DNA of 64,000 nt from Elusimicrobiota bacterium (lineage in GTDB: Bacteria > Elusimicrobiota > Elusimicrobia > UBA1565 > JACRDR01). Below are positions 1 through 64,000 of this stretch, piece by piece. The position numbers and the translations under genes are program-made. Under the pieces are notes generated by a model that was given only the letters and a program-made list of their open reading frames with translations, ran no database searches and was not told the DNA's origin. Within the stretch, counting starts at the first letter, position 1. Each line of letters begins with the position of its first letter. The stretch covers positions 1 to 64,000 of the forward strand of contig JBGFSC010000035.1 in assembly GCA_041694815.1 (NCBI GenBank), given 5' to 3'.

Positions 1-255
1 GGCGGGGCCGTTGGCGCCGCCGACATCGAAGGTCACAAAGGTCTCGTGCACCTTCACCTTTTGCCCCTCCTTGGCCAAAAGCTTGAGTATCTTGCCGCTT
101 TTGGGGCTCGGGATCTCCACCTCCGCCTTGTCGGTGAGCACGTTCACCAAGGGCTGGCTTTCCTCGACCTGCTGCCCCTCGCGCACATGCCACTTGACCA
201 CTTCGCCTTCGACCAAGCCTTCGCCGATATCGGGGAGTTTGAATTCGTAGATCAT
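1..255 (-). CDS. pdhC: 2-oxoacid (pyruvate or branched-chain) dehydrogenase E2, N-terminal lipoyl domain; runs off the window edge
   Basis: Not in the ORF track. Manual translation from ATG at 255 gives MIYEFKLPDIGEGLVEGEVVKWHVREGQQVEESQPLVNVLTDKAEVEIPSP, with the PDIGEG motif and the TDKA lipoyl-lysine motif. Lies directly downstream of E1 beta. Confidence 0.92.
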   Translation of the reverse strand, partial: MIYEFKLPDIGEGLVEGEVVKWHVREGQQVEESQPLVNVLTDKAEVEIPSPKSGKILKLLAKEGQKVKVHETFVTFDVGGANGPA

Positions 256-260
256 ATGTC

Positions 261-287
261 ACTTGCCTCCCCCACGGGGAGGCAAGT
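261..287. repeat. Intergenic GC-rich hairpin
   Basis: ACTTGCCTCCCC-cac-GGGGAGGCAAGT, a 12-bp perfect stem between the E1 beta and E2 genes. Confidence 0.6.
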
Positions 288-316
288 AGCCGAGGGGGAT
301 CGTACGTTTTTCATAG

Positions 317-1291
317 CTAGAAGGACAGCACCTGTTTGACCGCGCGGATCACACGGTCGGCGTCCGGCACGTAATATTTCTCCAGGCGGAACAGCGGCAT
401 GCGGATGTCCCAGCCCCCCACCCGGCGCACGGGCGCCTGGAGTTTAAGCAGCGAGCGTTCATGGATCAAGGCGCTCAGCTCAGCGGCGAAGGAGCCGGTA
501 TTGGGGGCCTCGTGGGCGATAACGACGCGCCCGGTCTTCTCCGCGCTCGATAGCACCGCCTCGATGTCGAGCGGCGCGAGCGTGCGCAGGTCGATCACCT
601 CGGCGGAGATCCCGTCGGCGTTGAGCTCGTCGGCCGCCTTCAGGCAGGTGTGGACCATCGCTCCCCAGGAGATCAGGCTGATGTCGCTTCCCTCGCGGGC
701 CAGCCGGGCCTTGCCGATGGGCGTGCGGTAGGGCTTTTCCGGCACCTCGCCCTTGGCCGCTCGATAGAGCGCCTTGGGCTCGAAGAAGACGACGGGATCC
801 GGGTCCTCGATCGAGGAGATGATGAGCCCCTTGGCGTCCTCCGGGGTGGACGGGATGACGACCTTGATGCCGGGCGTGTGGGTGAAGTAGGCCTCGGGAG
901 ACTCCGAGTGATGCTCGGGGGCGTGGATGAGCCCCCCATGGGGGGCCCGCAGCACCATGGGGACCGTATGGCGGCCGCGGCTGCGGTTGCGCAGGCGGCC
1001 GATATGGCAGATCACTTGGTCGAGAACGGCGGGCAGGAATCCGTCGAATTGGATCTCGCAGACCGGCCGAAGCCCGTAGATCGCCAGGCCCACGGAGGCC
1101 CCGACGATGCCGAGCTCGGCCAAGGGCGTGTCGATGACCCGGTCGGCGCCGAACTGCTTTTGAAGGCCTTCGGTGACGCGGAAAACGCCCCCGTTGAGGC
1201 CCACGTCCTCGCCGAGGAGCAGGACGCGGTCATCGGCCTCCATCGCCTGGCGCAGCCCCTGGTTGATGGCCGTGACGAGGTTTATTTCCAT
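317..1291 (-). CDS. pdhB: 2-oxoacid dehydrogenase E1 beta subunit
   Basis: GEDVG..GGVFRVT, DTPLAE, EIQF and EHHSES motifs. Start trimmed to MEINLV, which overlaps the E1 alpha stop (TAATG). Confidence 0.95.
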   Translation of the reverse strand: MEINLVTAINQGLRQAMEADDRVLLLGEDVGLNGGVFRVTEGLQKQFGADRVIDTPLAELGIVGASVGLAIYGLRPVCEIQFDGFLPAVLDQVICHIGRLRNRSRGRHTVPMVLRAPHGGLIHAPEHHSESPEAYFTHTPGIKVVIPSTPEDAKGLIISSIEDPDPVVFFEPKALYRAAKGEVPEKPYRTPIGKARLAREGSDISLISWGAMVHTCLKAADELNADGISAEVIDLRTLAPLDIEAVLSSAEKTGRVVIAHEAPNTGSFAAELSALIHERSLLKLQAPVRRVGGWDIRMPLFRLEKYYVPDADRVIRAVKQVLSF

Positions 1292-2418
1292 TACGGGAAC
1301 CTTCCCTCGGCGGGAGGAAGCTCGAAGACTTCGCGTCGCGACTGCTTTCCCTTGAGCAGCTCCTCGAGCTCGGCGCGCTGCTCGATGAGATGCCACGGAG
1401 CGCTGGCATAGTTGTCGGCGAACATGTTGAGGGGGTTGGGCGGCGGAGTGCTTTCGTAGGCGGCGATTTCCTCCTGCACCATCGCCTCGGCCTCCCGCAG
1501 CAGGGAGGACTCCTGGGCCTCATCCCAGAGTTTTTTCGCTTGGAGGTAGAGCTTAAGCCGCAGCACCGGGTCCTTCTTCCTCCAGGCCTCCACCTCCTCG
1601 GGGCTGCGGTAGCGGCTGGCGTCGTCGGCGGTCGTGTGATGCCCGAGCCGGTACGTCTCGCATTCGAGCACCGAGGGGCCTTCCCCCCTTCGGGCCCGGG
1701 CCACCGCCTCGCTGACCGCCCGATGCACGGCCAAGGCGTCGTTGCCGTCGACTTGCAGGCCGAAGGCGCCGTACCCCCATGCCTTTTGAGCCAGGGTCTT
1801 GCTGGCCGATTGCCTCTCCCGGGGCACGGAGATGGCCCAGTGATTGTTCTCGATGATGTAGATCGCGGGAAGCTTGAATTGCCCCGCGAAGGTCAGGGCC
1901 TCATGGAAGTCGCCCTTGGAGGAGGTGCCGTCCCCCAGGTAGGTCAGCGCCACCGAGGGGTCCTTGCGCAATTTCGCGCCCCAGGCGAGGCCCGCGACCT
2001 GCGTGAGATGCGTCCCCACTGGGATGGAGAAGATCATGTCGTTGTTGCCCTCGGGGAATTTGACGCCGCGGTCGTCCCCTCCCCAATACAGCAGGGAATG
2101 GCGCAGCTGCATCCCTCGGGCGAAATAGGCGCCCTGCCCCCGGTAGGTCGGCACCAGCCAATCCTTGGGCTTAAGGCAGAGGGCGGGCACGATCTGCGTG
2201 GCTTCCTGTCCTAGGATCTGCGGGTAGGTGCCGAGTCGGCCTTGCCGTTGGAGCTTGAAGGCCTTCTCGTCGAAGACGCGGATCTCGACCATCTTGCGGT
2301 ACATGTGGAGCAGGGTTTCACGGGGAAGCCTGGGATCGAGCGCCTCGTCGACCGAGCCGTCGGGAGCCAATATCTCCAGGCGCTCGACGCTGCACTGATC
2401 CAGGGTCTTAAGCGGCAT
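1291..2418 (-). CDS. pdhA: 2-oxoacid dehydrogenase E1 alpha subunit
   Basis: LQRQGR, GQEA, the TPP-binding GDG...NN motif, and YRLGHHTTADD. Confidence 0.95.
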   Translation of the reverse strand: MPLKTLDQCSVERLEILAPDGSVDEALDPRLPRETLLHMYRKMVEIRVFDEKAFKLQRQGRLGTYPQILGQEATQIVPALCLKPKDWLVPTYRGQGAYFARGMQLRHSLLYWGGDDRGVKFPEGNNDMIFSIPVGTHLTQVAGLAWGAKLRKDPSVALTYLGDGTSSKGDFHEALTFAGQFKLPAIYIIENNHWAISVPRERQSASKTLAQKAWGYGAFGLQVDGNDALAVHRAVSEAVARARRGEGPSVLECETYRLGHHTTADDASRYRSPEEVEAWRKKDPVLRLKLYLQAKKLWDEAQESSLLREAEAMVQEEIAAYESTPPPNPLNMFADNYASAPWHLIEQRAELEELLKGKQSRREVFELPPAEGRFP

Positions 2419-3313
2419 GGGAGTAGCCGTGCGTGAGCATTCCGCGCAGGAAGAGTTCTCCGGCCCGGTACGAGGAGCGGACGAAGGGCCCGGCGGCGAC
2501 GTAGAGAAACCCCATCTCCCGGGCCGCGGCGGCCAAGGCGTCGAACTCGGCCGGGGGAACGTAGCGGGAGACGGGCAGATGGCGCGCGGCCGCCGTCGGG
2601 CGTAGGTATTGTCCGAGCGTCAGGATGTCGACGTCGGCCATGCGCAGGTCCCTGAAGGAGGACAGGAGCTCCTCGCGCGTCTCGCCTAAGCCCAGCATCA
2701 GAGAGGTCTTGGTTTTCTTGGAAGCGTCGATCCGCTTAATCTCCCGCAAGACATCGAGGGATTGGTGGTAGCCCGCCCGCCGGTCTCGCACTAACGGGGT
2801 GAGACGCTCGACTGTCTCGAGATTATGCGCGACGACGTCCGCGCCGGCGGCGACGGCTCGGGCAAGCAGTCCCTTATCGCCTCTGAAGTCCTGGATCAGC
2901 GCCTCTAAAAGGATTTCGGGACAGCGCTCCTTGACGGCGCGGATGCAGGCGGCGGCATGCGCGGCCCCCTGATCCGGCAGGTCGTCGCGGCAGACGGTGG
3001 TGAGGACCACGTAGTCGAGCCCGAGATCGGCGATCGTTTCGGCCAGATGCCGCGGCTCATCCGGATTCGGCGGGGCGGCATGCGTCAGCGTCTCCACCGA
3101 GCAGAAACGGCAGCCGCGCGAGCATGACTCGCCCAGGATCATGAAGGTGGCGGTCCCCCCTCCCCAGCACTCGGCCAGGTTCGGGCAGCGGGCCTCCTCG
3201 CAGACCGTGTGCAGGCCTCGCTTGGCCGAAAGGGCCTTGATCCGCTCGAAATTCTCTCCGGAGGGCAGCCGCGTCTTGAGCCACGGAGGCAGGCCGGACA
3301 GGGTTTGTCCCAT
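2408..3313 (-). CDS. lipA: Lipoyl synthase
   Basis: VCEEARCPNLAEC, radical SAM CSRGCRFC, GQYLRP and RSSY. Confidence 0.97.
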   Translation of the reverse strand: MGQTLSGLPPWLKTRLPSGENFERIKALSAKRGLHTVCEEARCPNLAECWGGGTATFMILGESCSRGCRFCSVETLTHAAPPNPDEPRHLAETIADLGLDYVVLTTVCRDDLPDQGAAHAAACIRAVKERCPEILLEALIQDFRGDKGLLARAVAAGADVVAHNLETVERLTPLVRDRRAGYHQSLDVLREIKRIDASKKTKTSLMLGLGETREELLSSFRDLRMADVDILTLGQYLRPTAAARHLPVSRYVPPAEFDALAAAAREMGFLYVAAGPFVRSSYRAGELFLRGMLTHGYSHAA

Positions 3314-3329
3314 TTGCGGCAGTATACGA

Positions 3330-3938
3330 TTAAAGGCGGGGACGGGGCAATTCGAAGGCGTCGGAGACCTTCGTGTACCACGCGCCTTCCATTCGGCCGA
3401 TGGGCTTGAAATCCTGATGATGGATGCGCCCGGCCTTCCAGAGGGCGTCGTCGACGTGGATGTGGACGACCCGGCCGATGACGAGATTACCGCCGAGAGG
3501 CCCGTCGCTGATCGTGACGACTTGCAGCAGCTCGCATTCCATCCGCAGCGGCGACTGCTTCACGGAAGGGGGCTTCACCTTGACCGAGGGCACGGGGGTC
3601 AGCCCGGCCTTCTCGAACTCGCTGACGCCGTAGGGATAATCGGCGGAGCTCTCGTTCATCGGCGCGGCCAGGGCCTCGCTGACCCCGTTGACGACGAATT
3701 GACGGGTCGCCTCGACGTTGACCAGGGTGTCTTTTTTTCGGCCGGTGCGGCTGTTGACCGGGGCGAAGCACAGCGTCATCGGCTGGGCCGTGATGCCCGT
3801 AAAAAAGCTGAAGGGCGCCAAGTTGTGGCTGCCGTCGGGGCCCAAGGTCGAGACCCAGGCGATGGGCCGCGGCACGATCGCGCTAATGAGCAGGCCGTAG
3901 CGGTCGGCGGGGGGCAGGGTTTCCGGGTCGATTTCCAT
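3330..3938 (-). CDS. Flavin reductase family protein
   Basis: IVPRPIAWVST, NLAPFSFF, KKDTLVN and PIGR. Start MEIDP overlaps the Maf stop. Confidence 0.88.
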   Translation of the reverse strand: MEIDPETLPPADRYGLLISAIVPRPIAWVSTLGPDGSHNLAPFSFFTGITAQPMTLCFAPVNSRTGRKKDTLVNVEATRQFVVNGVSEALAAPMNESSADYPYGVSEFEKAGLTPVPSVKVKPPSVKQSPLRMECELLQVVTISDGPLGGNLVIGRVVHIHVDDALWKAGRIHHQDFKPIGRMEGAWYTKVSDAFELPRPRL

Positions 3939-4513
3939 CAACGCCCGCGGCGGCCGCGCCGCGCCACGCGCCGCAGCAGTGCGCGGACCACGTCCATGGG
4001 AAGCCCGACGACATTGTCGAAAGGGCCGACGACTTTTTCGATGAACGGGTCCTGGCGGTCCTGGACGGCGTAGCCGCCGGCCTTGTCCATGTGCTTGCCG
4101 GCCAGCCTTAGGAGCTCCTCCTCGCCGAGCTTGCGCGCCTTGACCCGGCTGACCGCGGCCGCCTTCCAGCATTTCGAGGAGGCGGCGTCGATGAGGGCCA
4201 CGCCCGTGTAGACGCGATGCCAGCGGCCGTTGAGCTCCCGGAGGATGCGCAGGGAGTCCTGCGAGTCTCGGGGCTTGAGGATCACGCGGCCGCGGCAGAC
4301 GACCACGGTGTCGGCCCCCAACACGAGGGTATTCGGATGTTTTTTTGCGACCGACTCCGCCTTGCGCTCGGCGAGCTCCAGGACCATGCGCCGCACGTCG
4401 CGTTCGGAGCTGTCCTCCGGGACCTTCGAGGCGATGATCCGAAATGGGATGCGCAGCTCTCGGAGCAGGCGCCGGCGCTGCGGGGAGGCCGAGGCTAGGA
4501 TCAGCGGTCTCAC
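3938..4513 (-). CDS. maf: Maf family nucleotide pyrophosphatase
   Basis: LILASASPQRRRLL, GADTVV, DKAGGY and NVVGLP. Confidence 0.95.
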   Translation of the reverse strand: MRPLILASASPQRRRLLRELRIPFRIIASKVPEDSSERDVRRMVLELAERKAESVAKKHPNTLVLGADTVVVCRGRVILKPRDSQDSLRILRELNGRWHRVYTGVALIDAASSKCWKAAAVSRVKARKLGEEELLRLAGKHMDKAGGYAVQDRQDPFIEKVVGPFDNVVGLPMDVVRALLRRVARRGRRGR

Positions 4514-4770
4514 TTGAGCACGATCTTAAACAGCAGCGCGGCGACGATAACCCCGATGAGGCTGAACATGTTGAAGCGGAACAGGCAGCCGAAGGTGAGG
4601 TCGACGAGATGCAGGTCGATGTGGGTCGGGTGAAGCCCCGCCGTGATCTCCCCCGCGAAAAGCTCGTGGATGCGGCCCGAAGGGAAGGCCATGCCGAGGA
4701 ATTTTCCGAAGAAGCCCCCGAGCAAAGCTCCGGTGACGAGCACTCCGATGAAGGCTAAAATTCTCCCCAT
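4510..4770 (-). CDS. Small membrane protein, DUF4321-like
   Basis: Two hydrophobic helices flank P..IDL..VDLTFG...RFN..SLIG. Start taken at MGRILAF. Confidence 0.7.
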   Translation of the reverse strand: MGRILAFIGVLVTGALLGGFFGKFLGMAFPSGRIHELFAGEITAGLHPTHIDLHLVDLTFGCLFRFNMFSLIGVIVAALLFKIVLK

Positions 4771-5474
4771 ATCTCCGAATGGACGCTTTTCTGCGGCACG
4801 CCCGCCTTGGCCAGCCCGCTGGTCAAATCCGATACCAGGCCGGCGGGGCCGCACAGATAATACGTCGCTTTCTCGAAATCCGCCACCCCCTTTTTTAGGG
4901 TTTGGGCGCTGATGCGTCCGACCGGACCCCGCCATGCCGAGGCCCGAGGGGATTCGGGCCTGGTGATGAAGATCTGCACCGAGACCCCCTTCGAACCCAA
5001 GCGCTCGAGCTCGTCTCGATAGACGATGTCCTCGGGAGTGCGCGCCGAATAGAACAACGAGAGGCGGTCTCTTAGCTCGCGGCCGAGAACATAGCGGATC
5101 ATCGATCGCAGGGGCGCGATGCCGGTGCCGCCCGATACGAGCACCGAATGAGCGGCGCCTTCGTGGTAATGCCAGCGGCCATAGGGACCACGCACCACCA
5201 TCTCGTCGCCCGTACGCAGCTCGAAAAGCCGTTCCGTGAATTTCCCGGCGCGGCTCAAGGTAATCTCGATGAAGCCCTTCTCGAGGGGCGAGGACGCGAC
5301 GGAATAATCGCGGCTCTCGTCTTCCCCGGGGAAGCTCAGGCGGATGAATTGCCCCGGGATGAAATCGAAGGATCCGCCCTCGGGAAGCTCTAGGCGGAAG
5401 GTTCGGACTTGGGGCGTCTCGGCGCTGATGCGGCCGACCCGGACGCTCAAGGGCTTGGCGACGGGCGGCGCCAT
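4755..5474 (-). CDS. FAD/NAD(P)-binding oxidoreductase (FNR-like)
   Basis: FIPGQF, RDYSVAS, GPYG, GGTGIAP, YLCGP and C-terminal EIW. Start overlaps the cutA stop (TGATG). Confidence 0.9.
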   Translation of the reverse strand: MAPPVAKPLSVRVGRISAETPQVRTFRLELPEGGSFDFIPGQFIRLSFPGEDESRDYSVASSPLEKGFIEITLSRAGKFTERLFELRTGDEMVVRGPYGRWHYHEGAAHSVLVSGGTGIAPLRSMIRYVLGRELRDRLSLFYSARTPEDIVYRDELERLGSKGVSVQIFITRPESPRASAWRGPVGRISAQTLKKGVADFEKATYYLCGPAGLVSDLTSGLAKAGVPQKSVHSEIWGEF

Positions 5475-5794
5475 CAACATGTGCTCGCTTTCACCCAGTC
5501 GAGGTACGGCCTGTGCCCGCCGGCGACCGGGAGGGCGATCACTTCGGGCACGGAATAGGGATGCTTCTCCTTGACGCAGGCGGCCAGCTTCTTGAGCAAG
5601 GCGGAGCGGGTCTTGACTAGGAGCAGATGCTCCTCGGCGCTCTCGATCTTGCCTTCCCACCAGTACTTCGAGCAGACGCCGCCGATCCGGTTGACGCAGG
5701 CGGCGAGCTTGCGCTCGAGCAGCTCGGTCGCGAGCCGTTCGCCCGTCTGCGCGTCCGGCACGGTGATGAGCACGACGCAATATGACGCCGCCAT
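5474..5794 (-). CDS. cutA: Divalent-cation tolerance protein CutA
   Basis: LAACVN, YWWEGKI..E, HPYSVPEV and YLDWV. Confidence 0.95.
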   Translation of the reverse strand: MAASYCVVLITVPDAQTGERLATELLERKLAACVNRIGGVCSKYWWEGKIESAEEHLLLVKTRSALLKKLAACVKEKHPYSVPEVIALPVAGGHRPYLDWVKASTC

Positions 5795-5822
5795 GACGCG
5801 AGATGGTACTAAATCGCGCATG

Positions 5823-5892
5823 ACGGTGCCAGGCATTGACTTTCTTGACTTTCGCCTAGGCGAAAGTCAAGAAAGTCAATGCCTGGCACCGT
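5823..5892. repeat. 70-bp perfect palindrome (REP/MITE-like element, copy 1)
   Basis: ACGGTGCCAGGCATTGACTTTCTTGACTTTCGCCT is followed directly by its exact reverse complement. It shares termini with 31575-31679. Confidence 0.9.
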
Positions 5893-5894
5893 AA

Positions 5895-6497
5895 TTAGGA
5901 CGGCGAGGATCCCTGGATCTTGGCCGCTTTCTTGTGCCCGTTGCCCGCCTGCAGGTCCGCGGCTTCCCCCTGGAAACCGGCGAGGAGGTTGGCCATGTCC
6001 TCGGCGTGTTCCTCCTCGTCCGCCAATATTTTCTCCATCATGCGCCGCGTGGTGGGGTCGCCGTCCTTAAGATAGCGGATGATTTCCCCGTAGGTTTCGA
6101 TCACTACCCGCTCGGCGACGAGATCCTCCTCGATCATTCGCTTGAGGCTGTCGCCGGTCCTGTATTCGGTGTGGCTGGCCCCGAGAGCCCGGGGCGAGAA
6201 ATCCGGACTTCCGCCCAGCTGCATGATGCGCTCGGCGATTTCATCGACGTGCTCCTGCTCGTTGGCGGCGTGCTCCTTGAATTTTTCGGCCACCGGGCGC
6301 GCATGGATGCCCTTGGCCGTGTAGTAATGGCGCTTGTAGCGCAGCACGCAGACGATCTCCGTGGCCAAGGCCTCGCCCAAAAGCTGCAGCACGATTTGGG
6401 GGTCGGCCTTGAAGGATTCCGTCACCGCCCCCTTTTCGATATGGCGGCGGGCCCGTTCGCGGATGGCCGCGATGTCGGAAAAGAATGGATTGCCCAT
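5895..6497 (-). CDS. Ferritin-like / bacterioferritin-type protein
   Basis: ALATEIVCVLRYKRH, EQEH, EDLVAER and DEEEHA di-iron motifs. GGAGG ribosome-binding site upstream. Confidence 0.9.
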   Translation of the reverse strand: MGNPFFSDIAAIRERARRHIEKGAVTESFKADPQIVLQLLGEALATEIVCVLRYKRHYYTAKGIHARPVAEKFKEHAANEQEHVDEIAERIMQLGGSPDFSPRALGASHTEYRTGDSLKRMIEEDLVAERVVIETYGEIIRYLKDGDPTTRRMMEKILADEEEHAEDMANLLAGFQGEAADLQAGNGHKKAAKIQGSSPS

Positions 6498-6585
6498 AAT
6501 TCCTCCCTATTTTCCTGACCCTATTTTAATCCGGCCCGGGGATTCGGGCCATTGAGGGCCGGTCACTTTTTTGAAGAGAAGATAT

Positions 6586-6655
6586 TAGGCCCTTGGTCCC
6601 GGGCGCCGGAACGCCCCATCGGCTCATGTTGTCCAGGGGCCTTTTAGCCTACAAT
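6586..6655 (+). promoter_or_regulatory. TAGGCCCTTGGTCCC motif plus -10 element (TACAAT)
   Basis: Motif at 6586-6600, 14/15 identical to 12200-12214. A related copy lies at 6636-6651, TACAAT at 6650-6655, and GGAGG before the ATG at 6673. Confidence 0.5.
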
Positions 6656-6672
6656 ACGCGCGGAGGAAAAAT

Positions 6673-7125
6673 ATGAGAAATATCGCCATCGCCGTACTGA
6701 CGTTTGTTTTCGGCGCCGCTCCGGTCGCGGCGGAACCCGGCAAGGACGCCCGCGTCCTGACGGTGGCCGCTTATTACGGGAGATCGGATGCCCAGCGGGT
6801 GCTCAAGGACCTTCAAGCGAGGATTGATTCTAAGGAAATCACCGGCGGCGTGCGGCTTGTCGTCGTATATAAGGCGTACCGGACCCCGCGCTCCGGCAGC
6901 CTCGCCCAGATGCAGCTGGCCAAGGACGAGGGTTGGGATACCGGCGTTTACACCGGCATACTCGACAAGGTCTGGACCAGCGCCGCGGGCGACCTGTGCT
7001 TACGGATGTACGTCATCGAGCGGGAGCCCGAGAACGGTCAACCGGCCTTGAGAACGTTCAACACGGACAAGGGCGAGGTACAGCAGCTGGTCGTGATCCT
7101 GCCGCCGCAGCGGCCCAGCGCCTAA
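6673..7125 (+). CDS. Exported hypothetical protein
   Basis: Sec signal MRNIAIAVLTFVFGAAPVAA, a strong ribosome-binding site and typical GC3-rich codons. Confidence 0.8.
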   Translation: MRNIAIAVLTFVFGAAPVAAEPGKDARVLTVAAYYGRSDAQRVLKDLQARIDSKEITGGVRLVVVYKAYRTPRSGSLAQMQLAKDEGWDTGVYTGILDKVWTSAAGDLCLRMYVIEREPENGQPALRTFNTDKGEVQQLVVILPPQRPSA

Positions 7126-7223
7126 GCTAGTCGCTGATATCTACGGCGACGACCCGAGGCATTACCTCCGTCGGAACGCGCGGCCCGCGGGGCCGTTGAC
7201 ACCCGCGCGGCAGCACTGGGGCC

Positions 7224-8657
7224 CTAGTGGCCCAGCCGCAGTATTTTCATCATGTTGGAGGCGCGATGCTTCGCCGTGCCTCCGGCCGTCACGATGATCA
7301 CGTCGCCCTTCTTGAGCAGCCCGTGCTTGAGCACGATGCGCTCCCCGCGCACGATCATGCGGTCGGTGGTCTTATCGAGAGGGCAGATCAGGGGTATGGT
7401 GCCCCACTGCAGGGAAAGCTGGGAGAAGACCTCCCGGTCGGGCGTCAGGGCGAAGATCGGCACGCGCGGCCGGTACTTGGCCATGATCCGCGCCGACCAT
7501 CCCGTCAGGGTGAATACGCAGATCGCCTTGGCGTGCGATTCCTCCAGGCAGCCGACGGTGGCCCGCGCTAGGGCATGGGCGTGCCCGCCGCGCTCCGGGT
7601 CGTCTACGAGCGAGGTGGGGCCGGAGCGGTAGGCGAAGGCCGACGATTCGGCCTTCACGATGATCTCCGCCATCACCTTGACCGCCGCGGCGGGGTATAG
7701 CCCGACCGCCGTCTCGCCGGAGAGCATCACGGCGTCGGCGCCGTCGAAAATGGCATTGGCGACGTCGGAGGCCTCCGCTCGCGTGGGCTGCGGGTGGTTG
7801 ATCATCGACTCGAGCATCTGGGTGGCGACGATGACCAGCTTGCCCGCTTCGTTGGCCTGACCTACCAGGACCTTCTGCACCACCGGCACGTCGGAGGGAG
7901 ACAGCTCCACGGCGAGATCGCCGCGGGCGACCATGATCCCGTCGGAGGCCTCCAGGATCGGACGGATCTTGCCGATGGCCTCGGGGCGCTCGATCTTGGC
8001 CACGATCAAGGCGTGCGAGCCGTGCGCGCGCACGATCTTGCGCGCCAGCTCCACGTCGGCGGCGTCCCGGACGAAAGAGAGGGCGATGTAACCGACGCCG
8101 AGCTTAAGACCCCACTCGAGGTCGCGCCTATCCTTGGGCGTCAGGGCCGGGAGGTCGATGTCGATCTTGGGCAGGTTGATCCCCTTGTGCTCCTTGAGCC
8201 ACCCGCCGACGACGACCTCGCACTGCACGTCGCGGCTCTCGGGACGGAGCACGGCGAGCTCGAGGTTGCCTTCGTCAAGGAGGATGCGGCTGCCCTTCTT
8301 CACCTTGCGGGGAAGGTCCCGGTAGTTCGTGGAAATCAGCCGTTCGGTCCCCGGAACGTCCTGTGTCGTGATCGTGATGGGCTGGCCCGCCTTGAGCATC
8401 ACTGGCTCGCCGTTGCGCAGGCGTCCGGTCCTAAGGCGGGGGCCCTGTAGGTCGAGCATGATGCTCACCGAAGCGCCCAATGGCGCCGAGGCGCGGCGGA
8501 TCGAATCGACGGTATGGGTCAATTCCTGCAGCGAGGCGTGGGAGCAGTTGAGGCGGAAGGCGTCGACCCCGGCCGAGATCAGCGCGGTCAGCGCCTCATG
8601 GGAGGAGGAAGAGGGGCCGACGGTGGCTAAAATTTTGTTGCGCCTGAGGGCCGCCAT
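7224..8657 (-). CDS. pyk: Pyruvate kinase
   Basis: KILATVGP, RLNCSH, DLQGP, AKIE, MVARGDL, ATQMLESM, PTRAEASDVANA and MLSGET. Confidence 0.97.
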   Translation of the reverse strand: MAALRRNKILATVGPSSSSHEALTALISAGVDAFRLNCSHASLQELTHTVDSIRRASAPLGASVSIMLDLQGPRLRTGRLRNGEPVMLKAGQPITITTQDVPGTERLISTNYRDLPRKVKKGSRILLDEGNLELAVLRPESRDVQCEVVVGGWLKEHKGINLPKIDIDLPALTPKDRRDLEWGLKLGVGYIALSFVRDAADVELARKIVRAHGSHALIVAKIERPEAIGKIRPILEASDGIMVARGDLAVELSPSDVPVVQKVLVGQANEAGKLVIVATQMLESMINHPQPTRAEASDVANAIFDGADAVMLSGETAVGLYPAAAVKVMAEIIVKAESSAFAYRSGPTSLVDDPERGGHAHALARATVGCLEESHAKAICVFTLTGWSARIMAKYRPRVPIFALTPDREVFSQLSLQWGTIPLICPLDKTTDRMIVRGERIVLKHGLLKKGDVIIVTAGGTAKHRASNMMKILRLGH

Positions 8658-9718
8658 CAACGAGAACCCAACGCCCGCCGAAGGCCTTCCCGGCCGGGAG
8701 GACGGATGACGCCCCGTTCGGTCACGATCGCCGAGATCAGGGCGTGCGGTGTGACGTCGAAGGCCGGGTGCCGGGCCTTGGCGCCGGCCGGGGCGAGCGC
8801 GCGGCCACGGAGATGCGTGACCTCGCGGACGCTGCGCTCCTCGATCGGGATCGCGCGGCCGTTCGGGATGCGCAGGTCCACCGTCGTGGATGGGGCGACG
8901 ACGTAGAACGGAATCCCGTGATGCCGCGCCAGGATGGCGAGGCCGTAAGTGCCGATCTTATTGGCCGTGTCGGCGTTGGCGGCGATGCGGTCGGCACCGA
9001 CGAGCACGGCATCGATGCGCTCCGTCGACATTAGGTGCGCGGCCATGTTGTCCGTCAGCAGGGTGGCCGGGATTTTCTCCTGCATCAATTCCCATAGCGT
9101 CAGCCGGCTGCCCTGCAAATAAGGACGGGTCTCGCAGGGATAAACATGGGCGATCCGGCCCCGCCGCCAGGCGTGGCGGATCACGCCGAGCGCGGTCCCG
9201 ATCCCGGAGGTGGCCAATGCGCCGGTATTGCAGTAGGTGATGACATTCGCGCGCGGGGGCAGCAGAGAGGCCCCCAGCTCGGCCATCCTACGGTTGGCGG
9301 CTAGGTCCTCCTCGAAAACAGTGTCGGCCTCGTGCTTGAGCGACTGGGCCAGCACCCCGGCCGTCACTCCCGAGGCGAGGAGCTGGCGGCCCTTCTCCTT
9401 CATACGCTCCACGGCATAGCGCAGGTTGACGGCGGTCGGCCTGGATTCGAGCAGCGCCCGCTCGGCGCGCGAGAGTTCCTTGCGCCAGCCTCCCGCGCTG
9501 CCGTTGCCCGGGGTCGCCGTGCGGAGATGGCGCGCGGCCAGGGCGTATCCGTAAGCGGCGGCGACCCCGATGAGGGGCGCTCCGCGAAGCGCCATGCCGC
9601 GGATCGCGGCGGCGACCGCATCCGCGTCTCGGCAGCGCAGGAAGCGGGTCTTTAAAGGCAGCTCGCGCTGGTCGAGGATGTAGAGCGAGCCGTCGTCCCA
9701 ATAGATATGACGGATCAT
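8657..9718 (-). CDS. mtnA: S-methyl-5-thioribose-1-phosphate isomerase
   Basis: LDQR.LP, RGAPLIG, RPTAVNL, CNTGALAT, ETRPYLQGSRLT, NKIGTY and FDVTP. Confidence 0.96.
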   Translation of the reverse strand: MIRHIYWDDGSLYILDQRELPLKTRFLRCRDADAVAAAIRGMALRGAPLIGVAAAYGYALAARHLRTATPGNGSAGGWRKELSRAERALLESRPTAVNLRYAVERMKEKGRQLLASGVTAGVLAQSLKHEADTVFEEDLAANRRMAELGASLLPPRANVITYCNTGALATSGIGTALGVIRHAWRRGRIAHVYPCETRPYLQGSRLTLWELMQEKIPATLLTDNMAAHLMSTERIDAVLVGADRIAANADTANKIGTYGLAILARHHGIPFYVVAPSTTVDLRIPNGRAIPIEERSVREVTHLRGRALAPAGAKARHPAFDVTPHALISAIVTERGVIRPPGREGLRRALGSR

Positions 9719-9726
9719 GGACGGGC

Positions 9727-9762
9727 ACCGCCGGCGCCGGGAGTATTCCCGGCGCCGGCGGT
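9727..9762. repeat. 16-bp-stem GC hairpin just upstream of the mtnA start
   Basis: ACCGCCGGCGCCGGGA-gtat-TCCCGGCGCCGGCGGT, a perfect inverted repeat. Confidence 0.75.
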
Positions 9763-9785
9763 TTCGGCGTCTGATTGAGTCCCGA

Positions 9786-10049
9786 TTAAGGGATCGAATC
9801 CATCACCCGTTTGAGATCTTCCTCGGTGCGGCCGTTGATCTCCACGGTTTTTTCGCGGCCCTTGGCTCCGCGAAGGATATTGACGGTCCGGGGGGTAACC
9901 TCGAAGAACTCAGCCAAGTAGCGCTTCAAGGCCAGGTTCGCGGCCTCATCGGTGGCCGGGGCGTTTACCTTCACCCGGAGCACGCTGCCGATGCGGCTGA
10001 CGACCTCGTTCTCGGGGGCGTTGGGGATGACTCGCACTTTTACGATCAT
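9786..10049 (-). CDS. yggU: DUF167 / YggU family protein
   Basis: VRVIPNA, LRVKVNAP, ANLAL..YLA and G.KGREK. GGAGG site before MIVKV; adjacent to yggS. Confidence 0.88.
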   Translation of the reverse strand: MIVKVRVIPNAPENEVVSRIGSVLRVKVNAPATDEAANLALKRYLAEFFEVTPRTVNILRGAKGREKTVEINGRTEEDLKRVMDSIP

Positions 10050-10107
10050 TCTGTTCCCTCCCTTTGGTTTGCGCAATCGACGATGTCAACGTAAAATCTG
10101 CTGCTAT

Positions 10108-10809
10108 TCATGCCTTGGGCCCAAGCCTCGCGCCGAAGAGCGCGGCGCCGATCCTCACTCGGGTCGCCCCTTCCTCCACCGCGATCTCGAAATCCCGGCT
10201 CATTCCCATCGACAGCACCCTTTCCGCGGTGGCGCCCGGCGGAAAGAGGCGGTCGAAGAGCTCCTTCATCTTCCGGAAATACGGCCGCACCAATTCCACG
10301 GGATCGAGCATCGGCGCGATGGCCATCAGCCCCCGGACATCCAGACGGGCCAGGCGCCGGCAGCGGCTCAGGAATTCCCCCACGTCATCGGGGGCCACGC
10401 CGGATTGGCTCTGGCGCTGCGTCCATTTGACCTGCACGAGCACCGGCAGTCGGCGCCCGCTGCCGGCCAACGCGGAATCCAGGCGCTCGGCCAGGCGGAT
10501 CGAATCCAGGGAGTCCACCGAGTCAAAGCACTCCAGGGCCGGCTTCGCCTTGTTGCTCTGCAGGTGGCCGATCATCCGCCACACGGCGCTGACTCCCCGC
10601 TGCTCCAGCTGACGTTTTTTCGAGACGGCGTCCTGCACGCGGTTGGCGCCCAAGTGGCGCATCAAGCCCGAGCGGAGCCCTTGCTCGATCGCGTCCACCG
10701 ACGCCTGCTTCGTGACCGCCAGCAGCTCCACCTCGGACGGGTCGCGCCCTACGCGCGCCGCGGCCGCTTCCATGCGGCCCAGCACGTCCCGTAGGTTTTC
10801 AAGGATCAT
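10108..10809 (-). CDS. yggS: PLP homeostasis protein (YggS family)
   Basis: LLAVTK, IGHLQSNK, GLMAI, LSMGMS.D..IA and VRIG.ALFG. Confidence 0.96.
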   Translation of the reverse strand: MILENLRDVLGRMEAAAARVGRDPSEVELLAVTKQASVDAIEQGLRSGLMRHLGANRVQDAVSKKRQLEQRGVSAVWRMIGHLQSNKAKPALECFDSVDSLDSIRLAERLDSALAGSGRRLPVLVQVKWTQRQSQSGVAPDDVGEFLSRCRRLARLDVRGLMAIAPMLDPVELVRPYFRKMKELFDRLFPPGATAERVLSMGMSRDFEIAVEEGATRVRIGAALFGARLGPKA

Positions 10810-10872
10810 GCCAACAGCTTATTGTATCAAAATAGCTGTTGAACTACAACGCAAAAAATGTTGTGGTGCGGG

Positions 10873-11352
10873 CTATTTCTCTCGCGCGGCCAGCCGCTGC
10901 TTTAATCGGTGGATAATTTCCTCCGCTTTACGCTCGCGGTCCTCGAACGCCGGAATCAGGGAAACTCGGTCCTCCAAGAACCGGATTTTTTCCCTGGCGG
11001 CGCGCAATTCGTCCTTGAGCTGGACGAGCTCCTCGCGCAAATCGGCCAATAGCTCGTTTTCTTCCCTCCGTCGTTCGAGCTCGCGCATCAACCCGGCGAT
11101 ATGGCGGAAGATCCGGTCGCCGGATCCTTCGATGAAATCTTGGGCGGGAAGGCGCAGCGGGACGGGAACCGCTTCCCGCAGCCGGAAGGCGTCAACGATG
11201 TCGGCGAATAGGCCCGCGCGCCGCCAGGCCCTCTCCGGGGACCCATCGACGGGACAAACCAGGGAGGCGAGAGAAAAATCGCTCAGGCGTGCTAACTCCT
11301 GGGGCTCGTAATTTCCCGGGACTTCCCCTCGGCGGTAGACCCAATACTTCAC
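10873..11352 (-). CDS. Hypothetical protein with GYF-like N-terminus and coiled coil
   Basis: KYWVY..GEVPG.Y...EL......SLVCP......W resembles a GYF_2-type module. The C-terminus is a heptad-rich charged helix. Confidence 0.65.
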   Translation of the reverse strand: MKYWVYRRGEVPGNYEPQELARLSDFSLASLVCPVDGSPERAWRRAGLFADIVDAFRLREAVPVPLRLPAQDFIEGSGDRIFRHIAGLMRELERRREENELLADLREELVQLKDELRAAREKIRFLEDRVSLIPAFEDRERKAEEIIHRLKQRLAAREK

Positions 11353-11585
11353 GGAAGCTGCTCGGGAGGAACTGGCGGGGTCGAATCAAACGCGCGCAGG
11401 CGCTCGATTTCCGCGCGCAGGGCCGCGATCTCTTTTTGGAAGGCGCGGATCTCCTCGGCCACGCGGAACCAGTCGGGGCCGTCGCCGGGGCTGAGCTGGG
11501 CTTGGGAGCCGGAGGCCATCTGGGAGTCGACTTCCCGGCGAAATTCCTCCATCCATTCGCGGTAGGAGAGCGTTTCCTCGGGCAT
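11349..11585 (-). CDS. Small coiled-coil hypothetical protein
   Basis: 78 aa, with a GTGA overlap with the downstream gene suggesting translational coupling. Confidence 0.6.
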   Translation of the reverse strand: MPEETLSYREWMEEFRREVDSQMASGSQAQLSPGDGPDWFRVAEEIRAFQKEIAALRAEIERLRAFDSTPPVPPEQLP

Positions 11586-11610
11586 GATGCCTATTGTGGC
11601 GCGCCGCGGA

Positions 11611-12135
11611 TTACCGATTTATTGCGACTAATGCGACGCGGGAGCCGTCTTTTTTTTCCGAATATTCCTCGTAGACGTAACCTACCCCGGGGGCGTAATA
11701 GCGGATCGCGGTGCCGCCATCGGCAAGCAGCGTATTGACGCGGAGGCAGCGCGCGAATTTTCCGGCGGGCACCTCGATGGAGGCGTCGAGCGAGGCGATC
11801 GTATGGACGCCGTCGGCCTGCCTCCAGACGCGGCCGACCGCCGGGGGGCGCTCGAATTCCAGCCTCGGCATGCCGAGCACGCCCCCCTCCGCCAAGACGC
11901 GGCTGGACTCGCGTAGCACGAGGTAGGACTGGCTGGAGTTTTGTCCCAGCCTCGAGCGCGTGAGCACGGCGAGGGCCTGGGCGCCTTGTCGCAGCTCTTG
12001 GATGTCGGTGAATTCGATATTCACGGTTTCGAGCCCTTCGAAGCGTGTTGAAGTATGCGCGTAACGCAGGCGATAGCCCCGCTGCAGGGGAAAATAATCT
12101 GGCTCTACGAGCGGCATGCGGAGAGTGTCGCCCAC
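11611..12135 (-). CDS. Hypothetical beta-rich protein
   Basis: DYFPL..G...Y, IEVPAGKF..CL and YYAPGVG.V motifs, typical of a widespread unnamed beta-sheet family. Confidence 0.75.
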   Translation of the reverse strand: MGDTLRMPLVEPDYFPLQRGYRLRYAHTSTRFEGLETVNIEFTDIQELRQGAQALAVLTRSRLGQNSSQSYLVLRESSRVLAEGGVLGMPRLEFERPPAVGRVWRQADGVHTIASLDASIEVPAGKFARCLRVNTLLADGGTAIRYYAPGVGYVYEEYSEKKDGSRVALVAINR

Positions 12136-12199
12136 TCCGCCACTTTATGAAATTCGGCGCCAGGCATCCACTTCGTGGGTCCTAGGGCGCAGTTTTTTC

Positions 12200-12214
12200 T
12201 AGGTCCTTGGTCCC
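12200..12214 (+). promoter_or_regulatory. TAGGTCCTTGGTCCC motif upstream of the S8 protease
   Basis: Near-identical to 6586-6600. Confidence 0.5.
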
Positions 12215-12257
12215 TTCCCCGGCCGATCCATTTGGGCTACCCTGCTGTGAAGAGATC

Positions 12258-14273
12258 GTGAAAATATTTAGGATTCTCGCGCTTTGGGCGCTCATCGTCG
12301 AGGCCGCCGGGGCGCTGCCTCGCCCGTTGCCGCCGGCCGCTGCCTCTCTCGGAGTCCATGCGGCCGCCGACGGCTCGCTGCGCTACGGGAAAAGGCCCTT
12401 GTCAGCAAGGGAGGCCGAGCGCGTCCGGCGCTTCCTCGAGCGCGCGCCGCGCAAGGACCCCGAGAGATTCCTGGCTGAGGCGCTCGAAAATTTCCTGGAG
12501 CTCCGTCCTAGCACCGCTTCGGCGGCCTTCCTGCGCGACGGCGCGCTCACGCCCCTGGGAAAGAACGCCCTCATGGACATACTTACCGCCGAGGACGGGC
12601 GCCTGCTCGATGTCGGGCTCTCGAGCGGGACCGCGGCGCTCAAGAACATTCGGGAGCTTTCCTTCGACGGTCGCTTCGTGCTGCGGGATTTCGACTGGGG
12701 GAACTTTCCCGTCTCGGAGGGCTTGCGCGTCGACTCCGGGGGCAACCGTGTCCGGCTGCTCATCGAGACGCAACGCAACGTCAAGCGGGACCGGTTCTCG
12801 ATGAGCCCCCGTTCCAAGCAGGGTTCGGTGTACCGCGAGGCGGGGCTCGACGGCAAGCTGCTCAAGCGCAACAAGGCGCAGGTCATTCGCGCCTTCGACA
12901 ACCTGGTCGTCGTCGACGTTCCGGCGCCGCGGGCCGCGGCGCTCGCAAAGGTGCTCGGCAGGCGTGGCGTCCGCAGCGCGCCGGCCAAGGTCTTCGAGCT
13001 CTTCGACATGTTGCGGCCCCATCTGCCATTCGTCCCGTCCGAGCTCAGCCCTTATAATTTCGACAGCCGCCGGGTGCTCAACGTGGAGGCGCTCGCGAGG
13101 GAAGGGATGGACGGCGAGGGGGTGCTTGTCGGCATCATCGACTCGGGCATCGACGCGGATCATCCCGATTTCAAGGGAAGGATCGAGGCCTACAAGGATT
13201 TCACCGGCGAGGGGCTCAAGGACACGCTCGGGCACGGTACCTTCGTCGCGGGGACGATCGGTGCTTCGGGGGCGGCCTCGGGCGGAAAATACCGGGGGAT
13301 GGCCCCCAAGGTCCGCTTCATGGTCGCCAAGGTATTCGGCGACGGATCGGCCTCTGAGGACACGATACTCGCGGCGCTCAAATGGATGCAGTCGGCCAAG
13401 CGCAAGCCCGACATCATCAACATGAGCTTCGGCAATCCCGATTCGGGTGAGCCCAACGGGGACATCGTCGGCTCCATGGCCAACCGTATGATGGTTCAGG
13501 AAGGCATCCTGATGGTGGCCGCCGCCGGCAATCATGGCCCGGAGCCCGAGACGATCCCCTCGCCCGCCAATGCCCGTTACGTGATCGCGGTCACCGGGAT
13601 CAACAAGGAGGGCCGCTTTCCGGACTTCGTCTCCCGCGGTCCGGTCCGTTCCTCGAGCGGGGACTCCTACGCCAAGCCGGACCTGGCGACCGTAGCCGGC
13701 GACGTCAATCCCGCCGCCCTGCTTTCAAGCAGCGTCGAGGCGGCCGTCCCCGTTTCAACCTCCTGCCGCTACAGCCCCGGGGTCATTTCGACGCGCAGCG
13801 CCGATGATCCCGACGAGGGCTGTGCCTTGGCGGGCAATCCCTATTACCGCTTCATGACAGGGTCCTCGGTGGGCGCGCCCGCTGCCGCCGGCATCAAGGC
13901 CCTGGGCATCGGCTACGGGCTCAAGAACGGCGCGCGGCCCTCGAGCTCCGAGGTGGCGGCGTGGGGAATCGAGACGGCCTCCGATCTCGGGCAGCCGCGC
14001 GAGACGCAGGGCGCGGGGCTCATCGACGGGGCGGCTCTCGCCAAGACCATTGTTTCGCGCTTGCGCCTGGGCCTGCCCATAGGCAATATCGCCTATCGGC
14101 TTGCCATGCGCTTGAGCAGCGAGGACCTGCGCCTGCTCGATCGGCAGGAGCGATACCGGAACACCCCGCTGGGCCTTTTGGACGTCGAAACGGGGCATCT
14201 GATCCGCGACGACGCGCAGATGCAGCGGGTGCTTGAGCAGATTCGGCATAAGCCGGATCCACCTAAGGCTTAA
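12258..14273 (+). CDS. Secreted subtilisin-like S8 serine peptidase
   Basis: The GTG start gives signal VKIFRILALWALIVEAAGA. Catalytic IIDSGID, GHGTFVAG, oxyanion AAGN and nucleophile region MTGSSVGAP. Confidence 0.92.
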   Translation: MKIFRILALWALIVEAAGALPRPLPPAAASLGVHAAADGSLRYGKRPLSAREAERVRRFLERAPRKDPERFLAEALENFLELRPSTASAAFLRDGALTPLGKNALMDILTAEDGRLLDVGLSSGTAALKNIRELSFDGRFVLRDFDWGNFPVSEGLRVDSGGNRVRLLIETQRNVKRDRFSMSPRSKQGSVYREAGLDGKLLKRNKAQVIRAFDNLVVVDVPAPRAAALAKVLGRRGVRSAPAKVFELFDMLRPHLPFVPSELSPYNFDSRRVLNVEALAREGMDGEGVLVGIIDSGIDADHPDFKGRIEAYKDFTGEGLKDTLGHGTFVAGTIGASGAASGGKYRGMAPKVRFMVAKVFGDGSASEDTILAALKWMQSAKRKPDIINMSFGNPDSGEPNGDIVGSMANRMMVQEGILMVAAAGNHGPEPETIPSPANARYVIAVTGINKEGRFPDFVSRGPVRSSSGDSYAKPDLATVAGDVNPAALLSSSVEAAVPVSTSCRYSPGVISTRSADDPDEGCALAGNPYYRFMTGSSVGAPAAAGIKALGIGYGLKNGARPSSSEVAAWGIETASDLGQPRETQGAGLIDGAALAKTIVSRLRLGLPIGNIAYRLAMRLSSEDLRLLDRQERYRNTPLGLLDVETGHLIRDDAQMQRVLEQIRHKPDPPKA

Positions 14274-14304
14274 CTGTAGTTTTTAACGAAGGAATATTTT
14301 GGCT

Positions 14305-14568
14305 CTACAGGGTCAAGCGATGCCCGGGATCCAGTCTTTCACGCAGCCACATTTTGATGATGGCCTGCCTGGATACATTGAGCTTCATGGCCTCTTCGTC
14401 AAGCATCCTAACCATCCAAGCAGGGAAGTCCACGTTAACTCGCTGCACGACTGTGGCTTTCTTAAGATCTAAGAAGGCAGAAATATCCTCTCCCTGATCG
14501 AATCGCTCATCGAAGGTCTTGGTCGATATATGTTTTTTAACTGCTCTTGCTTTGGATTTGGTTTTCAT
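14305..14568 (-). CDS. brnA: BrnA-type (CopG/RHH) antitoxin
   Basis: FDERFDQGEDI..FLDL, RVNVDFPAWM...LD.EA and SRQAIIK.W. Downstream of brnT. Confidence 0.9.
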   Translation of the reverse strand: MKTKSKARAVKKHISTKTFDERFDQGEDISAFLDLKKATVVQRVNVDFPAWMVRMLDEEAMKLNVSRQAIIKMWLRERLDPGHRLTL

Positions 14569-14821
14569 AGATTCTCTCCAATCGTCTGTCCGCCCTATGG
14601 CAACTGATCAGTCTTATGGCTTGGCCACGTCTTGTAAAAATTGCCGCATAGCATTTGCCGGCGACCCTTGCTAGAATCAAGCTCCGATTTTCCCCGGAAA
14701 CATTTTTCGCTGGGATTATGACATGCGTTTCGTTCCATAATCTCTGAGACCATCTGAGATCGATCCCATGCCGCTCCACATTAAGCTGACTTTTCTTGTG
14801 GTCGAACTCAAATTTCTCCAT
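14537..14821 (-). CDS. brnT: BrnT-family ribonuclease toxin
   Basis: FEFD..KS..N..RHGI, E.R, IFT.R and IRLIS. Lower GC than the flanking genes. Confidence 0.88.
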   Translation of the reverse strand: MEKFEFDHKKSQLNVERHGIDLRWSQRLWNETHVIIPAKNVSGENRSLILARVAGKCYAAIFTRRGQAIRLISCHRADRRLERIYENQIQSKSS

Positions 14822-14828
14822 TAGCGTT

Positions 14829-14857
14829 AGTATAACAGTTATACCTCACTTTTTCAA
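14829..14857 (-). promoter_or_regulatory. Sigma70 promoter with overlapping palindromic operator for brnTA
   Basis: TTGAAA-17 bp-TATACT-7 nt-ATG on the minus strand. The perfect inverted repeat GTATAAC-A-GTTATAC at 14830-14844 overlaps the -10. Confidence 0.8.
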
Positions 14858-14905
14858 GGCGCGCACTACCTCATCCGGCGGGTAAAATGAAAACCAAGGG
14901 CCGCT

Positions 14906-15040
14906 TTACGACCTATAAGCCTTCAGCGCCAGGAATCCCAGAAGCAGTAACACGATCAACAGCACAATCCCTACAATATCTTCCCAACCGTTTGGCCGTA
15001 AATGCGGTGAATAGAAAAGATGGCCGCCCCAGATTCTCAT
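14906..15040 (-). CDS. Putative 44-aa single-pass membrane microprotein
   Basis: Manual translation MRIWGGHLFYSPHLRPNGWEDIVGIVLLIVLLLLGFLALKAYRS has a clean TM helix followed by basic residues. Below the ORF-track cutoff. Confidence 0.45.
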   Translation of the reverse strand: MRIWGGHLFYSPHLRPNGWEDIVGIVLLIVLLLLGFLALKAYRS

Positions 15041-15142
15041 GTATAGCGACGCCCCTATGCTAGCCTAGCCATTTGGTGGTTCGTACTCGGCGTTTACGTC
15101 GTGCATTCTCCCCTGTCATCTCGGCGGCTATGCTAAAGTCTA

Positions 15143-16366
15143 TTAGTTCGTCTTCGGCCCCGGCCGCCGCGTCCCCGCCACGGCCGGAGGCAATCCCAGG
15201 CTCGCCTTCTTCCACTCGGCGAGTATCTCCTCCCGGGTGCAGGCGGTCTCAACGCATCGCCGGGCGTTCTCATGCATCCCGGCCCAATCCGGATTCGCCA
15301 GAGCCTGCCGGTAATCCTCGAGGGCCGGCTCGCGTTGGCCCGAGGCGTCGCGCATTATCCCGCGGTAGAGCCGCAGGAAGGTGAGCCAGGCGCCGCGCGG
15401 CGCCGGTTTGGCGCTTAAGGCCCGGTCGAACCATTCCGTCAACCAGGGTAGCTGCTCGGGCGAGAGGCAGGCGCTGGCGTTGATCCCGCAGAAAAGGCTC
15501 AAGCGCTTGCGACCGAGCAGGGTCGGGTCCGAGCGGGTTTTTTCGAACAGCAGCCGCGCCTGGCGCAACGAGCCGTCGAAATCCTCCAGCAGGTAGCGCG
15601 TCGCCACTTCCAGGAAATGGAAATAGGGGCTGGCGGGATAGCTGGCGCGCAGGCGCTCGAGCAAGGGTTGCGCGCGTTGGGTGTCCTTGAGGTCGACCAG
15701 ATAGATGCCGAGGAGAAATTGCGCCGCCTGGCGTGAGCCGAAACGGCCCTTCTCGACGGCGAGCTGCAGCCTTTCGATCCCGCGGAGCAGGTCTCCCCGC
15801 ACGCCGATGAGCGCGCCGAGCTTGAGTATTCCCGGCAGCCGCGCGGCCTGGTAATCGTAGACCCCCAAGCCAAGATAGGCGTCGTAGAGCTCCGGGTCCG
15901 CCTTCAGGCAGCGGTAGAGCTGCTTGACGCCCCTCTTACCGTCGAAATACGCCTTGATCCATCGGCCCCGAAGAAGATGCCATTGCCCCCTGGCTCCGTA
16001 CGCCATGCCTTCGGCGAAATACCCCTCCGCCCGCACGAGCGGGTCCGAGGACTGGATCCAAGCCTTCGAGGCGCGTATGGCCTCGCCGACATCCTCCTCG
16101 AAAAGGCCCTCCAGCGTCGGCGTGTCCTCGAAGAGCGCGTATTCGTTGGAGGCTTGCCACCAGATCGCTCCGGCCTCGAAAAGATAGCCGTAGGGGTTGG
16201 CCGGCTCCTCGGCGATCAGTCTCCGGAATTTCGATCTGGCCTGCTCGTAGTCGAGGTTGTAGAGCTGCATCAGCCCTTCGTCAAGACTGCGTTCGGCGGA
16301 AGGCGTCAGGGCGAGCGTGGGGCCGGCCCGAGCCAGCAGCAAGGCAATGGCGAGCTCAAGACGCAT
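15143..16366 (-). CDS. Exported TPR-repeat protein
   Basis: Signal peptide MRLELAIALLLARAGPTLA and TPR-like helices (DP.LYDAYLGLG.Y.Y, YPASPYF). Confidence 0.8.
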   Translation of the reverse strand: MRLELAIALLLARAGPTLALTPSAERSLDEGLMQLYNLDYEQARSKFRRLIAEEPANPYGYLFEAGAIWWQASNEYALFEDTPTLEGLFEEDVGEAIRASKAWIQSSDPLVRAEGYFAEGMAYGARGQWHLLRGRWIKAYFDGKRGVKQLYRCLKADPELYDAYLGLGVYDYQAARLPGILKLGALIGVRGDLLRGIERLQLAVEKGRFGSRQAAQFLLGIYLVDLKDTQRAQPLLERLRASYPASPYFHFLEVATRYLLEDFDGSLRQARLLFEKTRSDPTLLGRKRLSLFCGINASACLSPEQLPWLTEWFDRALSAKPAPRGAWLTFLRLYRGIMRDASGQREPALEDYRQALANPDWAGMHENARRCVETACTREEILAEWKKASLGLPPAVAGTRRPGPKTN

Positions 16367-16976
16367 CGGGCAATCGGAGCGCGCTCAGAATGAATTGAAC
16401 GGCGATGGCCGCCAAGAGAAGCCCCATGAGCCGCGTCATGATATTGAGGAAGATGGGGCTCAGGCGTTTGGCGCCGCTGGCGGCCCAATAGAGGAGGGCA
16501 TAGCTGGCGGCCGACACGAGCGCGATGCAGGTGTAGAAGACCAGATGATAGGCCCAGCCGGCGGCCTGCCCTGCGAGCACGATGGCCGTCGAGATGGCCC
16601 CGGGCCCCGAGAGCATGGGCACGGCGAGCGGGGTAATGGCGATGTCCTCCTTACTGGCCCCCTCCTCGGTCTCCTCGGCCGTCTCCTTGAGCGGGGAGCG
16701 CTTGGCACGGAGCATGTCCAGCGAGGAAAGCAGCAGGATCAGCCCCCCGGCGATCTGGAAGGCCGGGAGCGTGATTCCGAAAAAACGGAAGATGGTGGGG
16801 CCGAGCGCGGCGAAAACCCCCAGGACGAGCCCGCTCGTGATGCACGCCGTGCGCGCCATCTGCCGCCTCTGCTCCACGCTGTCTCGGGCCGTCATGGCCA
16901 AAAAGGCCGGGACCGCGGCCACCGGGTCCACGATGGCGAAAAGCGAGCCGAAGGTCAGTAGCGCGTACTCGATCAC
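16356..16976 (-). CDS. marC: MarC family membrane protein
   Basis: LFAIVDP, FQIAGG, PLAVPMLSGPGAI and RLMGLLL.AIAVQ. GTG start overlaps the LOG gene stop. Confidence 0.93.
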   Translation of the reverse strand: MIEYALLTFGSLFAIVDPVAAVPAFLAMTARDSVEQRRQMARTACITSGLVLGVFAALGPTIFRFFGITLPAFQIAGGLILLLSSLDMLRAKRSPLKETAEETEEGASKEDIAITPLAVPMLSGPGAISTAIVLAGQAAGWAYHLVFYTCIALVSAASYALLYWAASGAKRLSPIFLNIMTRLMGLLLAAIAVQFILSALRLPDAS

Positions 16977-17824
16977 CGCCGCCTCGCCCACTGCCGGCGG
17001 ATATGCTCCCAGGCCTCTTGCGCCGTCTCGACGCATCGGAAAAGCCGGCTCTCCCGCCGCGAGATCATCCCGCAGCTGGCCAGGTACTCGAAATCCACCG
17101 CGCGCCTCCAAAACTCGCGGCCCACGAGCACGATCGGGATGCGGCTTTTCTTGCCCGTCTGCACCAAGGTCAGGAGCTCGAAGAGCTCGTCCATGGTCCC
17201 GTAGCCGCCGGGGAATACGACCAGGGCCTTGGCGCGCATGACGAAATGCATCTTGCGCAGGGCGAAGTAGTGGAAGCGGAAGCACAGCTGCGGCGTGATA
17301 TAGGGGTTGGGGTCCTGCTCCTGCGGCAGGGTGATGTTGAGCCCGATGCTCTTGGCCCCGGCTTCCCAGGCGCCGCGGTTGGCGGCCTCCATGATGCCGG
17401 GCCCTCCCCCCGTGACGATCACGTATTCGCGCCGCGAGTCGCGCTGGTGGCGCTTGGAGACCAAGGCCGCGAATTTTCGCGCCTCGTCGTAATACTTCGA
17501 TAGGGCCTGGGCCCGCAGCGCCGCCTCGTATTCGCTCTTAAGCACGCGGTCGCGAGGAGAGCGGCTCAATCGACGCTTGAGCTCCGCCGCCTTGGCCCTC
17601 GCTAGCTCGGGCGCCGGCAGCCTCGCGCTGCCGAAGACGACGATGGTCGAGCGGATGTGCTCCTCGGTGAGCACCATCTCGGGCTTGAGCAGCTCCAGCT
17701 GGAAGCGCACGGGGCGCAGCTCCCGGCGAGAAAGAAAATCGAGGTCCTCGTACGCCCGCAGATAGGTGGGCGAGTTCCGGATATCCGCCAGCAGCCTCTG
17801 GCGCCGCCGCGAGTCTAGTTTCAT
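16973..17824 (-). CDS. LOG family (Rossmann fold) nucleotide phosphoribohydrolase
   Basis: VFGSAR, TGGGPGIMEAANRGA, LP.EQ.PNPY, RKMHF and PGGYGT.DE. Confidence 0.93.
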   Translation of the reverse strand: MKLDSRRRQRLLADIRNSPTYLRAYEDLDFLSRRELRPVRFQLELLKPEMVLTEEHIRSTIVVFGSARLPAPELARAKAAELKRRLSRSPRDRVLKSEYEAALRAQALSKYYDEARKFAALVSKRHQRDSRREYVIVTGGGPGIMEAANRGAWEAGAKSIGLNITLPQEQDPNPYITPQLCFRFHYFALRKMHFVMRAKALVVFPGGYGTMDELFELLTLVQTGKKSRIPIVLVGREFWRRAVDFEYLASCGMISRRESRLFRCVETAQEAWEHIRRQWARRR

Positions 17825-19083
17825 GGTCCCACCGCCCAAAGGCTCAGCCCCGGCAGGTAGGTCACCGCGGCCAGGGCGGCGAGCAGCATCAGCCAGAACG
17901 GGAAGGTCGAGGCGTAGAGCTTAAGCAGCGAGGCTCCGAAGCGGCTGCTGGAGAGGAAAAGGTTGAGGCCCAGCGGCGGCGTCATGTAGCCAATCTCGAG
18001 ATTGAGCAGAAAGATGACGCCGAGATGGACGGGATGGATGCCGTACTGCGCGGCGACCGGAACGATCAGGGGCACGACGATGATGATCGCCGAGAATATC
18101 TCCACCATGTTGACGACGAGCAGGAAGGCGTTGAGGACTAGCAAAAACAGCAGCTTGGAGCCGACGAAACGGTGGAGGAAATCGAAAAGCCGCCCGGGCA
18201 ACTCGGCGTCGATGAGGTAATTAGTCAATCCCAGCGCCGCGCCGAGCACGATGAGGATCGCCCCGACCAGCATCATGCTCTCGGAGGCGATCGCAGGCAG
18301 GTCCTTGAGGCGGAGGTCCCTATAGATGAAAGCCTCCACGATGAGGACGTAGAAGGCCATGATGGCGGCCGCCTCGCTGGCGGTGAACCATCCTAGGTAT
18401 ATCCCCCCGATGATGAGAAAGGGCAGCGGGATCTCCCAGGCGGCGGCCTTGAGCGCTCGGGCCAGGGCGGCCCCGGAGAAGGGAACCTTCATGATGCCCT
18501 CTCGCCGCCCGACCCACAGGCTGTAGGCCGAAAGGATCAGCAGCAGCAAGACGCCAGGAACGGCGGCGGCGGCGAAGAGCTTGTCGATGGGGACCTTGGC
18601 GACAAGACCGTAAAGGATGATCGGCAGGCTCGGCGGAAAGAGAAGCCCGAGGCTTCCGGTCGTCGTCAAAAGGCCCAGCGAAAAGTTTTCCGGATAGTTC
18701 TGACGGCGGAGCATGGGGTAGAGCAGCCCGCCTAGGGCGATGATCGTCACGCCCGAGGCGCCGGTGAAGGCGGTGAACACCGCGCAGGAGACCAGCCCCA
18801 CCACAGCCAGGCCCCCCGGCATCCAGCCGAAAAGGGCCTGCGCGAGATCGACTAAGCGCTGGGGGGCCTTGGACTCGGCCAGGCAATAGCCGGCGAAGGT
18901 AAACAGCGGTATGGCGACGAGGGCCGGAAGGCTGGCCAGGCGGAAGAGCTCCACGATCACGGCGGAGGAGTCGATCCCCGCTCCGTGGAAAAGATAAAGT
19001 GCCAGAAAGCCGATCAGTGAGAAAACCGGCGCGCCCAGCGCCGCCAGCAAAAGCAGCCCGAGGGACAAAAGCCATGGGTTCAT
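17821..19083 (-). CDS. dctM: TRAP transporter large permease
   Basis: AIPLF, F.AFTGAS, GSLGLLFPPS, FTASEAAA and TPPLGLNLF; many TM helices. Confidence 0.95.
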   Translation of the reverse strand: MNPWLLSLGLLLLAALGAPVFSLIGFLALYLFHGAGIDSSAVIVELFRLASLPALVAIPLFTFAGYCLAESKAPQRLVDLAQALFGWMPGGLAVVGLVSCAVFTAFTGASGVTIIALGGLLYPMLRRQNYPENFSLGLLTTTGSLGLLFPPSLPIILYGLVAKVPIDKLFAAAAVPGVLLLLILSAYSLWVGRREGIMKVPFSGAALARALKAAAWEIPLPFLIIGGIYLGWFTASEAAAIMAFYVLIVEAFIYRDLRLKDLPAIASESMMLVGAILIVLGAALGLTNYLIDAELPGRLFDFLHRFVGSKLLFLLVLNAFLLVVNMVEIFSAIIIVVPLIVPVAAQYGIHPVHLGVIFLLNLEIGYMTPPLGLNLFLSSSRFGASLLKLYASTFPFWLMLLAALAAVTYLPGLSLWAVGP

Positions 19084-19595
19084 CTCGAAAGGCGCAGGGC
19101 GCCCAGGTCCTTGAGCGAGCGGAGGGCGTAATGCACCAGCAGCAGCGCGAAGCCCCCCGGGATGATGCTCTCGAGCGTCCAGGCCGGAACGTCCACCCCG
19201 AAGGCCGAGAATAGGATGCCTCCCTGGGCGTACTCGTCCTTGAAGAAGCGGATGGAGGCCCGCAGTAGTCCGGCGCAGACCATCGCGGCGAAAGCGTCGC
19301 ACGTGAGCGCGGAAAACGCCCGGGTGCGGCCGCCCAAGAGCCGCGTCGAGAGATCCATCGAGAACTGCTTGTTCCGGGAGGCCGCGAGGGCGGCTCCCAA
19401 GAAGCCAAGCCAAAGCACGAGATGCCGCAGGAGGGTGTCGCCCCACAAGAGGCTCAAGGGCTCCGAGGTCCAACGCCCCACATGGCGCAGCGCCACCTGG
19501 AGGAAGGCGAGCAGCACCATGAAGCCGAGCAGGCCGGCCAGCAGGGCCCGCTCGGCCGATTCGAGGACCCGCTCAATCCTTAGTATTTTTTCCAT
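19080..19595 (-). CDS. dctQ: TRAP transporter small permease
   Basis: Four TM helices, QV.LR and W.GFLGA.LA. Lies between dctP and dctM. Confidence 0.92.
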   Translation of the reverse strand: MEKILRIERVLESAERALLAGLLGFMVLLAFLQVALRHVGRWTSEPLSLLWGDTLLRHLVLWLGFLGAALAASRNKQFSMDLSTRLLGGRTRAFSALTCDAFAAMVCAGLLRASIRFFKDEYAQGGILFSAFGVDVPAWTLESIIPGGFALLLVHYALRSLKDLGALRLSR

Positions 19596-20580
19596 GGCGG
19601 CTGGTCCGGAAATACTCGAGTGCCTTCTCGACCCGATCCAGCAGCTCGGCCGAATAGAGTTTCCCCGCCAGGGCCCGGCGGGCTTGGCGTCCGGCCTCCT
19701 CGTACTCCTTGAGGGCCTGCGCCGATGGCCGCGCGAGCTTGAGCCCCTGTTTTTGCAGGGCCTCCATGGCCTGGCGGTTCTCCTCGCGGCTGAGTTTGGT
19801 CAAGCGCTCCATCGCGGGGCGGCTCAGTTCCAGAAGGAGCTTGCCTTGATCCGGAGGCAGCGAGTCGTAGAGCTTCTTGGTGAGCAAGACCGCCCCCATC
19901 GCGTTAGCCAGCGGCGCGGCGTGCACGTGCTTGGTCTTTGTGAACCATTGCAGGGCGACGACGGCCATCGGGGAGCCGTAGACTCCGTCGACCAAGCCGG
20001 TCTCCAGGGAAGTCATCACGTCGGCGATGGATAACGGGATCGGCCGAACCCCGAGGGCCTCGAAGGCGGCCTCGGCGATAGGGTCTCCCTCCCAAACCCA
20101 CATTTTCACGGAACGCAGGTCCGTCGGGCCCGAGACCTGGGCCCGCGTGAACAGGTGAACCCATCCCACCTCGGCCCAGCCCAGCAGCACGTAGCCCTTC
20201 GCCTCCAGCGCCGAGGCGAATTCCCCGCCGAAGCGCTTGAGGATATAGTCGACCTCGGAGGAGTCCTTGAACAGGAACGGCGCGTCGAGGACGCGCAATT
20301 CGGGGGCGATCGATCCGAGCCCGACCCCCGTCACGCCGGCCGCATGGAGCTGCCCCATGCGCATCTTGCGCACGACGTCCTTCTCGTCGCCGGAGACCCC
20401 GCCGGGATAGAATTTGAATTTGAGCGCGCCCGAGCTCTTGCGCTGCAGTTGCTTGTCGAGATCGGCGACCACCTTCATCCAAGTGGAGCCCTCGGGGGCC
20501 AGGGTCGCGAATTTGACGGTTTCCGCTTTGGAAGGGACGGCCGATAGCAGGCAGAGAAGCGCGGCGCTAAAATAGCTCAT
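19573..20580 (-). CDS. dctP: TRAP substrate-binding protein (TatP/DctP type)
   Basis: Signal peptide, KFATLAPEGSTW, YPGGVSGDE, MR.GQL and SLETGLVD. Confidence 0.93.
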   Translation of the reverse strand: MSYFSAALLCLLSAVPSKAETVKFATLAPEGSTWMKVVADLDKQLQRKSSGALKFKFYPGGVSGDEKDVVRKMRMGQLHAAGVTGVGLGSIAPELRVLDAPFLFKDSSEVDYILKRFGGEFASALEAKGYVLLGWAEVGWVHLFTRAQVSGPTDLRSVKMWVWEGDPIAEAAFEALGVRPIPLSIADVMTSLETGLVDGVYGSPMAVVALQWFTKTKHVHAAPLANAMGAVLLTKKLYDSLPPDQGKLLLELSRPAMERLTKLSREENRQAMEALQKQGLKLARPSAQALKEYEEAGRQARRALAGKLYSAELLDRVEKALEYFRTSRHGKNTKD

Positions 20581-21415
20581 CGATTTGCTCCATCAATTTC
20601 TTGGCTTTCATCTTGGCCACCGCGTCGGCCAGCCTGGCCTCGGGCATCACGCCGGGGGTTTCCTCGACCTCCGCATTGAGCCTCTTGAACAGCTCGCTAT
20701 CTTGCGCCGCCACCGCGTAGTAGCGCGCGTAGAGCAGCTTGGCCATTAGGAAACGGCCGCCGGTGGCGGCCACGGCCGAGTCGAAGTGGGCCTTGGCCTT
20801 GCCGAGATCCCCTCCCAGCAGGCGCGGCCTGGAGGCGTAATACGCGCCCAAGAAAAGGTCCGGGCCACCGAAATAATATCCCGGCGAAAGCTCCTGCACT
20901 CGGCGCATCAAGGCCACGGCCTTGGGCAGTTCCGCCACCGCTTCGGGCGAATCCTTGGCCAAGTTGATCCACCCTCCCCAGTTGTAGGCGGTCCAAAACA
21001 AGTCGGGCGCGTCGTTGGGGCGCAATCCCCGCAACGCCGATTCCAGCGCGGAGAGCTCGGCCTCGCGCAGCTTCCGTAAGGCCTGGCGCCGCCCGAGCAG
21101 GGCCAGGCCGTGCTCTAGCCCGCGCCGATACATCTGCCTCGCGCGGCCCGGGTCGGAGTCCTCCAGGAACAAGAAGGCGTATCCCCCGAAGCCTTGGGCG
21201 GCCAACCGGCGCAGCCTGGGATTGCCGGGCTCGCTTTCGAGCAAGGATTCCAGCAGCTTGAGCTGCGCCGGCAGCGCCTCCCGGGCGAGCTGGGGATCGG
21301 GCTCGGCGTCGAAGGCCGTGCTGCCGCGGTCTAAGAGCGGCACGACGGCGCGCAGCGCCGCCGTTTTGGGGCTGCACGCTGACAGCAAAAGCAGCACTAG
21401 CGCGGGGGCTTTCAC
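20567..21415 (-). CDS. tatT: TRAP transporter TatT component, lipoprotein
   Basis: Lipobox LSAC; EPD.QL..EALPA.LK..ESLL, YAF.F, LFW.A..WG and P..LGG. Immediately upstream of dctP. Confidence 0.88.
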   Translation of the reverse strand: MKAPALVLLLLSACSPKTAALRAVVPLLDRGSTAFDAEPDPQLAREALPAQLKLLESLLESEPGNPRLRRLAAQGFGGYAFLFLEDSDPGRARQMYRRGLEHGLALLGRRQALRKLREAELSALESALRGLRPNDAPDLFWTAYNWGGWINLAKDSPEAVAELPKAVALMRRVQELSPGYYFGGPDLFLGAYYASRPRLLGGDLGKAKAHFDSAVAATGGRFLMAKLLYARYYAVAAQDSELFKRLNAEVEETPGVMPEARLADAVAKMKAKKLMEQIDELF

Positions 21416-21431
21416 CGTTGGTGATTCTAGG

Positions 21432-23183
21432 CTATTTGAAGATATTCTGGAAGAGCTTTTTGCCCTGCTCGATCGCCTTCTGCACCTCGGGTTGCTTCAA
21501 GACGGCTCCCACATCCGGCTTCACGGACGGGTTGTCGAGCGTGCCCCGCACGAAGAACCCGATCGGCCCGGCGATGTCCACGCCGAGCCGGGGCGCCAGC
21601 CGGGTCGATATGCGCAGGTCCAGGCGGTTGTTGGCCAGGTCCGCGGTACCCGTCGTGCGCACGAAAGCCGCGCTGGAATCCATATGGGACTCCTGGACGG
21701 TCATCACCCCCTGCCGGAAGGCGTACTCCCCGGTGATTTCCTTGAAGCTCACGCGGTCGAAGGCCGGCAGCAGGCGGATCTTGGCCACCCCGGCCGCTTT
21801 CTGCAGCGCGACGATGGGAAACAGGAGCAGCTTGGCCATCGGGCTTTTGTCGACGAGGGTTTTGAGGTCGTCTAGGCGCCCGGGGCCGACGGATAATTTC
21901 GCCGAGCCGCCGAGCATCGAGAGTTCCGGCGTGAGCCCCGTCAGGCTCCAGTGGAGCGAGACGGACTGGGCCTGGAAGCGGGGGTGCGAGACCTTGCCGA
22001 TTGAAAAGGCGCCGGAAGTTTTCAGGGGTGCCGCCTGGGTGGCCGCGGGCTTGTCCGGGGGCGCGCCGCCCGCGGGCGGGGGTGCCCCGCGCTTCGGGGG
22101 CGGGTCCTGGCCGGCTGGCTGGGCGGAGAGCCCGGATAGGTTGAGCGAGGAGAGAGTCCCCGTCAAGGTGATATTGGGAGCTTTCCGATAATTTTCGGCG
22201 CGCGCCTTGAGCTCGAGCGCGCCATCGGTGAACGCGCCGCTCAGATCGGCCGAGATCGAGCGGGAATCGAAGCGCAGCGTCCCCTTGCCGTCGCGCAGCG
22301 CCAGGCCCGAAAAGACCATCTCCAGGCCCGAGGCTCGCGCCGCGCCGGAAACCTCGATGGAGTCGGGCGGGCCGACGATCCGGAAATCCCCGTCCAGTCG
22401 GCCCGCGGGCGCGAAGGCCTTAAGCTCGGGGAGCAACGACGATAAGAACGACAACGAAACCCGCTCGGCGCTCGCTCGGAGATCGATATCCGGAGCGGCT
22501 TTTCCCTCGACCTTAAAGGAAGTCTCCCCCATCTCCACCGCGAGGTCGACGTCGATGCGGCCTTGGGCGTCCCGTTGGACCGAGCCGTCCGCCTTAAACG
22601 ACAGATCCTTGAGCTTGAGCCGCAGCGGATCCAACCGCGCGGAAAGCTTCCCCTTCCCGCCGCCTAGGTCCAGCGCGCCGCGGAATTCCACCGATCCGGA
22701 GGCCGGCGAATTCTTCCAGCTCCCCGAATATTGGAAGTCGGCGAGCACGGGGAAGGGGCCCTCCGTTTTGAAGTCGATGAGCGTGGCCGAAAGATTCGAA
22801 AGAGACAGCCGAATGCCCGAGGCGGTGTCGATGTAATCCAAGGAGGCGTCCTGGAGCAGGACCCTCTCGATGCGGACCTGGCGCTGGAGCAGCGCGCGCA
22901 GGTCCCAGCGCGCCGAGAGGCTTGCGGCCGATAGGAGGGTTCCGGTCGCGAATCCTTTATCCTGGGATACTTCGACGGCCTTAAGCTCGAGCCCGCGCCA
23001 GCCGAGGCCTACCGATCCAATTCGCACCTCGCGGCCCAGAGACTTCTGCAGGCGCTCCACCGCCATGGCCTTGAGCCGCTCGGGAGGGAAACGGAGTCGC
23101 AAAACCCACAGGCCGGACAAAATCAAAGCGGCCGCGACCGCGACAACGATGGATAGACGTTTGATGAACGCGCCAACCATCAT
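21432..23183 (-). CDS. AsmA family bridge-like protein
   Basis: N-terminal TM anchor, LGREVRIG, repeated beta-taco-type strands, and C-terminal G.ADL...LDL and V.GTLDNP motifs. Confidence 0.85.
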   Translation of the reverse strand: MMVGAFIKRLSIVVAVAAALILSGLWVLRLRFPPERLKAMAVERLQKSLGREVRIGSVGLGWRGLELKAVEVSQDKGFATGTLLSAASLSARWDLRALLQRQVRIERVLLQDASLDYIDTASGIRLSLSNLSATLIDFKTEGPFPVLADFQYSGSWKNSPASGSVEFRGALDLGGGKGKLSARLDPLRLKLKDLSFKADGSVQRDAQGRIDVDLAVEMGETSFKVEGKAAPDIDLRASAERVSLSFLSSLLPELKAFAPAGRLDGDFRIVGPPDSIEVSGAARASGLEMVFSGLALRDGKGTLRFDSRSISADLSGAFTDGALELKARAENYRKAPNITLTGTLSSLNLSGLSAQPAGQDPPPKRGAPPPAGGAPPDKPAATQAAPLKTSGAFSIGKVSHPRFQAQSVSLHWSLTGLTPELSMLGGSAKLSVGPGRLDDLKTLVDKSPMAKLLLFPIVALQKAAGVAKIRLLPAFDRVSFKEITGEYAFRQGVMTVQESHMDSSAAFVRTTGTADLANNRLDLRISTRLAPRLGVDIAGPIGFFVRGTLDNPSVKPDVGAVLKQPEVQKAIEQGKKLFQNIFK

Positions 23184-23207
23184 CGCATTTTAGAAAATAG
23201 TTGACGC

Positions 23208-24938
23208 CTATTGTCTGCGGATGCGGTTGCCGGCGTCCGCTTCCCCGATGAAGGATGCGGGAGTCCGGATGGCGTTGCGGTTGGTGCTGTTGAATATCTG
23301 GAAGGCCTGTCCCCCGCGCAAGGTCAGCACCCAGCGGTTGGATCCCGGGCCCTGGTTGAGCGCGTAGGCTAGGTCGATGCGGAAAACGCCGCCCGTTTTC
23401 GAGCGGCTGGTGCCGATGCGCAGCCCAACGCCGACGTCGGACTTGATGTTCTTGGGCAGCAGCGGGCTATTTTCGGCCGCCGCGACGCCGGCATCGAAAA
23501 AGACGGCGGCCCCGAAATAGAGCAGATGGAAGAATTCCTTAGGGTAGAAAATCCTGTCTTCGAGATTGAGCAGGGCCGTCTGCGCGCCCGTGAAGCTGTT
23601 GTTTTTGTAGCCGCGCAGCCCGGTATTGCCTCCCAGGATGAGTTGGTCCTCGCCATCGAGCCGCTTGCTCGTGTTGGCCTCCAGATGCGCGACGAAGGTC
23701 TGCGGGAGGCGCCAGGCGGCCTTCCAGAAAAAATTGAGGTTACCGAAGAAGATGGCGTCCTCGAAGCGTCCGGCGGCCGAGCGGCCCTGTAGTCCCGCCT
23801 GCCCCAGGGCGAAGCCGTTTTCGCCTAGCCGCATTCCCTGCTGGTCCAGGGCCGAAAATATCCACCGGTCCCGGTCGGAACCCCAGGAGCGCAGCATCGG
23901 CCCCCCGCTCATCGAGAACTCGTTGCCGAGGTTAAAGTCCTCGACGCGCTCGATGTTGTCGATGTAGGTTTCCTTGATGTAGCGTGGTTGGATGAGGCTG
24001 TAGCCGACGATGGGGCCGCTCATTTCCCGGGCCTGCGGGAGGGGTTCCGTCGTTTCGCTGGTCGAGGAGAAATCATCCTTCTGATACAGGGTCCCGATGA
24101 GCATGCGCTGCACGATGTCGCTTTCGGCCTTTAACCGGGCCGCCGCGGAGGCCTGCACCGCACGGAAATTGTGAAGGAATTTGGACCGGGTCTCCGCGTT
24201 GCGGTAGAGGACGTCCTCCTGGATGATCCGCGTCCATAGGAGGCTCGAGGAGTAGTCAGACTTAAGCGAAAAGAAAGGCTTGTCGAGCAGCACGCCGATC
24301 TCGTCTCCGTGTGGGGTCGTGGCATAGAGGTCGGTCATCTTCACGCGCGAGCCGAGCAGCCGCGGGTCGAAATAGCGGAATTCGTTGCGGGTGCGGGCGC
24401 CGACCTGCGAATGGTAGGCGCTCACGCTCTTGGCGAAGCCGAGCACGTTGTTCTCTTCGATCCCCCAGATGAAGAATTTATCTCCCCCCTCCGTGCCCAC
24501 GCTCAATTGGGGGGCCAGCGTCCAGCTGTCCTGCGTTTCCATCAGCAAGTCGAGCTTGCCGTTGGCCGGTCGCGGGATGATCTCCGCGCGGCGCATCGGC
24601 AGCGCGCGGAGGTTGCGCTCCGCCTCGAGGGAGCGGAAAGGCTTGAACGCGTCGCCCGGCTCCTGCAGCAGCTCCCGGCGCACGACATGCTCGCGCGTTA
24701 CGATGTGTATCCGGTTGGCGATGCGGAAAGGCCACCAGTCCTCGCCAGGCACGGTGGGGTCGAAGACGTTAAGCCGGCGCACTTCGACCTTGCCGATGGG
24801 CATCCCGCTCAAGGACGCGAAGGTCCAGGTCGAGGGGGAGAAGAAGCTCGATGTGGAATAGCGCGGGGCGTCGAAAGCCTCGGGTATCGGGGAGGCCCAG
24901 GCGCCGGCTGCCGCGAGCAGGCACCACGGCCAAAGCAT
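23208..24938 (-). CDS. Omp85 (BamA/TamA-like) outer-membrane protein
   Basis: Signal peptide, one POTRA-like segment (TRE.VVRREL...G, ERNLR), E.N.LG, LRGY, FFDAG, G.GLR and RIDLAY. Confidence 0.88.
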   Translation of the reverse strand: MLWPWCLLAAAGAWASPIPEAFDAPRYSTSSFFSPSTWTFASLSGMPIGKVEVRRLNVFDPTVPGEDWWPFRIANRIHIVTREHVVRRELLQEPGDAFKPFRSLEAERNLRALPMRRAEIIPRPANGKLDLLMETQDSWTLAPQLSVGTEGGDKFFIWGIEENNVLGFAKSVSAYHSQVGARTRNEFRYFDPRLLGSRVKMTDLYATTPHGDEIGVLLDKPFFSLKSDYSSSLLWTRIIQEDVLYRNAETRSKFLHNFRAVQASAAARLKAESDIVQRMLIGTLYQKDDFSSTSETTEPLPQAREMSGPIVGYSLIQPRYIKETYIDNIERVEDFNLGNEFSMSGGPMLRSWGSDRDRWIFSALDQQGMRLGENGFALGQAGLQGRSAAGRFEDAIFFGNLNFFWKAAWRLPQTFVAHLEANTSKRLDGEDQLILGGNTGLRGYKNNSFTGAQTALLNLEDRIFYPKEFFHLLYFGAAVFFDAGVAAAENSPLLPKNIKSDVGVGLRIGTSRSKTGGVFRIDLAYALNQGPGSNRWVLTLRGGQAFQIFNSTNRNAIRTPASFIGEADAGNRIRRQ

Positions 24939-24941
24939 GGG

Positions 24942-25820
24942 TTACAAAGGCTCGCTGACGCCGAGAAGCCGGGAGAGGATGACGGTGGTGGAGTGGGATT
25001 TATTGAGCGTATAAAAATGGATTCCAGGAGCGCCGCCGTCGAGCAGCTGCCGGCACTGCCGGGTCGCGTATTCGATCCCGTAGCGGACCACCGCCTCGCG
25101 GTCGTCTTGGATGGGAGCGAGGGCCTCCAGCATCTCCTCCGGGATTCTCGCCCCGCACATCGCGGTAAATTTCTTGGTCTGCGCGAAGCTGGTGACCGGC
25201 ATGATGCCGGGGACGATGGGGCAGCGGATTCCCGCCGAGCGGGCTCGGCCCACGAAATCGAAGTAGCTGCGGTTGTCGAAGAAGAGCTGGGTGATGACCC
25301 AATCCCCCCCGGCGTCCACCTTGGCCTTCAAATGCCGCAGGTCGGACTCCGCCGAGGGACTCTCCGGGTGCTTTTCGGGGTATCCGGCCACAGCCATGGA
25401 AAAGCCGCCGCGTTCGCGAATGAAGGAGACGAGATCGGCCGCATAGCGGAAATCGCGGCGCTCTAGCGGCGGCAGGGCCGCGTCCTTCGGCGGATCACCG
25501 CGAAGCGCGACGATGTTTTCGATGCCGTATCCCGATATCCGCCCGAGGATATCGACGATCTCCGAGCGGTTATGGGCGATGCAGGTCAGATGCGCCGCCG
25601 TCTCCAGCTCCAATTCGTTGCGCAGCAGCCCCGCCATCTCCACCGTCTTCTCCCGGGCGGAGCCGCCCGCCCCGTAGGTCAGCGTGACGAAGGAGGGATC
25701 AAGCTCCTTGAGCTCCGTGATCGCGGTCTTGAAGGCGGCGAAATCCTGCTCGGTCTTGGGCAGAAAGAATTCGAACGAGAAAACGGGAGAGCCGCGACCG
25801 AAAAGTTCGGGAATGCGCAT
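24942..25820 (-). CDS. metF: 5,10-methylenetetrahydrofolate reductase
   Basis: SFEFF.PK, TYGAGGS, AHLTC, ALRGDPP, AGYPEKH, ITQLFF and HFYTLN. Confidence 0.97.
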   Translation of the reverse strand: MRIPELFGRGSPVFSFEFFLPKTEQDFAAFKTAITELKELDPSFVTLTYGAGGSAREKTVEMAGLLRNELELETAAHLTCIAHNRSEIVDILGRISGYGIENIVALRGDPPKDAALPPLERRDFRYAADLVSFIRERGGFSMAVAGYPEKHPESPSAESDLRHLKAKVDAGGDWVITQLFFDNRSYFDFVGRARSAGIRCPIVPGIMPVTSFAQTKKFTAMCGARIPEEMLEALAPIQDDREAVVRYGIEYATRQCRQLLDGGAPGIHFYTLNKSHSTTVILSRLLGVSEPL

Positions 25821-25857
25821 AAAGGGTCATGATATAAAATTATAGAATTAGTCCTTC

Positions 25858-27060
25858 ATGAATCCACGGAGAGTCATCGAGACGGATTTCAAATACGGGG
25901 CCCATAATTATTCGCCGCTGCCTGTCGTCCTCTCGCGCGGCAAGGGCGTCTACGTGTTCGATACCGAGGGGCGGCGCTATTTCGACTGCTTAAGCGCCTA
26001 CTCGGCCCTCAACCAAGGGCACAATCACCCACGCATCATTCGGGCTGCCCAGCGGCAAATGGGCCGCCTGACCCTCGTCTCGCGAGCCTTCCACCACCCG
26101 GGCATGGGGCCGCTGCTGCGCCGCCTCTGCCGCCTGACCGGGATGCAGAAATCGATCTTGATGAACACGGGCGCCGAGGCCGTCGAGACCGCCATCAAGG
26201 CGATGCGGCAATGGGGATACGCGAAAAAGGGCATTGCCAAGGGCCGCGCCGAGATCCTCGTCGCCGAGAATAATTTCCATGGGCGCACCACCACCATCGT
26301 GGGTTTCTCCAGCGATGCGGGATCCCGTGATCCTTTCGGCCCGCCGACTCCCGGATTCCGGACGGTTCCGTTCGGAAACGCCGAAGCCCTCGCCCGCGCC
26401 ATAACGCCGCGGACCTGCGGATTCCTCATCGAGCCGATCCAAGGCGAGGCGGGCGTGCGCATCCCGCCCGAGGGCTACCTGCGTCGGGCGCGGGCCCTGT
26501 GCCAGCGGCGAAACGTCCTGCTATGCGTCGACGAGATACAGACCGGGCTCGGGCGGACGGGAAGAATGTTCGCCGTCGATCATGAGGGGGTGCATCCGGA
26601 TCTATTCGTCCTCGGCAAGGCCCTCTCCGGGGGGCTTTATCCGGTCTCCGCGGTGACCGCGAGCGAGGAGGTGTTGGGCTTGTTCTCTCCCGGCAGCCAC
26701 GGCAGCACCTTCGGAGGGAATCCCCTGGCGTGCGCGGTCGCCGAGGCGGCCTTAGACGTGCTCGAAGCAGAACGGCTCGCCGAGCGCGCGGCGCGGATGG
26801 GCGAATGCTTCTTGGAGGGCCTGCGTCGCCTCAGGCATCGGGACATCCTCGAGGTCCGCGGAAAGGGCCTGTTGCTCGCCGTCGAATTTAAGAAGCCCGT
26901 GGCCAAGGAATTCTGCAAGCGCCTACTTAGGGAGGGCGTGCTCGCCAAGGACACGCACGACACCACCGTCCGTTTCGCGCCGCCCCTCATCATCTCCGAA
27001 GCCCAGATCGGTGACGTGCTCCGCCGCCTCGCGGAGGCCTTGGACGGCTTTCAAACGTAG
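25858..27060 (+). CDS. rocD: Ornithine--oxo-acid transaminase
   Basis: AHNY.PLPVV, LSAYSALNQGH, NTGAEAVETAIK, EPIQGEAG, DEIQTG, GKALSGG, HGSTFGGNP and KDTH..TVRFAPPL. Confidence 0.95.
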   Translation: MNPRRVIETDFKYGAHNYSPLPVVLSRGKGVYVFDTEGRRYFDCLSAYSALNQGHNHPRIIRAAQRQMGRLTLVSRAFHHPGMGPLLRRLCRLTGMQKSILMNTGAEAVETAIKAMRQWGYAKKGIAKGRAEILVAENNFHGRTTTIVGFSSDAGSRDPFGPPTPGFRTVPFGNAEALARAITPRTCGFLIEPIQGEAGVRIPPEGYLRRARALCQRRNVLLCVDEIQTGLGRTGRMFAVDHEGVHPDLFVLGKALSGGLYPVSAVTASEEVLGLFSPGSHGSTFGGNPLACAVAEAALDVLEAERLAERAARMGECFLEGLRRLRHRDILEVRGKGLLLAVEFKKPVAKEFCKRLLREGVLAKDTHDTTVRFAPPLIISEAQIGDVLRRLAEALDGFQT

Positions 27061-28055
27061 AAATTGCGGTCCCAGGCGTGCTCTTCGAGACGGCGCAGCA
27101 GGGATTTGTCGAAATAGCGCCCGTCGGCCGCACGGACGTTCTCTTGGACATGGGAGACTTTCCGCATGCCGGCAATGGCCGTGCTGACCGCGGGAAAGCT
27201 CAGGCAGAATTTCAAGGCCCCTTGTGCCAGGGAGCTTACGCCGTCGCCCAGCAGGATTTTCTCTAGGGCCTTGGCCCGGCGGCAGGTCTCGCCCAGCCGT
27301 TCTCCGGCGAAATAATGGCTACGGAAGTCGGAGGGCTCAAAACGAGTCTGCGGGGTTAAAGATCCCGTCAGTCCCCCCTCGTCGAAGGGGCAGCGTACCA
27401 CGACGCCCACCGATTTCTCGGCGCATAAGGGAATGAGCTTCTCGAGGGCCCGCTGATCGAAGATGTTGAGCGTCACCTGGATGCAATCGAAGAGTCCCGA
27501 GCGAACCGCCTCCAGCGCGGAGTTCGGGTCGTCGGAATTGACCGAGATGCCCAGGAATCGGATCTTTCCCTGCTTCTTTAAGTCGTCGAGCGTCTGCGCG
27601 GTCTCGGGCCAGAGCTTGTCCTTGAGCCAGGAGTCCGTCCATACATGGAGCTGTTGGAGGGCGAGGCAATCGCTGCGAAGGTTGCGGAGAGAACGCTCCG
27701 TGCATTCGACGACCCACGCTGGAGGAAAGGCGTAGGCCAGCGGCAGTCGCGGCTTCGCCGGCCATTCCATGTTCTTCGGTGGCAAGGCGGTGGCGACGAC
27801 GGCGCTGGAACCGGACTCCCTGAGCGCCCGAGCGATGAGCTTCTCGCTGTGGCCGTGCCCGTACACGTAGGCGGTGTCGTAATAGTTGATGCCCAGATCG
27901 AGCGCGCGCCGGAGCACGTGGATGGATTCGGAGTCCTCGGTGCGCCCCCACATCGTCTTCCCGATCCCCCAGCCCCCGAACCCGATTTCGGAAACCTTGA
28001 GCTTCGTGCGCCCCAAGACGCGCCGGGCGAGCATACGGGTGGGGGGAGGCGTCAT
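27051..28055 (-). CDS. Aldo/keto reductase
   Basis: LG.T.LKVSEIGFG.W.IG, DTA.VYG.G.SE, SL.NL, QLH and GKIRFLGIS. The start could be the ATG at 28034. Confidence 0.93.
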   Translation of the reverse strand: MTPPPTRMLARRVLGRTKLKVSEIGFGGWGIGKTMWGRTEDSESIHVLRRALDLGINYYDTAYVYGHGHSEKLIARALRESGSSAVVATALPPKNMEWPAKPRLPLAYAFPPAWVVECTERSLRNLRSDCLALQQLHVWTDSWLKDKLWPETAQTLDDLKKQGKIRFLGISVNSDDPNSALEAVRSGLFDCIQVTLNIFDQRALEKLIPLCAEKSVGVVVRCPFDEGGLTGSLTPQTRFEPSDFRSHYFAGERLGETCRRAKALEKILLGDGVSSLAQGALKFCLSFPAVSTAIAGMRKVSHVQENVRAADGRYFDKSLLRRLEEHAWDRNFYV

Positions 28056-28336
28056 TGCGTCACCTTCACGACGAGGCGGATATCCTCGAGCACGGCGGCT
28101 ACGGCCTCGCAGCGCTCCCTGGCTCCGGAGTAGACCGCAGCACTCCCCTGGCTGTGAACTTCCCAGGCGAAGTCCCGCGCACGCGCCAGCGAGCAGTGGA
28201 TGGCCTTCATGAGTTGGCGTTCGACGTCATCGAAGCTATGGCAGTCGCAGTTAAACAATATCACCTTCCAGGGCGAAGCGCCACCCGAGGCATTTTCCGA
28301 TTCCCGAACCTTGTCCTGCTCTGTTTCCACCGGCAT
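28052..28336 (-). CDS. clpS: ATP-dependent Clp protease adaptor ClpS
   Basis: WKVILFN.D.HSFD.V, EVHSQG.A.V and E.CE. Confidence 0.88.
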   Translation of the reverse strand: MPVETEQDKVRESENASGGASPWKVILFNCDCHSFDDVERQLMKAIHCSLARARDFAWEVHSQGSAAVYSGARERCEAVAAVLEDIRLVVKVTQ

Positions 28337-28338
28337 TG

Positions 28339-28656
28339 CTAGAATTCCCGGAGTATCTCGCCGCGATCGTTGAGTACCCAATGCGTCCGACCGGGCGAGG
28401 CGGCGTTGGACTGGGCGGCCGCGTCCACGGCCGCATCCTGTTCCTCGTAATCCCCGATGGTACGGAGGTCCGAGGGGTCCGTTCCGTCCCCCTCGACCCT
28501 CAGCACGCGAAAGCTGCGCTTGGCCGGGGGGGACGCCGCGAAATGGCGGCGGACCGCCTCCGGGACCGTGCTGGCCCCCCGTTGCTGGATTAGGCGCACG
28601 AGAAGGGCCGATAGGGCAAAGGGCAACAGGATGTAGAAGAATAAGATCCAGAGCAT
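28339..28656 (-). CDS. Membrane-anchored hypothetical protein
   Basis: N-terminal TM helix MLWILFFYILLPFALSALLV. TAAAAT lies 7 nt before the ATG. Confidence 0.7.
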   Translation of the reverse strand: MLWILFFYILLPFALSALLVRLIQQRGASTVPEAVRRHFAASPPAKRSFRVLRVEGDGTDPSDLRTIGDYEEQDAAVDAAAQSNAASPGRTHWVLNDRGEILREF

Positions 28657-28694
28657 CGATGGAATTTTAGCACATTGTCTCGACGGAAGGTCTA

Positions 28695-28723
28695 TTGACA
28701 ACGCTATGGGTGGACCGCATACT
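28695..28723 (+). promoter_or_regulatory. Sigma70 promoter for the Ser/Thr kinase gene
   Basis: TTGACA (28695-28700), 17 bp, CATACT (28718-28723), then 9 nt to the ATG at 28733. Confidence 0.75.
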
Positions 28724-28732
28724 AAAGAAAAC

Positions 28733-30670
28733 ATGCGGCTGGCGGGCGTGCTCGTTTGTGGAGTCATTTTATCGACCTGCGCTTCGATCCTCGAGGCCGA
28801 GGCTGACCGACAGGCTAAAGAGGGAACGAGAAAGGAGAATCGACCTCAAAATGCCCGTCCCCCATCCTCGACGCTCCCCGTCCAGCACGCCCCGGGGAGC
28901 GAGACGGGCACAATCCCCGAGGCGAAAGCGTTTTCCCCAGTCGTTCTCCGCCGAAGGATCGTTCCGAACAGCGGGCGACCTTCGGGGCAGGCCTCCTCGG
29001 CGATGCAGGTCCCTCCGGCCGCCGCCCTATCCGAAACCCGCTCCCTTCCCGCGGACGTCTTGTCCGAAGAAGCCCTGAGCCGCCCCGTGGCTATTCCCGG
29101 TCGCCCTTCGCCGGAAGCGATTCTGCCCATATCATTGCCCCAGGTGGAATTGACGCGCTCCGTCCATGCGGCAGGCGAACGGTTGCCCGGTCTGTCCGCC
29201 CCTTCGGGCGGCAACGCTGCTTTGTCTTCCCCTTCCGGATCGCAAGGGGCGACGGCGCCCGATCTCCCCTCTGGGTCGGAGCGCGACGCCGCAAAGCCGC
29301 CCCAAGACGAGTTCAATCGTTTGCTGGAAAGCGCCATCGCGGACAATCGTAAGGGTTTCCACGCGCAGGCCTTGGCGAGCGCCATGGCCGCCCAGGCGCT
29401 TAACCCGCTCAGTCCGGCCGCGGCCAGGAGCGTGGCGTACGCCTACAGGGGGCTGGGGCAGCCCGAGCCGGCCCTTTCGGCCGCCAACCGGGCGGTGGAA
29501 CTCGGGCCGAACGATGCGCGCAACTTCCATACCCGCGCCATGGTATACGACGCGTTAAACGACCGGGAGGCGGCCCTCAATGATCTGGCGGCAGCCCAGC
29601 GCTTAGACCGGCGTTATCGCCCGGTGTACGAGCGCGTCAAGCGCGGCGGTAAGGTCTACGATCCTACGGCCGAAAATATCCCGGACTACGAGGACCTACT
29701 CCGACCGTGGACCTTGTCGGGCGCTGGCCGATCCTGGTGGTTGGCCGCCCTGGCCATGGCCGCGGCGCTCGGTGGTTTAGGGATCGTCGCGAGGACGCAG
29801 CGGCCGAGCCGCGTCCCCCTCAAGCCGGCCTTCGAGGAACTGGGCAGCAAGTACGACGTGGTCCGCGTGATCGGCCGGGGCGGCATGGGAGAGGTCTTCG
29901 AGGCGACGGACCGCCTGTTGGGGCGCACGGTGGCGGTCAAGAAGATGTCGTTAGGTTTCGAGCCGGCCGATGCGAAGGCGAGGGAGCTGCTGCTCAAGGA
30001 AGCTCGCCTCGTCGCCTCGCTGCACCATCCGGCGATCGTCGACATATACGAGATCGTGGAACGGCGAGAGGCGATCTACCTGGTTTTCGAGTTTGTTCGG
30101 GGAAAGACATTACAGCACCTATTGGCCGAGAAGAAGCGGTTCACCCTCGCGGAGTCCCTCGAATACCTGCGCCCCGTCTGCAGCGCGCTGGACTTCGCCC
30201 ATTCGCGCAACGTCGTGCATCGGGACGTCAAACCAGCCAATCTCATGGTGACCGAGCACGGAACGACCAAGCTGATGGATTTCGGGATCGCCCGCAGCAT
30301 GGCCGAGCGCGTTCCGCCGCCGACCGGCCCGCGGGGAGGCTCCGAACTCGATTACCGCAGGACGACGAGCGTGGTCGGAACGCCGCTCTACATGGCGCCC
30401 GAGGTCGAGCAGGGAGTCATTTGCAAGGAAGCCGACATCTATTCCCTCGGCGTGTGCCTGTATGAAATGCTCACCGGCCGGACCCCGTTCATGGAGTCGC
30501 CGACGTTTTTCCAGAAGGCGCAGATGGGCTTCGCCCCCCCGTCTCGGATCGTTCCGGGGCTGCCCGAAGCGGTCGACGATCTGGTCCGCAAGGCCCTTCA
30601 ACCCAGGCCCGAAATGCGGCTGCACTCCGCCAAGGAGTTCTCTGCTTTGCTAGAGGCGGCCGCTCGCTAA
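28733..30670 (+). CDS. Receptor-like Hanks-type Ser/Thr protein kinase with extracytoplasmic TPR repeats
   Basis: Signal-like N-terminus, Pro/Ser-rich linker, about 3 TPRs, TM WWLAALAMAAALGGLGIVA, then IGRGGMGEV, VAVK, HRDVKPAN, DFGIA, GTPLYMAPE and DIYSLG. Confidence 0.93.
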   Translation: MRLAGVLVCGVILSTCASILEAEADRQAKEGTRKENRPQNARPPSSTLPVQHAPGSETGTIPEAKAFSPVVLRRRIVPNSGRPSGQASSAMQVPPAAALSETRSLPADVLSEEALSRPVAIPGRPSPEAILPISLPQVELTRSVHAAGERLPGLSAPSGGNAALSSPSGSQGATAPDLPSGSERDAAKPPQDEFNRLLESAIADNRKGFHAQALASAMAAQALNPLSPAAARSVAYAYRGLGQPEPALSAANRAVELGPNDARNFHTRAMVYDALNDREAALNDLAAAQRLDRRYRPVYERVKRGGKVYDPTAENIPDYEDLLRPWTLSGAGRSWWLAALAMAAALGGLGIVARTQRPSRVPLKPAFEELGSKYDVVRVIGRGGMGEVFEATDRLLGRTVAVKKMSLGFEPADAKARELLLKEARLVASLHHPAIVDIYEIVERREAIYLVFEFVRGKTLQHLLAEKKRFTLAESLEYLRPVCSALDFAHSRNVVHRDVKPANLMVTEHGTTKLMDFGIARSMAERVPPPTGPRGGSELDYRRTTSVVGTPLYMAPEVEQGVICKEADIYSLGVCLYEMLTGRTPFMESPTFFQKAQMGFAPPSRIVPGLPEAVDDLVRKALQPRPEMRLHSAKEFSALLEAAAR

Positions 30671-31549
30671 TTCGGCCGGACCGGAACGAACGATGTAGTC
30701 GGCGGGGCGCGCGAGGAATCGGCCGGCGTCGGAAAGCCCCTGCTCGAGCGCCGGGGCGCAATAGCGGGTTTTGAAATGGAGCTGGTCGTAGGAGAGCACT
30801 CTCGAAGGGAAAAAGCGGAAAATACGGCCGGCCTCGCCTTTCCAGCGCAGCGAGTCAATCGCTTTGGAGATGATCCGATGCACCGCCTCGCGGCCTAACT
30901 GGTCCCCGGGCCGGCGCAGCCAATTGAGCGACCATCCGATTTCCTCGGGGCGAATCATCTGGAGCACGATCAGGTCTCGACAGTCGGCCAGATGGTCGAA
31001 ATGCATCGCCTCTCGGCCCGGCACCCCGCCGTCGATATGGCGTCGGGAAACGCCGTCGCGCGTGACGGTGACGGCCGGAAAAATGGTGGGCACCGCGCAG
31101 CTTCCCGCCAATTTGGAGGCCAAGGGCCCGTCCCACCCGCTCTCGGCCCGGGGAGTGAAACGCGAGTAGTGCAGGGCGCGTTCCTCGACGCAATGGCTGA
31201 CGACGACGAATTCGCATCGGGCCTTCCGCTTGGCCTGTTCCTCGTCGCCGGTGTGGCTGACGGCCTCGAGTACTGGATCGATGGAATAGAGGCTCAAGGT
31301 GCGCAGGCTAGGGGAAAAGCGCAGGATCGGCCTCTCGTCCATGCTGCGCCAGCGATCGAGGAGTAGTTCGTCCATGCCGAGGAAATAGCTGGCGCCGGTG
31401 ATCGAGCCGATGCTGAAACCCAGCACCTTGTCGAAAACGAGTCCCGCGTCGCAGAGAGCCTTGAGGCAGCCTGCCTGCCAGGCGCCGTGTGAGCCGCCTC
31501 CGGCCAGCACCAAGCCCAGGGGCCTTTGAAAAAAAGAAGCCGCGACCAC
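30650..31549 (-). CDS. Patatin-like phospholipase
   Basis: LVLAGGGSHG, GFSIG (nucleophile Ser) and DGG. Confidence 0.9.
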   Translation of the reverse strand: MVAASFFQRPLGLVLAGGGSHGAWQAGCLKALCDAGLVFDKVLGFSIGSITGASYFLGMDELLLDRWRSMDERPILRFSPSLRTLSLYSIDPVLEAVSHTGDEEQAKRKARCEFVVVSHCVEERALHYSRFTPRAESGWDGPLASKLAGSCAVPTIFPAVTVTRDGVSRRHIDGGVPGREAMHFDHLADCRDLIVLQMIRPEEIGWSLNWLRRPGDQLGREAVHRIISKAIDSLRWKGEAGRIFRFFPSRVLSYDQLHFKTRYCAPALEQGLSDAGRFLARPADYIVRSGPAELASGRL

Positions 31550-31574
31550 GGTTGAAGTATATCAAATCGCGCAA

Positions 31575-31679
31575 TCGGTGCCAGGCATCCACTTTCTTTA
31601 CTTTCTCAACTTTCTCTTAAGGCGGGATAGGAATTTCAAGAAAGTTGAGAAAGTAAAGAAAGTGGATGCCTGGCACCGA
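31575..31679. repeat. 41-bp perfect inverted repeat with 23-nt spacer (REP/MITE-like element, copy 2)
   Basis: TCGGTGCCAGGCATCCACTTTCTTTACTTTCTCAACTTTCT and its exact reverse complement at 31639-31679. Confidence 0.9.
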
Positions 31680-31698
31680 AAAAGATTACACTGATGAC

Positions 31699-32982
31699 GT
31701 GGCGGAGACGGTCGTGGACTTGAAGGCTCTGGGCGCCGAGGCCCGCCGGGTGCTCGCCTCCAACCGCCGCACCGGGGTTTCGGGTTGGGAGGGCCGCCGC
31801 TACGATTTCGTCTGTCCTTCGCCCGCCGTCTATCCGTTCCAATGGCTCTGGGACAGCGCCTTCCATTCCATCGCGCTGCTGCATGTCGATCCGGCCTTAA
31901 GCCGCCAGGAGATCCGCTGCCTGTTGCAGGGGGTGCGTCCCGACGGTTTTTTCCCCCACATGCTGCTCTGGGAGCAGGGCGCGCACCAAAAGGCCCTTGC
32001 GGAGTATTCGATCCGCCTGGCGCACCCCTACTATACCGCCGTCACCCAGCCCCCGGTCCTGGCCCGGGCCATCGAGCGCATCCATCAGGCGACGGGAGAC
32101 GCTGGTTTCGTCCGCGAGGTTTTTGCTCCCACGCTCCGTTTCTTTGACTGGCTAGCGGCGGTGCGCGACCCCGACGCGGACGGGCTCGTCGCCATTATCC
32201 AGCCGGATGAATCGGGGCTCGACGCCAGCCCGAAATTCGACCGTTTGATGCGCGTCGTCTGGGATCCGCCCGGCCAGACCATGCCCTCGCTGCGCCGCAA
32301 TATGCAGAGGCTCTTCGACGCCTACGCCCCGGTGAAGGACGCCTCCCGCTTGCCTCATCTCGACGTCTTCGTATGGGAGGAGGTGATGTTCAATACGATC
32401 TATGCCGACGGGCTTATGAGCCTCTCGCGCCTGGCCCCGTTCGCCGGACGGCCGGAGGAGGCGCCGACCCTGAGAGCGAGGGCCCTGAAGGTCATCAACG
32501 CCTTGCAGGAAAAATGCTGGGACGAGAAGGCTGGGGTCTTCTGGGATTTGGCGGGAGCGGCGGAGGAGCGGGTGCGGACCTTGACCTTCAGCTGCCTTTT
32601 CCCCCTGGCTCTGCCGGAGCTCGATTCCGGCATCGCCAAACGCCTCATCGAGGAACATCTGCTCAACGAGAAGGAATTTTGGCTTCCCTTCCCGATCCCC
32701 AGCGTCGCCGCGACCGAGCCGAGCTTCGACCCTTCTTGGCAAAGCGGCGCCGTTTGGCGGGGGCCCAGCTGGGTCAACGTCAATTGGTACCTCTATTGGG
32801 GCCTCAAGGCGCATGGCCGCGGGGAGCTGGCCTCGGAATTGGCTCGGCGCAGCTTCGCCATGGTGGGCCGGGGCGGCATACGCGAGTTCTTCAATCCCTA
32901 CACGGCCGAGGGCTACGGCGCCCCGGATTTCGGCTGGACCTGCCTGGTCCTGGACTTGCTCGCGGCCGAGAACGCCCTTTAG
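31699..32982 (+). CDS. GH63/MGH1-like (alpha/alpha)6 glycoside hydrolase
   Basis: YPFQWLWDSAF, TQPP, ESGLD.SP.FD, WRGPSWVN.NW and REFFNP..G.GAPDFGW. GTG start chosen because TACACT lies 6 nt upstream and the upstream ATG is inside the repeat. Confidence 0.88.
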   Translation: MAETVVDLKALGAEARRVLASNRRTGVSGWEGRRYDFVCPSPAVYPFQWLWDSAFHSIALLHVDPALSRQEIRCLLQGVRPDGFFPHMLLWEQGAHQKALAEYSIRLAHPYYTAVTQPPVLARAIERIHQATGDAGFVREVFAPTLRFFDWLAAVRDPDADGLVAIIQPDESGLDASPKFDRLMRVVWDPPGQTMPSLRRNMQRLFDAYAPVKDASRLPHLDVFVWEEVMFNTIYADGLMSLSRLAPFAGRPEEAPTLRARALKVINALQEKCWDEKAGVFWDLAGAAEERVRTLTFSCLFPLALPELDSGIAKRLIEEHLLNEKEFWLPFPIPSVAATEPSFDPSWQSGAVWRGPSWVNVNWYLYWGLKAHGRGELASELARRSFAMVGRGGIREFFNPYTAEGYGAPDFGWTCLVLDLLAAENAL

Positions 32983-33011
32983 AACCCCCGCCCTTCGGCC
33001 TATCCGAAGAT

Positions 33012-33052
33012 TAGGACTTTCGGTCCAGGATTGATTCTAGGCTTTTGGCCCC
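33012..33052 (+). promoter_or_regulatory. Two TAGG-motif copies upstream of the giant gene
   Basis: TAGGACTTTCGGTCC (33012-33026) and TAGGCTTTTGGCCCC (33038-33052). Confidence 0.45.
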
Positions 33053-33116
33053 AAGGCCGCCTGCCCTCCCGACCCTTGGAGTGGGGTCTCGACGTCGACT
33101 ATATTAGAGGAAGCCC

Positions 33117-36100
33117 ATGCAGGCATACTCCCCTCCGGCCTGGCATCGCTTTATCTCCCTGCTGCTCGCCCACGCCGTTCTTTGGCAGGCCCTCTACCCG
33201 GCGGCCGCGCTGGCGCTCGAGGGAGGGCGCCCGCTTCCCTCGCGACTGGGTTCCGCCGCCGAAAAATTGATCCAAGACGCGGGTTTGGAGAAGGGAAGCT
33301 TCGAGGGGGCGTTGCCGGAGCCCCCGGCGCCTCCCGAAGGCCGCGAAATAGCCGTCTTGTCGAGAAAGGACGAACCGGACTCCTGGAGCTTGCACGCCCG
33401 ATGGGCCCGGGAGGCCCGGCAGGATCTCTTGGCCCGAGTGCTCGGGCGGGCCGGCGTGCTGGAGCGCAAGGGCATCCAGGCGGAACATGTGGAGGCGTTG
33501 CGCAAGGCCGCCCAGGGCCTCGCCTACGCGGAGCTTAAGGCCCTCGTGGAGGCTTGGGGCCCGGTCCGAGCGGCGCGGCTGGGCCGGCTGCTCCTTTTCC
33601 TGAGCCGGGGGGACGCGGCGGTGGGCGCCTGGCTTCGCTCGCATCTGGGAGAGGCTCCCGCCGATGTCTCGATGGCCCTGCCCAGCCTGGCCGCCTTGCT
33701 TTCCATTCCTGATGACGCCGAGCGGCTCAAGGCGGACGCCCGGCGCGCGTTGCACGAGGCCTCGGCCAAGAGGCCGCCCACCGCCGACGGGGTTGCGCGG
33801 AAAAAAAGGAATTCTCGATCGGTGCCCTCTCCGGAGAAAGAAGCGCTCGAAAAGGCCAGCCTAGAGCGCCGATATGAGCAGGCGAAGCTCTCGCAGCAGC
33901 GGGATTTGGTCAATGGGGCCTCCAAGGGCGAGCCGGGGACGATCGAGCGGCTCAAGAAATTTTACGAGGGACTACTGCCCGCTCCGCCGGCCAACGGGGG
34001 GTTTGGCATGAGCGAATCCGCCGAGTCTAGGGCCGCGGCCCTGCAGGCCCTGCTCAAGGCATGGAACGGTGCGGCCCTGCGTAACTCGCCGCCGGAAGCG
34101 GCGTCCCAAGACAAAGCTCCCCTCGCCGGAACGCCGCAGGAAAAGGCGATTCTAGAATCGGTGTCGCGCATCGAATCCCTTAAGGTCCAGCTGCAGGACG
34201 CCATCGCCCTCCGCGAGACGGCGGCCGCGGCCGTGGCCGCCACGGAGTCGGCGCGCAACGCCGCGCTCAAGCTGCGGCGCGGCGGCCAGGACATGCTCGA
34301 ATTCCGCAAGAACCATGCTAGATTGGCGATGGTGACCGAGTTGAGCTACGCCAACAACGTGCTCACCGCCGCCCAAAAGGCCGTCGGAGGGATGCTCGCC
34401 ATCGTCGACCGCCGCATGGCCCAGATCGAGGAGGCCCGCGGCCGTGGCCAGGCCAACGCGGCGGCCACGCGCGCGAGGCAGGCCAAGAAAGGCGACTGGC
34501 AGCAGAAGGTCGACGAGGACGTAGCCGAGGACAATCGCCAGGCGGGCTTGTTCACCACGCTGCAGGAATTGGGCCAGATCTACGTGGACCGGGTCGAGGG
34601 GTTTAAGCTCGACGTCGGGAACCTGATCGCGGAGATCAACGGCAAGGACAAGGGGAGTAGCGCCGACGCTCCCAGCGAATACCGGCGGCGAAAGGCGATG
34701 GTCCCGGAACTCGAGCGTTGCGCCAGGGAAGATTGCGGCGATGGTTCGGGGGATATCAGCAATCTTTCGGTGGCCTCGCTCAAGAAACAGCTTGAAGAGG
34801 TTGATGGCTATATCGCCCAGATCGCCCAGGAGCGGGGCCAGTTCCGGGACCTGCCAATTCAGGGCGCCGCGCAATTGATCGTCTTCGTGCCGCCGATCCC
34901 GGAAGTGAAGGGGCATAATTTCGGCGCCGATCCGGCGGCGGTATTGCCGATTCTGCGTCAACGGAGACAGGAATTAGATAAACGCCTTGCGGACCTAACG
35001 AAGATGTGGTCGACCGCGCGGGACATGGCCGATCCTGGTTATGGCGGATCGCGCCAGAACGAATTCGGCGACTCCATTCCCGCTTCTCTCTCCAAATACC
35101 GCGAAAGCGAGGCGCAGAAGCTTAATGCCAATCGCTCCAAGATGAATAAGTTCGCCGCCCTCATCGACCAGACGGCGGCCAAATTGGGAGGCGGGCTCCC
35201 ATTGCTTTCGGGAAAGAGCGCCGAGGAGTTGCGGGAGGATCTCAAGAATTATCCGAATCAATTGCAAAGCCTCCGCTTCGAGGATTCCCTGGAAGGCAAT
35301 AAGTTGATGCTTGAAATGCTCAACATCGCCCGTTACCTGCCGTTGTTGGCCGACGCCACCATCCGAACCGCGGAGGCCGAGGGAACGATCAAGGTGGTCG
35401 ACGAGGCGATCCCGGTGGTACAAAAAGCGGCCGCGGGACTAAAGCTGGCCGTCGACGGAGTCCAGGGCTTGCTCGACGATGTCGCGGAGGACGAAACCTA
35501 TATCCGCAATTTCTCCAATGACCCCGGTAAGCAACAGGCTTTGATTAATCGCAAGAAAGACCTGGTAGAGCGGCTTGACATCATGCTTCGCCAACTCAAG
35601 GAACTGCTCGAGAAAACCCTGCTGCCGTTCCAGGAGAAGCGAGCGGGTTCCGGCGGCGCTTCGATGGAAGGCGGCGATAACTATAACACCCTCTATACCA
35701 TCAAGCTCGAGGTCTACGAGCTCATCGAGCATTTCCACAAGGTCGGCGTTCCCTGGCTATTGGCCTCGGTCGGGGCCCCGGAGAACAACCAGGGGCAGGC
35801 GAGGGCCAATATCGCCGGCTTCAGGCGGAAGCTCGACGAGTACAAACTCAACATCGCCGAGCTTCAGCGGCAGGTAAAATGCCGCAAGGATCCGGAATGC
35901 CAGGATCCCGACGAGGCCTACGGGGAGGCGATGCCGTATTCTCTGCCTCGGCGCATCAAGAAGTACGAGGAGGAGATGAGGCTCCGCGCGGCCCAGGTTA
36001 ACCGCCAGGCTTCGGCCATCAACGAAATCCTTGCCGACATCGATCGCGAGACAAACGGCCGATCCGGCCTTCAGCCATACGCCCTGCCGGCCGACGTCAA

Positions 36101-39100
36101 TCCCGAAGACCCCGGCGCCGCCGAGCGGCTCAAGCAGTTCGGCACCTCGGGAGCCGTCGACGGCTTGGTCGAGCGGCTCAAGCAGATAGCGGCGGCCGCC
36201 GAGCAGGGAGGAGGCGACGGCCTGAAGATGCCCTCGCTCGACGCCAGCGGCATCCCGACCGGCACCCAGCCCTCTCCGACCGTCAACGCGCAGCAGAAGA
36301 CCGCGCTTCTGGCCTTGGAGGCCGTCAAGCGCCTGGCTCCCTCCACGGCGGCGCCGGACGGCGACTCCTTCGCGGATGCCCTCAAGCGTTTCGTTTGGGC
36401 GGCCAGCGTTAAGGCCGCCTCCGAGGACGCGCTCGCCAACCAGGTCCCGCGCTACGACGAGCTTCTCAAGCGGGGCGATGAGATACTCGGGGAGATGTAC
36501 GCGGATCTCGAGGAGGATGCGCGCTATATCTCGGCCCCGGAGAGCGGCGGCCTCCAGCTCATGGCCCGCAAGATAGACCTCTACGGCCGCTTGCGGGACT
36601 TTTCCAAGCACGCGGTCGAGGTGTTCCAGCAAAAGGCGGCCGATGACCGCAAGGGTGCTGATACCATCAAGGACGTGGACACCTACCTCACGCTCGAGGG
36701 CTCCATTTACGAGCAAAGCGGGGCGATTCTCGACGCCGAGTACCAGGCGGCCAAGCTCTACGCCGACACCCTGGGCAACATGAAACGCCAGCTCGACGAC
36801 CAGGCCGATCAGGTCCGCAACTGGCTCAGCCAGCTCAACCCCGCCCAGGAGACGGCCTTAAACCGCCTGTCCCAGAGCATGTCCAGATTGATGGAGAGGA
36901 CGAAGGCGGTGCTTGAGACCAACGGCCCTTATTATAGCGCGCTCGACCTCTTCAAGAAGGCCGACCGGGACCTGATCGATTTGACCGAGCAGATGGGACT
37001 GGCCGAGAAGGAGCTTAAGAAAGCATTGGTTGACGAAAAAACGGCCAGCCGTTACCGCCGCGAGGATATGGGCGACGATTTGGCCGATAAGGTCGAGGCC
37101 TTGACCATGGCCGGAACGGCCTGGTTCGCCGAAGGCAAGGGCATACTGCCGCAGGCCATGATCATCCCCAAGAGCCACTTCGAGGAGTTCCTCGATTCGG
37201 TTCTGAGCTCGCTCGGAGGCCAGAACGCGGCCAGGCGCTTGGCGCAATCGGGAGGGGACCTCCCGGGCCCGATGATGCTCAGCCAGCTCATCCCGAACTC
37301 CAAGGTGCTGTCCTTGGGCGACCCGGGGACCGGCTTCTACGTCGCCTACCAGAGCAATTTCTCGGTCCCCAACGGCTTGGAGAGCGATTCCCAGGTCACG
37401 CTAGGCAACGTTGCCAGCGCCAATCTCTTCGGCGCCGAGCAGAACCTGAGTTTGATCGGCTACCGTTTCGCCTCTCCCCCCAACTCGGGCAACGCGCCCT
37501 ACGGCGACCGGGGCATTTCGGTCCAGCTCGAGTCCCTCGGCAAAAACGGCGCCAACTATCTGGACATTACCTTCCATCGGCTGCTCCAGGACATCCCCAA
37601 GGACAACGGCTTTAAGGCTCAGACCGAGGACAACCGCCTGATGGTCTTCGAGAATTTCGCCTTGATGGTCTCCAGCGGCCGCTTGTATCTGGGCGGCGCC
37701 GGCTTCGGCGATTTCGCCACCAGCGATTTGGGGCATGTCGATCCCCGCTCGCTCTGGCGGACCATGCGCCGCGGTTCCGATGGCTCCCAGCAGAAGCCGT
37801 ACTACTTCGGCGGCGCGCTGCAGCAATCGATCCGATTCAACGAGCTCATGGAGCTGACCGCCGAGCAGAGCGCCCTGTGGGCCAAGGACCCCCGCAGGTT
37901 CCTTCAGACCATCAACCTAGACTTCACCCAATACGACCCTCTCTTCGACCAGGACTTCGTCATCAGCGCGCGCGGAGATAGTAAGTACTTCAACAGGCAG
38001 AAATTCGGAGCCAGGTTCAATCTGGGAAGATTCCTGGGCCGCGGCTCAAAGGCGCCTTCCTTCACGCTGGAGCTCTACGGCTCGCGCTTGGACGGCTCCG
38101 ACGACATAGGGCAATGGGCTGGGGGCGCGACCGTGCTCAGCGGGATGTCCTTTGACGCCGGCCCGGGCTCTCCGTTCATGCCGGTGAGCGTCAACGCTTC
38201 CTTGACGGCCGAGGCCGGGCAGAAATACGAGACGGGCAAGGCCTTCCTCAACATCCAATTCCAAAAGGGGATCGCCTTCTCCGCCCAAGGCAAGATCATG
38301 CCGACCCATGAACAGCTCTTGGCGGGGGATCTTCGCGACGCGCCCGCCAACCTCATCGCCCAAGCGAGCATGAAGCTCAATCCCCAAACGGATATCTTCG
38401 TCTCCTACGGAAGCCCCTACCTCGGGCTCAACCCCCGCTTCACTCTGGGAAGCCATTTCATGACCAGCGTTGGCGACGTGTGGCGGACGGTATTCGAGAG
38501 GACCAAGAGGAGGATGTCGGGCGACCTTCCCCTCGAGCGCTTCAACAAGAACCTAGACGAGTTCTTCCGCCGCGACGGCGGCCCGCAGAATCCCCTCGTC
38601 CGCCAGCTCGAGCAGGTCTACGCCAACGACATCGGCAAAAAGCTGCTGAGCCTCGACATGGGGCAGTTCTCCAAGGATCTCGAGGACCTCGTCAACCAAG
38701 GGGCTTTTTTCGACAACACCCGCATGCATGGAACGGTCGGCTTCGTGCCGTGGGGCGTGGGAACCACGCTCGCCGACCGGGTCGCCGGGCCTGGCTTTCA
38801 AACGGGGACGATGACGCAGTTCGTGATGAAAAAAACGAAGAGGGTCGAGATCGAACGCAAGGTCGTCTCGATCTTCTCGGCGGGGCTCGCCCTGCAGGCG
38901 CGCCTCATCGAGCTCACCAAGGAATGGGAGCAGGCGGTCGCCGATATCCTGCAGGCCCAATGGGAGCTGCAGCTCGCGCAGTTCGCCTACAATACCGCGC
39001 AAGAGGATACGATGCGCCTCGACGCCGAGGGCAAGGCCTTGGAGGCTCAAATCCGGCTCAAGCAGGCGACTCTGCGCTACAATCTCCTGACCGGCCAGCG

Positions 39101-42100
39101 CCCCGAGACTCCCTTCCCATTCGAGCAGCTCAACGCCAACGATTACGAGCAAATGTTGGCGCGCTTGCGCGAGCTGTTGGGATCCACCGCGCGGCTGAGC
39201 TCCATCATGCGCAGCCTCGACGCCGACAAGCTGCGCCGTCCCGATGCCGCCGATCTCAGCGCTTTGGATAAGTTCTCGAGCCGATTCATCAACGCCATCC
39301 CCTTCATCGAGCAGATCACCTTCGGTTTCGGACAGCAGCTCTACGATAATCTTTCCAACCAGGTCATCGGCGGGGGATTGAGCGTCCGCCTTCCGCTTTA
39401 TGACTCGGATTCCCGGCTAAAGGAAGAAGCGTGGACCCTCAAGAATCGCGCGACGATCGACCAGATGCGCTCGGCCTTCGCCGAATACCGTCTGCGCGCC
39501 GCGCAAGAGAGGATGGCCGCCGAGGGCTTCGATGGGGCCGCCGAGCGGCTGCGCGAGGAGATGCGGCCCGCCGCCGACGCCTTCCAAAGGCAGATCGCCG
39601 CCTACCGTAACGGGCTCTGCCGGCGAGAGCAATTGTGGCAGGCCTACCGCCGCTGGCATTGGACGATCACCCGTCTCTTGGAAACCCGAAGCAAGACCGG
39701 CCTTAAGGCCGCTTGGGCGATGCTTGAGGGCGGCCAGGCCGCGGCCTGGCGGGGACTTGAGTCGCGCCTGCATCGCCCCGGCAAGGAACGGGACATGGGG
39801 GCGGTACCGAATGCCGCGACCGCGTTCGATCACGTGACGGAGGACGGCCGCTTCGACGAGTTCACGTTCCGCGCCGAGGCCGCGCGCCGCCTGAGCCTGG
39901 CCTCCTCGCGCCGCTTAGTCAAGCTGGCCGTCGACCTCAGCGTCTTTTCCAATTTCACCGCCGAGGGGCTGGCATGGCTGCCGGCTGTGGGAGCCACGGC
40001 CCTCGGCTTCTTCCCGATCCTGGGCGTCGACGTCAGGCCCCAGGAGCTGGCGGACTTGCAGAAGGCCCAGCATGGGGACGAGGCCGAGATGTTCGGGCAC
40101 TTGAAGTCGCAAGCCAAGGGCGAGGCCTCCCTGCTCTTCTTCGAGAATTACTCTTCTTATCGTGCCACCGAAGAGATACTCAAGATCTACCGCGACGATC
40201 TGCTGCCGGCCAAGCGCGCGGCGGCCTCCAGAAGGCCCGGCGACGACGCGGCCCAGGTCGAGCTCGCCCAGGCCGAGGCGCAGCAGGCGGCCCTCGCGGC
40301 GCAGCACGCCCAGACCCGCGCGGCCTTGAACGCGCTGCTCGGACGGCCCCTGGATTCGGCCTTCGACATGGCCCAGAACCCTAGGGAAGTGCTCGGCGAG
40401 CTCGAGAGGCGCTTGAAGGCGGCTCCCCCGCTGGAGTCCCGCAGGGAGGTGCTCAAGAGGCGCCTGGAGGTGGCGCGCAGCGTCGAGACGATCGTCGACA
40501 AGAATCTCAAGCTCGAGCATATGCGCGCCGAACCGGTCTCGCTGGTCGCGCGCGCCGTCGGGCGGCTTATTTCGGCCATCTCGGGTGGCGGGGACGCGAA
40601 GCCGGAGGCCGTCTCGCGCGCGCGGCAGCAGACCCTGCAGGCGGAGCGCGCCCTCCGCTCCTTCGAGAAGGGGCTTCCGGCGGCCGACGCCAAGCTGCGC
40701 TTCGAATTGAAGCTGGCCTCAGACGCCCTCTGCGCGATCCGCTACCGTCGGGATTCCGAAAGCCGGGTCCAGGCCTTGGCCCTCCAGCATCGTATCCGCT
40801 CCGCGCAGGCCCAATTAGCGGCCTTGGGCCGGTCGGTCGACGAGACGGCCGCCGACACCCCCTGCGGGGTCCAAACCGACCTTTCGCCCGCCGGGCGCTC
40901 GTCGGAGCGGTTGCCTCGCTCCCTGAGGGAAATGGAAAACCGCCTTGTCACCGCCTGCGAGAGCGAGACGGTGACCCCCGGCCCAGACGGCCTCGGCTCG
41001 GATGGCCCTCTCTACCCCGCCGAATCCGGTGCCCAATCCTATTCCCGCCTCAATTGGGTGCACCAATCGCTGGACATGAAGCCCGTCGCGGGCGATTGCT
41101 GGAACTGCGGGCAGTCCTTCCTGGAGAATTGGGTGGAATTGCGCCTGCGCCTGCCGCAGATGGGCCCGCCGAATCTCGCCTCGCTGGGACGGCTTCAGGA
41201 GGAGCGCGGCGACCAGCTGCACCGCGCCCAGATGGCGGCGGCCCGCGCGCGCGCGCGCGGGTTGCTCACCCGGTTTAAGGCGGCCGTCGAGCTCTACCGT
41301 TGGGCCGAGCGTTCGGCCCACGAGGGCGCGCCGCTTTTCAAGGAGCAAATGGAGTCGGCGATGCGCCGCGATTTCGCCGAGATCGCCGCGCATCTGGGGC
41401 TTTCCGGCGAGATCGGCTTCGAGCAGGCGATGCCCCTGGTCCCGCAGTATTCCACCGAGCCGTCCCAGATCGCCGAGCAGATGATCCGCGATCTCGAAAC
41501 GATCGACCAGGAGGCGGTGCGCCGCATCCTTTTCGAGGACGGGGTGCCGTTGGAATCGCTGCGCACCCAGCAGGAGATCTCGCAGCTTAAGGCCGACCGG
41601 GTCGCCAAGAGCATGAGCTACAAGGGCTTCACCCTGGCGGCCGCCTTCGGCTTTTTCCGCGGGCAGCGGGTGGGCGGGCTTTTCGTCGAGGCTCCCGACA
41701 TGAACCAGGTCCAGCGCCGCCTGGAGGAGATACTACTCGACGGCGTGCGGCAGGAATACGAGGGGAGGCAGCGGGTTAAGCAATTGGCGTTCCAATTGCA
41801 CGCGCTGATGGCTTCCGTGGCCGAGAAGACCCGGCTGCTGGAGAGCCGCCGTTCGCGACTGGAAGCGGCCCGGCGCAATCTCCGCGGGACCTGGGTGGAG
41901 CTGGGACGCGGCATGGCCCCGCCGAGCGCCGTGGCAGCGGCGCAGGCCGAGCTTGAGCGGGCCTGGAAGGAGTTCATCGAAACCCTGACCCGCCTGCGCA
42001 TGGAATTCGTGCAGCTCGTCAGCGAGCTTCAGGCGTTGGGGGAAAGGCCGACGGGGGTCGCCTCCAAGGGCGGGCAATGGAGCGCGCTGCGCGAGCTTCC

Positions 42101-44894
42101 CGGCGCGGAGGACGGTCCGCGGGCCCGGATGCTTCGTTATTGGTCCGAACGGATGCTGGACCCCGGTTTCGAGGCCCGGCTTCGCCCGCTGCTCGAGGGG
42201 GCCGTCGCGGTGCCGGCCGAAGACCGCCGGCGATTATCGAAGCTCGTCCAAGACGCGCGCGAGCTCAAGGAAGACGTCGATGTCATCCGGCATTCCTCCG
42301 AGTCCCCGGCCGCCAAGCTGGATCTCCTGACGAAGGCGGACCTAGAGGGACGCCGGCAGAAGATCGAGGCGGCGCTGGACCGGATATTGTCCGGCCTCGA
42401 GGCTCCTTCCGGGCAGGGCCCGAGCGCCGCGGCCCAGTCGGCGCAGGCCCTGCATAAGTTCTTGAGCGAGGATTTGCGGCAGCAGGCCTCGGCGGCGGAC
42501 GGCGAGGTGCTGGGCCAGCGCCGCGTCGAGTACGCCATGCGCGACGCGTACTGGAACGCGGTCAAGGCCCCGCCCAGCTTCCAGAAGATATACCTCCGCT
42601 TGAGCGGGCTTTCCGAGTCGCTCGATGATCTGCGAGGCGCCTTCCTGGGTTCCTACATGGAGCATCGGGAACGGCCCGAGGATTTCATGCTCCGCGACGC
42701 GAGGCTCGACGAGTACTTGAAGGCGCAGCTTGCCTACGACGAGGCGGTGATCCGGGCCTTCCAGAACCCGAACCTAAGGCGCTCGAAGCGCTTCGCGCAG
42801 GCCTTGGGGTCGCTATTCTCGCTGCAGGAAAGCTTGGAGCGGCAGCGCGACTTTAAGCGCTACGGCCGGGGGCTCTTGGCGATCGACGCCTTGATCGCCG
42901 CCGAAAAGGCGAGGCTCGACGGGATGCGCTTTAATCGCGCGGGACCCTTGGAGTTCGGCCCCGTGGCCCAGAGAATCGCCTGGTTGGAGGACCTGCGCCG
43001 CCGTTGGATGGAACGCCCGGGCGAGCTCGAGGGTGTGGCCGCCGCCCGAGATGCTCGGGGCCGCGTCGCGGAATGGATCCCGATCCGTGAGCTCGACGGT
43101 TTGAAGAAGGCGGGGCGCCTGATCGCGGCTGCCGGCAGCAGGTGGGTGCTGGGCCCAGCCCAGGCGGGCTTGGCGCACTCGACGACCGAGCAGCTGCGCG
43201 GCGGCGGGGCGCTCGAGCTCGAGGAAGGCCCGGACGCGGCTGTAGCTAGGGCCGAGAGCGAGCGCCTGGAGCGGTGGCGGCAGAGGCTCGGGCAATGGAA
43301 GGCGCAGGCCTTGGCCGGCGCGGAGTTCGTCGCCCTGCCGTACGATCTCGACGGGGAGCCGTCGGAGACCCAGCTGGAGCGCCTCTCGCTAGAAGAGCTG
43401 CGGCGCAGGGAACGCCAGGGCCTGGTGCTTTATTTCGACGCCCAAAAGGATCGGCGGGGTCTGCACCCGGCCCTGCACCCCTTCCAGGCGATGCGCATGA
43501 ACCCGAGGGATTTGCGGATCTACTTGAGCACCGCCCCCATTTTCGGCCGGTTCGGGACTCTGGAGGCCTTGCGCGAGAATTGGGGGCGTGGCGGCCTGCG
43601 CGTGCTGGAGATGGGTGCGATGGGAGCCAAGGCCCTCGCCTCGGAAGCGGCGCGGCGCCGGGACCTCTCCATGGCCTTGGGCTGGGTGGAGCTCAAGCTG
43701 GAAGGCTACGGCTTCGCCTTGGATCCGGACGGACTCGTCGCCGGGGTCTACATGGACAAGAAGGAGTACCGCGAGGCCCAGGCGCCGGCCGCGGCCTCCA
43801 AGGGATCCGGGCGCAAATTCCATTTGAGCAAGGACCTGCATTGGGGCTTGGACTCGCAGAACCGGCTCGTTTCCGTCCGCTTGAAGGGCAAGGCCCTGTG
43901 GGAAACGGAAGGTCGGCCGCGCCGTTGGGTCAAGGGCGAGGTGGAGGGAGTTGAAATCGCCCAGGACGTGCGGCTCGTGCGCGTCTTCGGCGACGTCACG
44001 GGGCCGTCGAGGAAATGGGAGATGGAGGACATGGAGGGCAGGCGTTACGCGCCCAACGCCAGGAAGATCCCTCCGAATTTCCGCCTCAAGCGCTACATCG
44101 ACCCTGAGACGGGGCTCCCGGTCCTTTTGGGCCGGCGGGTGCTCGAGGCCTATGTCCAGGCCGCCGACCGGCACAGCGGAGGCATTCGACGCTGGCCGTT
44201 CGTGAACCTTCCGGACCTGGTGGCCCAAATACCGCGAAGCATTTTCCATGACCTGACCTTCCGCAGCAGCATCACCGGAATAGACGCCAGGCAGGACAGC
44301 TATCTCGGCCGGGTCTACGCGCACCGGCTCGAAGGCAGCGCCGGCGACGACAACGCCCTCCTCAAGCTGGTCCGCTTCCTCGACATCTTGGACCTGTTGC
44401 CCGATCCCGTTGAGGGCTATCGGGACCCGAGCCAATTCCCCGATGAGATCGAGCTCGATGACAAGCCGCTCGCGGGAGAGCCGATTTACGCCCTGGATCC
44501 CGACGCGAAAGGAAAAGATATCACTTGGGGCCTTGCCGGACTGCTGCGCCAGAGGGGATACGCGCGCGAGGATATCGAGGCGGCGCGCGGGAGGATACTC
44601 GCGGCCTTTCAGGGGGGCGTGCAGTCGGTGCTGCTGCACACCGTGCTCGGAAGGAACCGCCCCTACATCGAGGCGCAGAGCCGGGTGGAGGCCGGCGAGG
44701 AGGCCATCGACGCCGCCCTGGAGGAGCTCGGCTTGGAGGGTGCCGACGGGCGCGCCCTGCTGCAGGTCGACCCCAAGAGCATACAGGTCGACCATGTCTC
44801 GGCCGACGTGCAGATCTTCATGGGCGCTCGGGAGTACGAGGCCCAGCGCCGCCGCTACGAGCTCTACGCCGAAGAACTAGCCAAGAAAAAATAG
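33117..44894 (+). CDS. Giant exported envelope protein (3925 aa) with helical region, putative beta-barrel and tandem TolC/OEP-like repeats
   Basis: Uninterrupted 11.8-kb ORF with GC3-rich codons and signal-like ...ISLLLAHAVLWQALYPAAALA. Amphipathic strands at about 37330-38470. OEP-like motifs include GGGLSVRLPLYD, AYRNG....EQL, LAQAEAQ...RAALNALLGRP and YNLLTG. Confidence 0.85.
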   Translation: MQAYSPPAWHRFISLLLAHAVLWQALYPAAALALEGGRPLPSRLGSAAEKLIQDAGLEKGSFEGALPEPPAPPEGREIAVLSRKDEPDSWSLHARWAREARQDLLARVLGRAGVLERKGIQAEHVEALRKAAQGLAYAELKALVEAWGPVRAARLGRLLLFLSRGDAAVGAWLRSHLGEAPADVSMALPSLAALLSIPDDAERLKADARRALHEASAKRPPTADGVARKKRNSRSVPSPEKEALEKASLERRYEQAKLSQQRDLVNGASKGEPGTIERLKKFYEGLLPAPPANGGFGMSESAESRAAALQALLKAWNGAALRNSPPEAASQDKAPLAGTPQEKAILESVSRIESLKVQLQDAIALRETAAAAVAATESARNAALKLRRGGQDMLEFRKNHARLAMVTELSYANNVLTAAQKAVGGMLAIVDRRMAQIEEARGRGQANAAATRARQAKKGDWQQKVDEDVAEDNRQAGLFTTLQELGQIYVDRVEGFKLDVGNLIAEINGKDKGSSADAPSEYRRRKAMVPELERCAREDCGDGSGDISNLSVASLKKQLEEVDGYIAQIAQERGQFRDLPIQGAAQLIVFVPPIPEVKGHNFGADPAAVLPILRQRRQELDKRLADLTKMWSTARDMADPGYGGSRQNEFGDSIPASLSKYRESEAQKLNANRSKMNKFAALIDQTAAKLGGGLPLLSGKSAEELREDLKNYPNQLQSLRFEDSLEGNKLMLEMLNIARYLPLLADATIRTAEAEGTIKVVDEAIPVVQKAAAGLKLAVDGVQGLLDDVAEDETYIRNFSNDPGKQQALINRKKDLVERLDIMLRQLKELLEKTLLPFQEKRAGSGGASMEGGDNYNTLYTIKLEVYELIEHFHKVGVPWLLASVGAPENNQGQARANIAGFRRKLDEYKLNIAELQRQVKCRKDPECQDPDEAYGEAMPYSLPRRIKKYEEEMRLRAAQVNRQASAINEILADIDRETNGRSGLQPYALPADVNPEDPGAAERLKQFGTSGAVDGLVERLKQIAAAAEQGGGDGLKMPSLDASGIPTGTQPSPTVNAQQKTALLALEAVKRLAPSTAAPDGDSFADALKRFVWAASVKAASEDALANQVPRYDELLKRGDEILGEMYADLEEDARYISAPESGGLQLMARKIDLYGRLRDFSKHAVEVFQQKAADDRKGADTIKDVDTYLTLEGSIYEQSGAILDAEYQAAKLYADTLGNMKRQLDDQADQVRNWLSQLNPAQETALNRLSQSMSRLMERTKAVLETNGPYYSALDLFKKADRDLIDLTEQMGLAEKELKKALVDEKTASRYRREDMGDDLADKVEALTMAGTAWFAEGKGILPQAMIIPKSHFEEFLDSVLSSLGGQNAARRLAQSGGDLPGPMMLSQLIPNSKVLSLGDPGTGFYVAYQSNFSVPNGLESDSQVTLGNVASANLFGAEQNLSLIGYRFASPPNSGNAPYGDRGISVQLESLGKNGANYLDITFHRLLQDIPKDNGFKAQTEDNRLMVFENFALMVSSGRLYLGGAGFGDFATSDLGHVDPRSLWRTMRRGSDGSQQKPYYFGGALQQSIRFNELMELTAEQSALWAKDPRRFLQTINLDFTQYDPLFDQDFVISARGDSKYFNRQKFGARFNLGRFLGRGSKAPSFTLELYGSRLDGSDDIGQWAGGATVLSGMSFDAGPGSPFMPVSVNASLTAEAGQKYETGKAFLNIQFQKGIAFSAQGKIMPTHEQLLAGDLRDAPANLIAQASMKLNPQTDIFVSYGSPYLGLNPRFTLGSHFMTSVGDVWRTVFERTKRRMSGDLPLERFNKNLDEFFRRDGGPQNPLVRQLEQVYANDIGKKLLSLDMGQFSKDLEDLVNQGAFFDNTRMHGTVGFVPWGVGTTLADRVAGPGFQTGTMTQFVMKKTKRVEIERKVVSIFSAGLALQARLIELTKEWEQAVADILQAQWELQLAQFAYNTAQEDTMRLDAEGKALEAQIRLKQATLRYNLLTGQRPETPFPFEQLNANDYEQMLARLRELLGSTARLSSIMRSLDADKLRRPDAADLSALDKFSSRFINAIPFIEQITFGFGQQLYDNLSNQVIGGGLSVRLPLYDSDSRLKEEAWTLKNRATIDQMRSAFAEYRLRAAQERMAAEGFDGAAERLREEMRPAADAFQRQIAAYRNGLCRREQLWQAYRRWHWTITRLLETRSKTGLKAAWAMLEGGQAAAWRGLESRLHRPGKERDMGAVPNAATAFDHVTEDGRFDEFTFRAEAARRLSLASSRRLVKLAVDLSVFSNFTAEGLAWLPAVGATALGFFPILGVDVRPQELADLQKAQHGDEAEMFGHLKSQAKGEASLLFFENYSSYRATEEILKIYRDDLLPAKRAAASRRPGDDAAQVELAQAEAQQAALAAQHAQTRAALNALLGRPLDSAFDMAQNPREVLGELERRLKAAPPLESRREVLKRRLEVARSVETIVDKNLKLEHMRAEPVSLVARAVGRLISAISGGGDAKPEAVSRARQQTLQAERALRSFEKGLPAADAKLRFELKLASDALCAIRYRRDSESRVQALALQHRIRSAQAQLAALGRSVDETAADTPCGVQTDLSPAGRSSERLPRSLREMENRLVTACESETVTPGPDGLGSDGPLYPAESGAQSYSRLNWVHQSLDMKPVAGDCWNCGQSFLENWVELRLRLPQMGPPNLASLGRLQEERGDQLHRAQMAAARARARGLLTRFKAAVELYRWAERSAHEGAPLFKEQMESAMRRDFAEIAAHLGLSGEIGFEQAMPLVPQYSTEPSQIAEQMIRDLETIDQEAVRRILFEDGVPLESLRTQQEISQLKADRVAKSMSYKGFTLAAAFGFFRGQRVGGLFVEAPDMNQVQRRLEEILLDGVRQEYEGRQRVKQLAFQLHALMASVAEKTRLLESRRSRLEAARRNLRGTWVELGRGMAPPSAVAAAQAELERAWKEFIETLTRLRMEFVQLVSELQALGERPTGVASKGGQWSALRELPGAEDGPRARMLRYWSERMLDPGFEARLRPLLEGAVAVPAEDRRRLSKLVQDARELKEDVDVIRHSSESPAAKLDLLTKADLEGRRQKIEAALDRILSGLEAPSGQGPSAAAQSAQALHKFLSEDLRQQASAADGEVLGQRRVEYAMRDAYWNAVKAPPSFQKIYLRLSGLSESLDDLRGAFLGSYMEHRERPEDFMLRDARLDEYLKAQLAYDEAVIRAFQNPNLRRSKRFAQALGSLFSLQESLERQRDFKRYGRGLLAIDALIAAEKARLDGMRFNRAGPLEFGPVAQRIAWLEDLRRRWMERPGELEGVAAARDARGRVAEWIPIRELDGLKKAGRLIAAAGSRWVLGPAQAGLAHSTTEQLRGGGALELEEGPDAAVARAESERLERWRQRLGQWKAQALAGAEFVALPYDLDGEPSETQLERLSLEELRRRERQGLVLYFDAQKDRRGLHPALHPFQAMRMNPRDLRIYLSTAPIFGRFGTLEALRENWGRGGLRVLEMGAMGAKALASEAARRRDLSMALGWVELKLEGYGFALDPDGLVAGVYMDKKEYREAQAPAAASKGSGRKFHLSKDLHWGLDSQNRLVSVRLKGKALWETEGRPRRWVKGEVEGVEIAQDVRLVRVFGDVTGPSRKWEMEDMEGRRYAPNARKIPPNFRLKRYIDPETGLPVLLGRRVLEAYVQAADRHSGGIRRWPFVNLPDLVAQIPRSIFHDLTFRSSITGIDARQDSYLGRVYAHRLEGSAGDDNALLKLVRFLDILDLLPDPVEGYRDPSQFPDEIELDDKPLAGEPIYALDPDAKGKDITWGLAGLLRQRGYAREDIEAARGRILAAFQGGVQSVLLHTVLGRNRPYIEAQSRVEAGEEAIDAALEELGLEGADGRALLQVDPKSIQVDHVSADVQIFMGAREYEAQRRRYELYAEELAKKK

Positions 44895-44901
44895 CAGCCC
44901 C

Positions 44902-45276
44902 CTAGGACGCTGCTTGGTATTTTTGCGCGGCGCGCGAGCGGCGGCGAGACTTGCGCCTGCGCTCGCGCTCGATGTCGCGCAGGCGCTCCGAGGTCTCGGG
45001 GGAAATCTTCATCTCGGCTTCGTCGACGAGCTCGCGCAGGGCGAGGAATCGGTTGACGCTGCGCCGGCGATCCCTCTGGCAGCGCACCGACAACCCGAGC
45101 GGCGGGTACTCCAGGCGCACGCAGTTGGCCGTCTTGTTGATCTTCTGCCCCCCTTTTCCCCCACCCTTGACGAAGCTCTCCGTGACAAGGCTCAAATCCA
45201 GGCCCAGGCGCAGGACGCGCCGGCGCAGCGCCTCGATTTTTTCGGGCGAGACGTCGAATCGTTCGTTGAGGTTCAC
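44902..45276 (-). CDS. Peptide chain release factor-like protein (RF-1 GGQ domain, ArfB/C12orf65-like)
   Basis: E.FVKGGGKGGQKINKT..CV.L and CQ..R....NR..A, with a basic C-terminal tail. Confidence 0.9.
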   Translation of the reverse strand: MNLNERFDVSPEKIEALRRRVLRLGLDLSLVTESFVKGGGKGGQKINKTANCVRLEYPPLGLSVRCQRDRRRSVNRFLALRELVDEAEMKISPETSERLRDIERERRRKSRRRSRAAQKYQAAS

Positions 45277-45319
45277 GCTTGTAGGGCGCCGAGTAGTTTA
45301 ACATAATCTCCACGGCGGC

Positions 45320-46120
45320 ATGACCGAGCTGGCACCGGAGTTCTCCTGGATCCAACTGACGGCCCTATCGGCGCTGGTGTTCTTCGCCGGCTTCGTCGAC
45401 GCCCTGGCCGGAGGCGGGGGGCTCATCACGCTCCCGGCGTATCTCGCCACGGGGCTTCCCCCTTCCCTCCTGCTCGGGACCAACAAACTCTCCTCCTCGA
45501 TCGGAACCGTCGCTTCCGCGCTCCGTTACTCTCGCGCCTTGAGCCTCTCCGTGCGTCCACTGCTGCCGGCGACTCTAGCCGCCGTCGTCGGCTCCCTCGC
45601 CGGGGCGCGGGCGGCTTTAGGGATGAACCCGCAGTGGCTGCGCTATTTTCTTCTCGCCGCGCTGCCCCTGCTTGCCTACTTCATCTATTCCCGGCACGAG
45701 TTCGGCGCCGCCGACCGCAGCGAGACCTTGCCTGCGCCCTCCCGGCAGAGGCGTTCCGTAGCCGTCTCCCTTCCGATCGGGGCTTATGACGGATTCTTCG
45801 GGCCGGGCACCGGAACTTTCTTGGCGCTGGCCTTCGTGCGCTTCGGGCGCTACGATTTGCTGGGCGCGACCGCGCGGGCCAAATGGATCAATTTGGCGAC
45901 CAATCTCGCCGCCCTGTGCGCCTTCTTGGCCGCGGGGACTGTGCACATCGCCTTAGGCGCGGCGATGGGGTTCTTCTCCGTCACCGGGCATTGGGCTGGT
46001 TCACACGTCGGGTTGAGCGGGGGCTCGCGCGAGATACGCCCCGCGGTGGCCTGCGTCTGCGCTTTGCTTTTCGCCAAACTTTTCTACGATGCCTTCTCCG
46101 GGCCGGCTTATGGGTTTTAA
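45320..46120 (+). CDS. TSUP (TauE/SafE) family transporter
   Basis: AGFVDALAGGGGLI, GTNK, IGAYDGFFGPGTGTF and AK..NLATN. Confidence 0.93.
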   Translation: MTELAPEFSWIQLTALSALVFFAGFVDALAGGGGLITLPAYLATGLPPSLLLGTNKLSSSIGTVASALRYSRALSLSVRPLLPATLAAVVGSLAGARAALGMNPQWLRYFLLAALPLLAYFIYSRHEFGAADRSETLPAPSRQRRSVAVSLPIGAYDGFFGPGTGTFLALAFVRFGRYDLLGATARAKWINLATNLAALCAFLAAGTVHIALGAAMGFFSVTGHWAGSHVGLSGGSREIRPAVACVCALLFAKLFYDAFSGPAYGF

Positions 46121-46472
46121 AGTCCTGCTCATCGATGACGACACCGCGCCTCGGCGCATGCTCCGTCTCTATTTCGAGAGCCGCGGGGGGCGCGTCAAGG
46201 AATCCTCGAGCGCCGAGGAGGCCCTCGGCTTCTTGCGCATCGAGGAGTTCGATCTCGTCTTGCTCGACAACATACTCCCGGGCCTGACCGGCCTGGAGGC
46301 CCTGCAGGCCTTAAGCGATGCCGGCAAGGCCGCCATCGTCATGATGAGCGGGGACACGGGCGAGACATTGCGCGAGGACGCCAGGCTTTTGGGCGCCCGG
46401 GCGCTGCTCAGCAAACCCTTCGACCTTAAGGAGCTCGACGCCCTTCTCGAAAAGTTGGGGCTTAAGGCCTGA
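46110..46472 (+). CDS. Single-domain response regulator
   Basis: VLLIDDD, DLVLLD..LPG..G, MMSG and KPF. Confidence 0.92.
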   Translation: MGFKVLLIDDDTAPRRMLRLYFESRGGRVKESSSAEEALGFLRIEEFDLVLLDNILPGLTGLEALQALSDAGKAAIVMMSGDTGETLREDARLLGARALLSKPFDLKELDALLEKLGLKA

Positions 46473-46817
46473 TCAGGCTTTTAGTTCGCGCGGCAGTTCG
46501 TCGATCTTGGCGGCGAGGATGAAATCGTTCTCCGACAGCCCCCCGATGGCGTGGGTGGACAGCTCGATGCGCAGGTTACGGTACCCGGTGAGGTGTATAT
46601 CCGGGTGATGGTCCTCGGACTCGGCGAGCTTCGCGATGTCATTGACGAATCGCACCGCGGCCATGAAGTCCTTCATGCGCAGCTCCTGGCGCAGCGCGGG
46701 CCCCTCGGCTAGCTTCCAACCCGGGGTCTGCTTGAGCAGCGCCTGGATCAGGTTGTCCGGAAGCGGCTGGGCGCCGCCCTCGCAGGGCACGCAATGCTTC
46801 TTCGCAAGATCGGTCAT
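46473..46817 (-). CDS. phhB: Pterin-4-alpha-carbinolamine dehydratase
   Basis: C.PCEGG, F..A..FVN, AE.EDHHPD, THAIGGLSENDFILAAKID. GGAGG site before MTDLAKK. Confidence 0.95.
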   Translation of the reverse strand: MTDLAKKHCVPCEGGAQPLPDNLIQALLKQTPGWKLAEGPALRQELRMKDFMAAVRFVNDIAKLAESEDHHPDIHLTGYRNLRIELSTHAIGGLSENDFILAAKIDELPRELKA

Positions 46818-46836
46818 GGGGTATGCCTCCAATGCG

Positions 46837-46862
46837 ATGCCCTCCCCCTTGGGGGAGGGCAT
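46837..46862. repeat. GC hairpin between tRNA-Ser and phhB
   Basis: ATGCCCTCCCCC-tt-GGGGGAGGGCAT; resembles the hairpin at 261-287. Confidence 0.6.
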
Positions 46863-46867
46863 AAAAA

Positions 46868-46958
46868 CGGAGAGGGAGGGATTCGAACCCTCGATACCGG
46901 TTTTCACCAGTATAACGGTTTAGCAAACCGTCGCCTTCAGCCGCTCGGCCACCTCTCC
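46868..46958 (-). tRNA. tRNA-Ser (anticodon GCT)
   Basis: GGAGAGG acceptor stem, D arm GGCCGAGCGGCTGAAGGC, anticodon arm ACGGT-TTGCTAA-ACCGT, long variable arm, T loop GGTTCGAATCC and discriminator G. CCA is not encoded. Confidence 0.97.
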
Positions 46959-47037
46959 TTAAATGCGTCCGGGCAAAACGCCCCGCCGGGTGATGATAGC
47001 AAAAGATAATCGCTGTATCCCGGTCACCCCGCCGTCC

Positions 47038-47066
47038 TTGCGGGCATTTCTCTCTTCTGTTAAACT
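47038..47066 (+). promoter_or_regulatory. Sigma70-like promoter for hicBA
   Basis: TTGCGG-17 bp-TAAACT, 9 nt before the ATG at 47076. Confidence 0.6.
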
Positions 47067-47075
47067 AAGAATGTT

Positions 47076-47312
47076 ATGGCAAAGGCTTTAAAGCTCACGG
47101 TTGTCTTCGAGGAAGCCGAAGAGGGAGGCTATATAGCTCGTGTTCCGGCTCTCCCTGGCTGTGTTACGCAGGGAGAATCGCTCGAAGAGGCCGAAGAAAT
47201 GGTGCGTGACGCAATTCGGGCGTACTGCGCCAGCCTTAAAAAGCATCGAGAGCCTATTCCATCCGCGGTGCGGGAAGTGGTCGAGTCGGTTTCCGTAGCG
47301 CTTCCCGCTTGA
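47076..47312 (+). CDS. hicB: HicB family antitoxin (short form)
   Basis: EEGGY.A.VPALPGC.TQGE.LEEA....DAI. Confidence 0.93.
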   Translation: MAKALKLTVVFEEAEEGGYIARVPALPGCVTQGESLEEAEEMVRDAIRAYCASLKKHREPIPSAVREVVESVSVALPA

Positions 47313-47530
47313 CGCCACGCCTGGGCAGCGTCAAGCCTAAGGAATTCATAAGAAAACTTAAGCGCGCTGGTTTTTCCGTTGACCATCAAACCGGCAGCCA
47401 TGCCGTTCTGCTCCGTGCGGATGGCATCCGTCTAGTCGTGCCGGTCCATGCCAGAGAGATGAAGCGAGGACTGCTTATATCTCTCCTGAAACAAGCAGGC
47501 CTTACAGCCGAGGCCTTTCAGGCGCTCTGA
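47309..47530 (+). CDS. hicA: HicA family mRNA interferase toxin
   Basis: L.RAGF...QTGSH, VVPVH, G.L.S.LKQAGL. TTG start overlaps the hicB stop. Confidence 0.92.
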   Translation: MTPRLGSVKPKEFIRKLKRAGFSVDHQTGSHAVLLRADGIRLVVPVHAREMKRGLLISLLKQAGLTAEAFQAL

Positions 47531-48516
47531 GTCGTTAGCGTCAAAACGGCCGCTCCGTCCAGCGTCCCCTCACGCACGGCTGAGAGCGCCTCGTTGGCGC
47601 GATCGAGCGCGAAAGGAGTGGCGGCGACGCGAAGGCGCAGTCGGCCGGCCAGCTCGAGGAATTCGCGCCCGTCCCGGCGGGTCAGGTTGGCCACCGATTG
47701 GACCCTTCGCTCGCCCCAGAGCAGCGCATAAGGGAAAGGCGGGATATCGCTCATGTGGATGCCGGCGCAGACCACGGCTCCCCCGGGCGCCAAGGCCTTA
47801 AGGGCCGCCGGGATCAACGAGCCTACGGGGGCGAAGACGATCGCCGCCTCGAGCGGCTCCGGTGGGGCCGAGTTGGAATCGCCCGCCCACTCGGCGCCGA
47901 GAGAGCGCGCGAATTCCTGGCCTTTTCTGTCACCGGGGCGCGTGAACACGTGGCAGCGCCTGCCCTGGAAACGGGCCACCTGGATCAGGATGTGGGCCGA
48001 GGCCCCGAATCCGTAGAACCCCAGGGTCTCGGCCTCGCCGGCCAGGCGCAGGGCGCGGTAGCCGATCATTCCGGCGCAAAGAAGCGGCGCGGCGCTTAAG
48101 TCGTTGTAGCCTTGGGGGATGGGAAAGCAATAACGGCTGTCCGCGACCGCGAATTCGGCGTAGCCGCCGTCGATTTGGTACCCGGTGAAGCGGGCCCGGG
48201 GACAGAGGTTTTCCCTCTCGCTTAAACAGTAACGGCATTCCCCGCAGGAAAAGCCCAACCATGGGACGCCGACGCGCTGGCCGGGAGCGAAGCCTTCGCT
48301 CCCCTCGCCCAGGGCTTCCACGGTCCCCACGATCTGATGTCCCAGCACCAAGGGCCGTTTCGGATTCTCCAGCTCGCCGTCGGCGATGTGAAGGTCCGTG
48401 CGGCACACCCCGCAGGCGCGCACGCGGATCAAAAGCTGACGTTCGCGCGGCACGGGCCGCGGAAGCTTTCGGGCCGCGAGCCTGCTCCCGGGCTTTTCCA
48501 ACAGCATCGTTCTCAT
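47518..48516 (-). CDS. Zinc-dependent alcohol dehydrogenase family protein
   Basis: CGVCRTDLH, GHQIVG, CGEC.YC....ENLC, PLLCAG and YGFGASA. The start could be the GTG at 48522. Confidence 0.94.
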   Translation of the reverse strand: MRTMLLEKPGSRLAARKLPRPVPRERQLLIRVRACGVCRTDLHIADGELENPKRPLVLGHQIVGTVEALGEGSEGFAPGQRVGVPWLGFSCGECRYCLSERENLCPRARFTGYQIDGGYAEFAVADSRYCFPIPQGYNDLSAAPLLCAGMIGYRALRLAGEAETLGFYGFGASAHILIQVARFQGRRCHVFTRPGDRKGQEFARSLGAEWAGDSNSAPPEPLEAAIVFAPVGSLIPAALKALAPGGAVVCAGIHMSDIPPFPYALLWGERRVQSVANLTRRDGREFLELAGRLRLRVAATPFALDRANEALSAVREGTLDGAAVLTLTTQSA

Positions 48517-48605
48517 GCTCACGGATGAATCCCACCTTTACTATAATGGCTCGGTATGAGCTTCGAGTGGCCGCATTCTAACAGTTTCGCCTATCCCGAG
48601 GAGAC

Positions 48606-51116
48606 ATGGAAAAACTTCTAAACGATATCGAACTCAAGGACGAATGCGTCCTGCACCCTCCTGAACTGGCGCGCTTTGACCGCGGTGATTTAAGCGTATT
48701 CCTCGATGGCGAATCCCCGAATTGGATCGCTCTCGACGGGCGCGGCGCGGCGCTTTTTAAGCTCTTCGACGGCCGGCGCGCTCTCGGGGAGATCCGTCGC
48801 CTGCACGGGAACTCGAGCGGCGCCGACGCGGGGAAATCATGGCTCGACGTGCATTCCTTCGCCCGGGAGCTGCTGCGCGCGGGGATGCTTTCCTTCTCCC
48901 CCGTCTCGCGCCCGGGCTACGCGGGCCGGGCCGCGCATCTAACACCCAGCCGCCTTTCGGAATTCTGGCTGCACCTGCTGCAAACCTGCAACATCGCCTG
49001 CACGCATTGCCTGGTCTCCTCCGGACCTTCCGGGGAAAAAGGCCCTGAGGCTTCCTTTATAAAAGGCCTAATCGATCAGGCCCATGCCCTGGGGGCGCGC
49101 CGGTTTTACTTCACGGGAGGAGAGCCCTTCGCCCGGGAGGATATCCTCGAGCTCATCGGCCATGCCGCGGGGACGAAGGAGTCGGAACTCGTGTTGATGA
49201 CGAATGCGACGCTGCTCACGCCGCAGCGCCTGGCCAAGCTCGAGGGCTTAGGCAAGGAGCGGATCAAGTTCCAGGTCAGCCTTGACGGGGCGACGGGCGC
49301 CGTCAACGACGCCATCCGGGGGAAGGGCGTTTTTGAGAAGGCCTCGGCGGGCCTACGCGCGCTTTCTAAGCTCGGCTTCGACTGCTCGTTGACCGCCGTC
49401 GTCACCAGCGCGAACCTTCGGGACCTTCGGGGCCTGCCGGAATTAGCCGAGCGGCTCTTTGCCAGGTCGCTGCACCTCATGTGGGCGCACAAGCGCGGGC
49501 GCATCCTCGAGGAGGGCGGGGCCTTCCCGTCCAATCCCCAACTGCTGGAGCTCGCGCGCGCTCTCCGCGGCGAATGCCGGCGCCGCGGGCTAATGTTCGA
49601 CAACTCGGAGTCGCTGCGCCGCCGGGCCGACGGCAGGCCGGGGGTCAAGAACGATCTCGGCAACCAATGCTGGCAGAGCCTCTGCCTCTACCGGGACGGG
49701 AAGGTGTACCCGTCGGCGGCGATGGCCGGCGAGGCCCCGCTGGAGTTGGGCGACGCCCGCTGGCTTCCCCTCGAGTCGATATGGCTAGACAGCCCGACGG
49801 CGCGGCGCTTCCGGGAAGCGAGCGTGGTGGACGCCTCCGATCCTTTCCGTTTCCTGAGCGGAGGCGGAGACATCGAGCATTCCTACTTCTTTTCCGCCAA
49901 CGGCGGCCCGGGCTCCTTGGTCGGGCACGATCCCTATTATGGGCTGATCGTCGAGCTGATGAAAGACGAGATCTTCGACATGGCGGAGCAGGCCAAGTCG
50001 CGCTTCAACGCCCGTTCGGGGCTGAGGCCCCCCGTCGTGCTGCGGGCCATGGGAGAGGGCGCTGTGGGCTGCTCGAGCGACGCCTTGGATTGGCTGGGCG
50101 AGGGCGGCAAGCCGGAGGTCGTGCGGCTGACGCATTCCAACTGCGTGCTCTCCTTCGACGTCGAAAGGCCCTACCGCGTCGTCCGGCAATTCTACGCGGG
50201 CGCCGCGCTCAAGCCCAAGGAGGATCTCTGCTGTCCGGTGAAATACGCCGAGGACGAGGTCGGGCATATCCCCAAGGACGTGCTCGAGCGCTTCTACGGC
50301 TGCGGCTCGCCGGTCTCTCAAGCGGGGCTACGCTACGGTGAGACCGCCTTGGACCTGGGGTCGGGCGCCGGCATTGACTGCTTCATCGCGGCAAAGAAGG
50401 TCGGCCCGAAGGGCAAGGTGATCGGCATCGACATGACAGGCGAGATGCTGGAGGTGGCCAGGCGCTGCCAGAGGCAGGTGGCGGAGTCCCTCGGCTACGA
50501 CGCCGTCGAGTTCCGCGAGGGGCTCTTGGAGAAGGTGCCCGCGGCGGACCGGAGCGTCGATCTGGTCACCTCCAACTGCGTGATCAACCTCTCCCCCGAC
50601 AAGCGGAAGGTATTCGCCGAGATATGGCGCGTGCTCAAGGACCACGGGCGCATGCTCGTAGCCGACATCGTTTCCGATCGGCCCGTGCCGCTCAACCTAC
50701 AGGCCCACAAGGATCTCTGGGGCGAGTGCATCTCCGGCTCGCTTTCCGAACAGGAGTTCCTCTACGGCTTGGAGCGCGCCGGATTCTACGGCGTCTCGGT
50801 GCTCAAGCGCGACTTTTGGAAGGAAGTCGAGGGTTATCGATTCTATTCCCTGACGGTGCGGGGATACAAATTCGAGAAGAAGGCGGGCTGCCGCTTCCTC
50901 GGGCAGGCGGCCGTCTACCTCGGGCCCCACAAGGCGATCATCGACGAGGAGGGGCATCTCTTCCCCCGCTACGAGCCCGTCGAGGTCTGCACCGACACGG
51001 CGGCCAAACTCTCGCGCCCTCCCTACGCGGGCCAATTCCTGATCTCCGGGACTTCCTCACCCCAAGCCCCGGAGCCAGAGCAGGCCTGCTGCGCGCCGGG
51101 AGGGGCCTGCTGCTAA
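48606..51116 (+). CDS. Radical SAM domain fused to an ArsM/AS3MT-like methyltransferase
   Basis: N-terminal PqqD/RRE-like segment, [14 protein letters not shown] and QVSLDG. C-terminal [38 protein letters not shown] and a CC...CC tail. Confidence 0.88.
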
Positions 51117-51823
51117 AAAGCGAAAGAAGGGCCCTGCTCTTCGCCAAGGCTCCGGCGCCCGGCCTCGTCAAAACGAGGCTTTGCCCCCCCTTGTCGAAGG
51201 AAGAGGCCGCCGAGCTTTACCGGGCCTTCGCGCGCGACAGCCTATCGCTGCTGCTGCGGGCCCTGGATCCCGAGGAAATCCAAATCGCCTACGCCGGCGC
51301 GGACGGGGATTCGGAGCCCGGCTGGCTCCGCGGCGGGATCGCCGTGGAGCATTTCGCGCAGGAAGGGGCGGATCTCGGGGAACGGCTTCGCCGCGCCTTC
51401 GAGCGATCCCTCCGGCAGGCCAGCCTTGTTGTGATCATCGGTTCCGACACGCCTCACCTGGATCCAAGGGAAATCACCCGGGCCTTCGACGCGCTGGAGA
51501 GAAAGGATATGGTCCTGGGCCCCGCCGAGGATGGCGGGTACTATTTGATCGGACTTAAATCCCCGCAGCCGCGGCTTTTCGCCGATATTCCATGGTCGAC
51601 CGCTCGGGTTCTTGGCCTCACGCTTGAACGGGCCGAAGAGCTTCGCCTCTCCACCGAGCTTTTGCCGGCATACCGCGATATAGACACCGCCGATGATTTG
51701 AGCCAGTTAGCGGGGCTGGAAGAGACGACCCCCCTGGCATTTACCAGAAAGGTCCTGAGCGCCTTGCCGGATTTTAATTTTTCGGCCGCGGGGTCGACGC
51801 CAGGGCGTCGAAGGCGGCCTTAA
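51110..51823 (+). CDS. DUF2064 / TIGR04282 family glycosyltransferase-like protein
   Basis: FAKAP.PG.VKTRL, Q.G.DLGERL, IGSD.P, LGPAEDGGYYLIG, IPWST and DID...D. No ATG/GTG/TTG start lies near the conserved N-terminus; a CTG start lies 6 nt after GGAGG. Confidence 0.85.
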   Translation: MLKSERRALLFAKAPAPGLVKTRLCPPLSKEEAAELYRAFARDSLSLLLRALDPEEIQIAYAGADGDSEPGWLRGGIAVEHFAQEGADLGERLRRAFERSLRQASLVVIIGSDTPHLDPREITRAFDALERKDMVLGPAEDGGYYLIGLKSPQPRLFADIPWSTARVLGLTLERAEELRLSTELLPAYRDIDTADDLSQLAGLEETTPLAFTRKVLSALPDFNFSAAGSTPGRRRRP

Positions 51824-52754
51824 GGCCCTGGTGGACGGCGGCGATGTCGGCGGGCTTCCAGGAGCGGGGTTCCGCGCGCAGGAAGCTGGTCTTATCGATG
51901 CGGTTGTCGAAGCGCGCCGCCGGCAGGTAGAACACGCGGCCGTTGGAGCGCACGCTCACCGTGCCGGGCCGGGCCGCGTTCTTCTCGAGCCAGTCCATGT
52001 CGTCGCAGCCGTAATCGCGGCGCATGACCTCAGGCGGCACTCCGTGGTGCAGGATGGAGCCGGGATCGTCGGGGTCGGCCCGGGCCTCGTTCTTGCGCCG
52101 GGACTCCTCGGGGGTCACCCACACGTACAAGATCGCCGCCTTGCGCAATATCGCGGGGTCTAGCTGCGACAGGGAATAGCGGTAGCCGAGCGGGGCCGGC
52201 AGGGGCATGGAGGAGCCTTCCGGGCCTCCTCGGGCGAACTCGATGACCAAGGTGCGGCCCTCCAGGCTTTTCGGGATGTTGCGCCGCTTATCGGCCTGCA
52301 TCTGCCGCGCTTCCTTTTCGAGAGCCCGGATCAAGGCGCGCCGCGACTTGGCCGGTATCCGGGCGAGCCGGGCGGCCAGGCCCGCCTTGCGCGCCGCGGC
52401 CTCGATGCGCGAGAGCAGGCGCGCGGCCGCCGAAGCCGGCGCGCGCGCGCGCCGGGCTTTGAGATCGCGGTAATCCTCGTTGACGAGATGCACCAGAGTG
52501 CCCCAATCCCGGGGGTCCCGGAACGGGCGCTCCGGGGACTCGAAGAAGATCCCCGCATGTCCCAGGCGGGCCAATTCCTGGTCGATGCGTCGCATCGCGT
52601 GCACGTACGGGTAGTCGTCGAGCTGGGTCGTGGGGCCCAGATGGAACTGCTCCTGGCATTGTTTGGGGGAAAGATGGGCCAGGTAGCGCCTCACCTCGGA
52701 TTTTCCGGAGGCCGGAAGCGCCAGCAGCAGGACGGTGTCTAAAATCTCCTTCAC
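51774..52754 (-). CDS. Conserved-looking hypothetical P-loop protein
   Basis: N-terminal Walker-A-like LLLALPASGKSE, plus IEFARGG and ILYVWV..EESRRKN..R, suggesting an NMP-kinase-like layout. Confidence 0.75.
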   Translation of the reverse strand: MKEILDTVLLLALPASGKSEVRRYLAHLSPKQCQEQFHLGPTTQLDDYPYVHAMRRIDQELARLGHAGIFFESPERPFRDPRDWGTLVHLVNEDYRDLKARRARAPASAAARLLSRIEAAARKAGLAARLARIPAKSRRALIRALEKEARQMQADKRRNIPKSLEGRTLVIEFARGGPEGSSMPLPAPLGYRYSLSQLDPAILRKAAILYVWVTPEESRRKNEARADPDDPGSILHHGVPPEVMRRDYGCDDMDWLEKNAARPGTVSVRSNGRVFYLPAARFDNRIDKTSFLRAEPRSWKPADIAAVHQGLKAAFDALASTPRPKN

Positions 52755-52764
52755 GCCGCCTATA

Positions 52765-53640
52765 TTACTGAAAAACGACGGCGGGCGCCATGCGCCGATT
52801 CTTGAGGCATCGGCTGCCGCGCCGGTCCTCTCGGGCCTTGAGCCGGCCGGCGAGCTCCGCCGCGATCTGGGCGATCTGTCCGAAATGCGTCAGCGGCGCT
52901 TCCTCGTTGGTCACCAGCGCGATCGAGAGGCTCAGCATGGGGAAGGCGGCGTCGAAGCGGCGGGCGGCCCGTTTCGCTATCGCTTCCGCCCGCTCGGGTT
53001 CGCTGACGATCACGAAACCGTCTCCGCCCAGATGTCCCACCAGATCGCCACGGCAGCCCGGCCGCTGGGAGGCCTCGAGAAGGATGTCCGCCGTTTCCTT
53101 CAATAGGGCGTCCCCCCGGCCGAAGCCGTGGAGGCCGTTATAGCCCTTGAAATCGTCGATGTCGACGTAGAGCAGAGCCAGGCCTCCGCCCTCGCGCAGG
53201 CGGCGTTGGATATGCGCTGCGATCGTCGGCTCCCCGGGAAGCAGCGTCACCGGATTGGCCGAGAGCGAGCGGCGCTCGTTGCGCAGCAGCCATTCCACCC
53301 GGGCCGTCAATTCGAAGAGATCGAAGGGCTTGGCGACGTAGTCGTCGGCGCCGAGCTCAAAACCCCTGAGCCGGTCCGCGGGCGCGCCATGGGCCGTCAT
53401 GAGCACGATCGGGATCGTCGCCGTGGAGGGACACTCGCGCAGCTCCAAGATGAGCTGCTCGCCGCTTTCGTGCGGCAGACCCAGGTCCATGAGTATCAGG
53501 TCGGGATGCTGTGTCTTGGCGATCTCCAGGGCTTGGGCGGCGTCGGCGGCGGTCAGGACCTGGTAAGGGGATCGCTCGAAGGCGCGGCGCAGCAGCTGGC
53601 GGATCCCGGGTTCGTCTTCGGCCAACAGTATTTTGAGCAT
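52765..53640 (-). CDS. Response regulator with a degenerate GGDEF domain
   Basis: REC domain (AEDE, DL..MD, GADDY..KPF), then NPVTLLP, DIDDFK.YN..HG...GD and HLGGDGF. Confidence 0.88.
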   Translation of the reverse strand: MLKILLAEDEPGIRQLLRRAFERSPYQVLTAADAAQALEIAKTQHPDLILMDLGLPHESGEQLILELRECPSTATIPIVLMTAHGAPADRLRGFELGADDYVAKPFDLFELTARVEWLLRNERRSLSANPVTLLPGEPTIAAHIQRRLREGGGLALLYVDIDDFKGYNGLHGFGRGDALLKETADILLEASQRPGCRGDLVGHLGGDGFVIVSEPERAEAIAKRAARRFDAAFPMLSLSIALVTNEEAPLTHFGQIAQIAAELAGRLKAREDRRGSRCLKNRRMAPAVVFQ

Positions 53641-53650
53641 GCGTTCTCTC

Positions 53651-54514
53651 CTATACCCCGCAGCGGCGGTAGAGCGAATAGGCTTGCTCGTCGAGCGAGA
53701 TGAAGCGCTTGACCTCGTCCGGCGTCATCTCCGGCACCTCCTGGAGCCCGTACCAATAATGCATGCGCTCGTAGAAGGTCTTCTTGAGGAAGGGATCGGT
53801 GATGGTGGAACCGGGGTTGACCTTGATATGGGCCAGGGAGGCCTTGTTGCGCAGCTGGATGGCCCAGTAGCGGGCCTTGAGGTCGAGCATGCTTTCCTCG
53901 AGCCGGTCCACGCGCTCGGGGGCGTTCTCGCAGGAGTCCTGGGCCGGGGCGTCGCGCATGTCCACGGCCTCCTCGGGGAAATCGGGCGCTTCGACGCTGA
54001 GCTCCGGCGGCTGCACCCAGAGGGAGGAGACGACCCAGTCTTTTTCGGCCTTGTGCTCGACGGCCGCGTATACCACGCCGGTCTCGGCGTGGATAAGCCG
54101 GGCGTTGACGAGCAGCTCCTCTCCCCGGCTGACGAAGCTGCCCACGACCAGTCCCTCCACGGCGAGGATCCGGCCTAAGGCCCGCAGCGTCTTCGGGTCG
54201 ACGGCCCCGGTCTGCCCTAAACGGTGCTCCGACATCAAGCCGCGCAATTGGGAACGCTCGACCACCTGCACCTTGCCCAGCCGCACGATCTGCGTGAGCA
54301 GCTTTTCCGATATGTTCCGGCCGTCGCCGGGACGCCCCCCGTCGGCCGGCACGAAGGGAAGCACGGCCACGCGCCCCACGGAATATTGCCTAGCGGCCTG
54401 GGAGAGCTCCTTGGCCATGGATCTAAAGCCGCTGGGAAACGCGAGTTGGGGAAGGGCGAGCAAAAGGGGGAGCAAGACCGCCCGTTTCGTCATGACCGCC
54501 TCCGTCCTAATCAT
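53651..54514 (-). CDS. Exported FlgO/CsgG-like domain protein
   Basis: Signal peptide, VAVLPF, VVERSQL..L..E..L...G, LG..L.V..LV.GS and VNARLI..ETG. Confidence 0.8.
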   Translation of the reverse strand: MIRTEAVMTKRAVLLPLLLALPQLAFPSGFRSMAKELSQAARQYSVGRVAVLPFVPADGGRPGDGRNISEKLLTQIVRLGKVQVVERSQLRGLMSEHRLGQTGAVDPKTLRALGRILAVEGLVVGSFVSRGEELLVNARLIHAETGVVYAAVEHKAEKDWVVSSLWVQPPELSVEAPDFPEEAVDMRDAPAQDSCENAPERVDRLEESMLDLKARYWAIQLRNKASLAHIKVNPGSTITDPFLKKTFYERMHYWYGLQEVPEMTPDEVKRFISLDEQAYSLYRRCGV

Positions 54515-54520
54515 GCTTTT

Positions 54521-54574
54521 AGGATAGCGGGGCGGACTGTAAGCGCCTTTAAGCAGCGCTTAAATCCGGATTAA
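54521..54574 (-). promoter_or_regulatory. Triple TTAA direct-repeat box plus -10 (TATCCT)
   Basis: TTAA at 54549, 54560 and 54571 (11-bp period); 22 bp to the -10 and 6 nt to the ATG. Confidence 0.7.
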
Positions 54575-54586
54575 CGCGGGTAAGGG

Positions 54587-55273
54587 TCAAGCCTCGAACT
54601 TGTACCCGTGCCCGATGACGCTCACCAATTGCTTGGCTAGCTTGGGGCCGAGCTTCTTGCGCAGGTGGGACATGTGCACTTCGACGGTGCCGGGATCGTT
54701 GTAATCGGCCGGGTCGTATCCCCAGACCGTCTCGAGGAGATAGGGGATGCTCAGGACCCTGCCGCTCTTCTCCATCAGGGCGGCGAGTAGGTCGAATTCC
54801 TTGCGGGTGAGGCTCACGCCCCTGCCCCCCACCTTCACTACCCTCCCGGCGGGGTCGAGCTCGATGCCGCTTTTCTTGAGCTTTTTCTCCATCTGGGAGG
54901 AGGCGGAGAAGCGCCGCAGCACGGCCTGCACCCGGGCCAGCAGGATCGGCAGGGAAAAGGGCTTGAGGATGTAATCGTCGGCTCCGCCCTCGAAGCCCGA
55001 GAGTATGTCCTTTTCGGCGATCTTGCTCCCGGACATGATGATGACGGGCAGATTCGGCGCGGAGCGCTTGAGCGTGCGGCAGGTCTCGTAGCCGTTTAAG
55101 CCCGGCATCTCGGCGTCGAGGAGCACGAGGTCGGGCCTCGATTCCCGCGCCAGGATCAGGCTCTCGGAGCCGTTGTCTGTGAGCACCACCGAGAAGCCCT
55201 GGGCGCTTAAGTACTTGTTGACGACCTTGCGTACGGAGGCCTCGTCGTCGACGACCAGTATCTTATTAGGCAT
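54587..55273 (-). CDS. OmpR/PhoB family DNA-binding response regulator
   Basis: REC domain plus winged helix (LTRKEFDLL, VWG, TVEVH..HLRKKL, V.G.GYKF). Confidence 0.95.
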   Translation of the reverse strand: MPNKILVVDDEASVRKVVNKYLSAQGFSVVLTDNGSESLILARESRPDLVLLDAEMPGLNGYETCRTLKRSAPNLPVIIMSGSKIAEKDILSGFEGGADDYILKPFSLPILLARVQAVLRRFSASSQMEKKLKKSGIELDPAGRVVKVGGRGVSLTRKEFDLLAALMEKSGRVLSIPYLLETVWGYDPADYNDPGTVEVHMSHLRKKLGPKLAKQLVSVIGHGYKFEA

Positions 55274-57023
55274 GGGCGGCGTCCAAAACCTCGCGTAGTT
55301 TGCGGGTCAAAGCCTCCAATGTCAAGGGCTTCTGCAGGAAGGCGGTCCCCTTGGCCAACAGGTCTTGCTCGACGACGGCCCGGTCGGTGTAGCCCGACAT
55401 GTAGACGACCCTCGAGCGCGGCCGGGCCGCCGTGACTCGCCGCGCCAGCTCGGCCCCATGCATATGCGGCATGACGACGTCGGTCAACAGCAGGTCGATC
55501 TCGCCCTTGTGCTTGCGGCTGATCTCGAGGGCCGCCTCGGGCGTCTCGGCCTTGAGCACCGTGTAGCCGTGCTCGACGAGCGCCCGGTACACGAACTTGC
55601 GCACCATCTCGTCGTCTTCGACGAGCAGCACGGTCTCCGTGCCCGACAGCGATCTCACCGCGGGGCCGGCGTGCGCCGGCTCGGGGCTCCCGCTCACGGC
55701 GGGGAGGTAGACCTTGAAGGTGCTCCCCTTGCCCGGCTCGCTGTAGACGAAGATGCTTCCCCCGCTCTGCTTGACGATGCCGTAGACCGTCGAAAGGCCC
55801 AGCCCGGTGCCCTTGCCCTGCTCCTTGGTGGTGAAGAAGGGCTCGAAAATCCTGGACAGCACCTTGGGCTCCATGCCGCTGCCGTTGTCGCTGACGGCGA
55901 TCATCACGTAGGGCCCCGGCCGTACCTCCACATGCTCGCGGCAATAATCCTCGCCCAGCTCCACGTCGGCGGTCTCGATGGTGATCTTGCCGCCTTGCGG
56001 CATCGCGTCGCGGGAGTTGACGACCAGGTTCATGAGTACCTGGGTGATCTGCCCGGCGTCGGCCTTGATGCGGGAGACGTCCTCGGCCAGGGAGGTGCTC
56101 AGGGTGATGTCCTCGCCGATGAGCCGGCGCAGCATCTTCTCGGTGTCGGAGACGACGACGTTTACGTCGAGCACGCGGGGCTCGAGTATCTGCTGCCGGC
56201 TGAAGGCGAGCAGCTGGCGGGTGAGCGAGGCGGCGCGCTGTCCGGCTTTTTTAATATCCTCGACGTCGGCGCGCTTGGGGTCGTCCGGGCCCAAGGCCCC
56301 CAGAAGGAAGTCGCTGTAGCCCGAGATGGCCGTCAGGAGATTGTTGAAGTCGTGGGCGATGCCCCCGGCCAGGCGGCCGACGGCCTCCATCTTCTGCGCC
56401 TGCACGAGCTGGGCCTGAGTCTTCATGAGCTCCGAGGTCCGCTCGGCCACCCGAAGCTCCAGCTCGTCATGCGCCTGCTGCAGCCGGCGGTTGGCCTCCT
56501 GAACCTCTTGGGCGCGCAGGAACACCTCGGCCTCCATCTGCTCCGCCCGGGCCTTGAGCTCCTCGGTCAGCTTGGTCTGCTCGCTCCCCTGGCGCTTGAG
56601 GAAGACGAACTCGGTGACGTCCTCGACCCTGTGGATGATGTAGCGTATCTCCCCGCCGGGACCGAACACAGGCGTGTTGACGGGGCTCCAATGCCTTTCC
56701 TCGAAGCCGCCGCCTTCCGCCTCCGGGCGGCGGATATCGTATTTCTGCACCGCCATGGTGTCGGGGACGCCCTTCTGCAGCACGCGCCCCAGCGAGGCGC
56801 GCAGGTTGCGCGTGCCGGTGGCCTTGGGATCGTCCGGATTGTCCGGGAACACCTCGAAGAGCCCGCGGCCCAGTATCTCGGGCCGGCGGGTCATCGTGGC
56901 GCGCAAATAGGCGTCGCTGACGGCGACGATGGTGAAGCGTTCGTCCGGTGTCAGCACCAGGTAGGAGCCGGGCGCGGACTCGAACAGGGCTTGGAAATCA
57001 GGCGTTGGAGGCTTTGTAGGCAA
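55266..57023 (-). CDS. Cytoplasmic PAS hybrid histidine kinase (CckA-like)
   Basis: PAS domain, LAGGIAHDFNNLL, NLVVNSRDAM, D.G.GM, FEPFFTTK, GTGLGL and a C-terminal REC domain. Confidence 0.95.
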   Translation of the reverse strand: MPTKPPTPDFQALFESAPGSYLVLTPDERFTIVAVSDAYLRATMTRRPEILGRGLFEVFPDNPDDPKATGTRNLRASLGRVLQKGVPDTMAVQKYDIRRPEAEGGGFEERHWSPVNTPVFGPGGEIRYIIHRVEDVTEFVFLKRQGSEQTKLTEELKARAEQMEAEVFLRAQEVQEANRRLQQAHDELELRVAERTSELMKTQAQLVQAQKMEAVGRLAGGIAHDFNNLLTAISGYSDFLLGALGPDDPKRADVEDIKKAGQRAASLTRQLLAFSRQQILEPRVLDVNVVVSDTEKMLRRLIGEDITLSTSLAEDVSRIKADAGQITQVLMNLVVNSRDAMPQGGKITIETADVELGEDYCREHVEVRPGPYVMIAVSDNGSGMEPKVLSRIFEPFFTTKEQGKGTGLGLSTVYGIVKQSGGSIFVYSEPGKGSTFKVYLPAVSGSPEPAHAGPAVRSLSGTETVLLVEDDEMVRKFVYRALVEHGYTVLKAETPEAALEISRKHKGEIDLLLTDVVMPHMHGAELARRVTAARPRSRVVYMSGYTDRAVVEQDLLAKGTAFLQKPLTLEALTRKLREVLDAAHA

Positions 57024-57183
57024 TGCCGGCCGAAGCTGCGATTAATAATATAATAACTATATGTAAGTTTAATATTTTAAGTATGACTATGTCAATTCAA
57101 TAGAATGGCAGGGCCGGGGCCTGAGTGACGGCATGGCTCTGGGACGCCGTATCCTGAATGTTTCTAATTTCATGTCCTTTTAG

Positions 57184-57612
57184 TCAGGGGCTCAAGAAGC
57201 CGGCTATGGTCAGGGTCGGCAAGGCGAGCACGAATCGCGCCCAGGCCTTGGGTTCCGGGCTCTTTTGGAGGCTGAGCGAGCAAACGAGCCCCTTTCCCAC
57301 GAGGCGCCCGCCGGCCAACGTTTGGACTCTGAGCTGCGCATGATCGGGTCCGTTTTGAACGGTGCTCACGCGCAGCGCGCCGCCCCGCGGCGTTTTTTCA
57401 ATCCCGCTGGACAGGGCCCGCAGCAACAGGCGTTCGAGCTCCAGGCTGGGAGCCGGCACCGGCAGCGGCGGCACTTGGCCCAGATCCAAATGGAGGGTGA
57501 TTTGGCGCAGCCGCAGCGTGCTGCCGAACATCTCGAGCATGGCCCGCAATGTCTCGTTAAGGTCGCAGGGCTCGCCCTCGTCTAAATTCTCATAACGCCG
57601 AGCTTCTTCCAT
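57184..57612 (-). CDS. Degenerate stand-alone HATPase-like protein
   Basis: CDLNE.L..ML, I.L.LDL..VP, LE.LL..AL and P.GG.LRVST resemble a histidine kinase CA domain, but the N, D and G boxes are missing. Confidence 0.6.
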   Translation of the reverse strand: MEEARRYENLDEGEPCDLNETLRAMLEMFGSTLRLRQITLHLDLGQVPPLPVPAPSLELERLLLRALSSGIEKTPRGGALRVSTVQNGPDHAQLRVQTLAGGRLVGKGLVCSLSLQKSPEPKAWARFVLALPTLTIAGFLSP

Positions 57613-57618
57613 GCCGGT

Positions 57619-57672
57619 AGTATGGATCCCGCTCCTGTGGTCCGGCCTAAACGCCGCTTAATTTTTGCTTAA
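57619..57672 (-). promoter_or_regulatory. Triple (C/T)TAA direct-repeat box plus -10 (CATACT)
   Basis: CTAA 57647, TTAA 57658, TTAA 57669; 22 bp to the -10 and 6 nt to the ATG. Confidence 0.65.
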
Positions 57673-57705
57673 AAAGCGCCCTTGGTGTTCAGCTGCTGGC
57701 TAGTC

Positions 57706-58416
57706 CTATAATTTAAAGCGTTCATCTGCCGTGATATCTTCCAAGGGTTCTTCCACGGGCTTGGCTGGCTTTTTGAGCCCCTCCTTGAGCGTTCCTAAGA
57801 CAGCCTGATCCGAGCCCCGCTCCACGGCGGCCGTCTGACCCGGCGCGGTCAATTCGTATTCGAGGGCACCGCGAGCGTCGTTTGGAAAAATGGCAAGGCA
57901 CACGAGGTTCTTTTTCTCCGGAGATTTGAACCGGCATCCGATCCAAAGATTGGAGTAGGGCCTAAAGGAAAGGATCCGTACATCGATGTTCCGATAAAAC
58001 GTTAATGGCGTGGGGAAGCCGCAGCGGGCCTTCCAGGTTTTTAAAGGGTCCTCAGGCGTATTGGCGACTTCTTTTAGGTCGAGCGGCCTGTTGGTGCCAA
58101 TCCCCGCCACATAACCCTCCCAGCCTGAAGGGCGATGGATCCCCTTGGCAAATCGAAGGCAGCCCCACAGGTTGCGCCTGCGTTCCCGATCCTCCTCCGT
58201 TCCGGAGCGGCCCCAATCTTCATCGATGAGATTCCAAACGCCCAAGAGCTCATTCGGATCGGTAACATCGAGGCCGTTCTCAAAGGCAGCCGGTTGCTCG
58301 GTAACAGCGGTGCCAATGAGCTCTTTCTGCAATGCATGGTAATGGTCTACAAAAGGTTCGATCATAATCGCGGAGGCGGATGACGCCCCCAGGATAAGCG
58401 AGATTAAAAGTTTCAT
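57706..58416 (-). CDS. Exported hypothetical protein, lower GC
   Basis: Signal MKLLISLILGASSASA and four Cys residues. TAGG-type motifs upstream. Confidence 0.75.
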   Translation of the reverse strand: MKLLISLILGASSASAIMIEPFVDHYHALQKELIGTAVTEQPAAFENGLDVTDPNELLGVWNLIDEDWGRSGTEEDRERRRNLWGCLRFAKGIHRPSGWEGYVAGIGTNRPLDLKEVANTPEDPLKTWKARCGFPTPLTFYRNIDVRILSFRPYSNLWIGCRFKSPEKKNLVCLAIFPNDARGALEYELTAPGQTAAVERGSDQAVLGTLKEGLKKPAKPVEEPLEDITADERFKL

Positions 58417-58453
58417 TCTACGGAAATATACCCGGACTTCGGCCGCCGCGGAA

Positions 58454-58490
58454 GGGGCTAAAGTCCCGCGATCATAGGCCTAAAGACCTA
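58454..58490 (-). promoter_or_regulatory. TAGG-motif copies upstream of the exported protein gene
   Basis: TAGGTCTTTAGGCCT (58490-58476) and GGGACTTTAGCCCC (58467-58454) on the minus strand. Confidence 0.45.
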
Positions 58491-58555
58491 GAGGTTATTT
58501 TTAAAACCGATGCGCTACCTCATCGAGTAGCGTAATACCTCCTGGGGCGAAACCG

Positions 58556-58957
58556 CTACCTTCTCGGATAGCGACGGCGGCGTGGAATATGCCCTTCACA
58601 ATAGAGAATATCGGTGCGCCGTTCGAGTTTGTCCGCATCGAGGGGACTTGAAGGTATTACAATGAGCTCGCAGCCAAAACCGGCGAAGACCCGGCGCAGA
58701 GTGCTGATACGCACATCCTGACCGCATTCGATCTTGGCAATTTTTGACGCCGGCAGACCAGAAAGCAATGCTAATTGACGTTGCGTCATGTCGAAGCGCC
58801 GGCGCATCCATCGCAGCACCTCAGCCAAGGTTTGCCGATGCCAATCCTCTGGCAGCTTGCGCGCTGCAAGAAGCACCTCGTTGATCGGGTCATATCGCGG
58901 ATCCCTTAATAAGCCAGCGAGTTGTCGTAGCGCCTGAGCATCCGAAATCGGGGCCAT
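58556..58957 (-). CDS. XRE/Cro-family helix-turn-helix protein
   Basis: LRWMRRRFDMTQRQLA..SGL..SKIAKIE.G.D.RISTL......GC. Confidence 0.85.
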   Translation of the reverse strand: MAPISDAQALRQLAGLLRDPRYDPINEVLLAARKLPEDWHRQTLAEVLRWMRRRFDMTQRQLALLSGLPASKIAKIECGQDVRISTLRRVFAGFGCELIVIPSSPLDADKLERRTDILYCEGHIPRRRRYPRR

Positions 58958-59077
58958 ACTAAATATACGATTGACGCGTGTAAAAGTTCCCTATCCACCG
59001 TGATCCACAGAATAGAAAAAGAAGTAAAAAAGAAAAGAGACAACGGCCGACGATGACTCTATTCCTTCGGTATCCTT

Positions 59078-59494
59078 TTACGTGAGTTTACCGGATCCCC
59101 TTTCTCGCCTCACGCTTGCCAAGAGCGCGGCCGACTTCTTCTTAAGCCACTCGCGATGCTCTTCCTGAGGCCGGCTCGCGGACCCGTCCTCCCAGGCGAT
59201 CTCCTCGATGGTGACCCACGAGTTTCCCGCCCCGAAAGCCCAGCAGCCGAGCGTCCGGAGCGGGTCGCCCGCGGGCAGTCGTTCCGCGTAACGCCGGTAC
59301 GGATGGCCCAACGGGACCGGGCAGCGGCGTTCGACGGTCTCGGCCCAAGCGGCAAGATTATGATCCTTCTGCACGCAGCTTTCGCGAACGGCTTCTAGGA
59401 CCTTCCTCGGCTTGCCCTCGACCAGTTTGAGGCCGTCGGCCCTGCCCGATAGGAATGGAATCAAGTTGTAGATTCGCACGCTCCTGGCGTTCAT
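59078..59494 (-). CDS. Hypothetical protein
   Basis: 138 aa with GC3-rich codons; ATGA overlap with the upstream antitoxin. Confidence 0.65.
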   Translation of the reverse strand: MNARSVRIYNLIPFLSGRADGLKLVEGKPRKVLEAVRESCVQKDHNLAAWAETVERRCPVPLGHPYRRYAERLPAGDPLRTLGCWAFGAGNSWVTIEEIAWEDGSASRPQEEHREWLKKKSAALLASVRRERGSGKLT

Positions 59495-59823
59495 CGGTCC
59501 CTAACCGTCCCCATCGCCAAGCCCGATGCGTATACCGACCCCGGGTCGATGCTGGGGGCCTCCTGCTCGGCCCTCTCTTGGAGCCACTGCTGCATCAGCG
59601 TCTGGTAGGGGACGCCGCGGTGCTCGGCGATCCGCCGGATCTTGCGCACCAAGTCCAGGTCGATTCGGATCGAAAGCAAGTGCTTGGCGGGTCCCTTGAG
59701 CCTCATCCTGACCGGCCTAAATTCGTCCAAATGCTCGGTCAAGGAGTGCTTGTCCCAGTAGGCCGATTCCGCCTTCAAGGACTTAAAGACAGGCAGCTTC
59801 TTGGTCTTCTTTTTCATGGTCAT
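59491..59823 (-). CDS. BrnA/CopG-type antitoxin
   Basis: LP.FKS..AE..YWD.H, LSIRID, I..IA...GVPYQTLM.QWL.ER. ATGA overlap with the toxin gene. Confidence 0.88.
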   Translation of the reverse strand: MTMKKKTKKLPVFKSLKAESAYWDKHSLTEHLDEFRPVRMRLKGPAKHLLSIRIDLDLVRKIRRIAEHRGVPYQTLMQQWLQERAEQEAPSIDPGSVYASGLAMGTVRDR

Positions 59824-60095
59824 CCGGCGTGCCTCTCGTAGAGGTCGCGTTCGCTTTCCGTCATGTCCCGGGCCGTGATGATCAACGCTCTTCCACGCCC
59901 GATTTTCTCGAAGAAGACGATCACGCGCCGTCCCGCGTCCGTGCGTCCGAGCAGGGCGTAACGCCCGCCCTGGGCCTTGTGGATATGGGTGAGCGGCCCG
60001 AAGCAGGCCTCCTCGACTTTCTCGGGCTGGAGCCCATGCTTCCGTTGGACCTTCTCCGCGATCTCGCGGATCCAGACGATCTCGACGAGCCTCAC
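59820..60095 (-). CDS. BrnT-family toxin
   Basis: W.......K...KHG....VEE, R...LGRT.AGR and IITARDMT.SER.LY. GGAGG site upstream. Confidence 0.9.
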   Translation of the reverse strand: MRLVEIVWIREIAEKVQRKHGLQPEKVEEACFGPLTHIHKAQGGRYALLGRTDAGRRVIVFFEKIGRGRALIITARDMTESERDLYERHAG

Positions 60096-60109
60096 GGCCG
60101 GCCTCCTGA

Positions 60110-60138
60110 AGTATATACGACGTAGCTACTAAGGTCAA
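60110..60138 (-). promoter_or_regulatory. Sigma70 promoter of the second brnTA-like operon
   Basis: TTGACC-17 bp-TATACT on the minus strand. Confidence 0.75.
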
Positions 60139-60244
60139 GGCCAATCCCCATGCCTACAGGTACGAATAACATCCCAGTTTAGTTCCAATTGCTCGTTTTG
60201 GTTCCGGGGTTTCCGGGCTATAAGGTCGGCGCTTCGGCTCGGCG

Positions 60245-60544
60245 TTAGTGGTGCGTAATGGGAAAAAAGCCGATTCTTATCCCGTAAACCGAAAGGATAG
60301 TATCAAGGGTATTGATCTCCGGGTTCCCCGTGGACGAGAGGGTTTTATAGAGCGTTGTCCGGCTTAGATTCGTCCTTTTGGCAAGCTTCCCGATGCCGCC
60401 TTGAGCCCCCACCACGTTGCGTAGCGCCTTTAGAAGCCCGCGGATATCTCCATCCTCCGCGACGGAATTGAGATACGCCGCGGCCTCCGCCGGGTTCGCC
60501 AAATGGCGCATTAAATAATCTCGATGGGGAATTATTCGAATCAT
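60245..60544 (-). CDS. Addiction module antidote protein (HI1420-like HTH antitoxin)
   Basis: L.NP.EAAAYLN, ALRNVV.AQGG...LAK.T.LSR..LYKTLS..GNP...TL..IL. ATGA overlap with the toxin remnant. Confidence 0.9.
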   Translation of the reverse strand: MIRIIPHRDYLMRHLANPAEAAAYLNSVAEDGDIRGLLKALRNVVGAQGGIGKLAKRTNLSRTTLYKTLSSTGNPEINTLDTILSVYGIRIGFFPITHH

Positions 60545-60731
60545 TTTAGAGCTAGATACTCGGCCCATAAGCGTTTTGCGAGTTCTAAATCCGTTCTTTG
60601 GTCCTGCTTTCGGCCGCCGCATAGGAGTAAAATTATTCTAGCCGCATCAGGTCTCCGAACAGATTCTTGCCTTGGCTGACGTAGTGGAGAACCAGCCACG
60701 TCTGTTCCTTATTGTAGTCTATAAAAGACAT
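60541..60731 (-). pseudogene. Addiction module killer (RelE/HigB-like, HI1419-type) toxin pseudogene with internal deletion
   Basis: One frame gives ...EQTWLVLHYVSQGKNLFGD. A different frame gives PDAARIILLLCGGRKQDQRTDLELAKRLWAEYLALK*. The central part is absent. Confidence 0.8.
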
Positions 60732-60823
60732 GGTCAATGCTTTCTTTCCACATGTACGAATGAGATGGCGAATAGTTCCCTATGACAGATGCCTTAACAG
60801 GATTCGTGGACTAAAACACCCGC

Positions 60824-62101
60824 TTAAACCGCCGGAACGTCGGCGGGCGAGGCCAGGGGAAGGGTCAGGATGAACCGCGCCCCGCCCTCGGGTTTGTTCT
60901 CGGCTCGGAGGCTGCCGTGATGCTGCCGGGCGATCTCGGAGCAGATGTAGAGGCCGAGCCCCGTTCCCCCCCTGCTGGCGGTGGAGAAAGCGGCGAAATG
61001 GGAGTCGAGTATTTCTTGCGGGATCCCGGCGCCGGTGTCCTCTACGGTCACGTGCATTTCCGCCTGCCGGGTGGCCGGATGCATGATAGAGAAAGTCTGC
61101 ACCGTCAGGATTCCCCCCTCGGGCATCGCCCGAATGGAATTGGAGAAGAGGTTCAGGAATAGGCGTTCTAGATGCGAGGAGCTCGCCAGCACCAGCGCGT
61201 CCTCGTCGTCATAGGCGAGCTTGGTCTCGATCCCGAATTTCTTGAGCGATACCTGGAACATGTCCAGCACCGATTCCACGATCTCGGAGACGCGGCGAGG
61301 GACGGTCTCCAGGGTCTTGTCCTTGGCCATGCTGATCAGATGGGCGCTGACCCCCTGGGTGAGCAGTATCGATCTTTTGATATGCACGAGCAATTCCCGC
61401 TGCTCGGCCGTGACATCCTCGTTGTCTAGAAGCAGATCCGCGTAGCCCAGCACGGCCATGAAGGCGTTGTTGAGATCGTGCGCGACCCCCGAGGTGAGCA
61501 TGCCGACCTGGGCCAACCGGCCGCTTTGCTCCAGGCGGGTCTGTTGGCTGCGGGTTAAGCCCTCTAAGCGCTCGAGCTCGGCCTTGCGCTCCTGCAGCTG
61601 CCGCCGATTGCGCCGGTCCTTCTCGGCGAGCCGCCAGGTGACCGCCGCGGTGAAGAGGAAAATGCCGCTTTTGAGCAGCAATTCGAAGCCCGCGTCGGCG
61701 CCCCTGTCCCCCTCCAACAGAATAAACCCGGCGTTGAAGCCGATGGCCCCCAAGGTGATCCAGAGGGTCTCGCGGAAATCGAGCAGCAGGCAGGCCGTCG
61801 AGATGGGAAGCAGGTAGAGCACCCAGAGGTTGGACTGGGCCCCTCCCGAATAGGGCAGTATGGCGGTGATGACCGCGCAGTTGGCCATGATGAACAGCGC
61901 GGGGATCCAATGCCGCTGCGGCCAGCGGCGCAGCGAGAGTCCCGCGCCCAGGTTGAGCGCGAAAAGCATGAGAAAGAACGTGAGAATCTGCGGGAACACG
62001 ATGGCCGGGTTGTCGCGCCATAAAAAGGCCAGGGCCGCCATGAAAATGCAGAATACGGTCTCGTATTGCGTGGCGATCTTCTCTTCGCGATGGGTTTTCA
62101 C
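60824..62101 (-). CDS. Membrane sensor histidine kinase
   Basis: About 5-6 TM helices, GVAHDLNN, NLFSNS, EDTGAGI and GTGLGL. GTG at 62101 lies 6 nt after TATGCT. Confidence 0.93.
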   Translation of the reverse strand: MKTHREEKIATQYETVFCIFMAALAFLWRDNPAIVFPQILTFFLMLFALNLGAGLSLRRWPQRHWIPALFIMANCAVITAILPYSGGAQSNLWVLYLLPISTACLLLDFRETLWITLGAIGFNAGFILLEGDRGADAGFELLLKSGIFLFTAAVTWRLAEKDRRNRRQLQERKAELERLEGLTRSQQTRLEQSGRLAQVGMLTSGVAHDLNNAFMAVLGYADLLLDNEDVTAEQRELLVHIKRSILLTQGVSAHLISMAKDKTLETVPRRVSEIVESVLDMFQVSLKKFGIETKLAYDDEDALVLASSSHLERLFLNLFSNSIRAMPEGGILTVQTFSIMHPATRQAEMHVTVEDTGAGIPQEILDSHFAAFSTASRGGTGLGLYICSEIARQHHGSLRAENKPEGGARFILTLPLASPADVPAV

Positions 62102-62107
62102 ACCCAA

Positions 62108-62161
62108 AGCATAACCCGGTCGGCCGGCCGAACCCTTAAACGGGGATTAATTCTTTCTTAA
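62108..62161 (-). promoter_or_regulatory. Triple TTAA direct-repeat box plus -10 (TATGCT)
   Basis: TTAA at 62136, 62147 and 62158; 22 bp to the -10 and 6 nt to the GTG. Confidence 0.7.
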
Positions 62162-62195
62162 TTGGTGTCCACAACGATTCTCGCGGGGCCGGAGC

Positions 62196-62357
62196 TCATC
62201 TCTTGGCGGAACGCACCGAGGCGATGAGCCGCGGCACATCCTTGGCCCTGTAGCCGGCGGCCTCCGCCGCCAGGCGGAGGCGGTCCCATAGCGAATCGAA
62301 GCGTATGTCGAGCTCCTTGGCACTTTTGGCGCGGGTCCTGTCATCGATGGGGCCCAT
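62196..62357 (-). CDS. Putative 53-aa protein resembling the C-terminal half of an antitoxin
   Basis: Manual translation MGPIDDRTRAKSAKELDIRFDSLWDRLRLAAEAAGYRAKDVPRLIASVRSAKR, with GC3-rich codons. Below the ORF-track cutoff. Confidence 0.45.
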   Translation of the reverse strand: MGPIDDRTRAKSAKELDIRFDSLWDRLRLAAEAAGYRAKDVPRLIASVRSAKR

Positions 62358-62441
62358 GCCGTGGCAGTCGACGGTCCGGATCCCTGGCGCGTAAACGACC
62401 GCCAGGACCCACCCCTCCAGGAAATAGTAATATGGGCGCCG

Positions 62442-63596
62442 GTGCTTTTAAAAAGGATCGGTTCGGCCGGATTGTTCCTGTTCGCGGCATCGCTGCCGCT
62501 TTCCATCGCCGGCGCCAATATCGGCTGGACGATCTGCCTCGCCGCGCTGCTGGCCGACGCCCAGACCCGCAAAACCTTCTGGAACGACTGGATGGCCGAT
62601 CCCCTATTTAGGCCTTGGGTGGTTTTCCTGGCCGCGGCGATGCTGGCCTCCTTGTTCGGGATCGACCCCAAAAATAGCCTGCCCATGCTGCGCACCGACA
62701 TGGGGAAGGCCCTGGTCTATTTCGTGATCGTCTCCTCAGTCCTCGCCTTCAACGCGAAGGCGGCGCTCTGGGGCTATCTGCTCGCCGCGCTCGTCGCCGC
62801 CGGGTGGGGCATCTACCAGCCCATTTGGACCCGGTTTCCCTTCGCGCACGGCTCCGTCCACCACGTCACCTACGGGGAGCTCATCGCGCTGGCGCTGACC
62901 TTCTGCCTGGCCCGCCTGGCTTTTGTCCAAACCAAGCTGGAAAAAACAGGAATGTCGGCGTGCTTGGCGATACTGAGCGCCGCCCTGGCCTTAAGCCATG
63001 CCCGCGCGGCTTGGCTGGCGGCCGTGGCGGCCCTGATCCTCTGCGTCGTCCTTTACGCCCCGGGCCGCAAGAGGCTGCTGATCGTGGCCGCGGCTTATCT
63101 GGCGCTAGCAATAGCCGTGTTGGCGGCTGGGCGGAGAGCCCCGCTCATGGCCTCCCTAGCCGAGCGAGCCTCCACGATTTTCTCGACGAGCTTTCGCTCC
63201 AACGAGATCCGTCTCATTTCCTGGAAAGTGGGCTTCGAGATTTTTAAGGATCACCCGCTCTTCGGCGTGGGCCCTCGGAATGTCCGCCAGGTCTTCAATC
63301 AATACTACGGCGAGCTTATCGAGGGCGAGCGGGACTGGTCCAACCTGCACAATCTATTCATCCACCAATTGGCCGAGCGCGGGCTTATCGGCCTCTCGGC
63401 GCTGCTCTACCTGTTCGCTTCTTTTTGGGGGCTCGCCTGGCGCTGGTTCAAGGAAAACCCAAGCGCCCTCTCGCTGTGGGCCTTGGCCGGGCTCTCCGCG
63501 TTTTTCTTGATGAATCTCACCGAGACGTCCTTCCAGCATGAGATCGACGCGTATATGGCGGTCTTCATGCTGGCTGTCGCGCGCTTAAGAATCTGA
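62442..63596 (+). CDS. O-antigen ligase (WaaL/Wzy_C) family protein
   Basis: Multiple TM helices, S.ARAAWLA, S..IR...W, HPLFGVG and HN.F...LAE.GLIG. GTG start inferred. Confidence 0.92.
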   Translation: MLLKRIGSAGLFLFAASLPLSIAGANIGWTICLAALLADAQTRKTFWNDWMADPLFRPWVVFLAAAMLASLFGIDPKNSLPMLRTDMGKALVYFVIVSSVLAFNAKAALWGYLLAALVAAGWGIYQPIWTRFPFAHGSVHHVTYGELIALALTFCLARLAFVQTKLEKTGMSACLAILSAALALSHARAAWLAAVAALILCVVLYAPGRKRLLIVAAAYLALAIAVLAAGRRAPLMASLAERASTIFSTSFRSNEIRLISWKVGFEIFKDHPLFGVGPRNVRQVFNQYYGELIEGERDWSNLHNLFIHQLAERGLIGLSALLYLFASFWGLAWRWFKENPSALSLWALAGLSAFFLMNLTETSFQHEIDAYMAVFMLAVARLRI

Positions 63597-63710
63597 CGGC
63601 GGCCTGGCCACTAGCCAGCGGAGCCGCCGAAAAGGCGGTCTCTATCCGTCGTCAATAGAAAGCGGAGATTACGTCCAATTTCCTAAACATTTTTAGTATA
63701 ATGCGGCGCT

Positions 63711-64000
63711 ATGGCCGCTACCGTACCGGAAGCTTGCGCTAATCCAGCCGAGAACCACCAAAAGAAAAGGTCCAAAATCGTCGTGGTCATGCCCGCATAC
63801 AACGCGGCCAAGACGCTGGAGAGAACGGTCGTCGATATCCCTCGAGACACGGTCGACGAAATCATTGTCGTCGATGACGCCTCTAAGGACAACACCGTCG
63901 GCGTGGCCCGCAGGCTGGGGCTTACGACGATCATTCATGAAAAGAATCTTGGATACGGTGGAAACCAGAAGACCTGTTACCGCGAGGCTCTTCGCAAGGG
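63711..64000 (+). CDS. Glycosyltransferase family 2 (DPM-synthase-like); runs off the window edge
   Basis: Manual translation ...[14 protein letters not shown]...[12 protein letters not shown]...[21 protein letters not shown] lies 8 nt before the ATG. Confidence 0.93.

Follow-up and report, generated by a model that had tools for sequence, protein, structure and literature searches.

A radical SAM–ArsM fusion protein and its TIGR04282 neighbour: a candidate organoarsenical pathway core in an Elusimicrobiota bacterium

Two adjacent genes in the 64,000-nucleotide stretch of Elusimicrobiota DNA analysed here (the window) may constitute the core of an arsenosugar-type organoarsenical pathway, with one polypeptide in place of ArsM and ArsS; the arguments come from sequence and predicted structure, and we lean slightly towards this reading. 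The first gene encodes a radical SAM enzyme fused to an ArsM-like methyltransferase, and the second is of the TIGR04282/DUF2064 type. The fusion is probably a second bacterial way to carbon–arsenic compounds, because a maturase-type radical enzyme is joined to a complete ArsM and an arsenic-sugar helper gene lies alongside. This work establishes how the domains of the protein are arranged, which residues are conserved, how widely the family is spread, and the links by neighbourhood and co-occurrence.

Two radical SAM reactions that form C–As bonds have been described: the adenosylation of arsenic by ArsS in arsenosugar synthesis and the transfer of a 3-amino-3-carboxypropyl group by ArsL in arsinothricin synthesis (PMC12159101). 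ArsS (NCBIfam TIGR04167) of the ArsM + ArsS arsenosugar pathway was characterised from Synechocystis, and adenosylates DMAs(III) to DDMAA (PMC12159101, PMC13598754). Arsinothricin synthesis by ArsL and ArsM also places radical SAM C–As bond formation beside ArsM-type methylation (bioRxiv 10.1101/2024.02.01.577332). The fusion resembles both the ArsM + ArsS pair and the ArsL + ArsM pair (NF040542 and NF040538) in that a radical SAM enzyme accompanies an ArsM-type methyltransferase, and like the former it has conserved arsenic-binding cysteines. However, it is one chain in which the radical SAM part precedes the methyltransferase, whereas the classic cassette has separate genes, ArsS and then ArsM.

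The fusion protein and its family

The fusion gene (48606..51116, plus strand; stop TAA at 51114–51116) is an open reading frame that encodes an intact protein of 836 amino acids, with RRE-like, radical SAM, degenerate SPASM and ArsM-like parts assigned from Pfam, NCBIfam, an AF2 model and homologues. Pfam places Radical_SAM (PF04055) at residues 126–271 (1.1e-17) and Methyltransf_31 at 578–726 (2.1e-31), and the AF2 model has a pLDDT of 88.5 and a pTM of 0.89. An earlier reading of this DNA from its letters alone (the sequence-only reading) had proposed that RRE/PqqD-like, radical SAM and ArsM parts share one 836-residue chain; the open reading frame, its translation, Pfam and NCBIfam show that this is so. 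All the motifs it quoted are present in the translation: the radical SAM motif at residues 128–141, LCCP at 541–544, YGCGSP at 564–569, SNCVINL at 656–662, WGEC at 705–708 and the terminal CCAPGGACC.

The protein belongs to a conserved, unnamed family of more than 120 full-length clusters, with identities of 50–74% and members in several phyla. The taxa given by the sources are Elusimicrobia, Nitrospirota, Acidobacteriota, Nitrospinae, Omnitrophica, Wallbacteria and Deltaproteobacteria. The literature searched on radical SAM–ArsM fusions, on DUF2064 and arsenic, and on arsenosugar gene clusters does not describe the fusion.

The methyltransferase half and the cysteine tail

Residues ~520–816 (50163..51053, plus strand) form an ArsM/AS3MT-type As(III) SAM methyltransferase with its C-terminal domain, as judged by phmmer, Foldseek, NF008823 and conservation. 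Against the PDB, phmmer aligns residues 526–816 with CrArsM (5evj, 4.5e-42), CmArsM (4fr0, 1.2e-39) and human AS3MT (8xt7, 1.2e-37), and the 12 top Foldseek matches are all ArsM/AS3MT (E 4e-24 to 1e-21; 33–36% identity over 282–306 columns). Both searches indicate that the three-domain ArsM fold, with N-terminal, Rossmann SAM-binding and C-terminal domains, is present. The motifs YGCGS, SNCV and GEC align with their counterparts in 4fr0 and 5evj, and the first cysteine (CC, 542/543) is aligned in the 5evj alignment only. The catalytic and As-binding cysteines of CmArsM we take to be C44, C72, C174 and C224; those predicted for the fusion are C542/C543, C566, C658 and C708, and this cysteine pattern, whose loss would have told against an ArsM, is invariant in 118 of 118 full-length homologues.

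Assignment to ArsM by profile, which the sequence-only reading had suggested as a check, stands in part. The top NCBIfam match of the fusion protein is the arsenite methyltransferase model NF008823 (3.5e-68), but the methyltransferase half falls below the curated cut-off of every named ArsM model (NF008823, 230 vs 263 bits; NF040538, 209 vs 500; NF038099, 148 vs 400). The ArsM that belongs to the classic cassette of a relative (genome G030) itself scores just 193 bits on NF008823. In a tree of methyltransferase domains, the main fusion halves form one well-supported clade of 17 rows. The order of the ArsM-like clades is not resolved, the outgroup rows and L025 lie on very long branches, and the tree contains no experimentally tested ArsM; it thus speaks neither for nor against a place of the fusion halves within bona fide ArsM. 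Loci L015, L016, L017 and L027, which have no open reading frame over the match, were excluded from it.

The substrate could be another soft metalloid or chalcogen. Selenium, tellurium or antimony would be imported as an oxyanion and converted by the same logic into, for example, an organoselenium or organoantimony compound. ArsM enzymes also methylate other metalloids, and the fusion matches two NCBIfam selenoprotein families that contain ArsM-like domains (NF041537, 156 bits; NF047649, 146 bits). The closest solved relatives, however, are all As(III) methyltransferases, and we consider this alternative fairly unlikely; gene neighbours that bear on it are taken up below.

The chain ends in a disordered tail (residues 817–836, pLDDT below 50; 51054..51113, plus strand) that terminates in CCAPGGACC. 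The family consensus is CCxPGxxCC, with C829 kept in 88% of members, C835 in 97% and C836 in 96%.

The radical SAM half

The N-terminal domain (residues ~1–95; 48606..48890, plus strand) is PqqD/RRE-like, with three strands followed by three helices; DSSP on the AF2 model gives E22–26, E29–34, E39–43, H45–51, H60–71 and H75–91. The assignment comes from DSSP, Foldseek and phmmer; the alignments made by the latter two extend over the N-terminal parts of SkfB, CteB and SuiB. Pfam finds no PF05402 (PqqD) match in the fusion protein itself at E ≤ 0.01; of the 121 family rows listed, 8 carry a precomputed PF05402 match.

It is followed by the radical SAM core (residues ~118–300; 48957..49505, plus strand), identified by Pfam and conservation. 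The CX3CX2C motif (C128/C132/C135) and the SAM motif GGEP (171–174) are both invariant across the fusion family, the three cysteines in 118 of 118 aligned full-length homologues. The best NCBIfam models for the core are the Rv1681 family (102 bits), AhbD (91) and MftC (87), and MftC and StsB are among its best sequence matches.

Profile searches do not bear out a radical SAM half of the ArsS or ArsL type. The ArsS model TIGR04167 scores 61–64 bits, far under its cut-off of 300, and covers model positions 3–150 only; identity to the ArsS of a relative is 27% over 154 residues. The ArsL model NF040542 gives 11 matches in a whole-genome search at E ≤ 0.001, none of them at the fusion (contig C21, 48606–51116). 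That the radical SAM half is itself an ArsS or an ArsL is thereby ruled out, and thus the same chemistry cannot be assumed. Homology to ArsS is limited to the superfamily core, and the fusion has an RRE and a cysteine-depleted SPASM domain, whereas ArsS has a C-terminal domain of its own. ArsL differs from the fusion in that it is of the B12-domain type and cleaves SAM in a non-canonical way.

In the AF2 model, the predicted fold of the radical SAM half is that of RiPP maturases, CteB and SkfB among them. Foldseek matches the N-terminal half to SkfB (7.8e-18), CteB (TM 0.70–0.72 over 470–483 columns), SuiB, anSME, ChlB, TigE and PqqE, and phmmer aligns residues 19–275 with SkfB. Like CteB, SkfB, SuiB, MftC and PqqE, the fusion has over residues ~1–480 an RRE, a partial TIM barrel and a SPASM-like hairpin. 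The SPASM/twitch-like domain with its linker (residues ~301–519; 49506..50162, plus strand) was delimited by alignment with MftC-like SPASM proteins, by conservation and by Foldseek. The seven-cysteine SPASM motif for auxiliary clusters reads CX9-15GX4C ... CX2CX5CX3C ... C. In the fusion, the cysteine of the ‘YPC’ hairpin (GX4C) is S370 and the CX2CX5CX3C block is missing, so that the full motif is not present. Only C355/C360, C489 and C513 are retained, and within the family C355 is kept in 64%, C360 in 99%, C489 in 94% and C513 (motif HSNCVLSFD) in 100%. A search of shorter proteins for a stand-alone RRE–radical SAM form found none: strong scores come only from fragments on short contigs, and the next matches, MftC-like and small radical SAM proteins, do not exceed 113 bits.

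The maturase fold raises the question of whether the fusion modifies a peptide or protein. The RRE would bind a leader peptide or carrier protein, the radical SAM domain would cross-link or otherwise modify it, and the ArsM-like domain would methylate the same peptide at a thiol or another group, with arsenic optional. The fold, the SkfB alignment and the PF05402 matches all agree with this. Yet most of the SPASM cysteines that maturases use for auxiliary clusters are lost, and the family keeps without exception the four cysteines with which ArsM binds As(III). Unlike the maturases, the fusion is joined to an ArsM and lies in small-molecule neighbourhoods, where the recurrent neighbours are genes for a PiT permease, a family-2 glycosyltransferase (GT2), a CofC-like protein and a flavoprotein reductase. 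In the window and at 15 other loci, Pfam scans of open reading frames of at least 80 amino acids recognised neither a small gene resembling a precursor nor a leader peptidase or RiPP exporter beside the fusion. Peptide modification seems an unlikely function.

It is possible, but appreciably less probable than not, that the fusion is a former peptide maturase and now a third, mechanistically distinct kind of C–As bond-forming radical SAM enzyme. The RRE and the cysteine-depleted SPASM domain would have been re-used, and would now keep at the radical site an arsenical, the protein's own cysteine-rich tail or a small thiol carrier. Anaerobic uncultured bacteria that have no ArsS would in this way make an organoarsenical, which might differ from a classical arsenosugar.

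The downstream TIGR04282/DUF2064 gene

The second gene (51107..51823, plus strand) has a predicted CofC-like nucleotidyltransferase fold, with TIGR04282 homology over 51134–51700. It scores 194.2–196.7 bits on TIGR04282, above the cut-off of 134, and 118–121 bits (2.2e-34) on DUF2064 (PF09837), and it is the sole DUF2064 gene of the genome. The sequence-only reading had it overlap the fusion gene. The partner is as that reading described, but the 493 nt that the long open reading frame 50624–51823 shares with the fusion are an ORF-calling artefact: the homology begins at 51134, 18 nt past the fusion TAA, and the frame is kept open further upstream because the DNA has a high GC content. This frame contains no ATG, GTG or TTG from 50816 to 51191. 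The candidate starts are CTG codons at 51107, 51110 and 51134, and the true overlap is therefore 0–10 nt. Just before the first two lies a Shine-Dalgarno-like GGGAGGGG (51098..51105, plus strand), read from the sequence, a putative ribosome-binding site of the DUF2064 gene.

An Acidobacteriota locus (L060) with a 1242-aa open frame appeared to be a triple fusion with DUF2064. This was rejected, as the fusion stops at a TGA and the DUF2064 gene begins at an ATG 3 nt past it in the same frame.

Gene neighbourhoods and co-occurrence

The other fusion loci were taken from whole-genome searches; a single-protein locus search gave only four full-length loci. A DUF2064/TIGR04282 gene lies within ~4–7 kb of the fusion in 6 of the 15 other loci (the L059 match is weak). 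None is nearby in the remaining 9, several of which are on short contigs, but not L001, L053, L054 and L055. Of the 41 genomes of the order that were compared, 6 bear the fusion; 5 of these have a TIGR04282 match above the cut-off, as against 2 of the 35 others, and genome G030 in addition reaches 133 bits (cut-off 134). In three loci (L039, L040 and L041) both TIGR04283 and TIGR04282 adjoin the fusion, and in L041 the two are themselves fused.

The arrangement in genome G020 (contig C17) has, on one strand, a PiT permease, the fusion, an FA-hydroxylase-like gene, TIGR04283, TIGR04282, DUF3047 and NF004991. The relative G030 (contig C21) has the classic cassette of ArsS, ArsM, TIGR04283 and TIGR04282 behind an aquaporin-family gene. 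The same TIGR04283/TIGR04282 pair thus accompanies both systems, and the tie between the fusion and its TIGR04282 partner that the sequence-only reading had supposed is upheld by neighbourhoods and by co-occurrence. The word ‘arsenosugar’ in the names of TIGR04282 and TIGR04283 comes from NCBIfam and, to our knowledge, reflects co-occurrence, not experiment. In the text of one paper that mentions TIGR04282, the label ‘arsenosugar biosynthesis gene’ is merely used for it (PMC8801600).

Of the 15 other loci, 4 have a PiT/PHO4 permease next to the fusion, 4 have the MerA-like flavoprotein NF004991 and 2 have DUF3047. With TIGR04283, these additions in relatives speak against the ‘compact pathway’ proposed earlier being self-contained. 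Here TIGR04283 is on another contig (C9:42687–43358), unlinked to the fusion, among unrelated neighbours (DUF1015, NadD and a pyruvate-kinase-like gene). It may be unrelated to the fusion, since TIGR04283 is over cut-off also in the other five genomes of the host's family (G001–G005), all of which have no fusion. The open reading frames upstream of TIGR04283 in genomes G000 and G024 are not homologous. By tblastn, this genome has no close homologue of NF004991 (best matches 29–32% identity) and no DUF3047, and its PiT-like genes (24–34% identity) are only on contig C25, away from the fusion.

The permeases bear on the selenium, tellurium or antimony alternative. The PiT neighbours of the fusion score equally on the sulfate (CysP) and phosphate (PitA) permease models, so the scores do not define the imported oxyanion, and import of such an oxyanion would be compatible with them. 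Against this, the two associated families TIGR04282 and TIGR04283 also accompany ArsS, and the substrate that has been tested for ArsS is DMAs(III).

That no arsR, arsC or acr3 is close by, as had been noticed from the sequence, holds for the 33 open reading frames of the window scanned with Pfam. A whole-genome search with Acr3 and ArsC models found no match for Acr3 and, for ArsC, none above the cut-off, and methylation could therefore be the sole arsenic defence of the cell. The fusion is also the genome's only ArsM-like protein. These findings accord with a detoxifying methyltransferase to which the radical SAM half is an accessory, for reductive activation, demethylation or re-reduction of a catalytic disulfide, and which makes no C–As product beyond methylarsenicals. 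However, the fusion is obligate and its SAM-cleavage motifs are invariant, which points to a catalytic radical step, as does linkage to the glycosyltransferase-like gene set found with ArsS, and detoxification as the whole function seems distinctly unlikely. A whole-genome profile search finds no ArsS over cut-off here, and only 2 of the 41 genomes of the order have one.

A possible mechanism

We somewhat favour a fusion that stands in for ArsS and ArsM in arsenosugar-type organoarsenical synthesis, although it is not orthologous to them. That arsenic is the substrate, and that it is channelled within the protein, we infer from the sequence. The ArsM-like thiols C542/543, C566, C658 and C708 would hold As(III), and methylation at the expense of SAM would turn it into methyl- and dimethyl-As(III). 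The radical SAM domain, with a 4Fe–4S cluster on C128/C132/C135, may then reductively cleave a second SAM and make a further C–As bond. The simplest such step would be addition of the 5′-deoxyadenosyl radical to arsenic, as in the ArsS reaction that gives 5′-deoxy-5′-dimethylarsinoyl-adenosine. Thiols of the SPASM-like domain (C360, C489 and C513) and the flexible CCxPxxxCC tail could hold the arsenical or pass it between the active sites. Perhaps the TIGR04282 protein, with its CofC/MobA-like fold, and the TIGR04283 family-2 glycosyltransferase further process an arseno-ribosyl product.

If this holds, the fusion would be a third C–As-forming enzyme, from a different branch of the radical SAM superfamily and fused to its own methyltransferase. 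It would also offer a natural single-chain system in which to study how a toxic intermediate, e.g. DMAs(III), is transferred between two SAM-dependent active sites. Should organoarsenicals be made, groundwater, soil and sediment communities that have no ArsS could be sources of complex arsenic compounds.

A split arrangement in relatives

Two relatives (L062, contig C1 of genome G028; L063, contig C116 of G024) have an ArsM-like gene, a small Rv1681-like radical SAM gene and a TIGR04283-like GT2 gene as a trio. The radical SAM enzyme is of the same type as the fusion core, with 36% identity to it and the same best model, NF049973. Unlike the fusion, the trio has separate genes in the opposite order, its radical SAM enzyme of ~300 aa has neither an RRE nor a SPASM-like domain, and its ArsM falls in another clade of the methyltransferase-domain tree. 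The trio repeats the association of ArsM with a radical SAM enzyme outside the fusion.

Domain assignment of the fusion protein

The fusion gene (48606–51116, + strand) is an intact open reading frame of 836 residues that ends with a TAA at 51114–51116, and each motif quoted in the sequence-only reading is found in its translation. Pfam places a Radical_SAM domain at residues 126–271 and class-I methyltransferase domains at residues 578–726. The earlier picture of two arsenic enzymes joined in one chain stands in part. The top NCBIfam models for the C-terminal half are those of arsenite methyltransferase (NF008823, 230 bits; NF040538, 209; NF038099, 148), but this half falls under the curated cut-off of every NCBIfam ArsM model, which counts against the arsenic reading. 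ArsS (TIGR04167) matches the radical SAM half with just 61 bits, the NCBIfam cut-off being 300; the top models there are the Rv1681 family (102 bits), AhbD (91), MftC (87) and StsB (86). By sequence, the radical SAM half differs from both ArsS and ArsL and is a member of neither family.

Predicted structure and conserved cysteines

AlphaFold2, run on an alignment of 64 sequences, models the fusion with confidence (pLDDT 88.5, pTM 0.89). Residues ~20–91 are predicted to form three strands and then three helices, the topology of a PqqD/RRE domain; a radical SAM barrel, a SPASM-like region and the ArsM-like half come after it in that order, and residues 817–836 form a disordered tail. When the model is compared with the PDB by Foldseek, the 12 top matches are ArsM/AS3MT structures (CrArsM, CmArsM, human AS3MT; E 4e-24 to 1e-21). 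Next come, for the N-terminal half, RRE-bearing RiPP maturases (SkfB, CteB, SuiB, anSME, ChlB, TigE and PqqE), with CteB reaching a TM of 0.70–0.72 over 470–483 columns. By its modelled architecture the N-terminal half is a peptide maturase, and this counts against the arsenical reading. Modification of peptides by the fusion is judged quite unlikely.

Cysteine conservation was counted over 118 aligned full-length homologues. The ArsM-type cysteine pattern noted from the sequence is fully conserved: C542, C543, C566, C658 and C708 are kept in 100% and line up with the motifs that hold the catalytic cysteines in ArsMs of solved structure. Another metalloid as the substrate is unlikely. The radical SAM cluster ligands C128/C132/C135 are likewise kept in 100%, and a detoxifying enzyme in which the radical SAM domain is an accessory seems improbable. 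In the degenerate SPASM region C513 is kept in 100%, C360 in 99% and C489 in 94%, and the C-terminal CC...CC in 88–97%. Alignment with MftC-like SPASM proteins shows that the SPASM hairpin is retained, that S370 occupies the GX4C cysteine position and that the CX2CX5CX3C block is wholly missing, so the protein probably lacks the usual SPASM auxiliary clusters. Three or four thiols are left, which could hold an unusual cluster or form the proposed arsenic-binding site.

A conserved family and its possible split counterpart

A word-indexed protein search with the fusion gave 1782 matches, and the family is described from the best 120 of these. All 120 are about 820–885 aa, bar three shorter partials, and show 50–74% identity across 96–100% of the query; the source names are merely 'methyltransferase domain-containing protein' or a two-part COG name. 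Judged from these matches, the fusion is a conserved family without a name of its own, and full-text searches of papers readable without a subscription found no description of it. Hosts among the matches listed are Elusimicrobia, Nitrospirae, Nitrospinae, Wallbacteria, Omnitrophica, Deltaproteobacteria and Acidobacteria. The distribution is patchy: of the 41 genomes from the order to which the window belongs, six carry the fusion (one copy fragmented), and it is present in 6/251 and 2/251 sampled genomes of the phyla of the Nitrospirota and Acidobacteriota loci, respectively. One Nitrospirota genome, G276, has three paralogues (L053, L055, L056), which are 49–51% identical to the window fusion.

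A free-standing N-terminal half was not found in the search; the strong matches of short length are pieces cut off at contig ends, and below these, relatives reach at most 113 bits. In a methyltransferase-domain tree without experimentally tested ArsM, the main fusion methyltransferase halves form a distinct clade (17 rows, SH-aLRT 98) with no settled placement among ArsM-like clades, a point that counts against the arsenic reading. A divergent fusion of ~803 aa and 38% identity (L057, G256:C113; L058, G277:C87) has a methyltransferase half that does not join the main clade but falls among generic stand-alone ArsM-like proteins. A B12-binding radical SAM gene lies directly 3′ of it in both loci, and a GAF/sigma-54 activator upstream in L058.

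Two relatives carry a conserved trio in which an ArsM-like gene is joined by a radical SAM gene of ~300 aa and a GT2 distantly similar to TIGR04283 (L062, G028:C1:303651–306231; L063, G024:C116), and search matches place the trio also in G013, G035, G039 and G001. The small radical SAM protein ends in FCVLGGxSC and has the Rv1681 family as its best model (109–114 bits). It shares this best model and 36% identity with the fusion core; for the ArsS of a relative, identity to that core is only 27%. On sequence, the trio appears to be the fusion's uncharacterised counterpart in split form.

The TIGR04282 partner gene

The downstream reading frame is a TIGR04282/DUF2064 member, as had been proposed (194 bits, cut-off 134), and is the single DUF2064 gene of the 2.77-Mb genome. 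The deep overlap with the fusion was not borne out. The open frame 50624–51823 implies a 493-nt overlap that is unreal, as homology begins at 51134, past the fusion stop. No ATG, GTG or TTG occurs in the partner frame between 50816 and 51191, and CTG codons (51107–51136) are the only in-frame start candidates near the homology onset. The start is likely CTG 51107 or 51110, directly behind a strong GGGAGGGG (51098–51105, + strand), or else CTG 51134; the gene thus appears to have no canonical start codon. Homology onset and start candidates indicate two genes that are tightly coupled and not deeply overlapping.

Gene neighbourhoods and co-occurrence

Fifteen further fusion loci (L001, L002, L004, L039–L041, L052–L060) were analysed by tblastn, Pfam and NCBIfam. 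DUF2064/TIGR04282 is close to the fusion in six (L002, L039, L040, L041, L060 and, weakly, L059); the nine without it count against an arsenosugar-type reading, as does the fact that the 'arsenosugar' labels on TIGR04282 and TIGR04283 are database names. TIGR04283 adjoins TIGR04282 in L039 and L040, and sits past the fusion 3′ end in the fragment G029:C454. In L041 (10475–11857, − strand; G021:C8) both are in one 460-aa reading frame directly upstream of the fusion gene, which suggests a joint action of the two accessory proteins.

A PiT/PHO4 permease directly adjoins the fusion in four of the 15 loci (L001, L039, L053, L056), and an NF004991 MerA-like flavoprotein of about 800 bits is found in four (L001, L039, L040, L053); DUF3047 occurs in two and a PstS-like binding protein in one. 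In G276, PiT permeases come after two of the three paralogues, and a true MerA (TIGR02053, 547 bits) and DUF3047 lie near one. The fullest operon, G020:C17, has PiT, fusion, a fatty-acid-hydroxylase-like gene, TIGR04283, TIGR04282, DUF3047 and NF004991 on a single strand. G030:C21, from a relative without the fusion, has the classic cassette of an aquaporin-family gene, ArsS (425 bits), ArsM, TIGR04283 and TIGR04282. The fusion is therefore accompanied by the same two accessory genes as ArsS and ArsM.

Within the order, TIGR04282 is over its cut-off in five of the six genomes that carry the fusion, the exception being an assembly of 580 contigs, and in two of 35 fusion-less ones (G005, G024); G030 narrowly misses the cut-off with 133 bits. 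The 41 genomes are kin, so these counts overstate independence. ArsS is over its cut-off in only 2/41. TIGR04283 is far commoner than the fusion (13/41), and is over its cut-off in G001–G005, the other five genomes of the own genome's family, all fusion-less. The own-genome copy, on contig C9 beside DUF1015 and NadD, may thus be unrelated to the fusion. By tblastn the own genome has neither a close NF004991 homologue nor DUF3047; its PiT-like genes are distant and sit on contig C25, and none adjoins the fusion. Around the fusion the window otherwise holds genes that seem to have no connection with it (TauE, pterin-4a dehydratase, Zn-ADH, a GGDEF response regulator, two-component genes). The wide spread of TIGR04283 and these missing partners also count against the arsenosugar-type reading. 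The proposed linkage to TIGR04282 is supported by adjacency and co-occurrence.

Proposed pathway

Architecture, conservation and genomic association are observed directly, and from them we infer all chemical steps. By analogy with the ArsM and ArsS pair, we lean, with some caution, towards a fusion that methylates As(III) and forms a further C–As bond. The ArsM-like domain would methylate thiol-bound As(III), and the radical SAM domain would next make the further bond in the manner of ArsS, which according to passages in two papers adds a 5′-deoxyadenosyl radical to DMAs(III) (PMC13598754, PMC12159101). Conserved thiols of the degenerate SPASM and the Cys-rich tail may hand the toxic intermediate from site to site, and the TIGR04282 and TIGR04283 proteins would elaborate the arsenical product.

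Other features of the window and genome

Contig C48 of the own genome, outside the window, has many radical SAM genes clustered at about 8–57 kb, several of B12-binding type, with repeated weak matches to ArsS, ArsL and Rv1681 models. A 3925-aa open reading frame (33117–44894, + strand) has no Pfam family at E ≤ 1e-5; it may encode a giant protein of unrecognised type, or be an artefact of a frame kept open by high GC. A CopG/BrnA-type antitoxin-like reading frame (59491–60144, − strand) and an HTH_3 reading frame (58556–58957, − strand) lie in a stretch of lower GC (0.58 vs ~0.65), perhaps a small mobile or toxin–antitoxin region.
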